A stretch of DNA of 64,000 nt from Macrostomum lignano. Its lineage: Eukaryota. The notes under the pieces were generated by a model, which was given only the letters and a program-made list of their open reading frames with translations, was not told where the DNA came from and searched no databases. The position numbers were made by a program, and so were the translations under genes. This document shows, piece after piece, positions 1-64,000 of this stretch. Location of the stretch: assembly GCA_002269645.1 (NCBI GenBank), contig NIVC01001205.1, positions 248,001 to 312,000 of the forward strand, written 5' to 3'. Each line of letters starts with the position of its first letter. Within the stretch, counting starts at the first letter, position 1.

Positions 1-524
1 GTGGGGAAGCCATTGCCTTGGTGTTTGACTAGGTTTTCACTGCCTTGATTGACTGGGCAACCACGTTGTCAGAATGCTCGACAATTTTAGGCATTGATCA
101 GCTTGTACTTGTATCTGTAGCCGCTCCAATGCATGTATATTTGAGCTGCTTTTTGGCAGGCGAGTCGCTAATTTAATAATTATCTGCAATATAAAACAGC
201 CTGTCACATGTGGTTCAAGCTGCCACACCTGCACCCCATTGCTCGTGAGAACTGAGCAGAGGCCGCCCAAATCCTTGTAGAGCTGAGCTTGAATTCTGCG
301 TCAAGTTTGCGCCACTTTTGACACTGATTTGGCTGATAAAAACAGCAGAAAACAGAAAAAAATGTTTGTCTCTGAGCTGCTTCTGACAGCCCTGCTGCCC
401 TCGATCTGCGGCAGCTGGCCTGCAGCAGGCGCCGAGTTCCCACCAGCTCGAGTGGATAAATACCGACTCGCGATACCTGCTCAAATCTGCAACTCAAAGT
501 GGCCGCTCCAATCAGCGACTCCCA

Positions 525-2540
525 TTGGCGACTCAGCAAATGCAGCACCGCCAGCTACTCGCTGCCTGCCTCGCCGCAGCCACTGCAGCTCTGCTGCTCA
601 CCGGCGCCGCCTCTGCTCAGTGTCCCGCACACGGCTGGACACACCGAGCTCACTCATGCTACAAGTGGTTCAGCGAGCCGAACTACTGGTTTCAGGCCGA
701 GCAGACGTGTCTGTCTCACGGGGCTCAGCTCGCGTCCATCCAAAGTGAGCAAGAGAACCGACTGGTAGGCCGACTGTCTCACTGCAGAGACGCCTGGATC
801 GGTTTGTTCGGCACCGACCTCGACCGTCTGGCCGACCCTACAAGCTACAGGTGGACGGACGGCGGCGGCGTAGGGAGCTTCGAGAGACACAACTTCTCTC
901 AGCTGGACAGCGTTCACAAGCCTCTGATCCGAAGTGACGGTGAGTGGTGGCTCAACTCGCTGTATCACGAGCGGCACCCGTTTGTGTGCAAGTTGAGCGC
1001 CAACTCCAGCAGTCTCGTCGACTGGTGGTGGCGGTCGAAGGGCCGATGTCCCAGCGGCTGGTGGCTGCACGACGAGCAGTGCTACGTGATGCCGCAGTTT
1101 GAGGCCAACTTCAACGAGGCCAACTTCTACTGCCAGCGAAACTCGTCGCAGCTGGCGTCGGTGCTCACCCAGTCTGAGCTGGACTTTGTGAACAAGCTCA
1201 GCTTCGGAATCGACAGCTGCGAGTCGGCAGAGCTGCTCGACTCGGTGTGGCTCGGCCTCATCAAGCTGAACCCCTGCTTCCCTGACAGTGCGGGTCGCGA
1301 GCTCTGCTACCAGTGGACGGATTTCTCAGGGAAACACGACAACAAGCTGCCCGCATGGGAGACTGGACACCCGGACAGTGCGGACTGGACTGTGAACTGC
1401 GTCACGCTGTCAGCTGGTCGACTGCGCAGCGACAGGTGCCACAGCAGGCACAGGTTCGTGTGCAAGACGGAGGCGTCGGACGGGACCTCCACACCTGACG
1501 GAGGCGTCACCTCTGCACCTGACGGAGGCGTCACCTCTGCACCTGACGGAGGCGTCACCTCTGCACCTGACGGAGGCGTCACCTCTGCACCTGACGGAGG
1601 CGTCACGTCTGCACCTGACGGAGGCGTCACGTCTGCACCTGACGGAGGCGTCACCTCTGCACCTGACGGAGGCGTCACCTCTGCACCTGACGGAGGCGTC
1701 ACCTCTGCACCTGACGGAGGCGTTACCTCTGCACCTGACGGAGGCGTCACCTCCGCACCTGACGGAGGCGTCACCTCCACACCTGACGGAGGCGTCACCT
1801 CTGCACCTGACGGCGGCGTCACCTCTGCACCTGACGGAGGCGTCACTCCACCTGTGGACGACCTCGTGGCTGCGTTCGACTTCAGGAGGGGCCTCGACAA
1901 CCTGGTGGACCCGCGCACCTTCGCCATCGAGGACCAGTTCGGCGTGGAGAGGTCGGTAGATGACGGGGCCTGCTTCAAGTGGAATTCCAGTGCCAGTTAC
2001 AGGGAGTTCTACAATGTCGGAGCTCCTGTGGCATTCAATGAGTCGATCTGGAACGCGGCAGAGTGGACCATGTACTTCAGGCTGACTCGGAGCAACGACA
2101 GACGGGCTTTATTTCTGTCGGTCCCGAGCGACCCTATGCGCCCGGATCAGAAGCAAAGCCTTGTTGCTCACATTGATCCGTTTTCTGGGAACACATTTAG
2201 ACTCTTTGTTGGGCAACGCGACCTTGGAAACTCAACACATTTCCTTGGGCATGGCAACATAAACATCTTCAACGGATCGGGCTGTGTTGGCAGCTGGTGC
2301 GACATTCGGTTGGCAATGAAGAACCGCATTTTGGATTCTCCTGCCATCGGAGAGCCGCTGGATGCTATATATTATAACTGGACTCATGAGGTTCAGGAAC
2401 TGGGACTGCAGCAGCTGCGGCTCGGAAATCTTCATCAATTTTCTTCTTCCCCGCGGTTCTGCCTGAGGTGCTTCGGAGTCGCCCGCAGGCAGCTGAGCGC
2501 CGATGAGGTGCGGCAGGCGATGTCGGCCTTCTGCCCCTGA
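525..2540 (+). CDS. Secreted lectin, copy 1: signal peptide + 2 C-type lectin domains + (APDGGVTS)x15 stalk + LamG/pentraxin-like C-terminal domain, intronless
   Basis: 671-aa ORF. Hydrophobic leader LLAACLAAATAALLLTGAASA. CTLD motifs CPxxW...CYKWF...WFQAEQTC...LASI.S.QEN...WIGL...FVC occur twice. C-terminal LVAAFDF...FGVARRQLSADEV resembles the ConA/LamG fold ends. AATAAA 35 nt after the stop. Confidence 0.9.
   Translation: MATQQMQHRQLLAACLAAATAALLLTGAASAQCPAHGWTHRAHSCYKWFSEPNYWFQAEQTCLSHGAQLASIQSEQENRLVGRLSHCRDAWIGLFGTDLDRLADPTSYRWTDGGGVGSFERHNFSQLDSVHKPLIRSDGEWWLNSLYHERHPFVCKLSANSSSLVDWWWRSKGRCPSGWWLHDEQCYVMPQFEANFNEANFYCQRNSSQLASVLTQSELDFVNKLSFGIDSCESAELLDSVWLGLIKLNPCFPDSAGRELCYQWTDFSGKHDNKLPAWETGHPDSADWTVNCVTLSAGRLRSDRCHSRHRFVCKTEASDGTSTPDGGVTSAPDGGVTSAPDGGVTSAPDGGVTSAPDGGVTSAPDGGVTSAPDGGVTSAPDGGVTSAPDGGVTSAPDGGVTSAPDGGVTSAPDGGVTSTPDGGVTSAPDGGVTSAPDGGVTPPVDDLVAAFDFRRGLDNLVDPRTFAIEDQFGVERSVDDGACFKWNSSASYREFYNVGAPVAFNESIWNAAEWTMYFRLTRSNDRRALFLSVPSDPMRPDQKQSLVAHIDPFSGNTFRLFVGQRDLGNSTHFLGHGNINIFNGSGCVGSWCDIRLAMKNRILDSPAIGEPLDAIYYNWTHEVQELGLQQLRLGNLHQFSSSPRFCLRCFGVARRQLSADEVRQAMSAFCP
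1490..1850 (+). repeat. Coding 24-bp tandem repeat (about 15 units) encoding the lectin stalk
   Basis: Unit GCACCTGACGGAGGCGTCACCTCT repeated in frame. Confidence 0.95.
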
Positions 2541-2574
2541 GGCTGCGGACTGTGGCACTTCGAGACTGGTGGTC

Positions 2575-2580
2575 AATAAA
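2575..2580 (+). terminator. Polyadenylation signal of lectin copy 1
   Basis: AATAAA shortly after TGA; conserved in copy 2 at 23157-23162. Confidence 0.65.
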
Positions 2581-2681
2581 GCCATTTATTGCTAATGCTG
2601 ACTTTGTTTCCAAAATACACTGCAGGTTAAGGGAAAGCAAATATTTTGTTTTGTTTCTAGTTTTTGTCTTTTACCGAGAAG

Positions 2682-7223
<4,542 letters not shown>

Positions 7224-8858
7224 TGTGGATGCGTTTTCAAAAGTTTAGTAAAATTTTGCGAGAGCGTAGAAGCATAGTAAGCCATGCAGGCAATTCATAA
7301 CTATAGTGCTACTGCACGAATGATAAGAAATCACTTTAAGCACTTGATTGACCAGGTAACCTCGATACCATATTTCTCAACAGTTTTAGAGGTTTCACTT
7401 TTACAGCTACTGGAACACGGACTTGTACAGCTGGTGTTACAGGGACTTGTACAGCTACTGCTACAGGGACTTGTACAACTACTGTTACAGACTTGTACAG
7501 CTACTGTTAAAGGGACTTGTACAGCTACTCTTACAGGGACTTGTACAACTACTGTTACAGACTTGTACAGCTACTGTTACAGGAACTTGTACAGCTACTG
7601 TTACAGGGACTTGTACAGCTGGTGCTACAGAACAGAGACTTGTGCAGCCGCCTGTAGTGTGAGCATCTTTTGCGTGAATTTTGTTAGTTAATTGATTGTA
7701 TTAGTTTCTATATTGTTATTGAATTATTATTTTGCTTTAGTTAGTCACGTTTTCAATGTACTTTTCTTGTTAGTTAGAATCCAATTTTGCGTAAACAGGC
7801 TAGAAGTCAGACACCAACTGTGACTCAGCGGAGGGTTGAGTTTTTCTGCGAACCCCAGCTTTGCGCGGCCAGCCAATCAGAACCGGCCTGGACCCTGGCA
7901 CGCGGCAAGTTCCAGTTCTACCCGGCGCCGCGGGCGCAGTGCAATTCGGCTTAGCGAGCGGCCGGCCAGACGACCACCACCCGGCTTGAGGGGGGTTTTG
8001 AGGGGTTTGAAAGTGTGTTTGGCAATCGGATCTCACTTCCCTTCTGTTTTTCCCCCTCTGTTCTTCTTTCCCCGGCTTTGATTTTGTCCCGGCTTCCCGG
8101 CCGTTTGCCGATCTGTTTGGTTCGCGCTTTGAGGCACCTGAGTAACTGAGTTCATCACCCCGGTCCATATTTTTGTTCCCTTGCCCGACCGCTTCAGTCT
8201 TGTAGCGTAACGATACGGCAAATTCCTGTCTGAAGTCGAAGTGAAGCTATTAAGCGCGGTCTAGTTAGAGACTGTCAGATTTGACCAAGTACGTGGCCTC
8301 GACCCAGAGGGCCTCAGTGTCACACTGAAGGGCAGCGCTGATAGAATTTAGTCAGTGCTCTGTTGAACGGTCGGTTCGGCAGGGCTCTCGTTTGAGTGTA
8401 GATTCTGGTTTAGGCCAGGGGTTAGAAGTCTTCTCCGTGGTCCTGTGTTCGGTTCCTCTTCTTTCTCAGCTGAGATCTGCTTGCCATTGCGTAACTAAGT
8501 TATTACTAATCGTTTGTCTCGTTATCATTTTCCGCTATTATCAGTTCGAAATTATCTGCGCCGCGAATTGCATTGAAGCTTGTAACTTGAAGTAATCAAA
8601 TTAAATCGTCCAGCCAATTATCAGTCTGTATCATATAGGATTATCACTCTCTAAATCTATTCGGTTCGTGTTCATCTGCGTCCTTCCTTTTCTTGTACCG
8701 TACTGTGACTATTTGAGAAAGACTGGTAGGACTCGCCGACCGGCGATAGGCGATTAGGGCCAATAGCTTTAAAATCTCCGAACGCTCCAAGTAGGTTTGT
8801 CTAGGGCCTAAATAATTGCTTATCGTGCATGCTATATACATTTATTGTATCTATCACA
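7224..8858 (+). mobile_element. 5' LTR (about 1.63 kb) of a Ty3/gypsy-like element, followed by a PBS-like TGG motif at 8861
   Basis: TGTGG...TATCACA termini. Both ends align with the related solo LTR at 39172-40458. Followed by agTGGAGCCCCTGGGAATC, a leader and gag. Confidence 0.75.
7418..7630 (+). repeat. 22-24-bp tandem repeat inside the LTR
   Basis: Unit GGGACTTGTACAGCTACTGTTACA, about 9 copies; duplicated at about 16727-16939. Confidence 0.9.
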
Positions 8859-9382
8859 AGTGGAGCCCCTGGGAATCCAATAGTTAGCAGGCGGCAGTTT
8901 ATTGGTAGGCGCTCTAAGTGAGCAAGCTGAGACTAAAACTCAACGAGTCTGTTCCAGGCTCGTAGCGGCTATTTCGTCAACCACGCAGTGTGCAGCAATT
9001 CCGCATTAGGTGTGGTTTTGCGGTTGGCCAGTTACCCCAAAATACTGAATAGGATTTAGGAGTGGGAAAAAATTGACTTTTTTAAAACTAAATTTTTGCA
9101 CTTTGATAGAAACTTGCGTGTGAAAGCAGATTTTGTTGACAGTTTAAAAATATTATTAGTGTTATCAGCATAGTCTGCGAGTGCGCGCACTAGAGAGTAC
9201 ACCGGTTAAATTTTTATCAGTGTACATTCAGTTTTCTTATCAGTTATTGCCAGTGCGAGCGAGGCGACCGATTCCGCTCATTAGATAAAATAGGAAGCTA
9301 GATTATTGAATCTGTTATAACCTTACAAGTTGTACTTTCTGAAGTTGCAGTAATAGAAAGTCCAATTGGTTGAAACTTAGCA

Positions 9383-10237
9383 ATGGCGCAGGACGGAGAA
9401 ATAAGTCAAGAATCGAAATCAGTTGAGATTAGGAACGAAGGCGAAGTAGATGAGGCCGAACACTTGAGAACGGTAGTGAGAGAACTGCAGGATCGCATAA
9501 GAAGAATGGAAACCGAAAATCCTGAACCTAGAGTGATTTTGAAGTCGCATAACAGCGTAGCAAAGCCCAAGCCATACCGACTTGGCTCAGATTTTGAACT
9601 GTTTCTAAGAATCTTCAACAACTACTGTCAAGGCAACGGTATAGATGAATCGGCTAAAGTGTATCAACTATTGTCGCTCCTAGACGAAGACGCCTATAAG
9701 GTTTACATTAACTTAGGCCTAGCGAGCACCGAACCTTTTGAAAGCATTGAAAAGACTTTAAAGGACAAATTCAAGCCCGTAGGACAGAAGGAAGAGGCGA
9801 AGCTAGAGCTGATGAACCGCAGGCAGAAGGAAGATGAATCATTAGAAGAATTCTACGATGCGCTAGTTGAATTATAGTTAGGAAAGCAGGACTAGAGAGT
9901 CAGGCTAGAGAGCGAGTCTCTGAACGATTCGAAGCCGCCATAGCAAATTACAAAGTAAGGCGCGCAGTCATCGCTTATCGTAGAACGCATGAGTCGAAAT
10001 ATCAGACGCAAGATTTGTTGACCGCAGCGAAGAACGAGGAGATCCTCGAAGAACTCGCAAACCCAGGCAGCCAAAAGAATAGGAGGAAGCAAGAGGGCTC
10101 AAATACTCTGACGGCTCAAGTAGAAAAGGAAGCGAAGAAGCCAGTGGCAGCACCCGGTGCGGGGCAAGGCCATCAGTCATTTGGACCTCAGTTTGCTTCC
10201 CCGCCGGCCAACTATCCTTCACAGTACCAGCCGTACC
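9383..10237 (+). pseudogene. gag of the gypsy-like element, frameshifted (about 9875) and interrupted by LINE B
   Basis: Matches 18692-19544 except for a 2-nt insertion. PKPY...DFELFLRIFNNY and RRQKEDESLEEFY capsid-like motifs. Confidence 0.85.
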
Positions 10238-10751
10238 GAAGGCGTATTCAGCATGCCAGTGAAGTATGAGACAGTCTAGGCCCATGGGCTAAGGTCTGCG
10301 ATGCTTCACGCCTGCCCCTATCTTCAGCAGGTCAATGCTGGTGGGAGGTCTGCACCCTCTATTTGCCTCTGGCAGCCGCAGACCCCCCCCCCCACGCTGT
10401 CTCGCAAGTCGACCCAGGGTACTCGTCCCCGCGTGTGTTCAAGGCAGTCCCTAGGGCTGCTGGACAGACTGGGCTCCGGCGCTGGCGACCCTATCCAGTG
10501 GCTTCGGCCGAATTTGGGTATGCGGGTCTGGCTCGCCAACCTGCAGGCCGTGGTACTGCTCAACGTACTCTCTAATGCCTAAGGTGTTGACCGTGCCGAT
10601 GGGCTGGAAGGCCGGGGAGTAGTCCGGTCGCAAGCGGTCCCCCTCCTGGTGTCGGGCCAGCCTTGAGGGTGCTATTGGCCTACTGCCCGGTCAGGTGGAG
10701 CGGCCGGGTGGGTACCGCGCCCCTTTGAGGGTAGCCCACCAACCTTTTATC

Positions 10752-12257
10752 ATGGCCTTCGAGCCGACTATGGATAAACAAGCTATTTCTAGGGACGGGG
10801 ACCCTTCTAAACCCCAACCTCAGTCCGAAGGACCGGCCGGCCCTGCTGGCAGATCCCAACCGACTGATTCAACTGTGGCAAAGGAAGGACCGGCTGGCTC
10901 TGCTGGCAGATCCGACCAGAGCTACCAAACTCAAAATACCCTAAGACCTGCCAGCTCCGCTGGTGGATCTAAGGGAACCGCGAGCTCTGAGCCTAAAGGA
11001 CCGGCCAAATCTGGCAGATCCGATGAAGCTCAGCGGGCTCGGCTTGAGCGCAAACGCGCTAAACAACGCGCCAAAAGGCAGGCCAAGAAGGGAGCTGCGG
11101 GGGCCAAAGCGGCGGCGTCCACCATGGATGCTGAAGCGACTGGAGTCCCAAGGCAACCAGGCGGGCCGGCCGGTGGAAGCTCCAGTAGTTCAGCGGCGGC
11201 GCTCCCTGGAGCTGCTGCCGCGGCTGCTGAGGCCGAAACCACGGCGCAACAAATGGCCACTGCCAACAAGGAGGTTCCTTCGGGAGCTACCTTTGCGGCG
11301 AAGGCCAAGGCCAAAATCCCGGGAGTGATCATCCAAGGTCGCGACCAGGACTGGACCACTGATCAGCTTCAAAAAGTGTGGAGTGCTGTTGACTCCTATC
11401 TGATTGAGCTGACTGTCGAGGAGGGAATCTCCATCGGCGTTGAGCGGATGGTGCTGCGAAGCACATTCGTTCTTATTGCTCCTAGCAGCGAGGAGGACGC
11501 TCGGCGGCTGCTCCAGCGGCTACCGACGGTCTCCTTGGATGCTGACCTTGGTGGAGCTCTTTTTCTTCGCGAGGGCCAGCGTCCAAAGACGATACCCTAT
11601 GTGGTTTTCGTCCCTGCTAAGAGCACCGCAGCTGGACCAGACGTTATTCGCCGGGTCCTACTGCGTCTGAACCCCGACCTCCCTGCTAGTGGACTGGTGT
11701 ATCACCGCAAAGTCCGCAGGGGGGAGACGGGCAACTCAATTGTCCTCGGCCTTTCCAGCACTTGGGCGAGTCGGTACCCTAATGGATCCTCTTTCCAGCT
11801 GGGTGCCCTCAAGCTCAAGTTGCGCCGAGGAAAGTCTGCCAAAGGGAAGGCTACTGCCAACCCCGGCATCTCCGGCAAGAGCGGGGCGCAGTCTAAGGCC
11901 CAAGGAAAGGCGCAAGCCGATCCCAAAGCCAAAGCTGCATCTCGCCCCTCTGCTAGCAGCAGTTCGGCGACCGCGGTAACGGCTCCGGCCGAGCCCCGGG
12001 AACCAAACCTGCCAGTCGGAGAAGGAGTTGAGGACGAGGCCGGGTCTTCGGAATCCGAGCTCTCCTCGGCCACCTTGGTGGGGTCTGAAGGTAAAGATGC
12101 AGGTGAGGAAGCTTCCTCCATCCTGTCATCGGAGCCTGAGGACTCTGCTGGGGGGGCCGGTGGGGGTGAGGAGGCCATGGACGTCGACCAACTCCCATCT
12201 CCCAGTCAAGCCCCAGCGGCCTGGGACGAGGACGATCTGTTGTCCAAGTCTCCTTGA
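10752..12257 (+). CDS. LINE B ORF1 (nucleic-acid chaperone-like; central region reminiscent of DUF4780 of LOA elements, no CCHC)
   Basis: First ATG at 10752. Low-complexity basic N-terminus, folded core about IPGVIIQG...LKLKLRRGK, acidic tail. Confidence 0.8.
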   Translation: MAFEPTMDKQAISRDGDPSKPQPQSEGPAGPAGRSQPTDSTVAKEGPAGSAGRSDQSYQTQNTLRPASSAGGSKGTASSEPKGPAKSGRSDEAQRARLERKRAKQRAKRQAKKGAAGAKAAASTMDAEATGVPRQPGGPAGGSSSSSAAALPGAAAAAAEAETTAQQMATANKEVPSGATFAAKAKAKIPGVIIQGRDQDWTTDQLQKVWSAVDSYLIELTVEEGISIGVERMVLRSTFVLIAPSSEEDARRLLQRLPTVSLDADLGGALFLREGQRPKTIPYVVFVPAKSTAAGPDVIRRVLLRLNPDLPASGLVYHRKVRRGETGNSIVLGLSSTWASRYPNGSSFQLGALKLKLRRGKSAKGKATANPGISGKSGAQSKAQGKAQADPKAKAASRPSASSSSATAVTAPAEPREPNLPVGEGVEDEAGSSESELSSATLVGSEGKDAGEEASSILSSEPEDSAGGAGGGEEAMDVDQLPSPSQAPAAWDEDDLLSKSP

Positions 12258-12296
12258 TGGCCCTGGGCTCTAGCCAGATATTGCATTTAATACAGT

Positions 12297-15200
12297 ATGA
12301 CTAAGCTCCACGCTGCCAAAGGAGCGACATTCTGTCTGCAAATAAATTTACAGCATTGCGTATCTGCGTCAGTAAATCTGATGAAGATTGCTGAGCTGTA
12401 CAGGCCAGGCCTCATCCTGATCCAGGAACCCTGGATGCGCAACGGTAAGTTGCCCAACATTCCCTCTGGCTACTCTGATTTTTATGTGTGTGGCCCGGGG
12501 AACAGCCGCCCTAGAGCGGCTATCCTCGCTGCTAGCCATCTCCAGGCTTGGCTGAGGACTGATCTCTCTGATGGAGACCTTTGCGTCATCCAATCTAATC
12601 ATTTCTCTCCGCGTACGTGTCTTGTTGCCTCGGTTTATATCCCAGGCGACAGAGACCCTGCTCCCGAGAGTTTACTGCGCCTTGCGCAGTACTGCGAGTC
12701 CCAGAACGCTGAGCTGTGCTTAGGGGGCGACCTCAACGCGCACCACAAGCACTGGGGCAGCAAAGATACCAACACTAGAGGAGAGGAGCTTCTGGCCCTC
12801 ATCTCTAACACAAACCTCATGCTCTGCAACCGCGGCAGCACTCCTACCTTTAATAATGGCAGATGGACCGAGGTCCTCGACGCCACACTCGTTACCCCAA
12901 GACTCTTTGACAGAGTCAAGGAGTGGAGAGTCTGGTCTGAGGAGCCCTCCCTGTCTGACCACTGCTTTATCGCCTTTAATATCGCGGACACTAAAACCCA
13001 GTCTCCGATCACTTGGAGACGCAATATCCGCAACACTGATTGGGCGGCCTACAAGGCTGCCCTTGATCTGCACCTGCAGGAACTCACGGACTTACGTCCG
13101 ATTGAGACCTGCGAGGATGTGGATCATATGGCTGAGACGCTGACAGGTTGCATTATTGCAGCCTACGAAGCGGCTTGTCCTGCTCGCGCCTACAGAGGCA
13201 AGACCTCGGCGCCGTGGTGGAACCCGGAGCTGGGGAAACTCAGGCGGAAGGCCAAAAGCCTTCATCGCCGTGCCATGAAGACCGGAAACCCGGAGGACAT
13301 GGAGCTTTTCCGGCAAGCCTCCCGCAATTTCAAATCTGAAGTGCGCAAGGCCAAGGAATGTAAGTGGCGCCAATTCTGCAATGAATTGGATCAAGACAGA
13401 CCTACTTCTAGGCTTGTCAAGGCCCTTACAATGGACAAAATGTCCAAATTAGCCATGATCAAAAAAGATGATGGCTCTCTTACTAAAGACCCTGAAGAAG
13501 TGCTTCAGCATATGCTTAGCACATTCTTCCCGAGGGTACCTACTGCTAGACCGGAGCCCAACCATTCGATGGATGGAGCCACCCTAGCGGCGGGCATTGT
13601 CACTGAAGACCTAATCGCTCGTGCGGTCAGAACCTTCAAACCCTTCAAATCTCCTGGACCTGATGGTATCTACCCTGTTCTCCTTCGTGAAGCAGCCAAG
13701 ATACCCTCGTTCCTGAGACTCACCCGCAATCTTATGCGGGCCTCTATCCAGCTGGGATACGTTCCCAAAAGCTGGACTGAAGCTCGAGTAGTCTTTATTC
13801 CCAAACCTGGGAAGGGTGACTACCAAAGCGTCAAGGCCTTCCGGCCAATTAGCTTAACGTCAGCAATGCTTAAGCTCACTGAGAGGCTTATTCTCTGGCG
13901 GCTGCTCTCCTGCGAGCTGACAGCGATGCCCCTCAGCAATAATCAGCACGCCTTCCGTACCGGGAGGTCGACTGACAGCGCCCTGCATGCGATTGTCGAA
14001 AAGATTGAACGGGCGGTACTGGGTGACGGTTACGCCCTGGCTCTCTTTCTTGACATTGTTGGCGCCTTCGACAACGTTATCTTTGAAGCGTTTCAGAGGG
14101 CCCTTCAAAATCGCAAAGCTCATGCTACCCTCATACGGTGGATCATGTACATGATCTCCAACCGTACGGTCACTGCCCAACTTCTTGGGCAAACTGCCTC
14201 CACCAGAGTCTGTAAGGGTGGACCCCAAGGCGGAGTCCTCACCCCGACGCTCTGGAACCTGGTCATGGACGCTCTTCTGAGTGACTCCCGACCTGACCCC
14301 GTCTTCAAAGTCGGGTATGCTGATGACGTCACGGCCATTGTGGCAGGACCGTCTCCCAGCACGCTCAGGGATCTGATGCAGAGCTTTATCCGCAAAGCAG
14401 AATCCTGGGCCAATGACAATGGTTTGGAACTCTCTGAGCCCAAAACCGTTGCCATTATGTTTACCAGCAGACTACGCTGGAACATACGTCCTCTGCAGCT
14501 CTACGGCAGAGATATTGCCTTCGCGCACCAGACCAGATGTCTCGGGGTCACACTTGACCACCGGCTCAACTGGTCCTTCCACGTGAAAGCAAAAGCTAAG
14601 CGTGCCTCAGCCATCCTGGCCCAGCTCCGACGAGCACTTGGCACTTCTTGGGGTCTATCCCCAAAGCGGCTTTGGTGGATCTATACTTCCGTAGTTAGAC
14701 CTGCCATTACGTACGCCTCTGTTGTCTGGGTTAGCGCTACCCAGGTCAAAAGCCATGCAGACCTGCTCAACACGATCCAAGGCAGAGCGTGTAGGCTCAT
14801 CTGCAACGCCACCAGGTCCACGCCCTTTGCTGGCATGGGGGCCTTTCTTAATCTTCCGCCTCTTGACCTCTTCATCAGGGGTGAGGCGGCTAGAACGACG
14901 CGGCGTCTAATTGATGCCGGCGTCAAATTCATTTACATGAGAGCACCTGCTAAGCGGAACCTTGTCCCGCATAGCGATCTGTGCCTCAACTTTCTCAACG
15001 AGTGTCAGGCCAATCGCGTCTTCACCGATGGCATTGCCTCAACGCTCAACCTGAGACAGCGCTACTCCGTAGCTATCGACTCGCGCGATAACATCAATGA
15101 CCATTGGAACCCTGGTGAGCTTCATTGCTACACCGACGGTTCTAAGCAGTCAGCCAACACCGGCTTTGGTGTTGGAATCTTTCTGAACGGGAGGGTCATC

Positions 15201-16037
15201 GCTACCCACGCTCAATACACTGGGGTCAACTCCAGTGTTTTCCAAAATGAAGTTCTGGCCATCAGCTCCTGCACTGCAGAGCTTCTCGCCACTGGCGTTA
15301 CTGGTAAGAACATCATTTTCCATTCGGACAGCCAAGCTGCCTTGCACGCCATCAGTGGCTGCAGCACCAACTCTGCTACAGTCCTTGACTGTATCAAACT
15401 CCTCAATGTGTTGGGTTCCGCCAACAAAATTACCCTTAAGTGGGTTCCGGGGCATGTGGGGATCCGAGGAAATGAGTTGGCTGACACCCTTGCAAAAGTT
15501 GGTGCCTCCGGCTCCTCTCTCGGCCCCGAACCTCTTGTCCCGATTCCTGGCTGTGTCATCGACTCGCGCATCAAAGCGTGGATCAGGACTCAGCACCGCT
15601 CGACTTGGGCGAACCGCACGAACTGCAGGCAATCCAGAGGCGCTGTCCCTCAGCCCTCTCACCAGCTCCGGAAGCTCCTCTTGCGCCTCTCGCGCAGAGA
15701 CATCCGGGCTGCCACCATGACCCTCTCTGGTCACGGCTGCTTCTCCAGGCACCAGTACCTGCAGGGCAACGCCACCAACGCCACCTGTAGTTTCTGCAAC
15801 TCAGGTGACGAAACCGCTGAGCATTTCGTCAGCATCTGTCCCGCCTTCACGCGGGCCAGACTCACTTACCTCGGGCCACACACATCTATTACTGAAGCGT
15901 GCAAACCCGAAAACTTTAATCAGCTCATGCGCTACCTTCGGGCCACCCGCAGGGCTGAACTCTCCTTTCCAGAGAGCACCATAGCTGCTGGCGACACTGG
16001 GGGACCTCCCTGGGCGGCGCCAACCCTCCGTCCATAG
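12297..16037 (+). CDS. LINE B ORF2: AP endonuclease + reverse transcriptase + RNase H + C-terminal zinc knuckle
   Basis: 1246 aa, uninterrupted. QINLQH, IQEPW, GGDLNAH, SDH (APE); [28 protein letters not shown] (RT); YTDGSK, E, SDSQAAL, WVPGH...NELAD (RNase H); CSFC...ETAEH...C. Confidence 0.95.
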   Translation: MTKLHAAKGATFCLQINLQHCVSASVNLMKIAELYRPGLILIQEPWMRNGKLPNIPSGYSDFYVCGPGNSRPRAAILAASHLQAWLRTDLSDGDLCVIQSNHFSPRTCLVASVYIPGDRDPAPESLLRLAQYCESQNAELCLGGDLNAHHKHWGSKDTNTRGEELLALISNTNLMLCNRGSTPTFNNGRWTEVLDATLVTPRLFDRVKEWRVWSEEPSLSDHCFIAFNIADTKTQSPITWRRNIRNTDWAAYKAALDLHLQELTDLRPIETCEDVDHMAETLTGCIIAAYEAACPARAYRGKTSAPWWNPELGKLRRKAKSLHRRAMKTGNPEDMELFRQASRNFKSEVRKAKECKWRQFCNELDQDRPTSRLVKALTMDKMSKLAMIKKDDGSLTKDPEEVLQHMLSTFFPRVPTARPEPNHSMDGATLAAGIVTEDLIARAVRTFKPFKSPGPDGIYPVLLREAAKIPSFLRLTRNLMRASIQLGYVPKSWTEARVVFIPKPGKGDYQSVKAFRPISLTSAMLKLTERLILWRLLSCELTAMPLSNNQHAFRTGRSTDSALHAIVEKIERAVLGDGYALALFLDIVGAFDNVIFEAFQRALQNRKAHATLIRWIMYMISNRTVTAQLLGQTASTRVCKGGPQGGVLTPTLWNLVMDALLSDSRPDPVFKVGYADDVTAIVAGPSPSTLRDLMQSFIRKAESWANDNGLELSEPKTVAIMFTSRLRWNIRPLQLYGRDIAFAHQTRCLGVTLDHRLNWSFHVKAKAKRASAILAQLRRALGTSWGLSPKRLWWIYTSVVRPAITYASVVWVSATQVKSHADLLNTIQGRACRLICNATRSTPFAGMGAFLNLPPLDLFIRGEAARTTRRLIDAGVKFIYMRAPAKRNLVPHSDLCLNFLNECQANRVFTDGIASTLNLRQRYSVAIDSRDNINDHWNPGELHCYTDGSKQSANTGFGVGIFLNGRVIATHAQYTGVNSSVFQNEVLAISSCTAELLATGVTGKNIIFHSDSQAALHAISGCSTNSATVLDCIKLLNVLGSANKITLKWVPGHVGIRGNELADTLAKVGASGSSLGPEPLVPIPGCVIDSRIKAWIRTQHRSTWANRTNCRQSRGAVPQPSHQLRKLLLRLSRRDIRAATMTLSGHGCFSRHQYLQGNATNATCSFCNSGDETAEHFVSICPAFTRARLTYLGPHTSITEACKPENFNQLMRYLRATRRAELSFPESTIAAGDTGGPPWAAPTLRP

Positions 16038-16136
16038 CGACGCGTCGGCCGTTCAGGGACTAGCGGAATGGGCGCCCGCGCCTTCCCGCTGTGTCCCCTC
16101 CGGGACAGCCCTGCAGCTAAGTCAAGTAAGTCAAAG

Positions 16137-19100
16137 TCGCTCAGGGCCAGCCGAGGCTTTCTCATCGCGCCTGCGACGGGTGACGACCTGGAAGCCGGCA
16201 TTTTGAGATGCAGCGGGGGGGGAGACCTTGGCGAGGTGCGGGGGTTTCCGCGGGATTCGCGGCAGAGTCAACCTCCATGTTGGAGGGTTGGGGGATTGGG
16301 GGATTGGATTGAGCCAGCTCCGTGGAGCTACCCTCTGCCACGGTAAACAGCAGAGAAGCTTTGGGTTGCCGTCTTATCCCAGGATTGCTCCCAGGCGAGG
16401 CTCCGGCAGGCCCCCCGGTCCACACTCTGCAAGATCAGGGAGCGGGAGGCCGGCTGCGGGCTTGGACACAGGCAGGCCCCAGGTCGGGTCGCCAGTTGCC
16501 GTTTGCCCCCCAACACAGTCGGAAACTCTTCTTGTGGATGCGTTCTCAAAAGTTTAGTAAAATTTTGCGAGAGCGTAGAAGCATAGTAAGCCATGCAGGC
16601 AATTTATAACTATAGTGCTACTGCACGAATGATAAGAAATCACTTTAAGCACTTGATTGACCAGGTAACCACGATACCATATTTCTCAACAGTTTTAGAG
16701 GTTTCACTTTTACAGCTACTGTAACACGGACTTGTACAGCTGGTGTTACAGGGACTTGTACAGCTACTGCTACAGGGACTTGTACAACTACTGTTACAGA
16801 CTTGTACAGCTACTGTTAAAGGGACTTGTACAGCTACTCTTACAGGGACTTGTACAACTACTGTTACAGACTTGTACAGCTACTGTTACAGGAACTTGTA
16901 CAGCTACTGTTACAGGGACTTGTACAGCTGGTGCTACAGAACAGAGACTTGTGCAGCCGCCTGTAGTGTGAGCATCTTTTGCGTGAATTTTGTTAGTTAA
17001 TTGATTGTATTAGTTTCTATATTGTTATTGAATTATTATTTTGCTTTAGTTAGTCACGTTTTCAATGTACTTTTCTTGTTAGTTAGAATCCAATTTTGCG
17101 TAAACAGGCTAGAAGTCAGACACCAACTGTGACTCAGCGGAGGGTTGAGTTTTTCTGCGAACCCAGCTTTGCGCGGCCAGCCAATCAGAACCGGCCTGGA
17201 CCCTGGCACGCGGCAAGTTCCAGTTCTACCCGGCGCCGCGGGCGCAGTGCAATTCGGCTTAGCGAGCGGCCGGCCAGACGACCACCACCCGGCTTGAGGG
17301 GGGTTTTGAGGGGTTTGAAAGTGTGTTTGGCAATCGGATCTCACTTCCCTTCTGTTTTTCCCCCTCTGTTCTTCTTTCCCCGGCTTTGATTTTGTCCCGG
17401 CTTCCCGGCCGTTTGCCGATCTGTTTGGTTCGCGCTTTGAGGCACCTGAGTAACTGAGTTCATCACCCCGGTCCATATTTTTGTTCCCTTGCCCGACCGC
17501 TTCAGTCTTGTAGCGTAACGATACGGCAAATTCCTGTCTGAAGTCGAAGTGAAGCTATTAAGCGCGGTCTAGTTAGAGACTGTCAGATTTGACCAAGTAC
17601 GTGGCCTCGACCCAGAGGGCCTCAGTGTCACACTGAAGGGCAGCGCTGATAGAATTTAGTCAGTGCTCTGTTGAACGGTCGGTTCGGCAGGGCTCTCGTT
17701 TGAGTGTAGATTCTGGTTTAGGCCAGGGGTTAGAAGTCTTCTCCGTGGTCCTGTGTTCGGTTCCTCTTCTTTCTCAGCTGAGATCTGCTTGCCATTGCGT
17801 AACTAAGTTATTACTAATCGTTTGTCTCGTTATCATTTTCCGCTATTATCAGTTCGAAATTATCTGCGCCGCGAATTGCATTGAAGCTTGTAACTTGAAG
17901 TAATCAAATTAAATCGTCCAGCCAATTATCAGTCTGTATCATATAGGATTATCACTCTCTAAATCTATTCGGTTCGTGTTCATCTGCGTCCTTCCTTTTC
18001 TTGTACCGTACTGTGACTATTTGAGAAAGACTGGTAGGACTCGCCGACCGGCGATAGGCGATTAGGGCCAATAGCTTTAAAATCTCCGAACGCTCCAAGT
18101 AGGTTTGTCTAGGGCCTAAATAATTGCTTATCGTGCATGCTATATACATTTATTGTATCTATCACAAGTGGAGCCCCTGGGAATCCAATAGTTAGCAGGC
18201 GGCAGTTTATTGGTAGGCGCTCTAAGTGAGCAAGCTGAGACTAAAACTCAACGAGTCTGTTCCAGGCTCGTAGCGGCTATTTCGTCAACCACGCAGTGTG
18301 CAGCAATTCCGCATTAGGTGTGGTTTTGCGGTTGGCCAGTTACCCCAAAATACTGAATAGGATTTAGGAGTGGGAAAAAATTGACTTTTTTAAAACTAAA
18401 TTTTTGCACTTTGATAGAAACTTGCGTGTGCCAGTAGATTTTGTTGACAGTTTAAAAATTTTATTAGTGTTTATTAGCATAGTCTGCGAGTGCGCGCACT
18501 AGAGAGTACACCGGTTAAATTTTTATCAGTGTACATTCAGTTTTCTTATCAGTTATTGCCAGTGCGAGCGAGGCGACCGATTCCGCTCAGTAGATAAAAT
18601 AGGAAGCTAGATTATTGAATCTGTTATAACCTTACAAGTTGTACTTTCTGAAGTTGCAGTAATAGAAATTCCGATTGATTGAAACTTAGCAATGGCGCAA
18701 GACGGAGAAATAAGTCAAGAATCGAAATCAGTTGAGATTAGGAACGAAGGCGAAGTAGATGAGGCCGAACACTTGAGAACGGTAGTGAGAGAACTGCAGG
18801 AACGCATAAGAAGAATGGAAACCGAAAATCCTGAACCTAGAGTGATTTTGAAGTCGCATAACAGCGTAGCAAAGCCCAAGCCATACCGACTTGGCTCAGA
18901 TTTTGAACTGTTTCTAAGAATCTTCAACAACTACTGTCAAGGCAACGGTATAGATGAATCGGCTAAAGTGTATCAACTATTGTCGCTCCTAGACGAAGAC
19001 GCCTATAAGGTTTACATTAACTTAGGCCTAGCGAGCACCGAACCTTTTGAAAGCATTGAAAAGACTTTAAAGGACAAATTCAAGCCCGTAGGACAGAAGG

Positions 19101-19544
19101 AAGAGGCGAAGCTAGAGCTGATGAACCGCAGGCAGAAGGAAGATGAATCATTAGAAGAATTCTACGATGCGCTAGTTGAATTAGTTAGGAAAGTAGGACT
19201 AGAGAGTCAGGCTAGAGAGCGAGTCTCTGAACGATTCGAAGCCAGCATAGCAAATTACAAAGTAAGGCGCGCAGTCATCGCTTATCGTAGAACGCATGAG
19301 TCGAAATATCAGACGCAAGATTTGTTGACCGCAGCGAAGAACGAGGAGATCCTCGAAGAACTCTCAAACCCAGGCAGCCAAAAGAATAGGAGGAAGCAAG
19401 AGGGCTCAAATACTCTGACGGCTCAAGTAGAAAAGGAAGCGAAGAAGCCAGTGGCAGCACCCGGTGCGGGGCAAGGCCATCAGTCATTTGGACCTCAGTT
19501 TGCTTCCCCGCCGGCCAACTATCCTTCGCAGTACCAACCGTACC
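16137..19544 (+). repeat. 3.4-kb direct repeat, copy 2
   Basis: Starts immediately after the LINE B tail; offset 9307-9309 from copy 1. Confidence 0.95.
16533..18166 (+). mobile_element. Duplicate 5' LTR of the gypsy-like element
   Basis: Near-identical to 7224-8858; PBS-like motif at 18169. Confidence 0.75.
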
Positions 19545-19861
19545 AGAATTATCAGCCTCAGTTTGACTACAGGCAATGGCAACCTAGGTTTGCCCATAGA
19601 CAGATGAATTCAAGCTATAGGCCACAGGCACCAGTGCAGCCTCCGAATAGCTTCCGGCCACAGCACCATATGAGCAGTTATTCGAGACCCTATAATAGGC
19701 AGTCTTCGCCCTTTGTCAGGCCCGTCATGACACGCCCGCCACGCTTTGGTCACGAGGCCGGAGGGGCCAATGACAGGTTCAAACCTTCGGGGGCGAACGC
19801 GCCAAATGCGAGAAAGGCCTGTTATGAGTGTGGCGACGAATATCAGCGTTCAAAACGCTGA
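18692..19861 (+). CDS. gag of the gypsy-like element, truncated within its zinc knuckle; no pol follows
   Basis: 389-aa ORF with capsid-like region, Q/P/R-rich linker and a half knuckle CYECGDEY, then unrelated sequence. Confidence 0.85.
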   Translation: MAQDGEISQESKSVEIRNEGEVDEAEHLRTVVRELQERIRRMETENPEPRVILKSHNSVAKPKPYRLGSDFELFLRIFNNYCQGNGIDESAKVYQLLSLLDEDAYKVYINLGLASTEPFESIEKTLKDKFKPVGQKEEAKLELMNRRQKEDESLEEFYDALVELVRKVGLESQARERVSERFEASIANYKVRRAVIAYRRTHESKYQTQDLLTAAKNEEILEELSNPGSQKNRRKQEGSNTLTAQVEKEAKKPVAAPGAGQGHQSFGPQFASPPANYPSQYQPYQNYQPQFDYRQWQPRFAHRQMNSSYRPQAPVQPPNSFRPQHHMSSYSRPYNRQSSPFVRPVMTRPPRFGHEAGGANDRFKPSGANAPNARKACYECGDEYQRSKR

Positions 19862-21214
19862 TATGCTATTACAAACTTATCATAGATATTTAATGTTAGA
19901 CCCACCCATTTGCCTGCACTAAAACAGCCACGCAGACCATGCGTGCCCTCTCTGTGTTAGTTTATCTAACTGCCTAACTATGCAAAAAAGCAAATAAGAT
20001 GGGTGGGGCGGAAAAATATCACGCCACTACCCAACGCTGCATTATAAATACAATGCAATTGAAAGAGCCGAGGCTCTCCACTGCCGAGTTGAGTAGAGTT
20101 TGAGCTCAAACCTAAGAAAAGGACTTGTCTCAGTTCTTCGAAGCTTCTGTCTGTCGTGGCAGAGGGTTAGCAGGCGTGTAAGGTAGTTGGCGTGAGAGGC
20201 CTTTCAGAGACTACCGTTAAACGACCTGTTACAACGAAAGCAACCTGGCCAGAGACTGTCCAACTAGACGAAATTCTTTAAACTACCGACGGGGCGGCAC
20301 CAAGGGAGGGCCAACCGCCCCCAGCCACTGAATCGATTCGCTCCCAATAGAAGAGCTGCAGCAGTAGAAGATCAGCAAGTTAGATTAGGCAATGAAGAAT
20401 ATGGCAACTTAGTTTGGTATAATTATTACAGAGGCTACGGATTTCTGCGAGATAGCAATAATAGATATATTTTCTTTCATGTGACTAATATTAATATAGC
20501 GACTGATTACGAAATTACGCACTTTCTGCGCCAGAGGGCGACAGTAAAATTTATCCGCACTAGCGATAACTACTCAGTAGGAAACAGAGAGCAGTCAATG
20601 TTAAAATTTGCTCAAGCGAGGAACGCAGATTAGCAGAAATCGATAAACAGAAGTCAGCGAGCTTAGCCAGACAGTCAGAGCAATTGACAGAAGAATTAGA
20701 GAAGCGAAGCGAAGCTGCGGCAGCTCAGAGAAGTGCATTAAACAGCATAGACTTGCGACTCAGTGACGTAGAAGGCAAGAAAGCTTCATCAGACGAATCG
20801 AAAGTAGTAAAAGAATTGTCAGAACTTAGAACCGAACTGAAGGACTTTCCAGGAAGGCACAATCATCTGCGTCAATGCATATTTGAGTTGCTTTTTTGGC
20901 TCGTTAATTGTTGATTTTATTTAATAAACGCCAGTAAAAAGGCCAGGCCAGCAAGCTTGAAACCCTCTCTATTCCAATTATAGCTGAGATTGAATTTTGC
21001 ATCAATTCTGCGCAAACGTTTACCCCTGATTCAGATGTTAAAAAAAAATCGGAGAAATTCTGCTTGTCTCAGAGCTGCTTCTGCGCAATTTCGTTCGTTC
21101 TGAGCGGACAGCTCTGCTGTCCGAGCCACCTGTCTGCTCGAATGGATAAATACCGACTCACAATGCCTGCTCAAATTTGCAACTCAAAGTGGCCGCTCCA
21201 ATCAGCGACTCCCA

Positions 21215-23122
21215 TTGGCGACTCAGCAAATGCAGCACCGCCAGCTACTCGCTGCCTGCCTCGCCGCAGCCACTGCAGCTCTGCTGCTCACCGGCGCCGC
21301 CTCTGCTCAGTGTCCCGGACACGGCTGGACACACCGAGCTCACTCATGCTACAAGTGGTTCAGCGAGCCGAACTACTGGTTTCAGGCCGAGCAGACGTGT
21401 CTGTCTCACCGGGCTCACCTCGCGTCCATCCAAAGTGAGCAAGAGAACCGACTGGTAGGCCGACTGTCTCACTGCAGAGACGCCTGGATCGGTTTGTTCG
21501 GCACCGACCTCGACCGTCTGGCCGACCCTACAAGCTACAGGTGGACGGACGGCGTAGGCGGCGTAGGGAGCTTCGAGAGACACAACTTCTCTCAGCTGGA
21601 CAGCGTTCACAAGCCTCTGATCCGAAGTGACGGTGAGTGGTGGCTCAACTCGCTGTATCACGAGCGGCACCCGTTTGTGTGCAAGTTGAGCGCCAACTCC
21701 AGCAGTCTCGTCGACTGGTGGTGGCGGTCGAAGGGCCGATGTCCCAGCGGCTGGTGGCTGCACGACGAGCAGTGCTACGTGATGCCGCAGTTTGAAGCCA
21801 ACTTCAACGAGGCCAACTTCTACTGCCAGCGAAACTCGTCGCAGCTGGCGTCGGTGCTCACCCAGTCTGAGCTGGACTTTGTGAACAAGCTCAGCTTCGG
21901 AATCGACAGCTGCGAGTCGGCAGAGCTGCTCGACTCGGTATGGCTCGGCCTCATCAAGCTGAACCCCTGCTTCCCTGACAGTGCGGGTCGCGAGCTCTGC
22001 TACCAGTGGACGGATTTCTCAGGGAAACACGACAACAAGCTGCCCGCATGGGAGACTGGACACCCGGACAGTGCGGACTGGACTGTGAACTGCGTCACGC
22101 TGTCAGCTGGTCGACTGCGCAGCGATAGGTGCCACAGCAGGCACAGGTTCGTGTGCAAGACGGAGGCATCGGACGGCACCTCCACACCTGACGGAGGCGT
22201 CACCTCTGCGCCTGACGGAGGCGTCACCTCTGCGCCTGACGGAGGCGTCACCTCCACACCTGACGGAGGCGTCACCTCTGCACCTGACGGAGGCGTCACC
22301 TCTGCGCCTGACGGAGGCGTCACCTCCACACCTGACGGAGGCGTCACCTCCACACCTGACGGAGGCGTCACCTCTGCACCTGACGGAGGCGTCACCTCTG
22401 CACCTGACGGAGGCGTCCCTCCACCAGTTGACGGCCTCGTGGCTGCGTTCGACTTCAGGAAGAGCCTCGACAATCTGGTGGACCCGCGCACCTTCGCCAT
22501 CGAGGACCAGTTCGGCGTGGAGAGATCGGCAGAGGACGGGGCCTGCTTCAAGCAGAATTCCAGTGCCAGATACAGGGAGTTCTACAATGTCGGAGCTCCT
22601 GTGGCATTCAATGAGTCGATCTGGAACGCAGCAGAGTGGACCATGTACTTCAGGCTGACTCGGAGCAGCGGCAGCTTTGTTCGGTTTCTGTCGGTCCCGA
22701 GCGACCATTTGCGCCCGGATTGGAGGGAAAGCCTTATTGCTGGCATTGATCAATATTCGGGGGACAGGTTTATATTTTATTTTAGACAAAATGACCTTGG
22801 AAACTCAACGCATTTCCGTTGGCATGGCAACGACCACGACTTCAACGGGTCGGGCTGTGTTGGCAGCTGGTGCGACATTCGGCTGGCAATGAAAAACCGC
22901 ATTTTGGATTCTCCTGCCATCGGAAAGCCGCTGAGCGTTCACTATTGGAACTCGACAATCAGTGCTTATGAACTGGGACTGCAGCAGCTGCGGCTCGGAA
23001 ATGTTTATTCATATTATGATTATTATTCTTCACAGCGGCTCTGCATGAGGTGCTTCGGAGTCGCCCGCAGGCAGCTGAGCGCCGATGAGGTGCGGCAGGC
23101 AATGTCGGCCTTCTGCCCCTGA
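21215..23122 (+). CDS. Secreted lectin, copy 2 (2 CTLD + 10-unit stalk + LamG/pentraxin-like domain)
   Basis: 635-aa ORF paralogous to 525-2540; N-half near identical, C-terminal domain diverged. Confidence 0.9.
   Translation: MATQQMQHRQLLAACLAAATAALLLTGAASAQCPGHGWTHRAHSCYKWFSEPNYWFQAEQTCLSHRAHLASIQSEQENRLVGRLSHCRDAWIGLFGTDLDRLADPTSYRWTDGVGGVGSFERHNFSQLDSVHKPLIRSDGEWWLNSLYHERHPFVCKLSANSSSLVDWWWRSKGRCPSGWWLHDEQCYVMPQFEANFNEANFYCQRNSSQLASVLTQSELDFVNKLSFGIDSCESAELLDSVWLGLIKLNPCFPDSAGRELCYQWTDFSGKHDNKLPAWETGHPDSADWTVNCVTLSAGRLRSDRCHSRHRFVCKTEASDGTSTPDGGVTSAPDGGVTSAPDGGVTSTPDGGVTSAPDGGVTSAPDGGVTSTPDGGVTSTPDGGVTSAPDGGVTSAPDGGVPPPVDGLVAAFDFRKSLDNLVDPRTFAIEDQFGVERSAEDGACFKQNSSARYREFYNVGAPVAFNESIWNAAEWTMYFRLTRSSGSFVRFLSVPSDHLRPDWRESLIAGIDQYSGDRFIFYFRQNDLGNSTHFRWHGNDHDFNGSGCVGSWCDIRLAMKNRILDSPAIGKPLSVHYWNSTISAYELGLQQLRLGNVYSYYDYYSSQRLCMRCFGVARRQLSADEVRQAMSAFCP
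22181..22420 (+). repeat. Coding 24-bp tandem repeat (about 10 units)
   Basis: Same unit as in copy 1, five units fewer. Confidence 0.95.
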
Positions 23123-23261
23123 GGCTGCGGACTGTGGCACTTCGAGACTGGTGGTCAATAAAGCCATTTATTGCTAATGCTGACTTTGTTTCCAAAATAC
23201 ACTGCAGCTTAAGGGAAAGCAATTATTTTGTTTTGTTTCTAGTTTTGTCTTTTACCGAGAA

Positions 23262-23262
<1 letters not shown>

Positions 23263-23294
<32 letters not shown>

Positions 23295-23338
23295 ATGTGT
23301 CTGTCCGTCTGTCTGACTTAGTGTCTGTCTGTCTGTCG
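23263..23338. repeat. Short (TCTG)n microsatellite
   Basis: Same position relative to the lectin 3' end as the long tract at 2682. Confidence 0.85.
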
Positions 23339-23910
23339 ATCTGGAAGCAGCTACTAGCTAGTCGTAGCCGTAGAACTAATCGTACTAGCTCTATAGTGCA
23401 ACCAGGAGTGTGCTGTGCCGTTTTACGTGCACATGAAAATATATAACGAAAATCTGTTTAACAATCCGCTGATAGGTTCGTTGATAGCTTTCTATTACTT
23501 TGAGGAGCTGCAAAGGTGCTTGATATTTTTGAGATTATGAAGACAGTAAGTTGTTTCAATTGGTTTTAAAAATCTGTATTTAGTATAAGGTGGATATATA
23601 GTTGCTTTTATTCAAGCCGTAGAATATAAGCTTTATTAAACAAACAAATTTACAAAGCTTTTTGACCCATCGATTCTGATTAGTAATGGAATCTTCGTGT
23701 TAATAAGTTTATAAAACTAAAATATAAGCATAATAATGTATTTCTACTTTTAATCTGCTAGAAGATTTGAGTTAGCACAATTTGACTATGAAGTTTCAAT
23801 CCTTTTTCGTTAAGTTTTCACTTTCCAAGCATCATTGTACAGAATATATAGTCAATCTATTTTTTGCTGTAGTTATCATAGACGCTTACTCTTAAAGATT
23901 TACCATAAGG

Positions 23911-26900
23911 ATGTCTGAAGAGTCAGAAACGCTTTCAATTGTGGAAGTAAAAGAGGTTCTCATTGCTGCCCAGCGTTTGCATGAGTTAGGTAAATAAATA
24001 TTCACTAATTCACAAATCTGTTAAATATCATTACTTCATTTCATTGTGTTGATATATAAATTCCAGCTAACTCTAGCATAGTCCTAAGTCAGTTTTAAAG
24101 ATTTTTTCTTAATTTGAGAATCAAATTCTTCTACAATGACTGATTTGTTTACTCCTTAACTTTGAAGCATTTATTTTAAATTTTCTATTTCAACCACAAT
24201 TTTAGCATAAAAATTTTTATCGAATAGAATAAATATTAAACATATCATAAAGAATCAAATTATAAAAAATCTAGAATTAATTAATATTTTAGATAAGTAT
24301 CATATCAGTAATTCATGCAGGCGTGACAAACCTTATTAAAAGAATAATATTGCAAATTTTATAAAGCGATTTTTATTTTAACAATGAAAATATTATTTTT
24401 AAAATCTCCCAATCTATCTAGGCAGCCGAATGCGCTCAGAACCGTTCGACTTTAAGGAGTCAGATGTTGGCCACATTGACGACATCATCGATGCACTACA
24501 TGAGCTTGTGAGCTGAAAATTATATAAAAATTCATATTGTTCTTTTAATACTCAGTCGATTCCAATGTAATAAATCATATCGATTTTTTTAACGCAGGAA
24601 CTGCACAGAAACAAAGCGAAAGACATCCTTGAAACTGAAACTATCAAGTGCTGCGCAGTGCGGCACAAGCTGATGCACTATCCTGACGAAATCAATCGCG
24701 AGATTCATGGTTGGTGCTCGATAAGTTTCACCTGAGTTTTCTGCTAGGGGGGGGGGGTAGATTGGGCCATAGATGGGAGTGGGAATTTATTGAGAGATCT
24801 CTACTTTACTGTGTAAAGATATCTACTTGCTTATACGATTGTGAGTGAATCTGTATGAAAAGCCGGTTTATAGGTAGAGGGACGGATCTTACTGGTGGGT
24901 AGGGGGCGGATCTTACTGATGGGTAGGGAGCGGATCTTACTGATGGGTAGGGGGGCGGATCTTACTGATGGGTAGGGGGCGGATTTTACTGATGGGTAGG
25001 GAGCGGATCTTACTGATGGGTAGGGGGCGGATCTTACTGATGCGTAGGGGGCGGATCTTACTGATGCGTAGGGGGCGGATCTTACTGATGGGTAGGGGGC
25101 GGATTTTACTGATGGGTAGGGGGCGGATCTTACTGATGGGTAGGGGGGCGGATCTTACTGATGGGTAGGGGGGCGGATCTTACTGATGGGTAGGGGGCGG
25201 ATTTTACTGATGGGTAGGGAGCGGATCTTACTGATGGGTAGGGGGCGGATCTTACTGATGGGTAGGGAGCGGATCTTACTGATGGGTAGGGGGGCGGATC
25301 TTACTGATGGGTAGGGGGCGGATTTTACTGATGGGTAGGGAGCGGATCTTACTGATGGGTAGGGGGCGGATCTTACTGATGCGTAGGGGGCGGATCTTAC
25401 TGATGCGTAGGGGGCGGATCTTACTGATGGGTAGGGGGCGGATTTTACTGATGGGTAGGGGGCGGATCTTACTGATGGGTAGGGGGCGGATCTTACTGAT
25501 GGGTAGGGAGCGGATCTCACTGATGGGTAGGGGCGGATTATGACTGATAGGTGGGACTTTGACCACCCGCCCCTCCCCCAAACGCACCGCAGAGGCCGTC
25601 AAAGCTGCCAGATCCCTGAACGAAGACACAATCAATGGACTGAAGCGACAGCTGCAGGATATTATTGATGAAATTGAATATCTGGAGACTCACGCCAAGC
25701 AGCTGGATGCGGAGACCGAGGGTCTGGGGTGAGTTCAATTTATATATTCTATCGTTTAAAATGAAAAATTTGTACTTAAAAAGAAGAAGAGGGAGGAGAG
25801 AGGAGAGGGGAGAGGGAAGAGAGATGAGAAGGGAGATAGAAAAGAGGAGAAGGGAAATAGAAGAGAGGAGAAGGGAGATGGAAGAGAGGAGAAGGGAGAT
25901 TGAAGAGAGGAGAAGGGAGATTGAAGAGAGGAAAAGGAAGATGGAAGAGAGGAAAAGGAAGATGGAAGAGAGGAAAAGGAAGATGGAAGAGAGGAAAAGG
26001 AAGATGGAAGAGAGGAAAAGGAAGATGGAAGAGAGGAAAAGGAAGATGGAAGAGAGGAGAAGGGAGATGGAAGAGAGGAGAAGGGAGATTGAAGAGAGGA
26101 GAAGGGAGATTGAAGAGAGGAGAAGGGAGATGGAAGAGAGGAGAAGGGAGATGGAAGAGAGGAAAAGGGAGATGGAAGAGAGGAGAAGGGAGATTGAAGA
26201 GAGGAGAGGAGAGAGAGAAAGGAGAAGGGGGGAGGGGAGGGTTCAGAGAGGAGAGTGGGCTATTGGTGGAGAATTGAAAGATGCAGAGGAAAATGAGAGA
26301 ATGGTAAACCGGAGCACGCAGACCTGCACACAGCCGTTGCAGTTCTCAGGCTCCAGTCAGCCAGCCCATGAAATTTCACACCTAAAATCAAATCCTACAG
26401 GCCCGAGCGAGACGTGATAAAGCTGGTGTTCGAGGCCGAAGTGGCCAAACTAAATGAGCGCCTCGCTGACAAGGCTGGCGAGCAGATCTCGTTGAACGAG
26501 AATCGAGACACGGTGCGCTCAGCCAATGTGAACATCGTGGACTTGGAGGAGGACGTTGTCCGATTGAAGGAGCAGATGGTGGTGGAGCGAGCGCAACACC
26601 GTGAGACCAAACAGAAACTGGCAGAGGAGACGGTGAGACAAAGTTTTAACTTGCGGTCCTAATCTGAGAGCTACTTTATTTGAGATGGGGGCGCCATTTC
26701 ATTTGAGATGAGAAGCGCCATTTCATTTGAGATGAGGGGCGCCATTTCATTTGAGATGAGTGGCGCCATTTCATTTGAGATGAGGGGCGCCATTTCATTT
26801 GAGATGAGTGGCGCCATTTCATTTGAGATGAGGGGCGCCATTTCATTTGAGATGAGTGGCGCCATTTCATTTGAGATGAGGGGGGGGGGGCGCCATTTCA

Positions 26901-29900
26901 TTTGAGATGAGGGGGGCCATTTCATTTGAGATGAGGGGGGCGCCATTTCATTTGAGATGAGGGGGCGCCATTTCATTTGAGATGAGGGGGGGGGGCGCCA
27001 TTTCATTTGAGATGAGGGGGGGGCGCCATTTCATTTGAGATGAGGGGGGGGGCGCCATTTCATTTGAGATGAGGGGGGCGCCATTTCATTTGAGATGAGG
27101 GGGGCGCCATTTCATTTGAGATGAGGGGCGCCATTTTATTTGAGATGAGTGGCGCCATTCCATTTGAGATGAGGGGCGCCATTTTATTTGAGATGAGTGG
27201 CGCCATTCCATTTGAGATGGGGGGCGCCATTTCATTTGAGATGAGGGGGGGGCGCCATTTTATTTGAGATGAGTGGCGCCATTTCATTTAAATTTATTGA
27301 TGTCCTAATCTAAACAAAAGTGAGCTATTACACATAGTTTCCATTTTTCTTACTATAAGTAGGGAAAGCCGAATTTTAATATCAGAATTTATCTCGAATT
27401 CCTTTGTCAAATTCACAGGGCGAAACTGTGCAAAAATTCAACGCCCAAAAGGAGAAAAATGACGAGAAGAAGCAGGTGCTTGCTGAGGTCAGCGTGGAGC
27501 TGGCGGAGACCACGAAGGAGAGGAACGACCTCACCAAGGTGAGTAATTGTGGGTGTCTGTAGGGGTCACTGGCGGGTGTCTGTGGGGGTCAGTGGTGTGT
27601 GTCTGTAGGTCAGTAGGTGGTCAGAGGGTGTCTGTAGGTGGTTAGAGGGTGTCTGTAGGGGGTCAGAGGGTGTCTGTAGGTGGTTAGAGGGTGTCTGTAG
27701 GGGGTCAGAGGGTGTCTGTAGGTGGTTAGAGGGTGTCTGTAGGGGTCAGAGGGTGTCTGTAGGGGTCAGAGGGTGTCTGTAGGGGGTCAGAGGGTGTCTG
27801 TAGGGGGTCAGAGGGTGTCTGTAGGGGTCAGAGGGTGTCTGTAGGGGGTCAGAGGGTGTCTGTAGGGGGTTAGAGGGTGTCTGTAGGGGGTCAGAGGGTG
27901 TCTGTAGGGGGTCAGAGGGTGTCTGTAGGGGGTCAAAGGGTGTCTGTAGGGGGTCAAAGGGTGTCTGTAGGGGGTCAAAGGGTGTCTGTAGCCTCTTCCC
28001 GCATCTTCCCCATCGTCCAGCAAAAGCAGAAGCTGGAAGAGAAGAACTCCAGTCTGGAGGCGCAGGAGGCGGACACTCGCCAACGAATCGAGCGACAGAT
28101 GGAGCGGAACAAGACGCTGCGAGATGAAATGTAAGCATTGACATGGCTGCTCAAGTTTCAAGACGACACGTATCTGATACCAAAAGCATGACTCATATCT
28201 ATCTATTTTTAGCGAGCGAATTCGTCAGCTGAACAAATCAATGACTGAAAATCACCAGCGACTCATGGCGCAGATGAAGAAGTCTGTCGAGGATTTCAAT
28301 GAGAAAAGTCGGCGACAGGAGAAGCGACGGGACCTGAGCATTCAGAAGAAGGAGGAACTCAGTGATGGTGAGTTGAGATGGGACCTGAGCATCCAGAAGA
28401 AAGTGGAACTCAGAGATGGTGAGTTGAGATGGGACCTGAGCATTCAGAAGAAAGTGGAACTCAGAGATGGTGAGTTGAGATGGGACTTGAGCATCCAGAA
28501 GAAAGTGGAACTCAAGGATGGTTATCATCCACTAGAACTGGGGCTGTATTCTCAATAACTGCTCCCCATCACACAACTCGCAGTACTCCACGAGGCCCTT
28601 CTGGTTCGTGAGCAGGATGCCAAGACAGTCCGAGAGAAAAGCGAAGAGTAAGAATAATATTTATATATTTTATATCTGCTTTGCTGACAAACTTGATAGT
28701 AGTATGTCCTGTGTTAACTGTGTTACCCTTAGTGGAATCCCCCTGAGGAATTCCCCTTAGAGGAATCCCCCTCAGTGGAATCCCCCTAATTGGAATCCCC
28801 CCTCAGAGGAATCCCCCTCAGAGGAATTCCCCTCATTGGAATCCTCCTCAGTCGAATCTCCCTTAGAGAAATGCTCCTGTGGAATTCCCCCTCAGAGGAA
28901 TCCCCCTCCTTGAAACCCCCTCAGAGGAATCCCCCTCCTTGAAACCCCCTCAGAGGAATCCCCCTCCTTTAAACCCCCTCAGAGGAATCCCCCTCCTTTA
29001 AACCCCCCTCAGAGGAATCCCCCTCCTTTAAACCCCCTCAGAGGAATCCCCCTCCTTGAAACCCCCTCAGAGGAATCCCCCTCCTTGAAACCCCCCTCAG
29101 AGGAATCCCCCTCCTTTAAACCCCCCTCAGAGGAATCCCCCTCCTTTAAACCCCCCTCAGAGGAATCCCCCTCCTTGAAACCCCCCTCAGAGGAATCCCC
29201 CTCCTTTAAACCCCCCTCAGAGGAATCCCCTCCTTTAAACCCCCCTCAGAGGAATCCCCCTCCTTTAAACCCCCCTCAGAGGAATCCTCTGTGGAATTAG
29301 TTTTAGTGGAATCCCCCTCAGAGGAATCCCCCTGTGGAATCAGTATCAGTGGAATTCCCCTCATTGGAATTCCCCCTCAGTGGAACCCGCTTCAGAGGAA
29401 TCCCCTGTGGAATCCCCTGTGAAATCCATCAGTGGATTTAGGCAATCTAAATTTCAAACACCGGTTTCACCTCAGTATCTTTTGTTTTGACAAAACTTTA
29501 CACTCCTTACAAAACTGTGAACAGGAAGACAGGTAAGTGTGAACCGTATGACCAAACGTACATGCAGATGAACTGCAGTCAACAGTTTTAATTCTTGTGC
29601 GAGCGCTTATTCTTGTCTGTCTTGTAGAGAACTTTCAAGGGCTAATAAGCCGATATATCTTTACTTTGTTGCTGTACTATCAGTTATTGATTACTTGCTT
29701 CTGCACTTTTTCATGCAGACTTCTTTTGTCGGTTTGTGTTACTGCCTGCCTGTCACATTTTGTCACTGTCCATGTGTCACTTACAGCCCTATGTGGGCGG
29801 TTGCAAGTTTTGCTCTGAGTTGAAAGTGCTAGAACTGTCCCGAATCCAATCTTTTCAATCCAATTTCACCCTATCCTATCCAATCTCACACATCCCATCC

Positions 29901-32900
29901 AATCTCACCCCATCCCATCCAATCTCACCCTATCCCATACAATTACACCCTATCCCATCCAATCTCACCCTATCTCATCCAATCTTCTCACCCTATCCCA
30001 TCCAATCTCACCCTATCCCATACAATCTCACCCTATCTCATCCAATCTTCTCACCCTATCCCATCCAATCTCACCCTATCCCATACAATCTCACCCTATC
30101 TCATCCAATCTTCTCACCCTATCCCATCCAATCTCACCCTATCTCATCCAATCTTCTCACCCTATCCCATCCAATCTCACCCATCCCATTCAATCTCACC
30201 CAATCCCATCCCATTCAATCTCACCCCATCCCATCCAATCTCACCCGATCCCATCCAATCTCACCCCATCCCATTCAATCTCACTCGATCCCATCCAATC
30301 TCACCCCATCCCATCCAATCTCACCCCATCCCATCCAATCTCACCCCATCCCATCCAATCTCACCCCATCCCATTCAATCTCACCCGATCCCATCCCGTC
30401 CAGTCTCATCCCATCCTGTTAAACCCGAGCCAACAGTGCAAAGCCGTAAGGACACGCAGTACTCAAAGCATTACAATTCCACCCTAGCCAATCGTTGTTG
30501 GATCAAATTTTAATCAACCAGAACTTCATTGCGAAACTTTTCAGACTGCAGGAGGCCAGAAATGACCTCGCCTCCAAGGCTGAAGACATTGGCAGACTGC
30601 AGCAGGAAATTATCGATATGGAGAATCGCAGAATGGAGCTGGCGGACGCTCACAGGTGAGAGGGTGGAGGCGACGGTGTCTGCTAACTAGTGCTAATTAG
30701 GGTTCTAATTGTGTGCTAATTGGGGTACCAATTGGTAAGCTAATTGGTGTGCAAATTGGTTTGCGAATCGGTGTGATAATTAGGGTTTTAATTAGGTTCT
30801 AATTGGGGTTCCAACCGGGTGCTAATTGGGGTTCTAATTGGTGTGCTAATTGGTGTGCCTTATTATTGATGTACTAATGACCATATTTATATTACGCTTG
30901 TAATAAAAATACTGCAACAGGTGCTGAATTATGAAGTTTTCATCAATAAAACTCAAACTTCTTAAAATGCAGAGTTCACATGATATTAAAAATCACTTTC
31001 GCAACCTCTATTGAAGCCGAAGCTGAGAGCAAAATGATAACAACAGCAATTAACTGCTCATCAACTGTTCCCAATAATCCCAAATCATCGCAGGGCCAAG
31101 GATGAGGGTTGGATCAACCAATCATCTCAGTCGTCTGACAGGTATTGTGACTGCTTTTTGTGCGGATGTCAACATCGCCTCGCAGCCATGGCAAATGAGG
31201 ATTCGAATTACTTAAGGTCTTAATCCATCCAATTATCCCTAATTTCTGATATCCCATCTTTAATCCCTATAATCTCCCATCTTGAATCTCTAAGCTCCCA
31301 TCCCTAATCTCAAATCTCTCATCTCTAATCTCAAAATCTCCCATCCCTAATCTCTAATCTCCCACTCTTAATCGCTAATCTCCCATTCTTAATCTCCAAT
31401 CTCCCATCCCTAATCTCTAATCTCCCATTCTTAATCTGTAGTCTCCCATCCCTAGTCTCGAATCTCCCATCCTTAGTTTTAAGTCTCCCATCCCAAAGCT
31501 CAAATATCCCATTCCTAATCTCCCATTCCAAATCTCGGAACTCCCAACACCTTTCCAATTCTTCCTGAGTAAAAATCCCCATAGGAAGATCCCACCCAGA
31601 TGGGAAATTCTGGCTTCAGTCGGCCACAAAGAACCGATTAAGAAATGTTTTTGAAAACTTTCTCAATCAGCAAATCCCAGCGCGTGTCGTGGCTGCTCAG
31701 CGGCACGGCGCCGTCAGGTGCGGGGTTCGATCCTCGCGCCGATCCAGAGGAGATTCAGCGCACTGTGGCGAAGCACCGACAGCTCAGACAGGCGGCCCAG
31801 AGACCGGCGACAGAGTTCGGCCTGTAATGACAGACGGGGGTCACAGCTCAGAGACAGAGGGGGGTCACAGCTGAGAGACAGACGGGGTCACAGCTAAGAG
31901 ACAGACGGGGTCACAGCTAAGAGACAGACGGGGTCACAGCTGAGAGACAGACGTGGTCACAGCTAAGAGACAGATGGGGTCACAGCTGAGAGACAGAGGG
32001 GGTCACAGGTCAGTGTGGCAGAGGGGGTCACAGGTCAGTGTGGCAGAGGGGGTCACAGCTGAGAGACAGACGTGGTCACAGCTAAGAGACAGATGGGGTC
32101 ACAGCTGAGAGACAGAGGGGGTCACAGCTAAGAGACAGATGGGGTCACAGCTGAGAGACAGAGGGGGTCACAGGTCAGTGTGGCAGAGGGGGTCACAGCT
32201 GAGAGACAGACGTGGTTACAGCTAAGAGACAGATGGGGTCACAGCTGAGAGACAGAGGGGGTCACAGGTCAGTGTGGCAGAGGGGGTCACAGCTGAGAGA
32301 CAGACGGGGTCACAGCTAAGAGACATACGGGGTCACAGCTGAGAGACATACGGGGTCACAGCTAAGAGACATACGGGGTCACAGCTAAGAGACATACGGG
32401 GTCACAGCTGAGAGACATACGGGGTCACAGCTGAGAGACATACGGGGTCACAGCTAAGAGACATACGGGGTCACAGCTAAGAGACATACGGGGTCACAGC
32501 TAAGAGACATACGGGGTCACAGCTAAGAGACATACGGGGTCACAGCTGAGAGACAGACGGGGTCACAGCTAAGGGACAGACGGGGTCACAGCTAAGAGAC
32601 AGACGTGGTCACAGCTGAGAGACAGACGGGGTCACAGCTAAGAAACAGATGGGGTCACAGCTGAGAGACAGGGGGTCACAGGTCAGTGTGGCAGAGGGGG
32701 TCACAGCTGAGAGACAGACGGGGTCACAGCTGAGAGACAGAGGGGTCACAGGTCAGTGTGGCAGAGGGGGTCACAGGTCAGTGTGACAGAGACTCGAGCT
32801 TACAGAAAAATTAACAGAGGGGTTCACGACTTGTGTAGCTGGCTACATTACCTAGAAGAGTAAATATGCACAATTGCTACACAATATTATGATCTATCTA

Positions 32901-35900
32901 ATTTAAATCCTCTACAACACATGGTAGACCCTTCAATATTGGCACTGCTACAACTTAAAAAAATCGTTTTAAACCCATTAAAATCTGGTCATTATTATTT
33001 AGAGATTTGCCATGAATTCCGTTTTGCACATGACTTAGTTTAATTGTATTTTGTTAAAACGACTGTCATTCATTTTTTGGCACCAGTTTGCTGTTGCTTT
33101 TCTAGAAAATTTTGCGTGAACAAAAAATTTTAATTTTAAGAACCGAAAATTTGATTTGCTGTCTTAAATTATGTGCCTCAAAACTATTGCAGTGTTTGTT
33201 TAAAACGTGCTGCCATTCAAATATAATTTAACAATTTCCCCTCAGGTCCGCTGTTTTGACTTACAACAAGCAGATCGCCGAGATGAAAGAGCAGCTGACA
33301 AGGGAGCGAAGCGAGCGGTGAGAAAATCTGCAATACACTACTGATAATCGACGTTCGACTATAAGTAGTCTCTAGCATGGATGAAAAAATTGTCCATTCG
33401 CTGAAAAAATGCATTTAGAAAGTCAGTTTCCCGATACCTTACCGATCCTGGCAGGGGCGTCGCCATGGTTTTTATGGTGGGGGGGGCAAAGCCAAGAATT
33501 CTACATGTACATCATTTTGAGAATCGGTGTTGTCAGCACTCATTTTAGCGCCACAGGCACTCATTTTAGCGCCGCAGGCACTCATTTTAGCGCCGCAGGC
33601 ACGCATTTTAGCGCCGCAAGCAGGCATTCGTTTTTGCGCCGCAGGCAGTCACTCATTTTAGCGCCGTAGGCAGGCATTCGTTTTTGCGCCGCAGGCAGTC
33701 ACTCATTTTAGCGCCACAGGCACTCATTTTAGCGCCACAGGCACTCATTTTAGCGCCGCAGGCACGCATTTTGGCGCCGCAAGCAGGCATTCGTTTTTGC
33801 GCCGCAGGCAGTCACTCATTTTAGCGCCGTAGCCACTCATTTTGGCGCAGCAGGCACTCATTTTAGCGCCGTAGCCACTCATTTTGGCGCAGCAGGCACT
33901 CATTTTAGCGCCGCAGGCAGTCACTCATTTAGCGCCGCAAGCAGGCATTCGTTTTGGCGCCGCAGGCACCCATTTTAGCGCCGCAGCAGGCACTCATTTT
34001 AGCGCCACAGGCACTCATTTTAGCGCCGCAGGCACTCATTTTAGCGCCGCAGGCACTCATTTTAGCGCCGCAGGCACTCATTTTAGCGCCACAGGCACTC
34101 ATTTTAGCGCCACAGGCACTCATTTTAGCGCCGCAGGCACTCATTTTAGCGCCACAGGCACTCATTTTAGCGCCGCAGGCACTCATTTTAGCGCCACAGG
34201 CACTCATTTTAGCGCCGCAGGCACTCATTTTAGCGCCGCAGGCACTCATTTTAGCGCCACAGGCACTCATTTTAGCGCCGCAGGCACTCATTTTGGCGCC
34301 GCAGGTACTCATTTTGGCAACCTGAAGCAAAACTTTTGGTTTCCATAACGGGCCACAAAGTGGGGTGGGGAGACAAAGCATTGGCATGTCACCCCATAGC
34401 TTTTACTAGGAGGACATGCCCCCTATCCCCCAGTGGCGACGCCCATGTCTCCTGGACTTCTATGGGAAAACTCAAAATGCTGAATAATTTTTCCCAATTC
34501 CCCATGAACTTGCAGAATGACGGTGCAGGACACAAACGACAAGCTGCAGGATACCATTGACAAGTTTAACAAAGAGCAGAACGCTTTTACCCGGCAGATG
34601 AACAAGCTCATTACGGATTTGAAGCACGAGAACGTTGCGCTTAATGATGAGGTGAGTGCGGTGTCTTCTTATATCTAAGTATCCGGGTGCCATGCAGTGC
34701 GACACTGCGTGCTCAGTGGTCACATCGGAGTAGGCAAAGCTGGTTGTCTACAAGTATTTGCGGGTTGCCGGTCTGCCCTCTGCTGTCTATGACATACAGT
34801 GTCTGCTGTCTATGACATACAGTGTCTGCTTTTTATGAAACACAATGTCTGCTGTCTATGACATACAGTTTCTGCTGTCTATGACATACAGTTTCTGCTG
34901 TTTATGACATACAGTGTCTGCTGTCTATGACATACAGTGTCTGCTGTCTATGACATACAGTGTCTGCTTTTTATGAAACACAATGTCTGCTGTCTATGAC
35001 ATACAGTTTCTGCTGTCTATGACATACAGTTTCTGCTGTTTATGACATACAGTGTCTGCTGTCTATGACATACAGTGTCTGCTGTCTAAGACACACAGCC
35101 TGCTGTCTAAGACACACAGCCTACTATCTATGACACACAGTCTGCGGTCTAAGACACAGTCTGCTGTCTATGACACAGTCTGCTGTCTATGACACAAATT
35201 TCCCCCTCGCCCCCCGCAGCACAACGAGCTGGTCGGCAAGATCAAAGAGGACACCGACCGGCGAGCCAGGCTAGAGGGCGAGCTGGAACGCGGCAGGCGC
35301 GACTTCGCCGAGGTCACAAAACAGAAGGAGGGCATAATTGATTTCCTAGAAAGAGACCTGGAGCGCCTGGGCCAGGACCGGACCGACCGGAGCCGGGAGC
35401 TCGAGGAGCTGCTGCCGAAGTTCGCCGAATTCGAAGCGTTCTTCGATCGAACCCTGGCCGACTACGACGCTTTGAAAAAGAAAATTGTGGCGCTGAAGAA
35501 CCGGAAGACCGGTCTGGAGGAGAGCTCGAAACGGACCGACTCGCAGATTGGCCAGCTGGGCAATGAGATCTCCGAGCTGGAGCGCGAGAAGCAGAGAAAG
35601 CTTGCTCAGGCCGAGCGACAGCTCGAAGAGCTCGCCGAAGAGAGGATGCGGTCTGAGAAGGACATCTACTCGCTCGGTTGCAAGCTCAAAACTGTGCTGG
35701 AGGAGAATGCTAGACTGCGCAATGGAATTCAAGGGTGCGGACTTAAGGGGCCTCGGGTTGGGTGTGGGATTCGCTGTGCTATGATGGGGTGTGGGATTCC
35801 CTGCGCTATGATGGGGTGTGGGATTCGCTGCGCTATGATAGGGTGTGGGATTCGCTGCGCTATGATGGGGTGTGGGATTCCCTGCGCTATGATGGGTGTG

Positions 35901-37037
35901 GGATTCGCTGTGCTATGATGGGGTGTAAGGATTCACTGCGCTATGATAGGGTGTGGTATTGATTCACCTATGATTGGGTGTGGGATTCACTGCGCTATGA
36001 TGGGGTGTGGGATTCACTGCGCTATGATGGGGTGTGGGATTCACTATGCTATGATGGGGCGTGGGATTGATTCACTTAAGGATGGGGTGTGGGATTCACT
36101 GAGCTATGATGGGGTGTGGGATTGATTCACTTAAGGATGGGGTGTGGGATTCACTGAGCTATGATGGGGTGTGGGATTCACTGAGCTATGATGGGGTGTG
36201 GGATTCACTGCGCTATGATGGGGTGTGGGATTCACTATGCTATGATGGGGTGTGGGATTCACTATGCTATGATGGGGCGTGGGATTGATTCACTTAAGGA
36301 TGGGGTGTGGGATTCACTGAGCTATGATGGGGTGTGGGATTGATTCACTTAAGGATGGGGTGTGGGATTCACTGAGCTATGATGGGGTGTGGGATTCACT
36401 GAGCTATGATAGGATGTGGGATTGATTCACTTAAGGATGGGGTGTGGGATTCACTGCGCTATGATGGGGTGTGGGGTTCAATGCGCTATGATGGGGTGTG
36501 GGATTCACTGCTATGATGGAGTGTGGGATTGGTTGTCCTCTAGAATGGGATGTGGGATTGATCTCCCACTAGGATGGGGTGTGGGATTGATATCCCACCA
36601 GGATGGGGTTTGAGATTAACTATCATAGGAAGGTGGTTTGGGATTGGTCGTGCTCTAAGATGTGGTGTGGGATGGACTCTTTGGATAGGGTGTGCTATGA
36701 ACTTAATGAAAGTGCCTTAAGCAAAGCTTGTGACGCAAATCGACAACTTCAAAGGTTTGAGCAGCGCACAGGCCGCATGCGGCTGACCTGGGAGTCGGCG
36801 CTGCACGCCAAAGTTCGCCAAGAGGAGCGACGACGTGCGGCCCGAGAGCGTCTGGAGGACGGCTGGGAGGAGGACGATGTGATGCGGTCGGAGTTTCAAG
36901 AGGTCGACCTGCGGCTGCTGGTCAACTTGGCTGACATTGTCGGCGAGACTGAGGAGAGGCGAGAAGCGCTGGAGCGGGTGACGGACAGCCTCGAGACTGA
37001 GCTTAGTAGTCTTGACTCGTTTCTGCAGACTGCCTAA
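23911..37037 (+). CDS. CCDC175: CCDC175-like coiled-coil protein, 14 exons, about 736 aa
   Basis: Exons 23911-23989, 24422-24507, 24598-24709, 25593-25728, 26401-26632, 27419-27538, 28021-28130, 28213-28367, 28584-28647, 30545-30655, 33246-33317, 34516-34651, 35220-35734, 36755-37037. All introns GT-AG with consistent phases, 2211 nt, no internal stop. IDDIIDALHELELHRNKAKDILETE...EINREIHEAVKAARSLN matches my recollection of vertebrate CCDC175 ([25 protein letters not shown]...SIKRELEECVRDARRLN). Gene structure is high confidence; the symbol is from memory. Confidence 0.8.
24880..25545. repeat. Intron 3 minisatellite, 21-22 bp
   Basis: Unit GGATCTTACTGATGGGTAGGGG(G)C. Confidence 0.95.
25790..26230. 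repeat. Intron 4 polypurine minisatellite, 21 bp
   Basis: Unit GAAGAGAGGAGAAGGGAGATG. Confidence 0.95.
26680..27290. repeat. Intron 5 minisatellite, about 25-30 bp
   Basis: Unit GCGCCATTTCATTTGAGATGAGGGG with a variable G run. Confidence 0.95.
27548..27990. repeat. Intron 6 minisatellite, 20-21 bp
   Basis: Unit GGGTGTCTGTAGGGGGTCAGA. Confidence 0.95.
28329..28522 (+). repeat. 51-bp tandem repeat spanning the exon 8 donor site
   Basis: About 4 units GGGACCTGAGCAT(T/C)CAGAAGAA...GAACTCAG(T/A)GATG|GTGAGTTGAGAT; GT at 28368, 28419, 28470, 28521. Confidence 0.95.
28730..29420. repeat. Intron 9 minisatellite a, about 30 bp
   Basis: Unit CCCCCTCAGAGGAATCCCCCTCCTTTAAAC with degenerate flanking copies. 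Confidence 0.93.
29860..30415. repeat. Intron 9 minisatellite b, about 20 bp
   Basis: Unit CCATCCAATCTCACCCCATC. Confidence 0.93.
31245..31540. repeat. Intron 10 degenerate minisatellite, about 21 bp
   Basis: Unit like TCTCCCATCCCTAATCTCAAA; a further short GTGCTAATTGG repeat lies at 30685-30860. Confidence 0.8.
31830..32790. repeat. Intron 10 minisatellite, 23 bp
   Basis: Unit GAGACAGACGGGGTCACAGCT(A/G)A with an interspersed variant GGTCAGTGTGGCA. Confidence 0.95.
33452..34447. mobile_element. hAT-like non-autonomous element (MITE) in intron 11 carrying a 21-bp minisatellite
   Basis: TIRs CAGGGGCGTCGCCA / TGGCGACGCCCATG (13/14 complementary). 8-bp flanks GATCCTGG / TCTCCTGG (6/8). Confidence 0.7.
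33535..34318. repeat. Intron 11 minisatellite, 21 bp
   Basis: Unit GCACTCATTTTAGCGCCGCAG. Confidence 0.95.
34785..35190. repeat. Intron 12 minisatellite, 23 bp
   Basis: Unit TGTCTGCTGTCTATGACATACAG. Confidence 0.95.
35758..36620. repeat. Intron 13 minisatellite, about 27 bp
   Basis: Unit GGGGTGTGGGATTCACTGCGCTATGAT. Confidence 0.95.
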
Positions 37038-37974
37038 GATTGGGACAGATACTAATACGAATTGAAACATTATATATCTCATGATTTTATATTTTACTAC
37101 TTAGCTTAAAGATGAGATTCTTCCACTAAAAAACACTCGTGGAAGCACAAGGGGTAAGGCTACATGTGTGATACATATAGGAAACTATATCCTATTTTTT
37201 GTCAGTCATTCAGTTCTAATGAATGACGCTTGTAATTTATTACACTAACAGTAAATATATCGATTTTTTCAAAAAACATAAAAGCGCTAATCGTGAGAAT
37301 CTGAGCGCTGAGTATAAGTAATTTTATATTTCAAACAATTTAGACTTTTTCCATTGCTTAAGTATAGCTGATATCGGCTTACATTTATTTGTTCTGTAAA
37401 ATTTGTGTTTTCACAACGCTCTGTAGCTCGCGCTAAACACACTACTGAGAGCAGTAGTAGTATCAGGCGAGTCTGCCTCTTTCACAGCTACCGCGCCCAC
37501 CAGGCCAAAAACACTAAGCTGGTCCGAGGCCAGAGTGTCCCGAACCGTAGCCATGGTTACACTACATGCGACCCAAGGGAAGGAAAAGGAAAGAAATGAA
37601 GACAAAGAAGAACCGATAGCTTCTTGACCGAGGGTCAAGCCTGGCAACTCTCTTGAGAGGGCAACTGACTTTTAAATTCGTTAGCCATGGCTGTGCCACC
37701 ACTGGTTGCGGAGGATGAAAACTTGATATCCTTTTAATATGCCGGTGCCCCAACGATGTTTAGGCTCGGAAAAGAGTTTGCCGTCCCAGCAACAGGTGCA
37801 CTATCAATTAGGCTTTACCCAGCTCGTCCGTCAGCAGTGTTGAATTAACCACAAGACACATCAGCCCCAAAACATAACCAGCAGGAGAGCTGAGGCTTAA
37901 TAGTGATCGTATACTTCTCATGCAATATCCTACGTGCTCAGATTCTCGCTGGTGGGATGTTGGTGTATCATAAA

Positions 37975-38005
37975 AAACGTCACATTTATGGAGGTCCCAC
38001 CGAGA
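37975..38005 (+). mobile_element. Orphan LTR 3' end + tRNA-Gln primer-binding site of a decayed LTR element
   Basis: ...CGTCACA tttaTGGAGGTCCCACCGAGA; the 17-mer is the reverse complement of the eukaryotic tRNA-Gln 3' end (TCTCGGTGGGACCTCCA). LTR start not determined; no gag ORF follows. Confidence 0.65.
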
Positions 38006-39171
38006 CACAACGTTAATGACATTACGAGCTAGCTCTACAAAGTTAAAAACAAGTCGCTATAGATATGGTCAGCTATTCGTCATTGACCTGCCTGGTGGTC
38101 TTGTCATCAGTCCTCGCCTGCTGTCATTAGTGCTTCTGTCTCATCGTTCCGTCAGTGCAGTCTGCCGAATTGCCTTGCCTTTTGAGTCGGTTGGCTTGTT
38201 CTAGGGCTGCAGGCTACTGTCACTCAGAGAAGAGACAGAGAAGATACTGACACTCAAAATGCTCTTGCTGTTTGATGCATTGGCTTCCTTACATCGACTG
38301 AAGGACGTGAAGCTGGCTTCCAACTCTGCCTGTCAGATGTCTTGGCTTCGTCCACCAGTGCCTTTCAGTGCGAAAATGAACTTCGATTATCTGGGAGGCG
38401 TTCTCTGTTCTCGTTATACATATTCAAATATTAGCAAAAACAGCTACATGGAGCTTGTCGCCGCCCAGTACAATGGGCAGGAGTCCGTCTTAGAGTTCTA
38501 CCGATAGATTGATGTGCACGCGCCGCTAATTTGACTGTTAGCGAAGCCAAACCTCGTGATGAAAGCAAGATTCTGCTATGGTCTAAGAGACAATATTCTA
38601 TTATTTCGGATAATCCGTCCGAAAACATCAGTGATGTGCTGTTCAGATAGGCTACGGGAAGGCCTTCCCCCTCTCTGCCATCTCCATTCTTCCATCCCAG
38701 TAGTATGAGTTTATAGAAATCTGCCACACTAGCACTGCAGAGATAGGCAGCAATGCGAAGAGATGAGTGTGTAAACTGCAGCGTGGGGACTGGCTGAGTG
38801 TGTGTGGGGGGGGGGTTGGTGTGGTGGGGCAGTCTGAGGCAGTGGGAGGTGGGGGACTTACAAAATACCAGAAAATTGAATTGTCAATATGTACTATATA
38901 AATATTTTTCATAGCCATAAGCAAGGCTTATTTTTTTGCTATAGATCCCATTTAAATCCAGTCTAACCTCAATCCAACATTGATCCAACTTCTAGCAACT
39001 CGATCCAACTTCAATCCAACCTCGACCCTTTCTTTCGAAGGATGGCGACATGCTGCACCACAGCGCAGTGCTTGGGACATGCGCGCTAAACAAAACGCGC
39101 ATTGCGCTTCTACCCCACCCCAAGTTGCTCACCCGTAAAATCCCACAGAGGGACAAAAATCCCACGTTTGT

Positions 39172-40458
39172 TGTGGGTTTCTCAGACTTAGGAGCGTAGA
39201 ACGATTCTCAAAGAAGCAAGTTAAAAAGGGGGTGCCCTGTAGCCCTTGTGTTCTTGAATACACAGCAGAAGAAGAGTGCCATTCATTGGTCATTTGTAGA
39301 AACTCTTCAATAATAAAGGGGTAAAGTGCAGTTTATTGGAATTTTCTGGTACACTGAGTTTGGTAGAATTGACATAGACAATGTTAACTCGGAATGAGTA
39401 CATCGGGGAATAATAAACGGCGTGCACTTTAGTCGGCAGCCTACTATTAGTTGGCGCTACAGCACCCTAAAATATTAGGCTCCGCCAACCCTGAATGTCG
39501 AGACCTTTTGTACACTGACAATTATTAGTAATACATGTCGTTCGAACAATTTCAATATTTTAGTCCTGTCTCCATTCTTTAATCACTAAGCACTCGGATT
39601 ATGGATTATCAGGACCGCTAAGGTAACTAAGAAGTAAATCAGTAGCCCAGACCGCATGAAATTCTTAGAAAGGACAAAACTGGGTTGATGACGACGTTGA
39701 AAGTGAAATCAAATAACGTAATCAATAATACTAGTACATCTATTTATATTTACACACTCCTCAGTATACACACAGTGCGAATACACTGCTGTGTTTTGTC
39801 TTCAGCAAACTTAGAGTAGTGTGAGCATCTTTTGTGTTAGTTTGCATTCTATTAGCTAGTTAATTGTATTAGTTCTGCATTGTTAATCCCACGTTTGTTG
39901 GTTTTGACACACTACGTGGCCTCGACCCCGAGGGCCTCAGTGTTGCACTGAAGAGCAGAGCTGGTAGGACTTAGCCAGAGCTCCACTGAACTGTTAATCC
40001 ATCAGGGTCCTCGCCTGAGAGTAGGCTTGGGTTTAGGCCAGTGTTTAGGAGTCTTTCTCCGTGGTCCTGTTCGGTCTTTCTTCTTCAGAGCTGAGATCCG
40101 CTCTCCAGTTGCGTAACTAATTAATTATCGTTATTGTTATCCTTATTATCAGTGCTCGAATTTATCTGCGTCGCGACTTTGCGTATTCGGTTGTAATTGA
40201 TTTGAATTAACTAAATTAAAGCGTCTAAAGTCAATAGCCTTATTCATCTATGAGTATCACTCCCTAAATCTGCATGAATCGTTTCCACCGTGTTTCTTCT
40301 TTACTTGTACCGTACCTGCAACTATTGGAGAAAGATTGGTAGAACTCGCCGACCGGTGTTAGGCAATAGGGCCAATAGTTTCAAAATCTCTACACGCTCC
40401 AAAATAGGTTTGTCTAGGGCCTAATTTATTTGCCGTATCGTATATTGTATTTATCACA
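39172..40458 (+). mobile_element. Solo LTR related to the LTR at 7224-8858
   Basis: TGTGG...TATCACA. Clear similarity over 39800-40458 (e.g. TACGTGGCCTCGACCC, GTTTGTCTAGGGCCTAA) with about 560 bp missing. No PBS follows. Flanks TTTGT / TTAGT (4/5 TSD). Confidence 0.8.
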
Positions 40459-40727
40459 TTAGTGTAGTAAGTTGCATTATAACTTTGCTATGTCGGCAGT
40501 GTATTTGACTTTCAGTGTATTTTACACTTGCTGCAGTGAAATTGGGGGTGCTTTGCTTGACTTATTGCACTGGGCAGGAGAGTACACTCTGTGGTCGCTT
40601 ACTGTGGAATTCAATGCATCTATTTAAGCAGGTAAACTGCTAATTTGAAACCACTGCACATATTCGCAAAATCGCATCTTCTCCAGTACCAGAGTACTCG
40701 ATTTCCGTCACTTTAACCAATTCAATC

Positions 40728-42502
40728 ATGGTCCGGACTCGTCAAACTATCGAGAAGTGCACCCTCTTCGGGCAGAAGCCTCAGCATGTTGAATGCCACC
40801 AATGCGGCGAGCTTCTATGCAAGTCTTGCAGTGCCATGGTGCATAAGAACCCGGCTCGACGAAGCCAGAAGCCGCAGGTGGTTGTCAGAAGACCTGACGC
40901 GCCCACAGCCGGAATTGCCGCAACGTAAGTAATTCTACTCTAAGCAACCATTTCTCGCGTTATTCAACATTCACCCACCCCTCCGCCTCCAGCGGCGGCA
41001 GCGGCAATCCCGCAGGTGGCAGCGGAAACGCCGCAGATGGCAGCGGCAACCCCGCAGGTGGCAGCGGAAACGCCGCAGATGGCAGCGGCAACCCCGCAGG
41101 TGGCAGCGGCAACCCCGAAGATAGCAGCCGAGGCGACTCTGCAGCCGGAAATGCTGCAACGTAAAGTACACAATCCCTACAGCAACAGTTCCTCTCAATG
41201 ACTTCTCATTCACTCACCCCCCTCTTAGTTCCAAGCCGAACCGACGTTGCACCGGCGAGACCAGTGCGGACGGCTCGGTTGCCAAGCGCCCGCGTAGTAC
41301 CGCACCGTCACACCTGCAGGCGTCGACAATCGCCAAGTCGGCGGTCCCGACGGCCTCTGTGGCACCACATGCGGGTGCGAACGCTCCGCTAGCTGCCCAA
41401 GCAGGTATGAACTACTGGCTGGTGCAGTAGTTTGTACCCCAACTAAATTTCAAGCTCGTGTGCGAATCCCACATTGCGACACCGAGACCCGCTGGCAGCT
41501 ATACTCGTTGGACAGGTGTCCGTCTATTGTGCAAAGGCAATAACAAATGCCAGTGCCAAGCACAGGGCCCTGCTGTTCAACAGGCCATTTAAGAGCTACT
41601 GGGAGGCCAAGCTTCACGAGCGGCTCTGCAAGCGTCTTCCACCTGATCCCCTTGCAGTGCAGCAGTGATGTCCACAGTGCCAGCTTCGCGACACTCAGTT
41701 GGCTGAAGCCGTCTCCGGCCTGTGAGAGATACTGTTAGCAGACAGGAGGCTGAGCTGGATGCCTTTCGCCGTGAGCGCGATAATGCTCTCGCTCTGCAGG
41801 CCGAGATGGCCGAGAAATAAGCTGCCTCCGCAGCACAGTCGCGCAGCTGCAGCAGGAGCGTCACGCCGCCGCCGCTGAGGCGCAGTCGGTGGCTGCATCG
41901 CCACAGAGTCCTTCACAGAGCCGATGCCTCAGCCATGCCGAAACCGCATGCTCATCAGCTCGGCCGCATGACCAAGCCATGCCAGCACTGCCACGCCTTG
42001 CTCATGAAGGGGGAGCCACCAGGAATCTGCTGTGCAGCTGGCAAGGTTAAGCTGCCTGCCAAATTAGTGCCGCAGGTCCTGATGAATTTGTTCCTTAGTC
42101 GCCACCCTGATAGCCTGATTTCTTGGCCAACATTAGGAGCTATAACTCCGTTCTGCACCTCACATTGCTGAAGGCAAAGTTGCGGCCGCTGCAAGGCTAC
42201 TGCCCCAATGATGTAATCAGTGGTGAGCTGGTGCACACCGTCCCGCCTCTGTATGCCGGTGCCAGGGATGTGCCTCACTGCTGGCAAGTCTACTTCATTG
42301 ACAAGGAGCTTGAGTCCCGCCTGAGACTCAGCGAGAAAGTCAATTAGCGGCTGCTCGCACTGTTGCAGGCAGTGCTGCACTACTGCAACGAGTACGTCCG
42401 GAGCCTGAAGGCTGCAGTTCAGCGGATTAATGAGCAGCCCCGATTTGAAAGATGCTCAGATCGTGATCTATCCCGACCGGCGACCTGCTGGCGAGCATAT
42501 TA
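40728..42502 (+). mobile_element. Helitron fragment: intron-containing N-terminal region + start of the Rep domain, decayed and truncated
   Basis: CQHCHALLMKGEPPGICCAAGKVKLP, ANIRSYNS, ISGELVHTV.PL, QVYFID, LQAVLHYCNEYVRSLK, IVIYPDRRPAGEHIR are typical of the Helitron RepHel N-terminal region. Frameshifts present; helicase absent. Confidence 0.8.
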
Positions 42503-44989
42503 GGTGAGTTTTCTGATGGGTTTCTGTTTGCTGAGGCTGAATAGATAAGTTTCGTCATACACACGAAATCGAATGGTTAAGCTCCTTTTATGTTATGTTA
42601 TGCAACGAATGGTTCTTTAAAACGGCGACTTTTTCAACTTGCAGTTGATTTGAGTGTTTTGCTTTTTACTATTCTGTGATCCATCCATTCATTTAGTAGG
42701 AATTGTTTTCTTTATAATGATTTACTGAAAGAAAATGAAAAAATAGTAGAAATTCTTTCGCATTTCCTTAAAAGGGGATGTCAACTTTAGCACCAGAATG
42801 GAGCCCGAAGTTCAGCTCCGGACCAAACCGACTGCAATCGATAACTTGTCGGCTTAAACGACTAGAATCGCCGAGACATCTCATCCCTGGCCCTGACTTG
42901 GGGTCCCAGGGGATAAAATGGGAGAATTGGGAGAAAAGGTTGGGAGAATGTTCTACTCCCTATGCAGTGCAGCATCCTGAGCGCCGCATGCCGGGAATAT
43001 CAGTTACTCAGTTATTGTTATATTGTCTTTTTCTATACTAGTTCTCTATTTTCCATGGAGAACATGAAATTCTTGTTCCTTCATGTTCCATCTATTATTG
43101 TCTATTTTTTGTGCTGAAAGTAGAATACCTATTGCGATCCATATGAAGAATCTCATGAAGAACATAAAATTATTGTTCCTTCATGTTTGACGCATTATGT
43201 ATCTCTATGTATCTTCATGTTCAAGCTATGCACATAAGACATGTGTCACTTTCATTTCAGATTTTGTGGGCTTGACGAGCATACTTTCAAATGAGTAAGT
43301 ATTTTTGCCCTATCGTCTTTTCTGATTGCTTCAAACTTTATGCACCACACATGCAGAATTTGCACGTGACTCCCTTTTTCATGGTACAGGCCATTTAACT
43401 GACTTGGTATGTTCATTTCAGATTGGAATACCGTCTCCATCGATGACATCCAGAAGATGTTTTCGTCTCGTCGCCTGAGTTACTCAGATGTTGCTATCAC
43501 AAATCTCTGCCCTGCCAGGATCCACGCCTGTAAGGACAGTGTGGTCCAGGCCATGCATTCTGTTGGGCTTTGACGACACATTCATTCACAGGCGCTGGCT
43601 GTATGGCCAGTTTCGCAGAAACGAACTAAAGAATTTCACAGATAATTCAGTAGATCCTGTCCACGACGAAAGTCCTAGACGTGGACAGCGTTAGTGAGGA
43701 GTAAGTATTTGCTGGCCTTTTTAGATCAAATTTTAGTGTCATGCATGAATCCTGTTTACAATGGTCTTTAGTCAGGGCTCTTTTGAAACATCATGACCCC
43801 AGCCCCATCGAAATGTATACAAATAAGAGTCATTTCTTTGCAATGAGCAGCCGATTTTTCATGCGAGACTGCACACAACGATCATCCTAGATAGCAGCAT
43901 GCGTCTGCAAAAGAACTGGCAGGACTTCATCTTTCCGCAATTTTCGACCATACTTTCATGTTGCTTATGCGTGCAGCGAAGCAGGGTGGCAGCTACCTTA
44001 GCAGAGTGAAGGCAGATGTCTACTATCGGGTCACCTCCTGCAACTCTTACACGCCCAGTGAGAGGTCATTGCCGAGAAGAATTGGCTCAGTGAGTCAACT
44101 CTTCTAATGCATACTCTGTGTCTGCAGAGCTGGCTACGGATGGCATTACACCGGAAGTACAGACCATTAGCGTGCTAATGGTCTTCGCCGAAGCAAGCCA
44201 CTAACTTTGCCCAGTCATCCAGAGAAGTGCAGTTCACAATGCCGAGGAACTACTTGACTTTTCGTAACGTGATGTTTTAACAGTTCATGTCTCGAATGCA
44301 TGTACAGTAGACCATTTGCTGACAGCTTCGACAGGCAGTCCAGCGACTTCCCGATGATTGTACTCCCCTGAATAATTTTCTGCATGCAGCTGTCCAGGCT
44401 TTTACTCGAGAGTATCCATTTTGCTCGAGCTCGGCTGCTCCTGCGTTGTTCTGACTTGCACCCGCGTGGCGCTGTCGTCGCAGTGCTACGTCGCAGTCAT
44501 GTGATTACTTCGACATATCCTCTTTGAATTTTGGCGCTAGCAGACTCATTACACTATATTCCAGGATGAAAGCTAAGCTGGGAGTTTGTCTGAATACGCT
44601 AGAGGGTATTTCGACCGACGAAAATGGATGTTGGCGACGGATGCTACTGGTTCTAGTCTGTTTTCTACGCCGTCAGCGGTATCAGGGCCTGCCTGCCTAG
44701 TAAGCGAAATAATTTCGTGAATGGAACATTTAATGACAATATATAGTCTGCAATTCTATTTTTATCTGTCATAAATACGGTTATCGATTCGGAGTATTCA
44801 AGTATCAGTAAGCATCGAATATCGCAGATTTGTGAAACAAAAGATAATATAGAAGATATATCGAGGGATCATAATGAAATTCAGGCGTAAAAATTGTCAG
44901 CATAAGCAGTGTTTGTGGGTAAAATTTGTTAAGGTTAATGTGTTTGTGGTTGGATTATATAGCGTTGTAGCTGGCTTCAAAAATTCACT

Positions 44990-46217
44990 TTCGTTTGGTC
45001 TAGTCTTATCGCAAGAGTAGGCCGCCCTGCTGTGAGGCTGCATTGGACAAGGAGCATACCTGTGGGTGAAGGTGCCTCAGGGATGAGGTGGATTGGTATC
45101 GAACCAATTCGCTACAACCCTAGAACAGGGCTTCATTCCTGTATTATCCTTTTTGTTATCTTGCAGCCGGGCCCTTCCTGGCATCTTAATGGTCTATGCT
45201 TGGGTCGCCTGCTGCTTTCAACGCTATGTAAAAATGGGGCCATTGTAGGTTAGCCAGTGAATGCGAGATTGTGGCTATCGGTTGCCGTTGCTGATTTGGT
45301 TGGCCGTTGTTGTATTGAGAGCCTTAATAGCCGTTGCTCCTATTGCTCATGTATCCTTGACGCTGAGCCAGTTGGCCCTATCTCTGAGGGCTCGTATGGT
45401 TGCATTCAACTGTTCAGTGAGTCTTCGACTTACAATTGTGGCAATAACGGCGGCACTGAGCGGCCAGATGGCCAGGCTTACCGCAATTGTTGCAGTTTCT
45501 GCTGGTGCCTCTGGCTCCTTGTGGCTGTTGACGGCTGCTTCTTGGGCTGAAGCCTTGCTGTCGATTGCGCTGGTAGCACCTGTCTGCCGTATGTCCCTGC
45601 TTGTGACATATCTGGCAGCTTGTCGCGGTGTTTCCGCTTTGCGGGCGTGGATTGTTCATTGACTGTTGCGGCATGTTGTTCACTGTCTTGATCGTCGCCT
45701 CCATCTGGGCGACCAATGCCGATAGCTTGCGGGTGTCCTCAGTTTCTCGCTTGATGTCGTGAAGTGCTTGCCATTGCAGTGCCTCTCGAGTAATTTCCGT
45801 CACTGTTTGGTGGCGTCCTCTTGCTAGGTGTAGACGTAGTGCTGGAACTGCGTTCTGCTGAACGTGTAGCATGATGTGGTCTTGGATGATGCGTTGTTTA
45901 CTATGTCGCCGTAGTGCCGCATCCGCTGCATTTTCTTCTTCCAGTGCCGGTTCTTGATAGACGGAGTTCTCGACCAAGTTGGTGATGTCTGTGATAAATT
46001 TGTTGACGTCTTGTCCCAGTTGCATCTTGCGGGATGCCAGTTGTAGAATAACCGTTGATCGGTCCATCCTTCGGATGTCGAAAATTACCCGTAGTGCTGG
46101 TATCAGTTCCTCGTATTTCAGGCGAGTTGCCTCGTCAAGTGTTGAGTATTGATTTCGAGCATTCGGTCGTAGTAGTAGAGGTAGTAGCCGACATCTCTCG
46201 GCGTTTCCCAGTCCGTA
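44990..46217 (-). pseudogene. Decayed gag with three CCHC knuckles from an older LTR element, interrupted by the LTR starting at 46218
   Basis: CQICHKQGHTADRC, CNNCGKPGHLAAQC, CHNCKSKTH*TVEC; upstream capsid-like RCRLLPLLL...RKMQLGQDVNKFITDI. Confidence 0.8.
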
Positions 46218-46668
46218 TGTAACGATGTTGATATTTATTTCTGAAAATATTCTAGTGTTATTAATGCCTCTTTAGTATTATATTATTAATCTAACTACTA
46301 TTTATTAAACGAATCTTAAATTTATTCTATTTATACATAAAATTTGTTTTACTGTATCATTCATAGAAATACGGGTATTGCATTATTTAAAAGTGGGTTA
46401 TATCGCATTTTTGTTCTCTAGTGTTTTTCTGGTCTCGCTGGGCTCGTGTGTGCTGTTGGTTTGTCCGCCGCGTTGTGCCTATTCGCCATACTTAGTACCA
46501 ATAATTTAACAGCAACAGTTAACTCCTGTCTTCAAATAAATAATATAATACGGTTAAATACAATCGAAGTATTTAGTCGAAGTTAAAATTCTAAACTTTC
46601 TTGCTACGTAGACTCATTTATTGATAAGTGCATAGCCGTCAGCACCGAACAAGAAGGGTCGCGTCACA
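46218..46668 (+). repeat. 5' LTR (451 bp) of the CSD-bearing gypsy element
   Basis: TGTAACGA...TCGCGTCACA imperfect inverted termini; followed after 6 nt by TGGAGGTCCCACCGAGA (tRNA-Gln PBS). Confidence 0.8.
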
Positions 46669-47612
46669 TTATTTTGGAGGTCCCACCGAGACGGCTAAAT
46701 TAAAATTGACCCAGCCTGCAATCTACATCGCCGACAACCATTGCTAACCATCTGCATCGTATGCAATCTGCAATCGGCAACAGGAAGCCAACTTGCCACT
46801 GCCAGTGACATTGCCTGTACCTCAGTCAGCCGCCTATCTGCTAGCGCCACTGCAAAGTACTGAGCGTACTGTCTGCCGATCTAGAAAACCGGTCTGAACC
46901 AGTTTACGCTTTGGCGGCCAACTCTGAACTGGACAACAACCCCCAAGTCACGCGATCAAAGCCAAGGCCATCCACCCGCAGCCAACCCAGCCAGCCAATT
47001 AGTCACGTGACAATCGTCAACACAAATTTGCTAGTCTGTCGGACCTAGAGGCTAATACAAGTCAAGAAATAACCCTAAGGCTTAAGTTGTTTACCAGTTT
47101 TGTACCAACCCAAGACCAGCCTAATTCTGCAAAATCTGTCAACAAGTCTGCTGAGTCATCGGGTCGTGTTTTTGTCTGTCTGCCGCCCCGCGGGTACTCC
47201 TCAATTTTTTATTGTGTTGAGAGCGCCGCACTGGTAAAGCGCCCGCTGCAGCCGCCATTGGACACTGCCTGTGATTGCAACCTGCGCTACTGCAGTCAAC
47301 AGTGCAAGTGCAGTCTGTCATCACTCATCAGCCTGCGACTTCAGCCTAGGCCTACAGCCAGCGGTGACCATCGATAACGCCGGCCAGTGCTGGGCATCGT
47401 CAGCGACCGAGACGAGTCGAGCTGTGTTGAGTCGAGTCGAGTCGAGCCGAGCCGAGCTGAGACAGACCGAACCGAGCGGTGAACCGAGTGACCTGGCGAG
47501 CGGCGAGCTCCTTCAACGGCCGGACCCGCAGTTCAGCGTCGCAGTTAAGACTGAATTCATAATTTTTGTCAAGTAGAATAGGGCCTATTGTGGCAGTAAC
47601 TATAATAGGATT

Positions 47613-50600
47613 TGTTGTATTGTTGGTGCACTCGCTCTTGTGCTAAGAAGATAATGATCAGCCTCTGGGGCTGCGACTCTCTTGTCTGTATATTTAACCA
47701 TGGCTGAGCCATGGATACAAAATAAGAATTTACTTTGCATTCGTTGGGAATACAATATCTCTCCCCCCTTTGAACAAATACAGTCAGATAAACCAAAAAT
47801 TGTTCAAAAATCGTTGCCCAAATTATCCAGGCACGAATCTCTCCGGCGGCTTTGGATTCTGTCGGAGACCGATTCCTCGTTGTCGATCTCTCACTGTAGG
47901 CTCCGCCTGTACTGGCTGGTTTGCTGCTTTGAGCCTTGAGGGAACCTCCGTCTCGCATTTTTCTTCTGGGGAGTCTTTCCAATTAACTCTCTTTAGTCGC
48001 GAGAAGTTCCTTCGCACTATTCTGCCGTCTTTGGTTTGAATCCTCACAGTCGTGCCATTGGTCCCGACGACCGTTCCTGGTTGCACTTCATAAGGCTGTT
48101 CGTACTTGCTGTTGCGAAATTCTCGTCTCCAGATGACCTGATTGCCAGGGCAGAACATCTTCTGGTACTTGGCTGGTCCGTCTTCTGCCATTTTCCATTT
48201 GTACTCGTCATCACGAGCTTTGATGTCGCTGTTTGGAGTCATGGTTCTCCTCTCAGGAATTGGTAACTTCCTGTCGAATTCCCTCTTAAAGAATAGCATC
48301 CCTGGGGATTCTCCAGTCGCGCGGATCGGTGAAGATCTGTAGCTGTACAATAACCGTCCAAGTTCTTGTTTCAGGTTCTTCCTTTCCCGACTGCAGATCT
48401 GCAGGGTCTTGTTCAGAGTTCTGTTGAAGCGTTCCACTTCTGCGTTGCCACGAGGCCAGTATGGGGTGCTCTTTCGGTGCTTTACGTTAAATTCTCGCAT
48501 TAGATTCTTGAATTCTTCGGATATGAACTGTGGACTATTGTCTGTGATTAATTCTTCTGGTGCACCGTACGAGTGAAATACTTCCTTCATTTTATTGCTC
48601 ACCTCCGTCGCGTCAGCCTTCGGCAACACGTAAACTAACGGATAACGAGAATAGTAGTCTACGATGACTAATAGTGTCTTTCCAGACGGAAGAGGTCCTT
48701 TTAGATCGGTACCTATTAGCTTCCAGGCTCCTTCTGGTAGCTCCGTCGGAATGATTGGTGGTTTTCTCATTTCCGGAAGTGCTCTTGAGCAACTTTCACA
48801 TGATGATACGAAGTTCTGTACATCTTCTGCCATCAGAGGCCACCAAACGCATCTTTTCAGCCGCTCCGTGATTTTGGTGATTCCCAGATGCCCTTAGTGC
48901 ATTGTCTCTAACACTGCCATAACAGACTTTCTCGGAACTACATAGCGGTCTTGGTACAACAGGACTCCATTTGTGCTGGAAAGTTGGCTTCTGACATTGT
49001 AATACGTGTTGGATTTACTCCATTGCCCCGTTTGTAGCGATCTCAAAGCTGATTGAATCCACGGGTCGTCTTTCGAATCCTTCTCAATGTCACTTTTAGA
49101 GATTCCCCAATATTGAGCTTCTGTAGAAATTTGCTGGATGAGATGTTCGTCTGCCTTGGCACTTGATGCTTTGGGGTTCTCCACGTTCATCGGTTGTCTG
49201 GATAAGTAGTCTGCCTCGTTTGCCTCTCCTGGTTCGTACTTTAATTTGAAATTGAAGTGCTGGAGGCGCATCGCCCATCTCTCGATTCTCGGAGGCGGTT
49301 TGGAACCTGGGCGAAAACAACCAAGCAGTGGCTTGTGATCAGTAATAACCGTGAATTTTGGAGCGCCCAGTACATAGATCTGAAACTTTTCACACGCCCA
49401 TTTTATTGCTAATGCCTCGCGCTCGGTCTGGCTGTACCTTCTTTCGACGTCACTTAGCGTCCTGCTTGCGTAGCATACCGGACTGATGGTGCCTCGACTG
49501 TCTGTTTGGGTTAGAACAGCTCCGAGACCCACCGGTGAAGCGTCGACTCGAAGTTCGATTATTTTTGAAGTGTCGAAGTAGGCCAGTGTTTTTGAGGTAG
49601 AAGTTCGTTTAATGATTTCTGCAAAGGCTTCTTTCTGTGTTGTGCTCCAGTTCCAGTTGACTTGCTTTCGGGTTAACTTCTGAATCGGTTCTGCGATGGT
49701 CGCCAAGTTAGGGATGAAGCGTGAGACGAATTGCACTAGGCCTATGAACGACCTTACCTCACTGGGATTTGTAGGTTCTTTGAAATTCCGAATGGCTTGC
49801 ACCTTTTCGTCACCAATTGGCAATCCCTTGCGAGTCAGCAGCATTCCCATGAAGGTTATTTTATCCACTGAAAACTTGCACTTTTCCTTCCCGATGGTTA
49901 TGTTATTCTCTTTCAGTCGTTGCAGAACTTTTCTCAAGCGGTCATTGTGCTCTTCCAAAGTACAACCGTAGATCCCGATGTCATCCTGGATATTCAGAAC
50001 TCCTGAAATGCCAGCAAGAACTTGATGCATTTCCGATTGGAGTGCAAACGATGAGTTCACCCAGCCCATTGGTAGTCTCTTATATCTCATAAGTGGCCAG
50101 TCTTTCAGGCCTGTTGAAAATGTCGTGAGCATCCTGGAGTCTTCGTGCAGTTCTAGCTGATGAAACATTTTATTGCCATCCAAGTAGGAGAAGTACTTAG
50201 CATCGCCAACGTTAATCAGTTGTTCGTCGATGCTGGGCAGTGGATAGTGCTCCTTCCTAGTAGCTTTGTTTAGGTCTCTGAGATCAACCGTGGCTCTCAA
50301 TTTACCGTTGGCCTTCGGAACAGCCACTATTCTTGACACCCATTCAGTAGTTCCCTTGACTGGCTCGATTATGTCCTCTCTTAACTGCCCTTCTAGTTCT
50401 TCGCGCAGTTTCTGGTGAAGTTGTGCTGGTATACGCGATGGTGGATGAACAATAGGATTGGCGTTCTCCTTCAGGCGAATCTTAACTTTGCTGTCTTTGA
50501 GTTTTCCTATTCCACGGAAGACATCCTTGAACTCTTCCAGAATCACTTGCGTTGGCTGCTGAATGTTCTCGATGTGAAGGCAGCTTTTATCCGAGCCCCA

Positions 50601-52035
50601 TGTCAGGAAACCGTGCTTGAAGGCGTCCTCAAATCCGATAATAGTGCGTGCATCCTTTACTGGAGTTATGTGAAACTTCATTTGCTGTGTACTTTCGTTG
50701 AGAGTAACTTTCAGATGTACTGTGCCTTGGGTTTCGATGGGGGTCCTGGCCCCGTACGACCAAATCTTGATATGTGATCTCGAGTTAATCTGATCCGGAC
50801 TCACCATTTTAGCAACTGTGTTGTAGGATATTAGATTTAGATTGGAGCCCGAGTCAATTAGTACATCGCATTTTCTGCCGTTGATGACAGCTTGCTTTGT
50901 TGCACCGTTCTTCGCGCTGACGCTTGCTATCGTATGAATCTCCTCTGAGTCTGACGATTCAGTCACGCCTGATTCTTTCGTTTCATAAACTTGAAGTTTA
51001 CTTTTGGTTGGTAGTTTGGTTCTGCACATCTTGGCATGATGTCCCACCTTATTGCACTTCTTGCAAGTATCGTTGCGCGCATAGCAGTTTTCTGCTGTAT
51101 GTGAGCTTCTTCCACAGCGGCTACAGACATCGCGAGCACTGGACTTTCTTCTGGGAAACTGCTTGCTGTCAGTTCCAGTTTTCTTCGATTTAGGGAATCT
51201 CCTTGGTCCTTTTGACTGTCCAACTGCATTGACGGTGCTCGGGTCGGAGACGTGCTTCTCAATGACGCCGCTCTGGCTGTTCGTCGATTCGAAGCATCTT
51301 CCTATTTCGATGGCTCTCTTCAGAGTCAGAGTTGACCCTTCTTGGATGAGCTTCCGTCTGAGGCTGTTCGAGTTGCAGTTTAGGACTACCAGATCGCGAA
51401 TTATTCGGTCTTCATAGGACAGTTTGGTTGTTGCATCAGTGGTTGATACCTCGAGGTCGCAGTATTTCGCTGCTTCCCGCAGTCGGCCATGGAAAGAGTC
51501 AATGGCCTCACCTTCCTTTTGCCTGATTTGCAGCAGGTTGAAGGTTTCGTATACCACGTTTGTTCCGTCCTTGAAGTATTCGTCCAGTCGGGTCTGAGCC
51601 GTTTTGAAGTCAGATCCTGTGTTGTCCAGGTTTTCTAGTATTTTTCGAACTTTCACACCGGCACAGAGCAGAAATGCAGATCGCTTTCTTTTGTCGTCTG
51701 TTATTCCGCAGGCGTCCAACCACAGCGTGATTTCCTGTAGGTAGTCCTCCCATCTTTTCGCCACGTTCGATGGACCCTTTTCCGGGTCGAACGGAGATGG
51801 CTGAGGTAGTAGGCTCATCTTTGGTGTGCCGCCTCTGTCCTGTAATGGAGATGCACTTTCGTGCCAAGTGCGCTTTTACCGCTGCCACCAATGTTGTATT
51901 GTTGGTGCACTCGCTCTTGTGCTAAGAAGATAATGATCAGCCTCTGGGGCTGCGACTCTCTTGTCTGTATTTTAACCATGGCTGAGCCATAGATACAAAA
52001 TAAGAATTTACTTTGCATTCGTTGGGAATACAATA
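47613..52035 (-). mobile_element. Near-intact Mag-type Ty3/gypsy LTR retrotransposon (4.4 kb)
   Basis: 144-bp LTRs at 47613-47756 and 51892-52035 (about 3 differences). 5-bp TSD GGATT (47608-47612, 52036-52040). PBS TGGTGGCAGCGGT complementary to the tRNA-Leu 3' end. PPT AAGGGGGGAGAGA. Confidence 0.95.
47823..51818 (-). CDS. Gag-Pol polyprotein of the Mag-type element (gag, 2 CCHC, protease, RT, RNase H, integrase) with one in-frame TAA at 48894-48896
   Basis: PFD...RWEDYL gag start; CSRCGRSSHTAENC and CKKCNKVGHHAKMC; LIDSGS; IQDD; DAS...YSQTERE...TDHKPL; TMH*GHLG...CESC; GTD, D, TDNSPQF, NAEVER. The frame continues across the stop. Confidence 0.92.
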
Positions 52036-52186
52036 GGATTGCTTACAGATTGAGACTCAATAGCTAGGTTATTTTATAAACTGCCACTTTCTCTCTTATT
52101 CTAGCTCTTTTCTTGCTGGGTTCCCTCTTTTAGTTGCCTGCCAGTGTGTCTGTACTCTGTGTCTGTAATACTTAGCTGCCAAGGTC

Positions 52187-55100
52187 ATGGCAGAGTCCGA
52201 GTCGGTAGCCAAGCCAAGTACAGAGGATCCAGCAGCGAGTGGAGCTAGGACAGGCAGAAGTAGAGAGACAGAGCCAGGAGGCAGAAGTGGAGAGACAGAG
52301 CCAGGAGGTGGAAATGGGGAGACAGAGCTAGGAGGTAGAAGCGAGACAGTAGGCAGTAAAATTAGATTGTCAGAGACAGCTGGTGATGACGAGGCGGAGA
52401 CAGATGAAGGTGACCTGCAGGAGTGCGAGACTTCCCTGGGCGATCTGGCCAGAACTTTGGCAGAGATCCGTGACAATGTTAAGTATTCAAAGTCGAGCCC
52501 TCGGCTCAGACCCCCAGCCGCCTATTCGCCCAAAATGAAATTCGAAATTTGGTGGACCCAGTTCAGCCTGTACTTAGAAGCGAATAACATAGGACGCGAG
52601 CACTGGACAGCTGTGCTGCTGTCATCATTGTCGCCAGAGTGCCAAGAGTACTTCTATAACCAGAGACTGCACGAGAAAGTTTTCGAAACCGCTGTTAAGC
52701 AGCTTAAGGGTCGGTACGGCGAACCAACGCATGTGGACCAGTTTTATATAGAGCTTACCTCCGCCCAGCAGCTGCAGTCTGAAAGTATTCAAGAATATTT
52801 CGATCGCCTTGTTAGCCTTGCTAACTCTGCGAACTTGAGCCGCAATGAGTACGAGCCTTTAGTTAGGACGCGATTTTGCTATGGGTTAACTGACAAGTTA
52901 ATAGCAGAAAAGTTAATCAATTTGCTGCAAGAGAAGCCAAGGCCGTCTCTTGAAAGACTTTTAACCAGAGCCCGAGACGCCGCCCAAACTAGGCAATTAC
53001 TCAAATTAGCAGAACCGCCGAAAGTCCGTAGTGTTGAGTCAGATGAGATCCAAGCCCTGAAGGCAAGGATCAAGGAGCTTGAAAAGAAACAGTCAAGTCA
53101 GCAACAAACGACAGCAAACGACAATAGACACCCTGGAGCCCCGAGTTTTCAGCCACCGCAGCATGTCCTGAACTCCAGTAACTATAATCTCAAGAACCGT
53201 AGGCCACCGAAGTGCTTTAGGTGTGGGGAGACGGACCATCTGATCGCAGAGTGTCCCTATCCCAGAGAGCCGGGTGCCAGTGCGCCACCTTCGAAGTTCA
53301 GGGCTCCGCAGCCGTTCGTCGACCCGAAGGACAGAGGGAAGTCGAGCCCGAGACCGCCCAGAGAGAGGGGGGTAGTGACCCACTGGAAGGATTCCTACGG
53401 GTTCGTCCGGTCCTCCCAAATCGGAGACTCAGTTTTCGTGCACCTGTCCCAGCTAGTGCAGCCCCTGATGGACCTGGCCTTAAACCACCAGCTAGTGGGC
53501 ACCCATGTGACCTTCGGCCGAGTTGCTGACGCTGGAAAGACCAGGGACCGGGCCATCAGCGTGACTGCAGATTCGGTAGACCCCAAGTGTGCGGAGGCCT
53601 CTTCCGACCTGCCCCACTACAAGGCGGGATTCTATGTTCAGATCGAGGTCGGAGAGACGAAGACCGTGGCCCTCTTGGACCCTGGAGCCAATGCATCGCT
53701 GATTTGCCCCAAGATGAGAGACAGGCTAGTAGAGGCGGATCCCATCAATAATGTCTTCACCCCCGCCCGAATCCAGCGAACTGCGACTGGGTTCAACGGA
53801 GCCAGCTCAGAAATCCTGGGAAAGCTCGAGTGTGAGTTAAGCTTAGGCAAACTGAAGAAGCAGCATATTTTCCTAGTTATCGATGGCTCCCTGAGTGAGA
53901 CGCTTTTAGGACTGGATTTCTGCAGCAGTTTCCAAATTGTCATGGACATGGCCTGTGACCGTGTGACTTGTGCAGGGGAGCATGTCCCAACCCTGCGGGG
54001 ATCGAGTGACATCTGTAGCGTGAACCGTGTGGTCGCCGCTTGCGACACGGTCCTGCCGCCGCGCTCAGAAGCCCTGGTCCCAGCTAGAGCCATAGACGCC
54101 GAGAGCAACGCCCATGGGGTTGTCAGCGCGAGGCTGTTCAATTCAGATTCGGCCATCGTGGTCGCTAATTCTCTAGACCAGGTCAGCCCCACCAGCCACG
54201 TGTTAGTTAGGGTCCTGAATAGCAGTGAAGAAGAGATTACTGTTGCCAAGGGTGAGGAGGTAGCGTCATTTAAGAAGCTAGGGGACGACGAGAGCGTGGT
54301 GTGCACCCGACTAAACGAAAGCGATTTCAGCTTCGACAAGGTAGATCTGCTTAACGACAAGCTGGCAAGACTACCCTACCCAGACCCAGGAACAGCCAAG
54401 TGGCTAATGAACCAGTTCAATTTGCTAGACTCTAACCTAACTAAGAAGCAGCTGGATACCACCGTCAAAATGTTAAATTATTTCCTCAGTCAAATTTCTC
54501 ACTCCGAAACAGATCTAGGCAAAACCACGCTGCATGAGATGACGATCGAGCTCAAAGACCCGAGTTGCCGCCCGATTTCCCAACCGTCCAGGCGGACAAC
54601 GCCGGCCCAGAAAGAGTTCTTAGACAAGCATATTGCCCAGCTTTTAGATCAGGGAGTGGTTGAGGAGTGTGACTCTGACTGGTCTTCGCCAATTGTGCTT
54701 GTGAAAAAGAAGGACGGTACGTATCGCCTGTGCGTAGACTACCGCGCCCTAAACAAGTACATAAAGCCGTGCTCATTTCCTCTGCCGCTGATAGAAGAGT
54801 CATTCGACAGTTTGGCGGGCTCCAACGTATTCAGCAGCTTAGACCTGACGAGCGCGTACTGGCAAGTAGGAATCAGGGAAGCTGACCGCGATCTCACCGC
54901 GTTTTCCTGCCCTCAGGGGACTTTCCGTTGGACCGTTGTTCCCTTCGGGATAAAGACCGCCCCAGCCAGTTTTGCTAAGCTTATGCATAAGGTTTTCAGA
55001 CCGCTGCTGTTGCGGGTCAGTCTGATTTACCTTGACGACATCATCATCAAAGCTAGGAATAACGATGAGATGATATCCCACCTAGCGCTTGTTTTCTGGC

Positions 55101-55225
55101 AGCTTAGAAAAGCCAATTTGAAGATCAGGCCATCAAAATGCGAATTGTTCAAGGACAGACTTAGGTTTCTGGGATTTGTGGTCTCCTCGAGAGGGATCGA
55201 AGCGGACCCACCAAGACTGAAGTAG
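52187..55225 (+). CDS. Gag-CCHC-cold-shock domain-protease-dUTPase-like-RT polyprotein
   Basis: 1012-aa ORF. Capsid-like FEIWWTQFSLYLEA, CFRCGETDHLIAEC, CSD 53362-53570, LLDPGA, SPIVLVKKKDG.YRLCVDYRALN, LDLTSAYWQ, PFG, YLDD. One-base frameshift near 55210. Confidence 0.92.
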   Translation: MAESESVAKPSTEDPAASGARTGRSRETEPGGRSGETEPGGGNGETELGGRSETVGSKIRLSETAGDDEAETDEGDLQECETSLGDLARTLAEIRDNVKYSKSSPRLRPPAAYSPKMKFEIWWTQFSLYLEANNIGREHWTAVLLSSLSPECQEYFYNQRLHEKVFETAVKQLKGRYGEPTHVDQFYIELTSAQQLQSESIQEYFDRLVSLANSANLSRNEYEPLVRTRFCYGLTDKLIAEKLINLLQEKPRPSLERLLTRARDAAQTRQLLKLAEPPKVRSVESDEIQALKARIKELEKKQSSQQQTTANDNRHPGAPSFQPPQHVLNSSNYNLKNRRPPKCFRCGETDHLIAECPYPREPGASAPPSKFRAPQPFVDPKDRGKSSPRPPRERGVVTHWKDSYGFVRSSQIGDSVFVHLSQLVQPLMDLALNHQLVGTHVTFGRVADAGKTRDRAISVTADSVDPKCAEASSDLPHYKAGFYVQIEVGETKTVALLDPGANASLICPKMRDRLVEADPINNVFTPARIQRTATGFNGASSEILGKLECELSLGKLKKQHIFLVIDGSLSETLLGLDFCSSFQIVMDMACDRVTCAGEHVPTLRGSSDICSVNRVVAACDTVLPPRSEALVPARAIDAESNAHGVVSARLFNSDSAIVVANSLDQVSPTSHVLVRVLNSSEEEITVAKGEEVASFKKLGDDESVVCTRLNESDFSFDKVDLLNDKLARLPYPDPGTAKWLMNQFNLLDSNLTKKQLDTTVKMLNYFLSQISHSETDLGKTTLHEMTIELKDPSCRPISQPSRRTTPAQKEFLDKHIAQLLDQGVVEECDSDWSSPIVLVKKKDGTYRLCVDYRALNKYIKPCSFPLPLIEESFDSLAGSNVFSSLDLTSAYWQVGIREADRDLTAFSCPQGTFRWTVVPFGIKTAPASFAKLMHKVFRPLLLRVSLIYLDDIIIKARNNDEMISHLALVFWQLRKANLKIRPSKCELFKDRLRFLGFVVSSRGIEADPPRLK

Positions 55226-56286
55226 TGCGACAGTGGTGCACCCCTAGGGACAAAAAGCAGCTGTTATCCTTTCTGGGATTTGCTAATTATTACAGAAAGT
55301 TCGTCCCCAGGTTTTCTATCATAGCCACGCCCCTGTACGCCTTAGCCAAAAGTTCGGAGAAATTTGTCTGGCGCCAAGTGCACGAGAGTGCGTTCCAGGA
55401 ACTGAAGGCGAGTCTGTGCCAGCCGCCAGTGTTGACCTACCCAGACTTGAGTCCTAGCGCGGGAACCTTCATCCTAGACTGCGACAGTTCCCTAGATGGT
55501 GTAGGAGCAGTCCTTTCCCAGCTAGACAGGAACGGTAAAGAACAGGTTATTGCCTACGCGTCGAAGAAGTTCAGTAGTGCGCAGCGCAATTATTGTGCGA
55601 CTATGAGGGAGCTGCTAGGGTTGGTCTTGATGCTAGAGCAATTTCGAACCTATCTCCTAGACCGTGAGTTTCTAGTTCGAACCGATGCCGTTGCTTTAAA
55701 GTGGTTGCACTCAAAGAAGCACGCAACCGGCATGCTAGCTCAGTGGTTGGTCACCCTGGAACCGTATACGTTTAAGGTCGACCAGACGCCCCTAGAAAGG
55801 ATAGCGGAGTACGATTTCCAAGTGAACCACAGAGCCGGTCTAGATCACGTTAACGCAGACATCCTCAGTCGAAATCCCAAGTTCAGAGCAGATCATTTCG
55901 ATTGCCCAACCTGCAGCTTGATCCCAGATTTCAAAGCCAAGTTCCAGAAGGGTAAAAATGTAGCGCCATCGGAGCCTAGTGAAGTCAAAGCCAACCGCAT
56001 CAGCGTCGATAGTAGCACCCAGACCCTCGCCTCCACGGGTAGTCAGACCCTGGAAGCTGAGTCCCAATTTACGGTCCCAGCGCAGGACAAGCCGGTAGTA
56101 GATTTAGCTATTCAGACTGAGCGTTTCACTGAAGTTAATGAGTTAGCCCACGGCAGCGAGCACTTAGCCGCCCCAACTCCTGTTGCGGGCACGGACACAG
56201 CTGGAAGTGAACCAGAGACCCGGTCCCCAGCTGCGGCTCATGCTGTTCAAGTGGAGGACCCGGGTAGATCCGAGGTCTGTGCTTGA
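55225..56286 (+). CDS. Frameshifted continuation: RT connection + RNase H, truncated before integrase
   Basis: SFLGFANYYRKF, FILDCDSS, YCATMRELL, RTD, HVNADILSR. Confidence 0.88.
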   Translation: MRQWCTPRDKKQLLSFLGFANYYRKFVPRFSIIATPLYALAKSSEKFVWRQVHESAFQELKASLCQPPVLTYPDLSPSAGTFILDCDSSLDGVGAVLSQLDRNGKEQVIAYASKKFSSAQRNYCATMRELLGLVLMLEQFRTYLLDREFLVRTDAVALKWLHSKKHATGMLAQWLVTLEPYTFKVDQTPLERIAEYDFQVNHRAGLDHVNADILSRNPKFRADHFDCPTCSLIPDFKAKFQKGKNVAPSEPSEVKANRISVDSSTQTLASTGSQTLEAESQFTVPAQDKPVVDLAIQTERFTEVNELAHGSEHLAAPTPVAGTDTAGSEPETRSPAAAHAVQVEDPGRSEVCA

Positions 56287-56722
56287 AGTTCGAACTCTCG
56301 TAGCCAACGGATGAATGATCGTCCCATCTCATAGTCTCCTACCGATAGGTTGATGGCTTGCACCACTGTCGGTAGATCTCTGGTCTGCTGCTGTGCCAGT
56401 TGTCTTGTCAGGTCGTTGATACGCTCCTGCAGTTGCGCTAAATCTTCGGCCATGTTGTCTTGTGGTGCGTCTTCTGGTTGTTGTTGATCTTGTTGTGGAT
56501 CGTCTTGATGCTGCTCGTCTTGATGCAAATCTTCTTAGTGCTGTTCTTCTTGTTGAAGCATGCGAATTCTGGCTCGGACGGTACGTCGATTGTTGGGTAA
56601 ACCTGTGGGGTCTGGAGCTTGGTAGTTTTCCAAAAAGTGAGGATGCGCTTATAAACGTTGCGGTGTGGGCCGCAAGAATTGGTAAGATTCAGGTTGCAAT
56701 TGGTATAATAAAACACAAGCAA
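56265..56722 (-). pseudogene. N-terminal gag fragment of another LTR element, inverted against the truncated CSD element
   Basis: MAEDLAQLQERINDLTRQL...YEMGRSFIRWLREFELQA resembles a gag N-terminus; Q/D-rich upstream frames. Confidence 0.55.
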
Positions 56723-57399
56723 ATTATCGTTGGCGGTGCTGTCCTGCTAGTGAGCAATTAAACGGTTTAAAATAGACAAATTACAAAGGGGCAGAGGTTG
56801 GGATACGCTTCAGGCTCAGGCGGTGCAGTCGGGGTGGGTTTCTGTTGTTTCAAGTAATTCACGCATTTGTTGTAATTTTCTTTCAAGTAATCACCGCATT
56901 GCATTTTATCGTACTATTTTAGCATTTCAATATAAGCGGTTATCAAGCATTAAAGTAATGTAATGTTACCTGTAATTGTTTTATTCGTAATGTTTCATCG
57001 TGTCATCTCTAGTATTCGCGCAATAAATGGTTTCAATCGGAAAGAAGTGCTTCTCATATGTGCCTGGATTGGCTAAGGTTGCGTAGCTTGAAATAGTGAA
57101 ATTCTGTGTTTATTTTTAGTATCACTCATTTTTTATGCAGGCTTTCCCGCTGTTATCATTGTTATGTCGGCTTGGATTGCCTTGAAAATGTGAGCTCAGT
57201 ATTAACGAGGGTTTATGTAGCTGTGCCTGGTAAGGCAGACATGTTAGTGTAACAACCCTAAGACACTACACTGGCAGGGTGCAGTGACACGGACGGGCGT
57301 CTGTGCAGAATGGAAGTGCTAGGAAGGGAGATGCCTGATAAGAAATCCTCAGTGACTCGCACCTCTATTCCTTACGTCGACCCTGCTGCCGAGAGTAAA

Positions 57400-60300
57400 A
57401 CTCTCCCCGCAAGGACCTGCCTTCAAAAGCAGCTCAAAAGGAGTTTCTAGATCAACATGTAGCCCAGATGCTCGAGCAGGGGGTCATCGAAGAATGTGAC
57501 TCCGACTGGGTGTAGCCCATCGTTCTAGTCAAAAAGAAGGATGGCACTCAACGCCTTTGCATAGACTACAGGGCTGTCAACAAGCTCATCAAGCCGTGAA
57601 GCTTCCCTCTGCCACTCATCGAGGAATCCTTTGATAGCCTTGCTGAGGCCACTGGCATATCCAGACCTCTCTGCCAAGGGTTGCGAATTTATCTTGGATT
57701 GCGATAGCTCGCTAGATGGCACAGGGGGTGTGCTGTATCAGCTGGGGCCAGATGGCCAAGAGCAAGTCATAGCCTACGCTTCCAAGAAATTCAATAGTAG
57801 TCAGAGAAACTACTGCGCCACCATGAGGGAGTTGATAGGGCTCGTCCTAATGCTGGAACACTTCCGTCCTTATCTGCTGGATAAGCCTTTTACTGTCCGG
57901 GTAGACGCAGCTGCGCTCAAATGGCTGCACGCAAAGAAGCATGCCACCGGTATGCTGGCCCAATGGCTTGCCACTATCGAGCTCTACCCACTGAAAGTCC
58001 AACAGTCCACTCTGGAACGAATCCCAGAGTATGATTTCACAGTCCAGTACCGTCCAGGCGTTGATTATGTGCCGGCTAACGCTCTCAGTAGGCTACCAAA
58101 ATTCAGAGCTGACCACTTCAACTGCCCGACGTGTAGTCAAATTCCGTAATTCAAGAGGAAATTCCTGGATCAAGACCCTAAGGCGCGTCGCGTCGAAACT
58201 CGCCAACTGGGGAATTGCGACAGGTGAGCGTCAAGAACACGGGCAAAAGTGTCGCGTGCCAGACGGACGCCGATAGCAGCCTCCCACCATCACAGCCAGC
58301 CAGTCCAAAGCCAACCCCGGTGCCCAAGGAGGCGCCAAAAGTCACTTTGGCCAAGCCGCCGACAAATGCCCGCGCTGCTGTTAGTAGTGCTGTTCCCAGT
58401 CCAAGGACTGAATCCCTCGAACCTGAATTAGAATCTCAAGTACCACCTGAACTCATCTGGGCCCAAAATGCCCAGGACTCCTGCATTGACATGGCGCGCT
58501 TACTCGCCAGTGTCCAGCGTAAGGCCGAGCCATTGTCCAAGGCCGAGCTGCAGAGCTGCAGCCGAGAAATGCGCTCCCTCTGGGCTCGATTCTACGACCT
58601 CAAAGTTATCGAAGGCCTCCTGTGCCTAGTCAAGCCTACAAAAGCCAAGACAGCCAACAGACGTCTAGTAGTGCCCGAAACTGCGGATGTCAGCCACCTA
58701 GTCCTCCAATATCATGGCCAGCTAAATCGCTGCGGCATCACCAAGACGATGTCCGCCCTGAAAGAACGCTTCGCGATTTCCGACTTAAATACCATTGTCA
58801 AAGGGGTTCTTGCTGAGTGCACTGTCTGCGCCAAGACAAAGAAATCAAAGTGCAAGCTCAAGGCCCCCATGCAACCAGAACTGTCCGGCTACCCGAATCA
58901 GGTTGTTCATGTGGACCATGCAGGCCCATTCGAGGAATGTGATGGGTACAAGTACCTGCTGGTCATGATCGACCGGTTCACCGGGTTTGTCGAGGTCACT
59001 CCTGTCCCCGATGTCGGTGCTGAGACCACCGCCACTACCATCCTGACGGAATGGGTAGCCCGGTATGGTGTGATGGAGCAGCTGGTATCTGACAACGGGA
59101 CAGCCTTCATCAATAGCACTATGGCAGAACTGACTAGGCTCTTACAAGTTGATATGGGCCGGATCACAGCACGCCGTCCTCAGGCTAATGGCAAGGCTGA
59201 TAGAATGATTCAGACGGTGAAGGCACAGATCAGGGCCATCTGTCTTGAAAGGAAATGCGATTGGCCTCTTGCCAGCCGTCTGGCCGCCATGTCAGTTCGT
59301 GCCACAGTGGCAGAGTCCACAGGGTTTACGCCAGCCAAGCTTTTCTTCGGCCGTGAGTTTGAATTGCCATTAGAGCTTTGTCACAATCCACCAGCCAACA
59401 AGTACTACTGGTATCAGCCGGAGAGGTATGCCCACCAATTGCATCGCACCTTAGTCGAAGTCTCTGCCTTAGCCCGACGCACTAGGGGCAAAGTTCAAGA
59501 AAGGCAGAAGAGATATTACGACGGCCACGCACTCCGCGCTGAGTTTCACGAAGGGGAATTAGTCTGGGTCTTAAACCCAAATCACAAGGGCATTGAACCC
59601 GCTGTGTGTTTGGGGCAATACCGAGTAGTGCAGCGCTGCTCAGAGCGGACCTACCGCTTGGTCCCTGAGTATGGCCTCCTAAACCCAGCAGATCGGGTGC
59701 CAAATCCACGCCACAACATTTACAATATTGACCGTCTCAAGCAGTGCATCAGACAGCCCACCTACCAAGATGTGATTGACATGTATGGTGAAGCAGCCCG
59801 TGCAAGATCTTTATCACCTCCTAGTGACAGCTCCTCCAGCTACAGCAAATCCACAAACGAGCCCAGCTTCGTGACCATTCCCCAACCTCCCTCTGCCCGG
59901 CCAGGAAGCCCAAGCAGAGAGTCAGGGCCTAAGCCACTATCGCCAGCTTCAGGCGCTTCTGAGGAGAGGCGGGAGCTGGAGCTGGGGAGGGACAGCCAAT
60001 CGCCGAAGCCGGCGATGCTGTAGCCATTGAAGGACAAGCCAGCGCTGACAGAACCGACACTGACACCAGCCACAGCCAAGATAGCTCGGAATCGCCCCAC
60101 ACAGCTTCCCTAGGGGACTCTTCCCTGCCGGCCTCCGAGCCAATAGAGCCACCCGAACCCTTTGCGAACCCAGTCGCCGCACCGGAAGTTGGCCCATCAG
60201 CCCCGGCCGCGGAACCCAGATCTGTTTTTACCCTGGCTGCCTCTCTGGTAGCTTGTCTAAGGGTTGTGCGCATTCCGATTGGCCTGGCTTCGGCTAGCCG

Positions 60301-60400
60301 AATTTCTAAGGGTCGCCCCGGAGGGGCTGTGCCCATTCTAAAAATAACCCTATTTCTCATTCCAATTATTTCGGCCCTCGGCCTTGGTTTAGGGGGGTGT
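57400..60400 (+). mobile_element. Second, decayed gypsy element related to the CSD element (RT fragment with about 600-bp deletion, RNase H, integrase)
   Basis: AQKEFLDQHVAQMLEQG...W V*PIVLV; jumps from DSLA to YPDL; RNase H 57650-58149 homologous to 55430-55920; no gag. Confidence 0.85.
58215..60023 (+). CDS. Integrase with long Pro/Ser-rich tail, probably inactive
   Basis: H..(R)..CTVC zinc finger; VHVDHAGPF, MIDRFTG, SDNGTAF, NGKADR (catalytic E replaced by D); TGFTPAKLFFGRE. Confidence 0.85.
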   Translation: MRQVSVKNTGKSVACQTDADSSLPPSQPASPKPTPVPKEAPKVTLAKPPTNARAAVSSAVPSPRTESLEPELESQVPPELIWAQNAQDSCIDMARLLASVQRKAEPLSKAELQSCSREMRSLWARFYDLKVIEGLLCLVKPTKAKTANRRLVVPETADVSHLVLQYHGQLNRCGITKTMSALKERFAISDLNTIVKGVLAECTVCAKTKKSKCKLKAPMQPELSGYPNQVVHVDHAGPFEECDGYKYLLVMIDRFTGFVEVTPVPDVGAETTATTILTEWVARYGVMEQLVSDNGTAFINSTMAELTRLLQVDMGRITARRPQANGKADRMIQTVKAQIRAICLERKCDWPLASRLAAMSVRATVAESTGFTPAKLFFGREFELPLELCHNPPANKYYWYQPERYAHQLHRTLVEVSALARRTRGKVQERQKRYYDGHALRAEFHEGELVWVLNPNHKGIEPAVCLGQYRVVQRCSERTYRLVPEYGLLNPADRVPNPRHNIYNIDRLKQCIRQPTYQDVIDMYGEAARARSLSPPSDSSSSYSKSTNEPSFVTIPQPPSARPGSPSRESGPKPLSPASGASEERRELELGRDSQSPKPAML

Positions 60401-60653
60401 ACCTGGAGTGAGTGTGTACTCTGGACTGCAGTGTGGCTAGAACGGGACTTGAGCCCCCCGGTCGTACCCGCCCTGCAGAAAAGAATGACCATTCACGAAG
60501 GTGTACGGTAGAGCCCAGTTGATGCCAGCCCTGAGGCTAAGCCCCGGGTAGCAGGGTCCCCCACCTGCTAGTAGGGTTCAGGTGTTCCTCCGTCCTGTTT
60601 TTATCCCCAGTTTTTATCAGTTTTATTTTAATGTAAGGCCTTTAAATGCCGCT

Positions 60654-61238
60654 TTAATCTTCCGGAGTTATGAGCTCTGCCCTCCCTGCCCGGTCCATCC
60701 TGCTGTCCTTGGTCCATCTGCTGGCTCCTCTGGTTGTCTCCCTGCCTAAGTGTCTGGCTCTCATCCTGACAGTGGATTGGTGTCCTGGGGAATGAGTTCG
60801 TCCCGAATCGGGGATACCGGCTGAGTCCGGGTCCTCTTGCTCATTGTGCCCCTTCCCGACCCCTTGGACTGGCCTCCAATATAGTGATACCCTTGTGGCT
60901 TGCAGCCCCATAGGTAGTAGCAATATCCTGCCTGATAGGAGACTCGCCCTCGGAAACAAGCCTTCCAGACTCACTCCAATAGTTAAGCCATTTCCGTAGA
61001 CTTCGGGGTTTCCCCGCTCTCGGACCTCTTTCAGTAGAACCCAAGCTTTTTTCGCTTTTTCCAATTTTTCTGCGCACTCCCGAGGACTTGTTTGCTGGGT
61101 GGTGGCCTGGGTGGACTCGGTCCTAGAACCGTCCCTGATTCCACCAATATTGGGTTGGCGGTGTCTTGTACCTCCGTAGGTTTGGGCTAGTAGCACAAAT
61201 ACACTTGCTCTCACCAGAGTCCTGAGCTCTGGTCCCAA
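60654..61238 (-). CDS. Unassigned 194-aa antisense ORF in the 3' region of the second gypsy element
   Basis: Non-repetitive ORF with no recognised motif; may be spurious. Confidence 0.3.
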   Translation of the reverse strand: MGPELRTLVRASVFVLLAQTYGGTRHRQPNIGGIRDGSRTESTQATTQQTSPRECAEKLEKAKKAWVLLKEVRERGNPEVYGNGLTIGVSLEGLFPRASLLSGRILLLPMGLQATRVSLYWRPVQGVGKGHNEQEDPDSAGIPDSGRTHSPGHQSTVRMRARHLGRETTRGASRWTKDSRMDRAGRAELITPED

Positions 61239-63189
61239 TCGTGGCCTCTCGGGCTACATGCCCCTGGCAGTATGGCCCACTGATAGATCCCTGCGGTAGA
61301 GCCCCCTTTCGGGCTGATCCGCGGCAAGCCCCTGGCTTTTCACCCCCGTTTAAGAAGATAATTTTGTTAAGGTACACGTTTCCGGTGAAATGAAGGGTCA
61401 TGTGTAAAATACTTAAGTACTTTAATATAGTTCCGGCGGGCAAACTTTGTAGAGCCTGATCTAACAGCTTTTGCTGTGACTGCTGCTACAGGCGTGAGAA
61501 GCTTCTGGCTTATTTCACCGGCCCGCGTCGCCACCCGCCCCGCTGAGAGGCACCCTCAGTCGAACTGATCAGCACTCTCACTTGACTAACTGTGTATCGC
61601 AGTTTAATCTAAGGACACTATAATTTTACATTTTCGTTGTATTTGCTGTGTGCGAAAATTTCTTACAATACGGTTCTTTTGCATTAATGTGCCTTTTTAA
61701 TACTTAATATACTGGTTATTGTTGTTTATGCTGTGAGTTTCTCAAACCGTGTAGTTGTTAGCTTCTAACTATTCTACAGTATGTGAGTTCTATATTACTA
61801 TGACAATTGGCTCAGTTTAATATGATGGATGGTGGATGAGTGAATCTTGGTTAATGTAAGGGTGAAAGGAGATCAGATTAGTGACAATGACTTACTAAGT
61901 AGCTGTGTAGATAAAAAAGTCGCGCTGGGTGGCTCGATTAGGCATGCCAATCTGTGTAGCTCGCAGCCGATCAGCTCCCATCATCAGTGGCGCCATTATG
62001 TAGTGGCCGGCGAAGCACATCCCCACCGACAAGGGACCGCCTCGAGGCTCCCTGACTGGCCGGAGGGGCCCGGGCCTTGCGAAATACTAGACCTCTATAC
62101 GGTGGACCTTCCGTTGCTGCGTTGCATCATGGTCTCATCCTCTTGTCCTCTCCCCTAGCCTCCCGGGGCCCTGCCCTTGGCTGGGTGCTGTCAGCTCCCT
62201 CTAAATCAAAATCAAAATTAAGTAGCTGATTAACACCTGCCGACTGACACTACTGTCCCGTGACTTCTGTTCAAACTGCGACTATAGTTAAGCTAGCTGC
62301 TGATTTCAGAGTTCAGTATTCTATTACGAAACGTGCAGGTTTCTTTAATCCTTATGCCAAAGCAAGGTATACAAACACTCTACGAAATAAATATAGGTAT
62401 TAAATATTTAAATTTTAAATATATATATTAATTTAGCGGCTTGCGGAAAAATGAAGTTGCAAGCGAGAAAAGTAAGAGTTTATTAGCTTTACGCGTCAGG
62501 CATAAATAAGCTCGCGATCACATGGGGAGGTGCGCCAAAAAGGTGGCACGACCCCCCTCCGACTTAGCATATTGACAGTCTGTCCGAGTACACCCACCCC
62601 CAGCTTGGTGGGCAGGGGGTTTCAGTGCAGATGTACTCACAATTGCTGGCTGCGTGCTGATTGGGCTGCCACAATAAACAATTTATTTATTTATTTATTA
62701 ATGGGCAGCATGAAAGTGAATAGCATAAAATATAATTAGATAGTTTGAGCAACAAGAGATATACACTTAGGGAATATTAATTTATCCTGTTGTTTGGTGA
62801 AATGGAATTATTTCGGCCTCCAAATCCTGTTAGGCATTGGCTCGTTCAGCCAGCGGCTTCGAAATTCCGCCGATTTTCAAGTCAACGCGCTTCCAACTTC
62901 TCCTATGGGTTGTGCCGGACCACAGTTGTCTCCCTAGCAACACATTTCCGGCAAGGTTGACTCGCACCAGGATTGTAGAGCTATATGTCAGCCTCTGGAA
63001 AAAATATAGTACGCAGTTATATGCAATAGAAGATAATATAGTAATTAAAATGTAAATACTACCAATTGGGAACTGGGTAATGAATAGTAGAACGTAGTGA
63101 TTTATGGTAATATAGTAAAAAAATTAGAGTAGAGAAAAATGAGAGTAACGCAGCATTATATAAATTATTTTGTTTCCCAGAAAAAACAG

Positions 63190-64000
63190 CAAAATGAAAT
63201 TGGTAAATAAACGCCTAGTTATGACAGTGCCAGCGGTGAAGCTGCGGAGGCGGCGGCGGCGGCAGCGGCAGCAAGCGCGTCTTCGACTGCGGCAGCGGCA
63301 GTCAGCGTCGGCGGTGCAGCGGAGACGACGACAAAGACGACAACCATGTCAGCTGAGGAGGCGATCGCGGCGGGTAATGCACTGCGGCATTCCTCGCTAT
63401 TGGCGCATTATTCGATCGATGCTCCGTTGTCCAGCAGCTGCGTGTAATCCAGTCTTTGTATTGGAATGATGCAACAAACGTGCGCAACCCAGCCTGACGG
63501 CCATCTTGACGCCCTCATTGACACCTTTTTGCTGATCTTGTCGGTCAGCTCAAAGATGACAGCAGCAGCAGCCGCCGCTGCCGCCGCCGCTAAGAGCTGT
63601 CCAGTCGTCGAGCCGCGAGATTTAGTCTTCTGCTTAGCCAACCCAACGACCGCCGCAACGGAGGTTCGAGCCACCAGCACAGTTATAAAGCCACTGCGAT
63701 GCATCTGCTGCGCGTCCGGCCATGGCGCGGTCTCCGCGTAGCTCACCTCCGGCCGAGTAGCGCCAGTCGGTGCAACAATCCTGACAATGGCTATTCGACC
63801 ATCCAGCTGAATGGTCGCGAGGTTAGTCATAAGAAAATATAGTCTGTTGGCTGCAGCGTTCTTACAGTGCCGACCTCATTCATGAGGTCGCTGCTGCTCA
63901 CCTGGCAAAACGGCCGTCATTGCAACGGCATCGTCGGCGTCGCCAACTCGCCGGTTTAGCTGTGCACCAACCGAGGAAAACGGATGTCGGTTTTCACCTT
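63190..64000. other. GC-rich, poly-Ala coding-like segment, unidentified
   Basis: Exon-like GC content with GCG/GCA tracts and 90-140-aa frames on both strands; no recognisable domain. Confidence 0.3.

Follow-up and report, generated by a model that had tools for sequence, protein, structure and literature searches.

How do two genes that encode nearly identical lectin domains come to carry C-terminal domains that differ in patches of replaced codons? The question is raised by genes A and B of Macrostomum lignano, which are located in the window (the whole 64-kb stretch of DNA that was analysed).

Organization of genes A and B

The ORFs of genes A and B are both intact, collinear, and intronless and are carried by the + strand. 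The features assigned to the two genes, in coordinates of the window, are the following.

446..539, +, putative core promoter and 5'UTR of gene A, where the tract shared by the paralogs begins (multiple alignment of upstream flanks and blastn)
540..2540, +, gene A, 666 aa, composed of a signal peptide, CTLD1, CTLD2, a stalk, and a C-domain (ORF and Pfam)
540..617, +, predicted signal peptide of gene A, aa 1-26, ending in ...TGAASA and followed by Q (sequence reading)
621..992, +, CTLD1 of gene A, aa 28-151, in the homogenised constant module (second stretch of Pfam Lectin_C)
1047..1466, +, CTLD2 of gene A, aa 170-309, in the constant module (Pfam Lectin_C, residues 189-310)
1485..1846, +, mucin-like stalk of gene A, 15.1 tandem 24-nt units encoding PDGGVTSA/T (TRF)
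1848..2084, +, N-terminal part of the gene A C-domain, with a conserved sequence (omega 0.15-0.45) and partial homogenisation
2085..2456, +, variable core of the gene A C-domain, in which hypervariable patches alternate with framework (delimited as 2093-2460 in the preliminary description)
2268..2351, +, invariant framework block FNGSGCVGSWCDIRLAMKNRILDSPAIG within the gene A core, 28 identical codons (P = 5e-5)
2457..2680, +, conserved C-terminal tail FCLRCFGVARRQLSADEVRQAMSAFCP and 3'UTR of gene A, with the stop codon at 2538-2540 and AATAAA at 2577-2582
21136..21229, +, putative core promoter and 5'UTR of gene B, inside the tract shared by the paralogs
21230..23122, +, gene B, 630 aa, with the same architecture as gene A (ORF and Pfam)
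22177-22421, +, stalk of gene B, 10.2 repeats
22658..23038, +, variable core of the gene B C-domain, the counterpart of 2085-2456 in gene A

A TATA-like sequence, GGATAAATA, is present at 454-462 upstream of gene A, and the TATA and the transcription start of this gene are putatively assigned to 446..539. Cleavage of the signal peptide is predicted to occur after aa 26.

Pfam detected Lectin_C in both proteins, with a score of 71 bits (E 1.6e-19, two stretches) for A and of 69.9 bits for B (gathering cut-off 22.6). The other Pfam matches were a repeat-driven match to Cornifin and sub-threshold matches to UL45/Xlink. An outgroup M. lignano paralog, P0012, displayed 47% identity in the CTLDs. 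As in other CTLD proteins, the usual framework of cysteines is present in the two Lectin_C domains. The canonical Ca2+-dependent carbohydrate site of true C-type lectins consists of EPN or QPD plus WND. Unlike these lectins, CTLD2 displays HPD and RSD (GHPD...RLRSDRC) at the aligned Ca2+/sugar sites, which we take to be the positions of EPN/QPD and WND, and CTLD1 contains no equivalent motifs. Since the canonical motifs are absent from the CTLDs of A, sugar binding is not implied.

Divergence between genes A and B

Comparison of the two genes revealed 8 nucleotide differences in 945 positions of the signal peptide and lectin domains versus 77 in 372 positions of the block (Fisher p = 6e-36). 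In a sliding comparison, identity was ~70% upstream of 446, 99-100% across 489 to 2090, ~80% across 2093 to 2460, and 98-99% from 2461 to ~2680, in the 3'UTR as far as a (GTCT)n microsatellite. The preliminary description had listed 3 substitutions and one inserted codon over the first ~320 aa, and the recount was in exact agreement: the first ~316 aa differ by three replacements (A29G, G61R, and Q63H) and an extra codon in B, together with five synonymous changes. In the block (2093-2460), the earlier count of ~45 replaced and ~7 synonymous codons with a 3-aa indel was likewise reproduced, with 44-47 replaced codons, 7 synonymous-only codons, and a 3-codon indel. The described arrangement in patches between invariant blocks was also recovered, as the replaced codons were clustered (37 runs observed versus 57.7 expected, P < 5e-5) and the longest invariant run, the FNGSGC...SPAIG framework at 2268..2351, extended over 28 codons. 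This framework block is conserved in A, B, and four of the paralogs described below (C, E, G, and H).

The 45:7 count had been read as a sign of selection. The Nei-Gojobori method gave an Sd of 17.6, an Nd of 60.4, a dS of 0.248, and a dN of 0.245 for the block, in which non-synonymous and synonymous sites are in a ratio of 3.4:1. The 45:7 count is not evidence for selection, because the block-wide dN/dS was 0.99. Two or three nucleotide changes were present in 18 of the 44 replaced codons. Third positions differed in 34% of the replaced codons versus 7.5% of the conserved codons, and the difference at codon positions 1-2 was 62% in the replaced codons versus ~1% in the adjacent framework.

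A family of paralogs in M. lignano

Eight further copies (C, D, D', E, E', G, G', and H) were recovered from the M. lignano assembly beside A and B. Thus, the further variants predicted by the preliminary description do occur in the genome, as C, D, E, G, and H together with recent duplicates, and the family comprises at least six distinct variants at at least five loci. Exact-match look-ups of the gene A product and of protein P0004 in public assemblies gave no record, so that the locus of the window itself was not placed in the public assembly. The coordinates within the retrieved loci are as follows.

C: L001, 9449-11294
D: L002, 10037-11836
D': L006, 10034-11815
E: L003, 10037-11710
E': L005, 10061-11734
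G: L003, 20241-19447, - strand
G': in L005
H: L007, 10037-12123
Fragment F: L003, 13210-13445

Nonsense codons were found in three of the ten copies (C, D', and H), consistent with partial decay. Paralog G has entirely lost the CTLDs, and the copy number of the stalk repeat varies from 0 to 19 across the paralogs. No homolog of the family outside M. lignano was detected in the protein collections (5.8e9 word-indexed proteins and an exhaustive HMMER search of 1.84e9 representatives). As judged from these searches, this family of predicted secreted proteins is undescribed, multigenic, and restricted to M. lignano. Neither the family nor Mlig011059, Mlig019923, Mlig009022, and Mlig008942 were found in the full-text literature searched and in the supplements of M. 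lignano expression papers, and these sources yielded no expression data for the family. GenBank gene models are present for C, D, D', E, E', and H; the gene models of this assembly derive from a genome-guided RNA-seq transcriptome (PMC5730564).

Concerted evolution of the constant module

The dS of the constant part was 0.010-0.035 in all 28 paralog pairs. In the core, dS was 0.19-0.31 among A, B, G, and H, reached 0.7-1.5 to C and E, and was saturated to D. The N-terminal part and the tail of the C-domain followed the hierarchy of the core, with omega values of 0.1-0.45; among A, B, C, G, and H, the dS of the N-terminal part (1848..2084) was 0.10-0.23, and the omega of the tail was 0.06-0.6 in paralog pairs. 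Since the dS of the constant part remained at 0.01-0.035 even where the C-domains were saturated, the duplications are old and the 5' 1.5 kb has been homogenised by gene conversion. These values, together with the ~70% identity upstream, run counter to the idea that the frozen CTLDs reflect a recent duplication followed by explosive change.

The borders of the shared tract provided further information. In A, B, C, D, E, E', and G, the DNA on the 5' side was unalignable or ~70% identical; near-identity set in sharply at about -94 and continued up to the ATG, and blastn placed the start of the shared tract at 441/446. The 3' flanks of the copies were unrelated, with the exception of the A/B pair. 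On its 3' side, the shared tract ended at a point that varied from pair to pair, at ~2093 for A/B/C, at ~1979 for D, and at the end of CTLD2 for E, and the divergent island of A and B was bordered on either side by 98-100% identity. The dS contrast, the unalignable flanks, and the variable tract ends assign the family to concerted evolution by interlocus gene conversion. Repeated conversion holds the constant module 97-99.5% identical among all copies, and the ~125-codon core escapes homogenisation and retains its old divergence. Conversion tracts extending over the core may be broken off where they meet the strongly diverged patches or may be purged by selection for diversity.

GC3 was 0.79 in the constant part and 0.41-0.62 in the core. 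GC-biased gene conversion was considered as the origin of this step and was weakened as a candidate; the step is not proof of biased conversion because the GC3 of the unrelated outgroup lectin is also 0.77.

Mlig_3_7 is an assembly of high redundancy with abundant repeats (PMC5730564), and the 5' near-identity could in principle have been generated by collapsed or consensus-corrected repeats during assembly or polishing. We regard such an artefact as extremely unlikely, since the same pattern was seen in the window and, in the public assembly, at seven loci distributed over five contigs, every constant part has substitutions, indels, and a stalk copy number of its own, and intact ORFs cross the junctions.

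A recent duplication followed by targeted hypermutation or templated diversification of the core, whether DGR-like, AID-like, or retroelement mediated and whether germline or somatic, would account for the extreme local contrast at codon positions 1-2, and elements bearing a reverse transcriptase are present between and around the genes. However, the reverse transcriptase ORFs of the window belong to ordinary LINE (APE-RT-RNaseH) and LTR (PR-RT-RNaseH-IN) elements, and self-BLAST and tblastn searches of the 64-kb window detected the core nowhere beyond genes A and B, i.e., no template repeat of the DGR type. The divergences of the core, N-terminal part, and tail form one hierarchy up to saturation with purifying omega values outside the patches, and the DNA upstream of A and B is merely ~70% identical. 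Among the recent duplicates, G and G' were identical over 795 nt, E and E' differed at 6/375 positions in the core versus 8/945 in the constant part, and D and D' differed at 3/372 versus 11/940 positions. In the assembled sequence, these recent pairs thus showed no sign of ongoing hypermutation, and the lack of excess change in their cores gives no hint of a dedicated mutator or of somatic diversification; we consider this explanation highly improbable. The analogy with antibodies and FREPs drawn in the preliminary description is accordingly confined to the logic of the system.

Selection on the variable core

Close paralogs displayed a block-wide omega of 0.9-1.6, and distant paralogs one of 0.3-0.7. 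Comparison of the M2a and M1a models gave LRT values of 131 for seven taxa, 68 for A/B/G/H, and 69 for the intact genes alone, and the result was stable across all three four-taxon topologies. Multi-nucleotide mutation was ruled out as the sole cause, since LRT values of 29.5 and 45.6, with omega values of 5.7-9.9, were still obtained when the model permitted multi-nucleotide changes. Simulations under M1a gave LRT values of 0-4.4, indicating that the code behaves properly. Neutral simulations with rate heterogeneity, in which 10% of the sites evolve 7-8x faster, reproduced the M2a signal with LRT values of 31-85. The plain M1a/M2a test was therefore rejected as proof of selection, and the case for selection rests on a dual-rate codon model, the strictest test used, in which the hypervariable sites receive their own synonymous rate.

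In our own implementation of the dual-rate test, applied to 4-7 sequences with 20 bootstrap replicates, the LRT was 15.8 for A/B/G/H (11.5% of sites, synonymous rate of 1.7x, omega of 6.95) and 14.3 for seven taxa (15% of sites, omega of 3.4). The 20 parametric simulations under neutral rate heterogeneity gave a maximum LRT of 3.57, and none of them reached the observed values. The test assumes a single tree, an assumption broken by recombination, since the site patterns among the four close paralogs conflict (10:7:7). Diversifying selection on the variable domain, with an omega of 3.4-7 for 11-15% of the codons, is supported statistically. The selection proposed in the preliminary description holds for this subset of codons, for which omega is well above 1 with a synonymous rate of their own, but not for the block as a whole, for which omega is ~1.

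The codons of the selected class start, in gene A, at 2103, 2109, 2148-2154, 2163, and 2178; at 2187-2211 (every second codon), 2232, 2244, and 2253-2265 (every second codon); and at 2367-2388 (mostly every second codon), 2430-2436, and 2445. The N-terminal part of the C-domain contains one small variable spot (codons 1980-1997), in which alignment column 45 belongs to the selected class. Among the selected sites, R, S, Y, W, and H were overrepresented (odds ratio of 1.57 for FWYH, p = 0.02).

The core might also be merely the part that conversion does not reach, with loosely constrained surface patches that drift or decay and a framework under purifying selection. This explanation agrees with the block omega of ~1, with the excess of third-position differences in replaced over conserved codons, with the stop codons in 3 of the 10 copies, and with a GC3 decreasing to 0.41-0.62, as expected if codon usage were unmaintained; moreover, its fast sites are those that mimic the M2a signal. 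However, the dual-rate model was superior to exactly this null in both data sets, with 0 of the 20 null simulations exceeding 3.6, and analysis of the intact genes alone left the result unchanged. We judge neutral drift of an unconverted core to be rather unlikely.

The diversity of the patches may instead stem mainly from mosaic conversion over short tracts among diverged paralogs and pseudogenes and not from point substitution, selection then acting on the shuffled combinations, a process that would complement selection on the core. The 10:7:7 four-taxon informative sites are interleaved along the domain. The patch TRSSGS(F/W)VRFLSVPSDHLRPD is common to B and G, which then diverge, and DWR(E/R)SL.AGIDQYS.DRF is common to B and H. 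Pseudogene copies and fragment F are potential donors, many codons differ at two or three positions, and frequent conversion is clear elsewhere in the gene. Chicken Ig pseudo-V genes and VSG or var genes provide parallels. On the other side, homoplasy at hypervariable sites is inseparable from recombination with 6-7 variants, and no third core copy or cassette array is present within the 64-kb window. Such shuffling as the main source of the diversity appears improbable to us.

Predicted fold of the C-domain

The C-domain, which contains six conserved cysteines, had been labelled LamG/pentraxin. Pfam identified no family at E <= 10 for any of the six C-domains searched and no LamG or pentraxin domain in the full proteins, and a profile search against PDB sequences returned chance matches alone (E 0.24-0.56). 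In the search of 5.8 billion proteins and the HMMER search of 1.84e9 representatives, the only homologs of the C-domain were the M. lignano paralogs, the remainder being low-complexity or repeat matches. AF2 was unusable with a single sequence (pLDDT 36.6) and, with an alignment of six sequences, gave a low-confidence model (pLDDT 52.5, pTM 0.57) with 10 strands over residues 75-213. Foldseek found no match in the PDB at E <= 0.001, and its top 50 matches, all weak (E 0.007-0.05, TM 0.2-0.3), were almost all ConA-like jelly rolls, e.g., galectins, CBM40, VIP36, and GH16. The LamG/pentraxin label was thus not confirmed, and the model points to a fold that is probably a beta-sandwich weakly resembling the ConA-like (galectin-type) class.

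Among the 26 selected core sites, 13 pairs had a spacing of 2, for which 4.9 pairs were expected (P <= 5e-5), and a spacing of 4 was found in 9 pairs. They fall in AF2-predicted strands 87-94, 106-114, 117-126, 132-143, and 173-182 and also in the loop 196-201. In this model, the selected codons would lie on the solvent-facing sides of the strands of the predicted beta-sandwich and may form a single surface. Of the single ligand-binding face initially proposed, the i,i+2 spacing expected for one side of a strand was found, but a simple hairpin register sets residues 107 and 109 on the side opposite 117-125. Neutral drift does not predict an omega of 3.4-7 limited to every second strand residue.

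Galectins bind their ligands via alternate-position side chains on adjacent strands of one sheet, and LamG and pentraxin belong to the ConA-like fold class together with galectins. The C-domain resembles galectins in its weak Foldseek similarity and in the i,i+2 pattern of its selected sites. Unlike galectins, LamG, and pentraxin, it displays no sequence similarity or signature of these proteins and has its six conserved cysteines.

Working model and comparison with known systems

We consider it fairly probable that, as a whole, this is an old family in which a converted constant module is joined to a core under diversifying selection, forming a small recognition repertoire. The constant module comprises the putative core promoter, the 5'UTR, the signal peptide, the two non-canonical CTLDs, and the mucin-like stalk and usually reaches the first third of the C-domain as well. 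Within the core, ~45% of the codons belong to a frozen framework, and 11-15% (27 codons) change amino acid at several times the rate of synonymous sites. In the working model that we find most likely, the germline would encode a small repertoire of recognition proteins that differ, copy by copy, in the candidate binding surface exposed on a common scaffold, with the shared CTLD-stalk part possibly providing a common anchoring or effector function. The copies undergo birth and death, as seen from the nonsense codons of C, D', and H and from the lack of CTLDs in G.

In plant NLR/R-gene clusters, the hypervariable residues of the LRRs are solvent-exposed residues of the xxLxLxx beta-strand motif. 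The M. lignano family shares with them a germline multigene organization, birth-and-death evolution, and sequence exchange between paralogs, as well as positive selection on alternate solvent-facing residues of beta-strands, in a recognition surface for the NLRs and in a predicted one here. It differs from them by another fold and domain set, by encoding putatively secreted rather than intracellular proteins, and by its much smaller size.

Conotoxin and other venom or secretory superfamilies combine a conserved signal/pro region with a hypervariable mature region. The sharp intragenic contrast is similar here, with a 5' part that is near-identical, including at synonymous sites, and a hypervariable 3' part. 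Unlike in conotoxins, the conserved part consists of 1.5 kb of folded domains plus the promoter, the evidence is for gene conversion and not for a mutator, and the variable part is a predicted beta-sandwich of ~230 aa rather than a short peptide.

FREPs, CREPs, GREPs, and VCBPs are candidate non-vertebrate analogues of variable receptors. FREPs, in which IgSF is joined to a fibrinogen-related domain, are diversified somatically, and VCBPs display allelic hyperpolymorphism. Like the snail FREPs, CREPs, and GREPs and the amphioxus VCBPs, the M. lignano proteins are putatively secreted mosaics that pair a lectin-type domain with a diversified domain, a recognition role being a candidate function here. 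Unlike in FREPs and VCBPs, the lectin-like domains are constant and the orphan domain varies, and Pfam detected no IgSF, fibrinogen, or chitin-binding domain in the full proteins of A and B. The family could thus be conceived as an independent constant/variable recognition system, in which the binding sheet of an orphan jelly roll is diversified by selection, re-assorted among genes and pseudogenes, possibly somatically, and attached to a shared CTLD-stalk effector for immunity or for self/partner discrimination; we hold this extended reading to be quite improbable.

Implications

To our knowledge, no diversified recognition molecules have been described in free-living flatworms. Should the family merely drift or decay, it would still offer a clear textbook example of concerted evolution that stops at a boundary inside a gene, and a warning that such boundaries fool tests of the M2a type. 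Among 5.8 billion proteins, the C-domain has no sequence relatives that can be detected, so that both its structure and its ligand would add new knowledge. Transgenesis and RNAi are available in M. lignano, a model for work on sexual conflict, bioadhesion, and regeneration. With ~six variants, intronless genes, and clear constant and variable modules, the family is small and tractable. It would permit direct tests of how gene conversion and diversifying selection partition one gene and of the use, be it on microbes, mates, or substrates, for which a flatworm requires a variable binding surface.

Layout and divergence of genes A and B

Two paralogous lectin genes, separated by 18.7 kb, were located on the same strand.

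540-2540, + strand: gene A, intronless ORF, 666 aa
21230-23122, + strand: gene B, intronless ORF, 630 aa

Both products begin with a signal peptide, followed by two Pfam Lectin_C domains (E about 1e-19; C-type lectin-like domains, CTLD1 and CTLD2), a stalk, and a C-terminal domain (C-domain) of about 230 aa, in which six cysteines are conserved and several N-glycosylation sequons occur. A-B identity was about 70% upstream, 99-100% at 489-2090, about 80% at 2093-2460 (the variable core of the C-domain), and 98-99% at 2461-~2680, with a (GTCT)n microsatellite as the 3' limit of homology. This microsatellite lies right after the shared 3'UTR (2682-3103, 106 copies, after gene A; 23262-23337, 19 copies, after gene B). 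The preliminary description of a near-identical front and a block of replaced codons was accurate in its counts: across the first ~316 codons there are 3 replacements, 5 synonymous changes, and one additional codon, and block 2093-2460 has 44-47 replaced codons, 7 codons changed only synonymously, and a 3-codon indel. The differences are concentrated in the block far beyond chance (Fisher 6e-36) and the replacements are patchy (runs test P < 5e-5; invariant run of 28 codons, P = 5e-5). However, the dN/dS well above 1 that the raw counts implied does not hold block-wide, the Nei-Gojobori omega being 0.99.

The coding sequences of A (540-2540) and B (21230-23122) lack introns, and the mean number of introns per M. 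lignano gene is 4.9 (PMC5730564). A retrogene origin of these genes, with a shared tract starting just upstream of a TATA-like box, is conceivable.

Further copies of the family

Searching protein collections and the public M. lignano assembly yielded further copies, at loci (L001 to L007) with their own coordinates. The constant modules of A and B display ~97-99% nucleotide identity to genes of this assembly (GCA_002269645.1), so the sequence belongs to this species or to a very closely related one.

L001: C, in-frame TAG within the final variable patch, about 11171
L002: D, intact; C-domain just 48% identical to that of A
L006: D', TCA-to-TGA nonsense mutation in CTLD2, 10821-10823
L003 and L005: E and E', intact; short Pro-rich stalk replacing the repeats
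L003 20241-19447, - strand: G, intact 264-aa ORF, no CTLDs
L005 20201-19407, - strand: G', intact 264-aa ORF, no CTLDs
L007: H, in-frame TGA at 11825-11827, 1-bp deletion about 11918, deletion in the inter-CTLD linker
L003 13210-13445, - strand: F, short frameshifted C-domain fragment adjoining gene E

G and G', 100% identical across 795 nt, retain the family signal peptide (first 31 codons) followed by one stalk-repeat remnant and the C-domain, both CTLDs being deleted. They lie about 8 kb from E and E', inverted, and share about 300 nt with the region upstream of E. E/E', G/G', and D/D' are recent duplicates, as expected of a highly redundant assembly from a neopolyploid species (PMC5730564). 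In-frame stops were found in 3 of 10 family copies, two of them inside hypervariable patches. The stop-bearing copies and fragment F show birth-and-death turnover, and they are possible donors for gene conversion. Since the GenBank gene models derive from a genome-guided RNA-seq transcriptome (PMC5730564), several family copies are transcribed, with the caveat of multi-mapping in the identical part.

The stalk is encoded by tandem 24-nt units specifying PDGGVTSA, present in 15 units in A (1485-1846), 10 in B (22177-22421), none in E, 1 in G, 6-8 in D', D, and C, and 19 in H. Thus, the distance from the constant lectin part to the variable domain also varies greatly among paralogs.

Neither a Pfam family nor a PDB sequence matched the C-domain, searches of protein collections revealed no relatives outside M. 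lignano, and a literature search found no published description of the family. An outgroup lectin (P0012, BOX15_Mlig018359g1, L004 10001-11884) has two CTLDs 47% identical to those of the family and a different tail, of acidic Ser/Pro-rich repeats, without the C-domain. An older two-CTLD gene may thus have acquired the variable, putatively jelly-roll domain later.

Concerted evolution of the constant module

The dS of the signal-peptide and CTLD part was 0.010-0.035 in all 28 pairs. Despite these low values, the A-D and B-D cores are saturated (dS > 1.6) and their C-terminal tails have a dS of 1.2-1.6. Throughout the C-domain, from N-part to core and tail, divergence shows a single consistent hierarchy, in which A, B, G, and H are close, C and E intermediate, and D far; outside the core, the C-domain is under ordinary purifying selection (omega 0.1-0.45). 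Similarity among all copies has a sharp start about 94 nt 5' of the ATG, immediately upstream of the TATA-like GGATAAATA, and flanks beyond the shared tract are unrelated between copies, with the exception of A-B (about 70% identical). Where near-identity stops on the 3' side depends on the pair: near 2093 for A/B/C, near 1979 for D, and at the end of CTLD2 for E. These patterns point to old duplications whose 5' 1.5 kb was repeatedly homogenised by interlocus gene conversion, and not to recent duplication. The A-B tail and 3'UTR are also homogenised, and the variable core is therefore an island between A and B.

GC3 stepped from 0.79 in the constant part down to 0.41-0.62 for the core and up to 0.85-0.93 for the tail. 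Biased gene conversion as the cause of this step was weakened by the GC3 of the unrelated outgroup lectin (0.77), and we therefore record just a loss of the usual codon bias in the core.

Tests for selection on the core

Codon models were fitted by maximum likelihood with a self-written program, which gave likelihood ratio test (LRT) values of 0-4.4 on data simulated under M1a. Comparison of M2a with M1a assigned 11-15% of sites to omega 9-13, with LRTs of 131 (seven copies), 68 (A/B/G/H), 69 (intact genes only), and 48 (A/B/G). This signal was stable across topologies and was kept when double and triple nucleotide changes were allowed (LRT 29.5 and 45.6). Patches escaping conversion are expected to look like uniformly faster neutral sites. 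Simulation of this neutral alternative, in which 10% of sites evolve 7-8 times faster at synonymous and non-synonymous positions alike, yielded M2a LRTs of 31-85, and the M2a test is therefore undiagnostic here. A dual-rate comparison, in which synonymous rates may differ among site classes and the question is whether one class needs beta > alpha, gave an LRT of 15.8 for A/B/G/H (11.5% of sites, synonymous rate 1.7x, omega 6.95) and 14.3 for seven copies (15% of sites, omega 3.4), versus 0 of 20 null simulations above 3.57. Diversifying selection on about 27 core codons is therefore judged supported but not proven, given few sequences, self-written code, few bootstraps, and a clear phylogenetic conflict among close copies (site patterns 10:7:7).

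The selected codons form 13 pairs at spacing 2, versus 4.9 expected (P <= 5e-5), and 9 pairs at spacing 4, as in alternate residues of TFRLFVGQR, GHGNINI, and AIYYNWTHE; Arg, Ser, Tyr, Trp, and His are enriched at these positions. An AF2 model of the C-domain from six family members, of modest quality (pLDDT 52.5, pTM 0.57), was all-beta, placing the selected sites on predicted strands 87-94, 106-114, 117-126, 132-143, and 173-182 and on loop 196-201. Foldseek returned no confident match with this model, and the weak top matches were almost all ConA-like jelly rolls (galectins, CBM40, VIP36, and GH16). The two-residue periodicity, which is independent of the model, would mean that variable side chains lie on one side of each strand.

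Surrounding repeats and the mutator question

The DNA between and beyond A and B is repeat-rich, consisting of LINE and LTR retroelements and satellite arrays. A 3.4-kb direct repeat (6828-10240 and 16137-19548, 99.2% identical), with a gag-like ORF at 18692-19861, flanks a LINE-type ORF (12297-16037; endonuclease, RT, and RNase H domains) and a 520-aa ORF without a Pfam match (10695-12257); this arrangement arose by either nested insertion or segmental duplication. Tandem satellite arrays occupy 24870-25556, 26675-27289, 29858-30416, 31828-32791, 33534-34318, and 35758-36673, in a region where GC skew is strong, at +0.37 to +0.46 over 24-28 kb and negative over 28-32 kb. The minus-strand translation of the first array is 40-50% identical to the PDGGVTSA repeat, and this array may be left over from one that encoded a stalk, or the similarity may be a compositional coincidence. 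Two LTR-retrotransposon-type gene sets in opposite orientation (45414-51818, - strand; 52187-60023, + strand) carry zinc-knuckle gag, protease, RT, RNase H, and integrase, and an RT fragment (3388-4290, - strand) lies just downstream of gene A.

The recent duplicate pairs displayed no excess core change: G/G' are identical, and core versus constant differences were 6/375 versus 8/945 nt for E/E' and 3/372 versus 11/940 for D/D'. No template copy of the core was found within the window, and the reverse transcriptases near the genes are parts of ordinary LINE and LTR elements. These observations were counted against a mutator.

Interpretation

The contrast between A and B is real, and the initial proposal of a constant lectin part joined to a diversified binding surface is partly right; the mechanism differs from that suggested by the raw counts. 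The constant module evolves in concert next to an old, conversion-resistant core, with statistically supported positive selection at periodic positions of predicted beta-strands and continuing birth and death of copies. Plant R genes, venom gene families, and invertebrate lectin families already provide examples of such a pattern, whereas the combination of CTLDs with an orphan variable domain, and this domain itself, are undescribed. The reading that we favour from these sequences is that the family may provide M. lignano with a small germline repertoire of secreted candidate recognition proteins.
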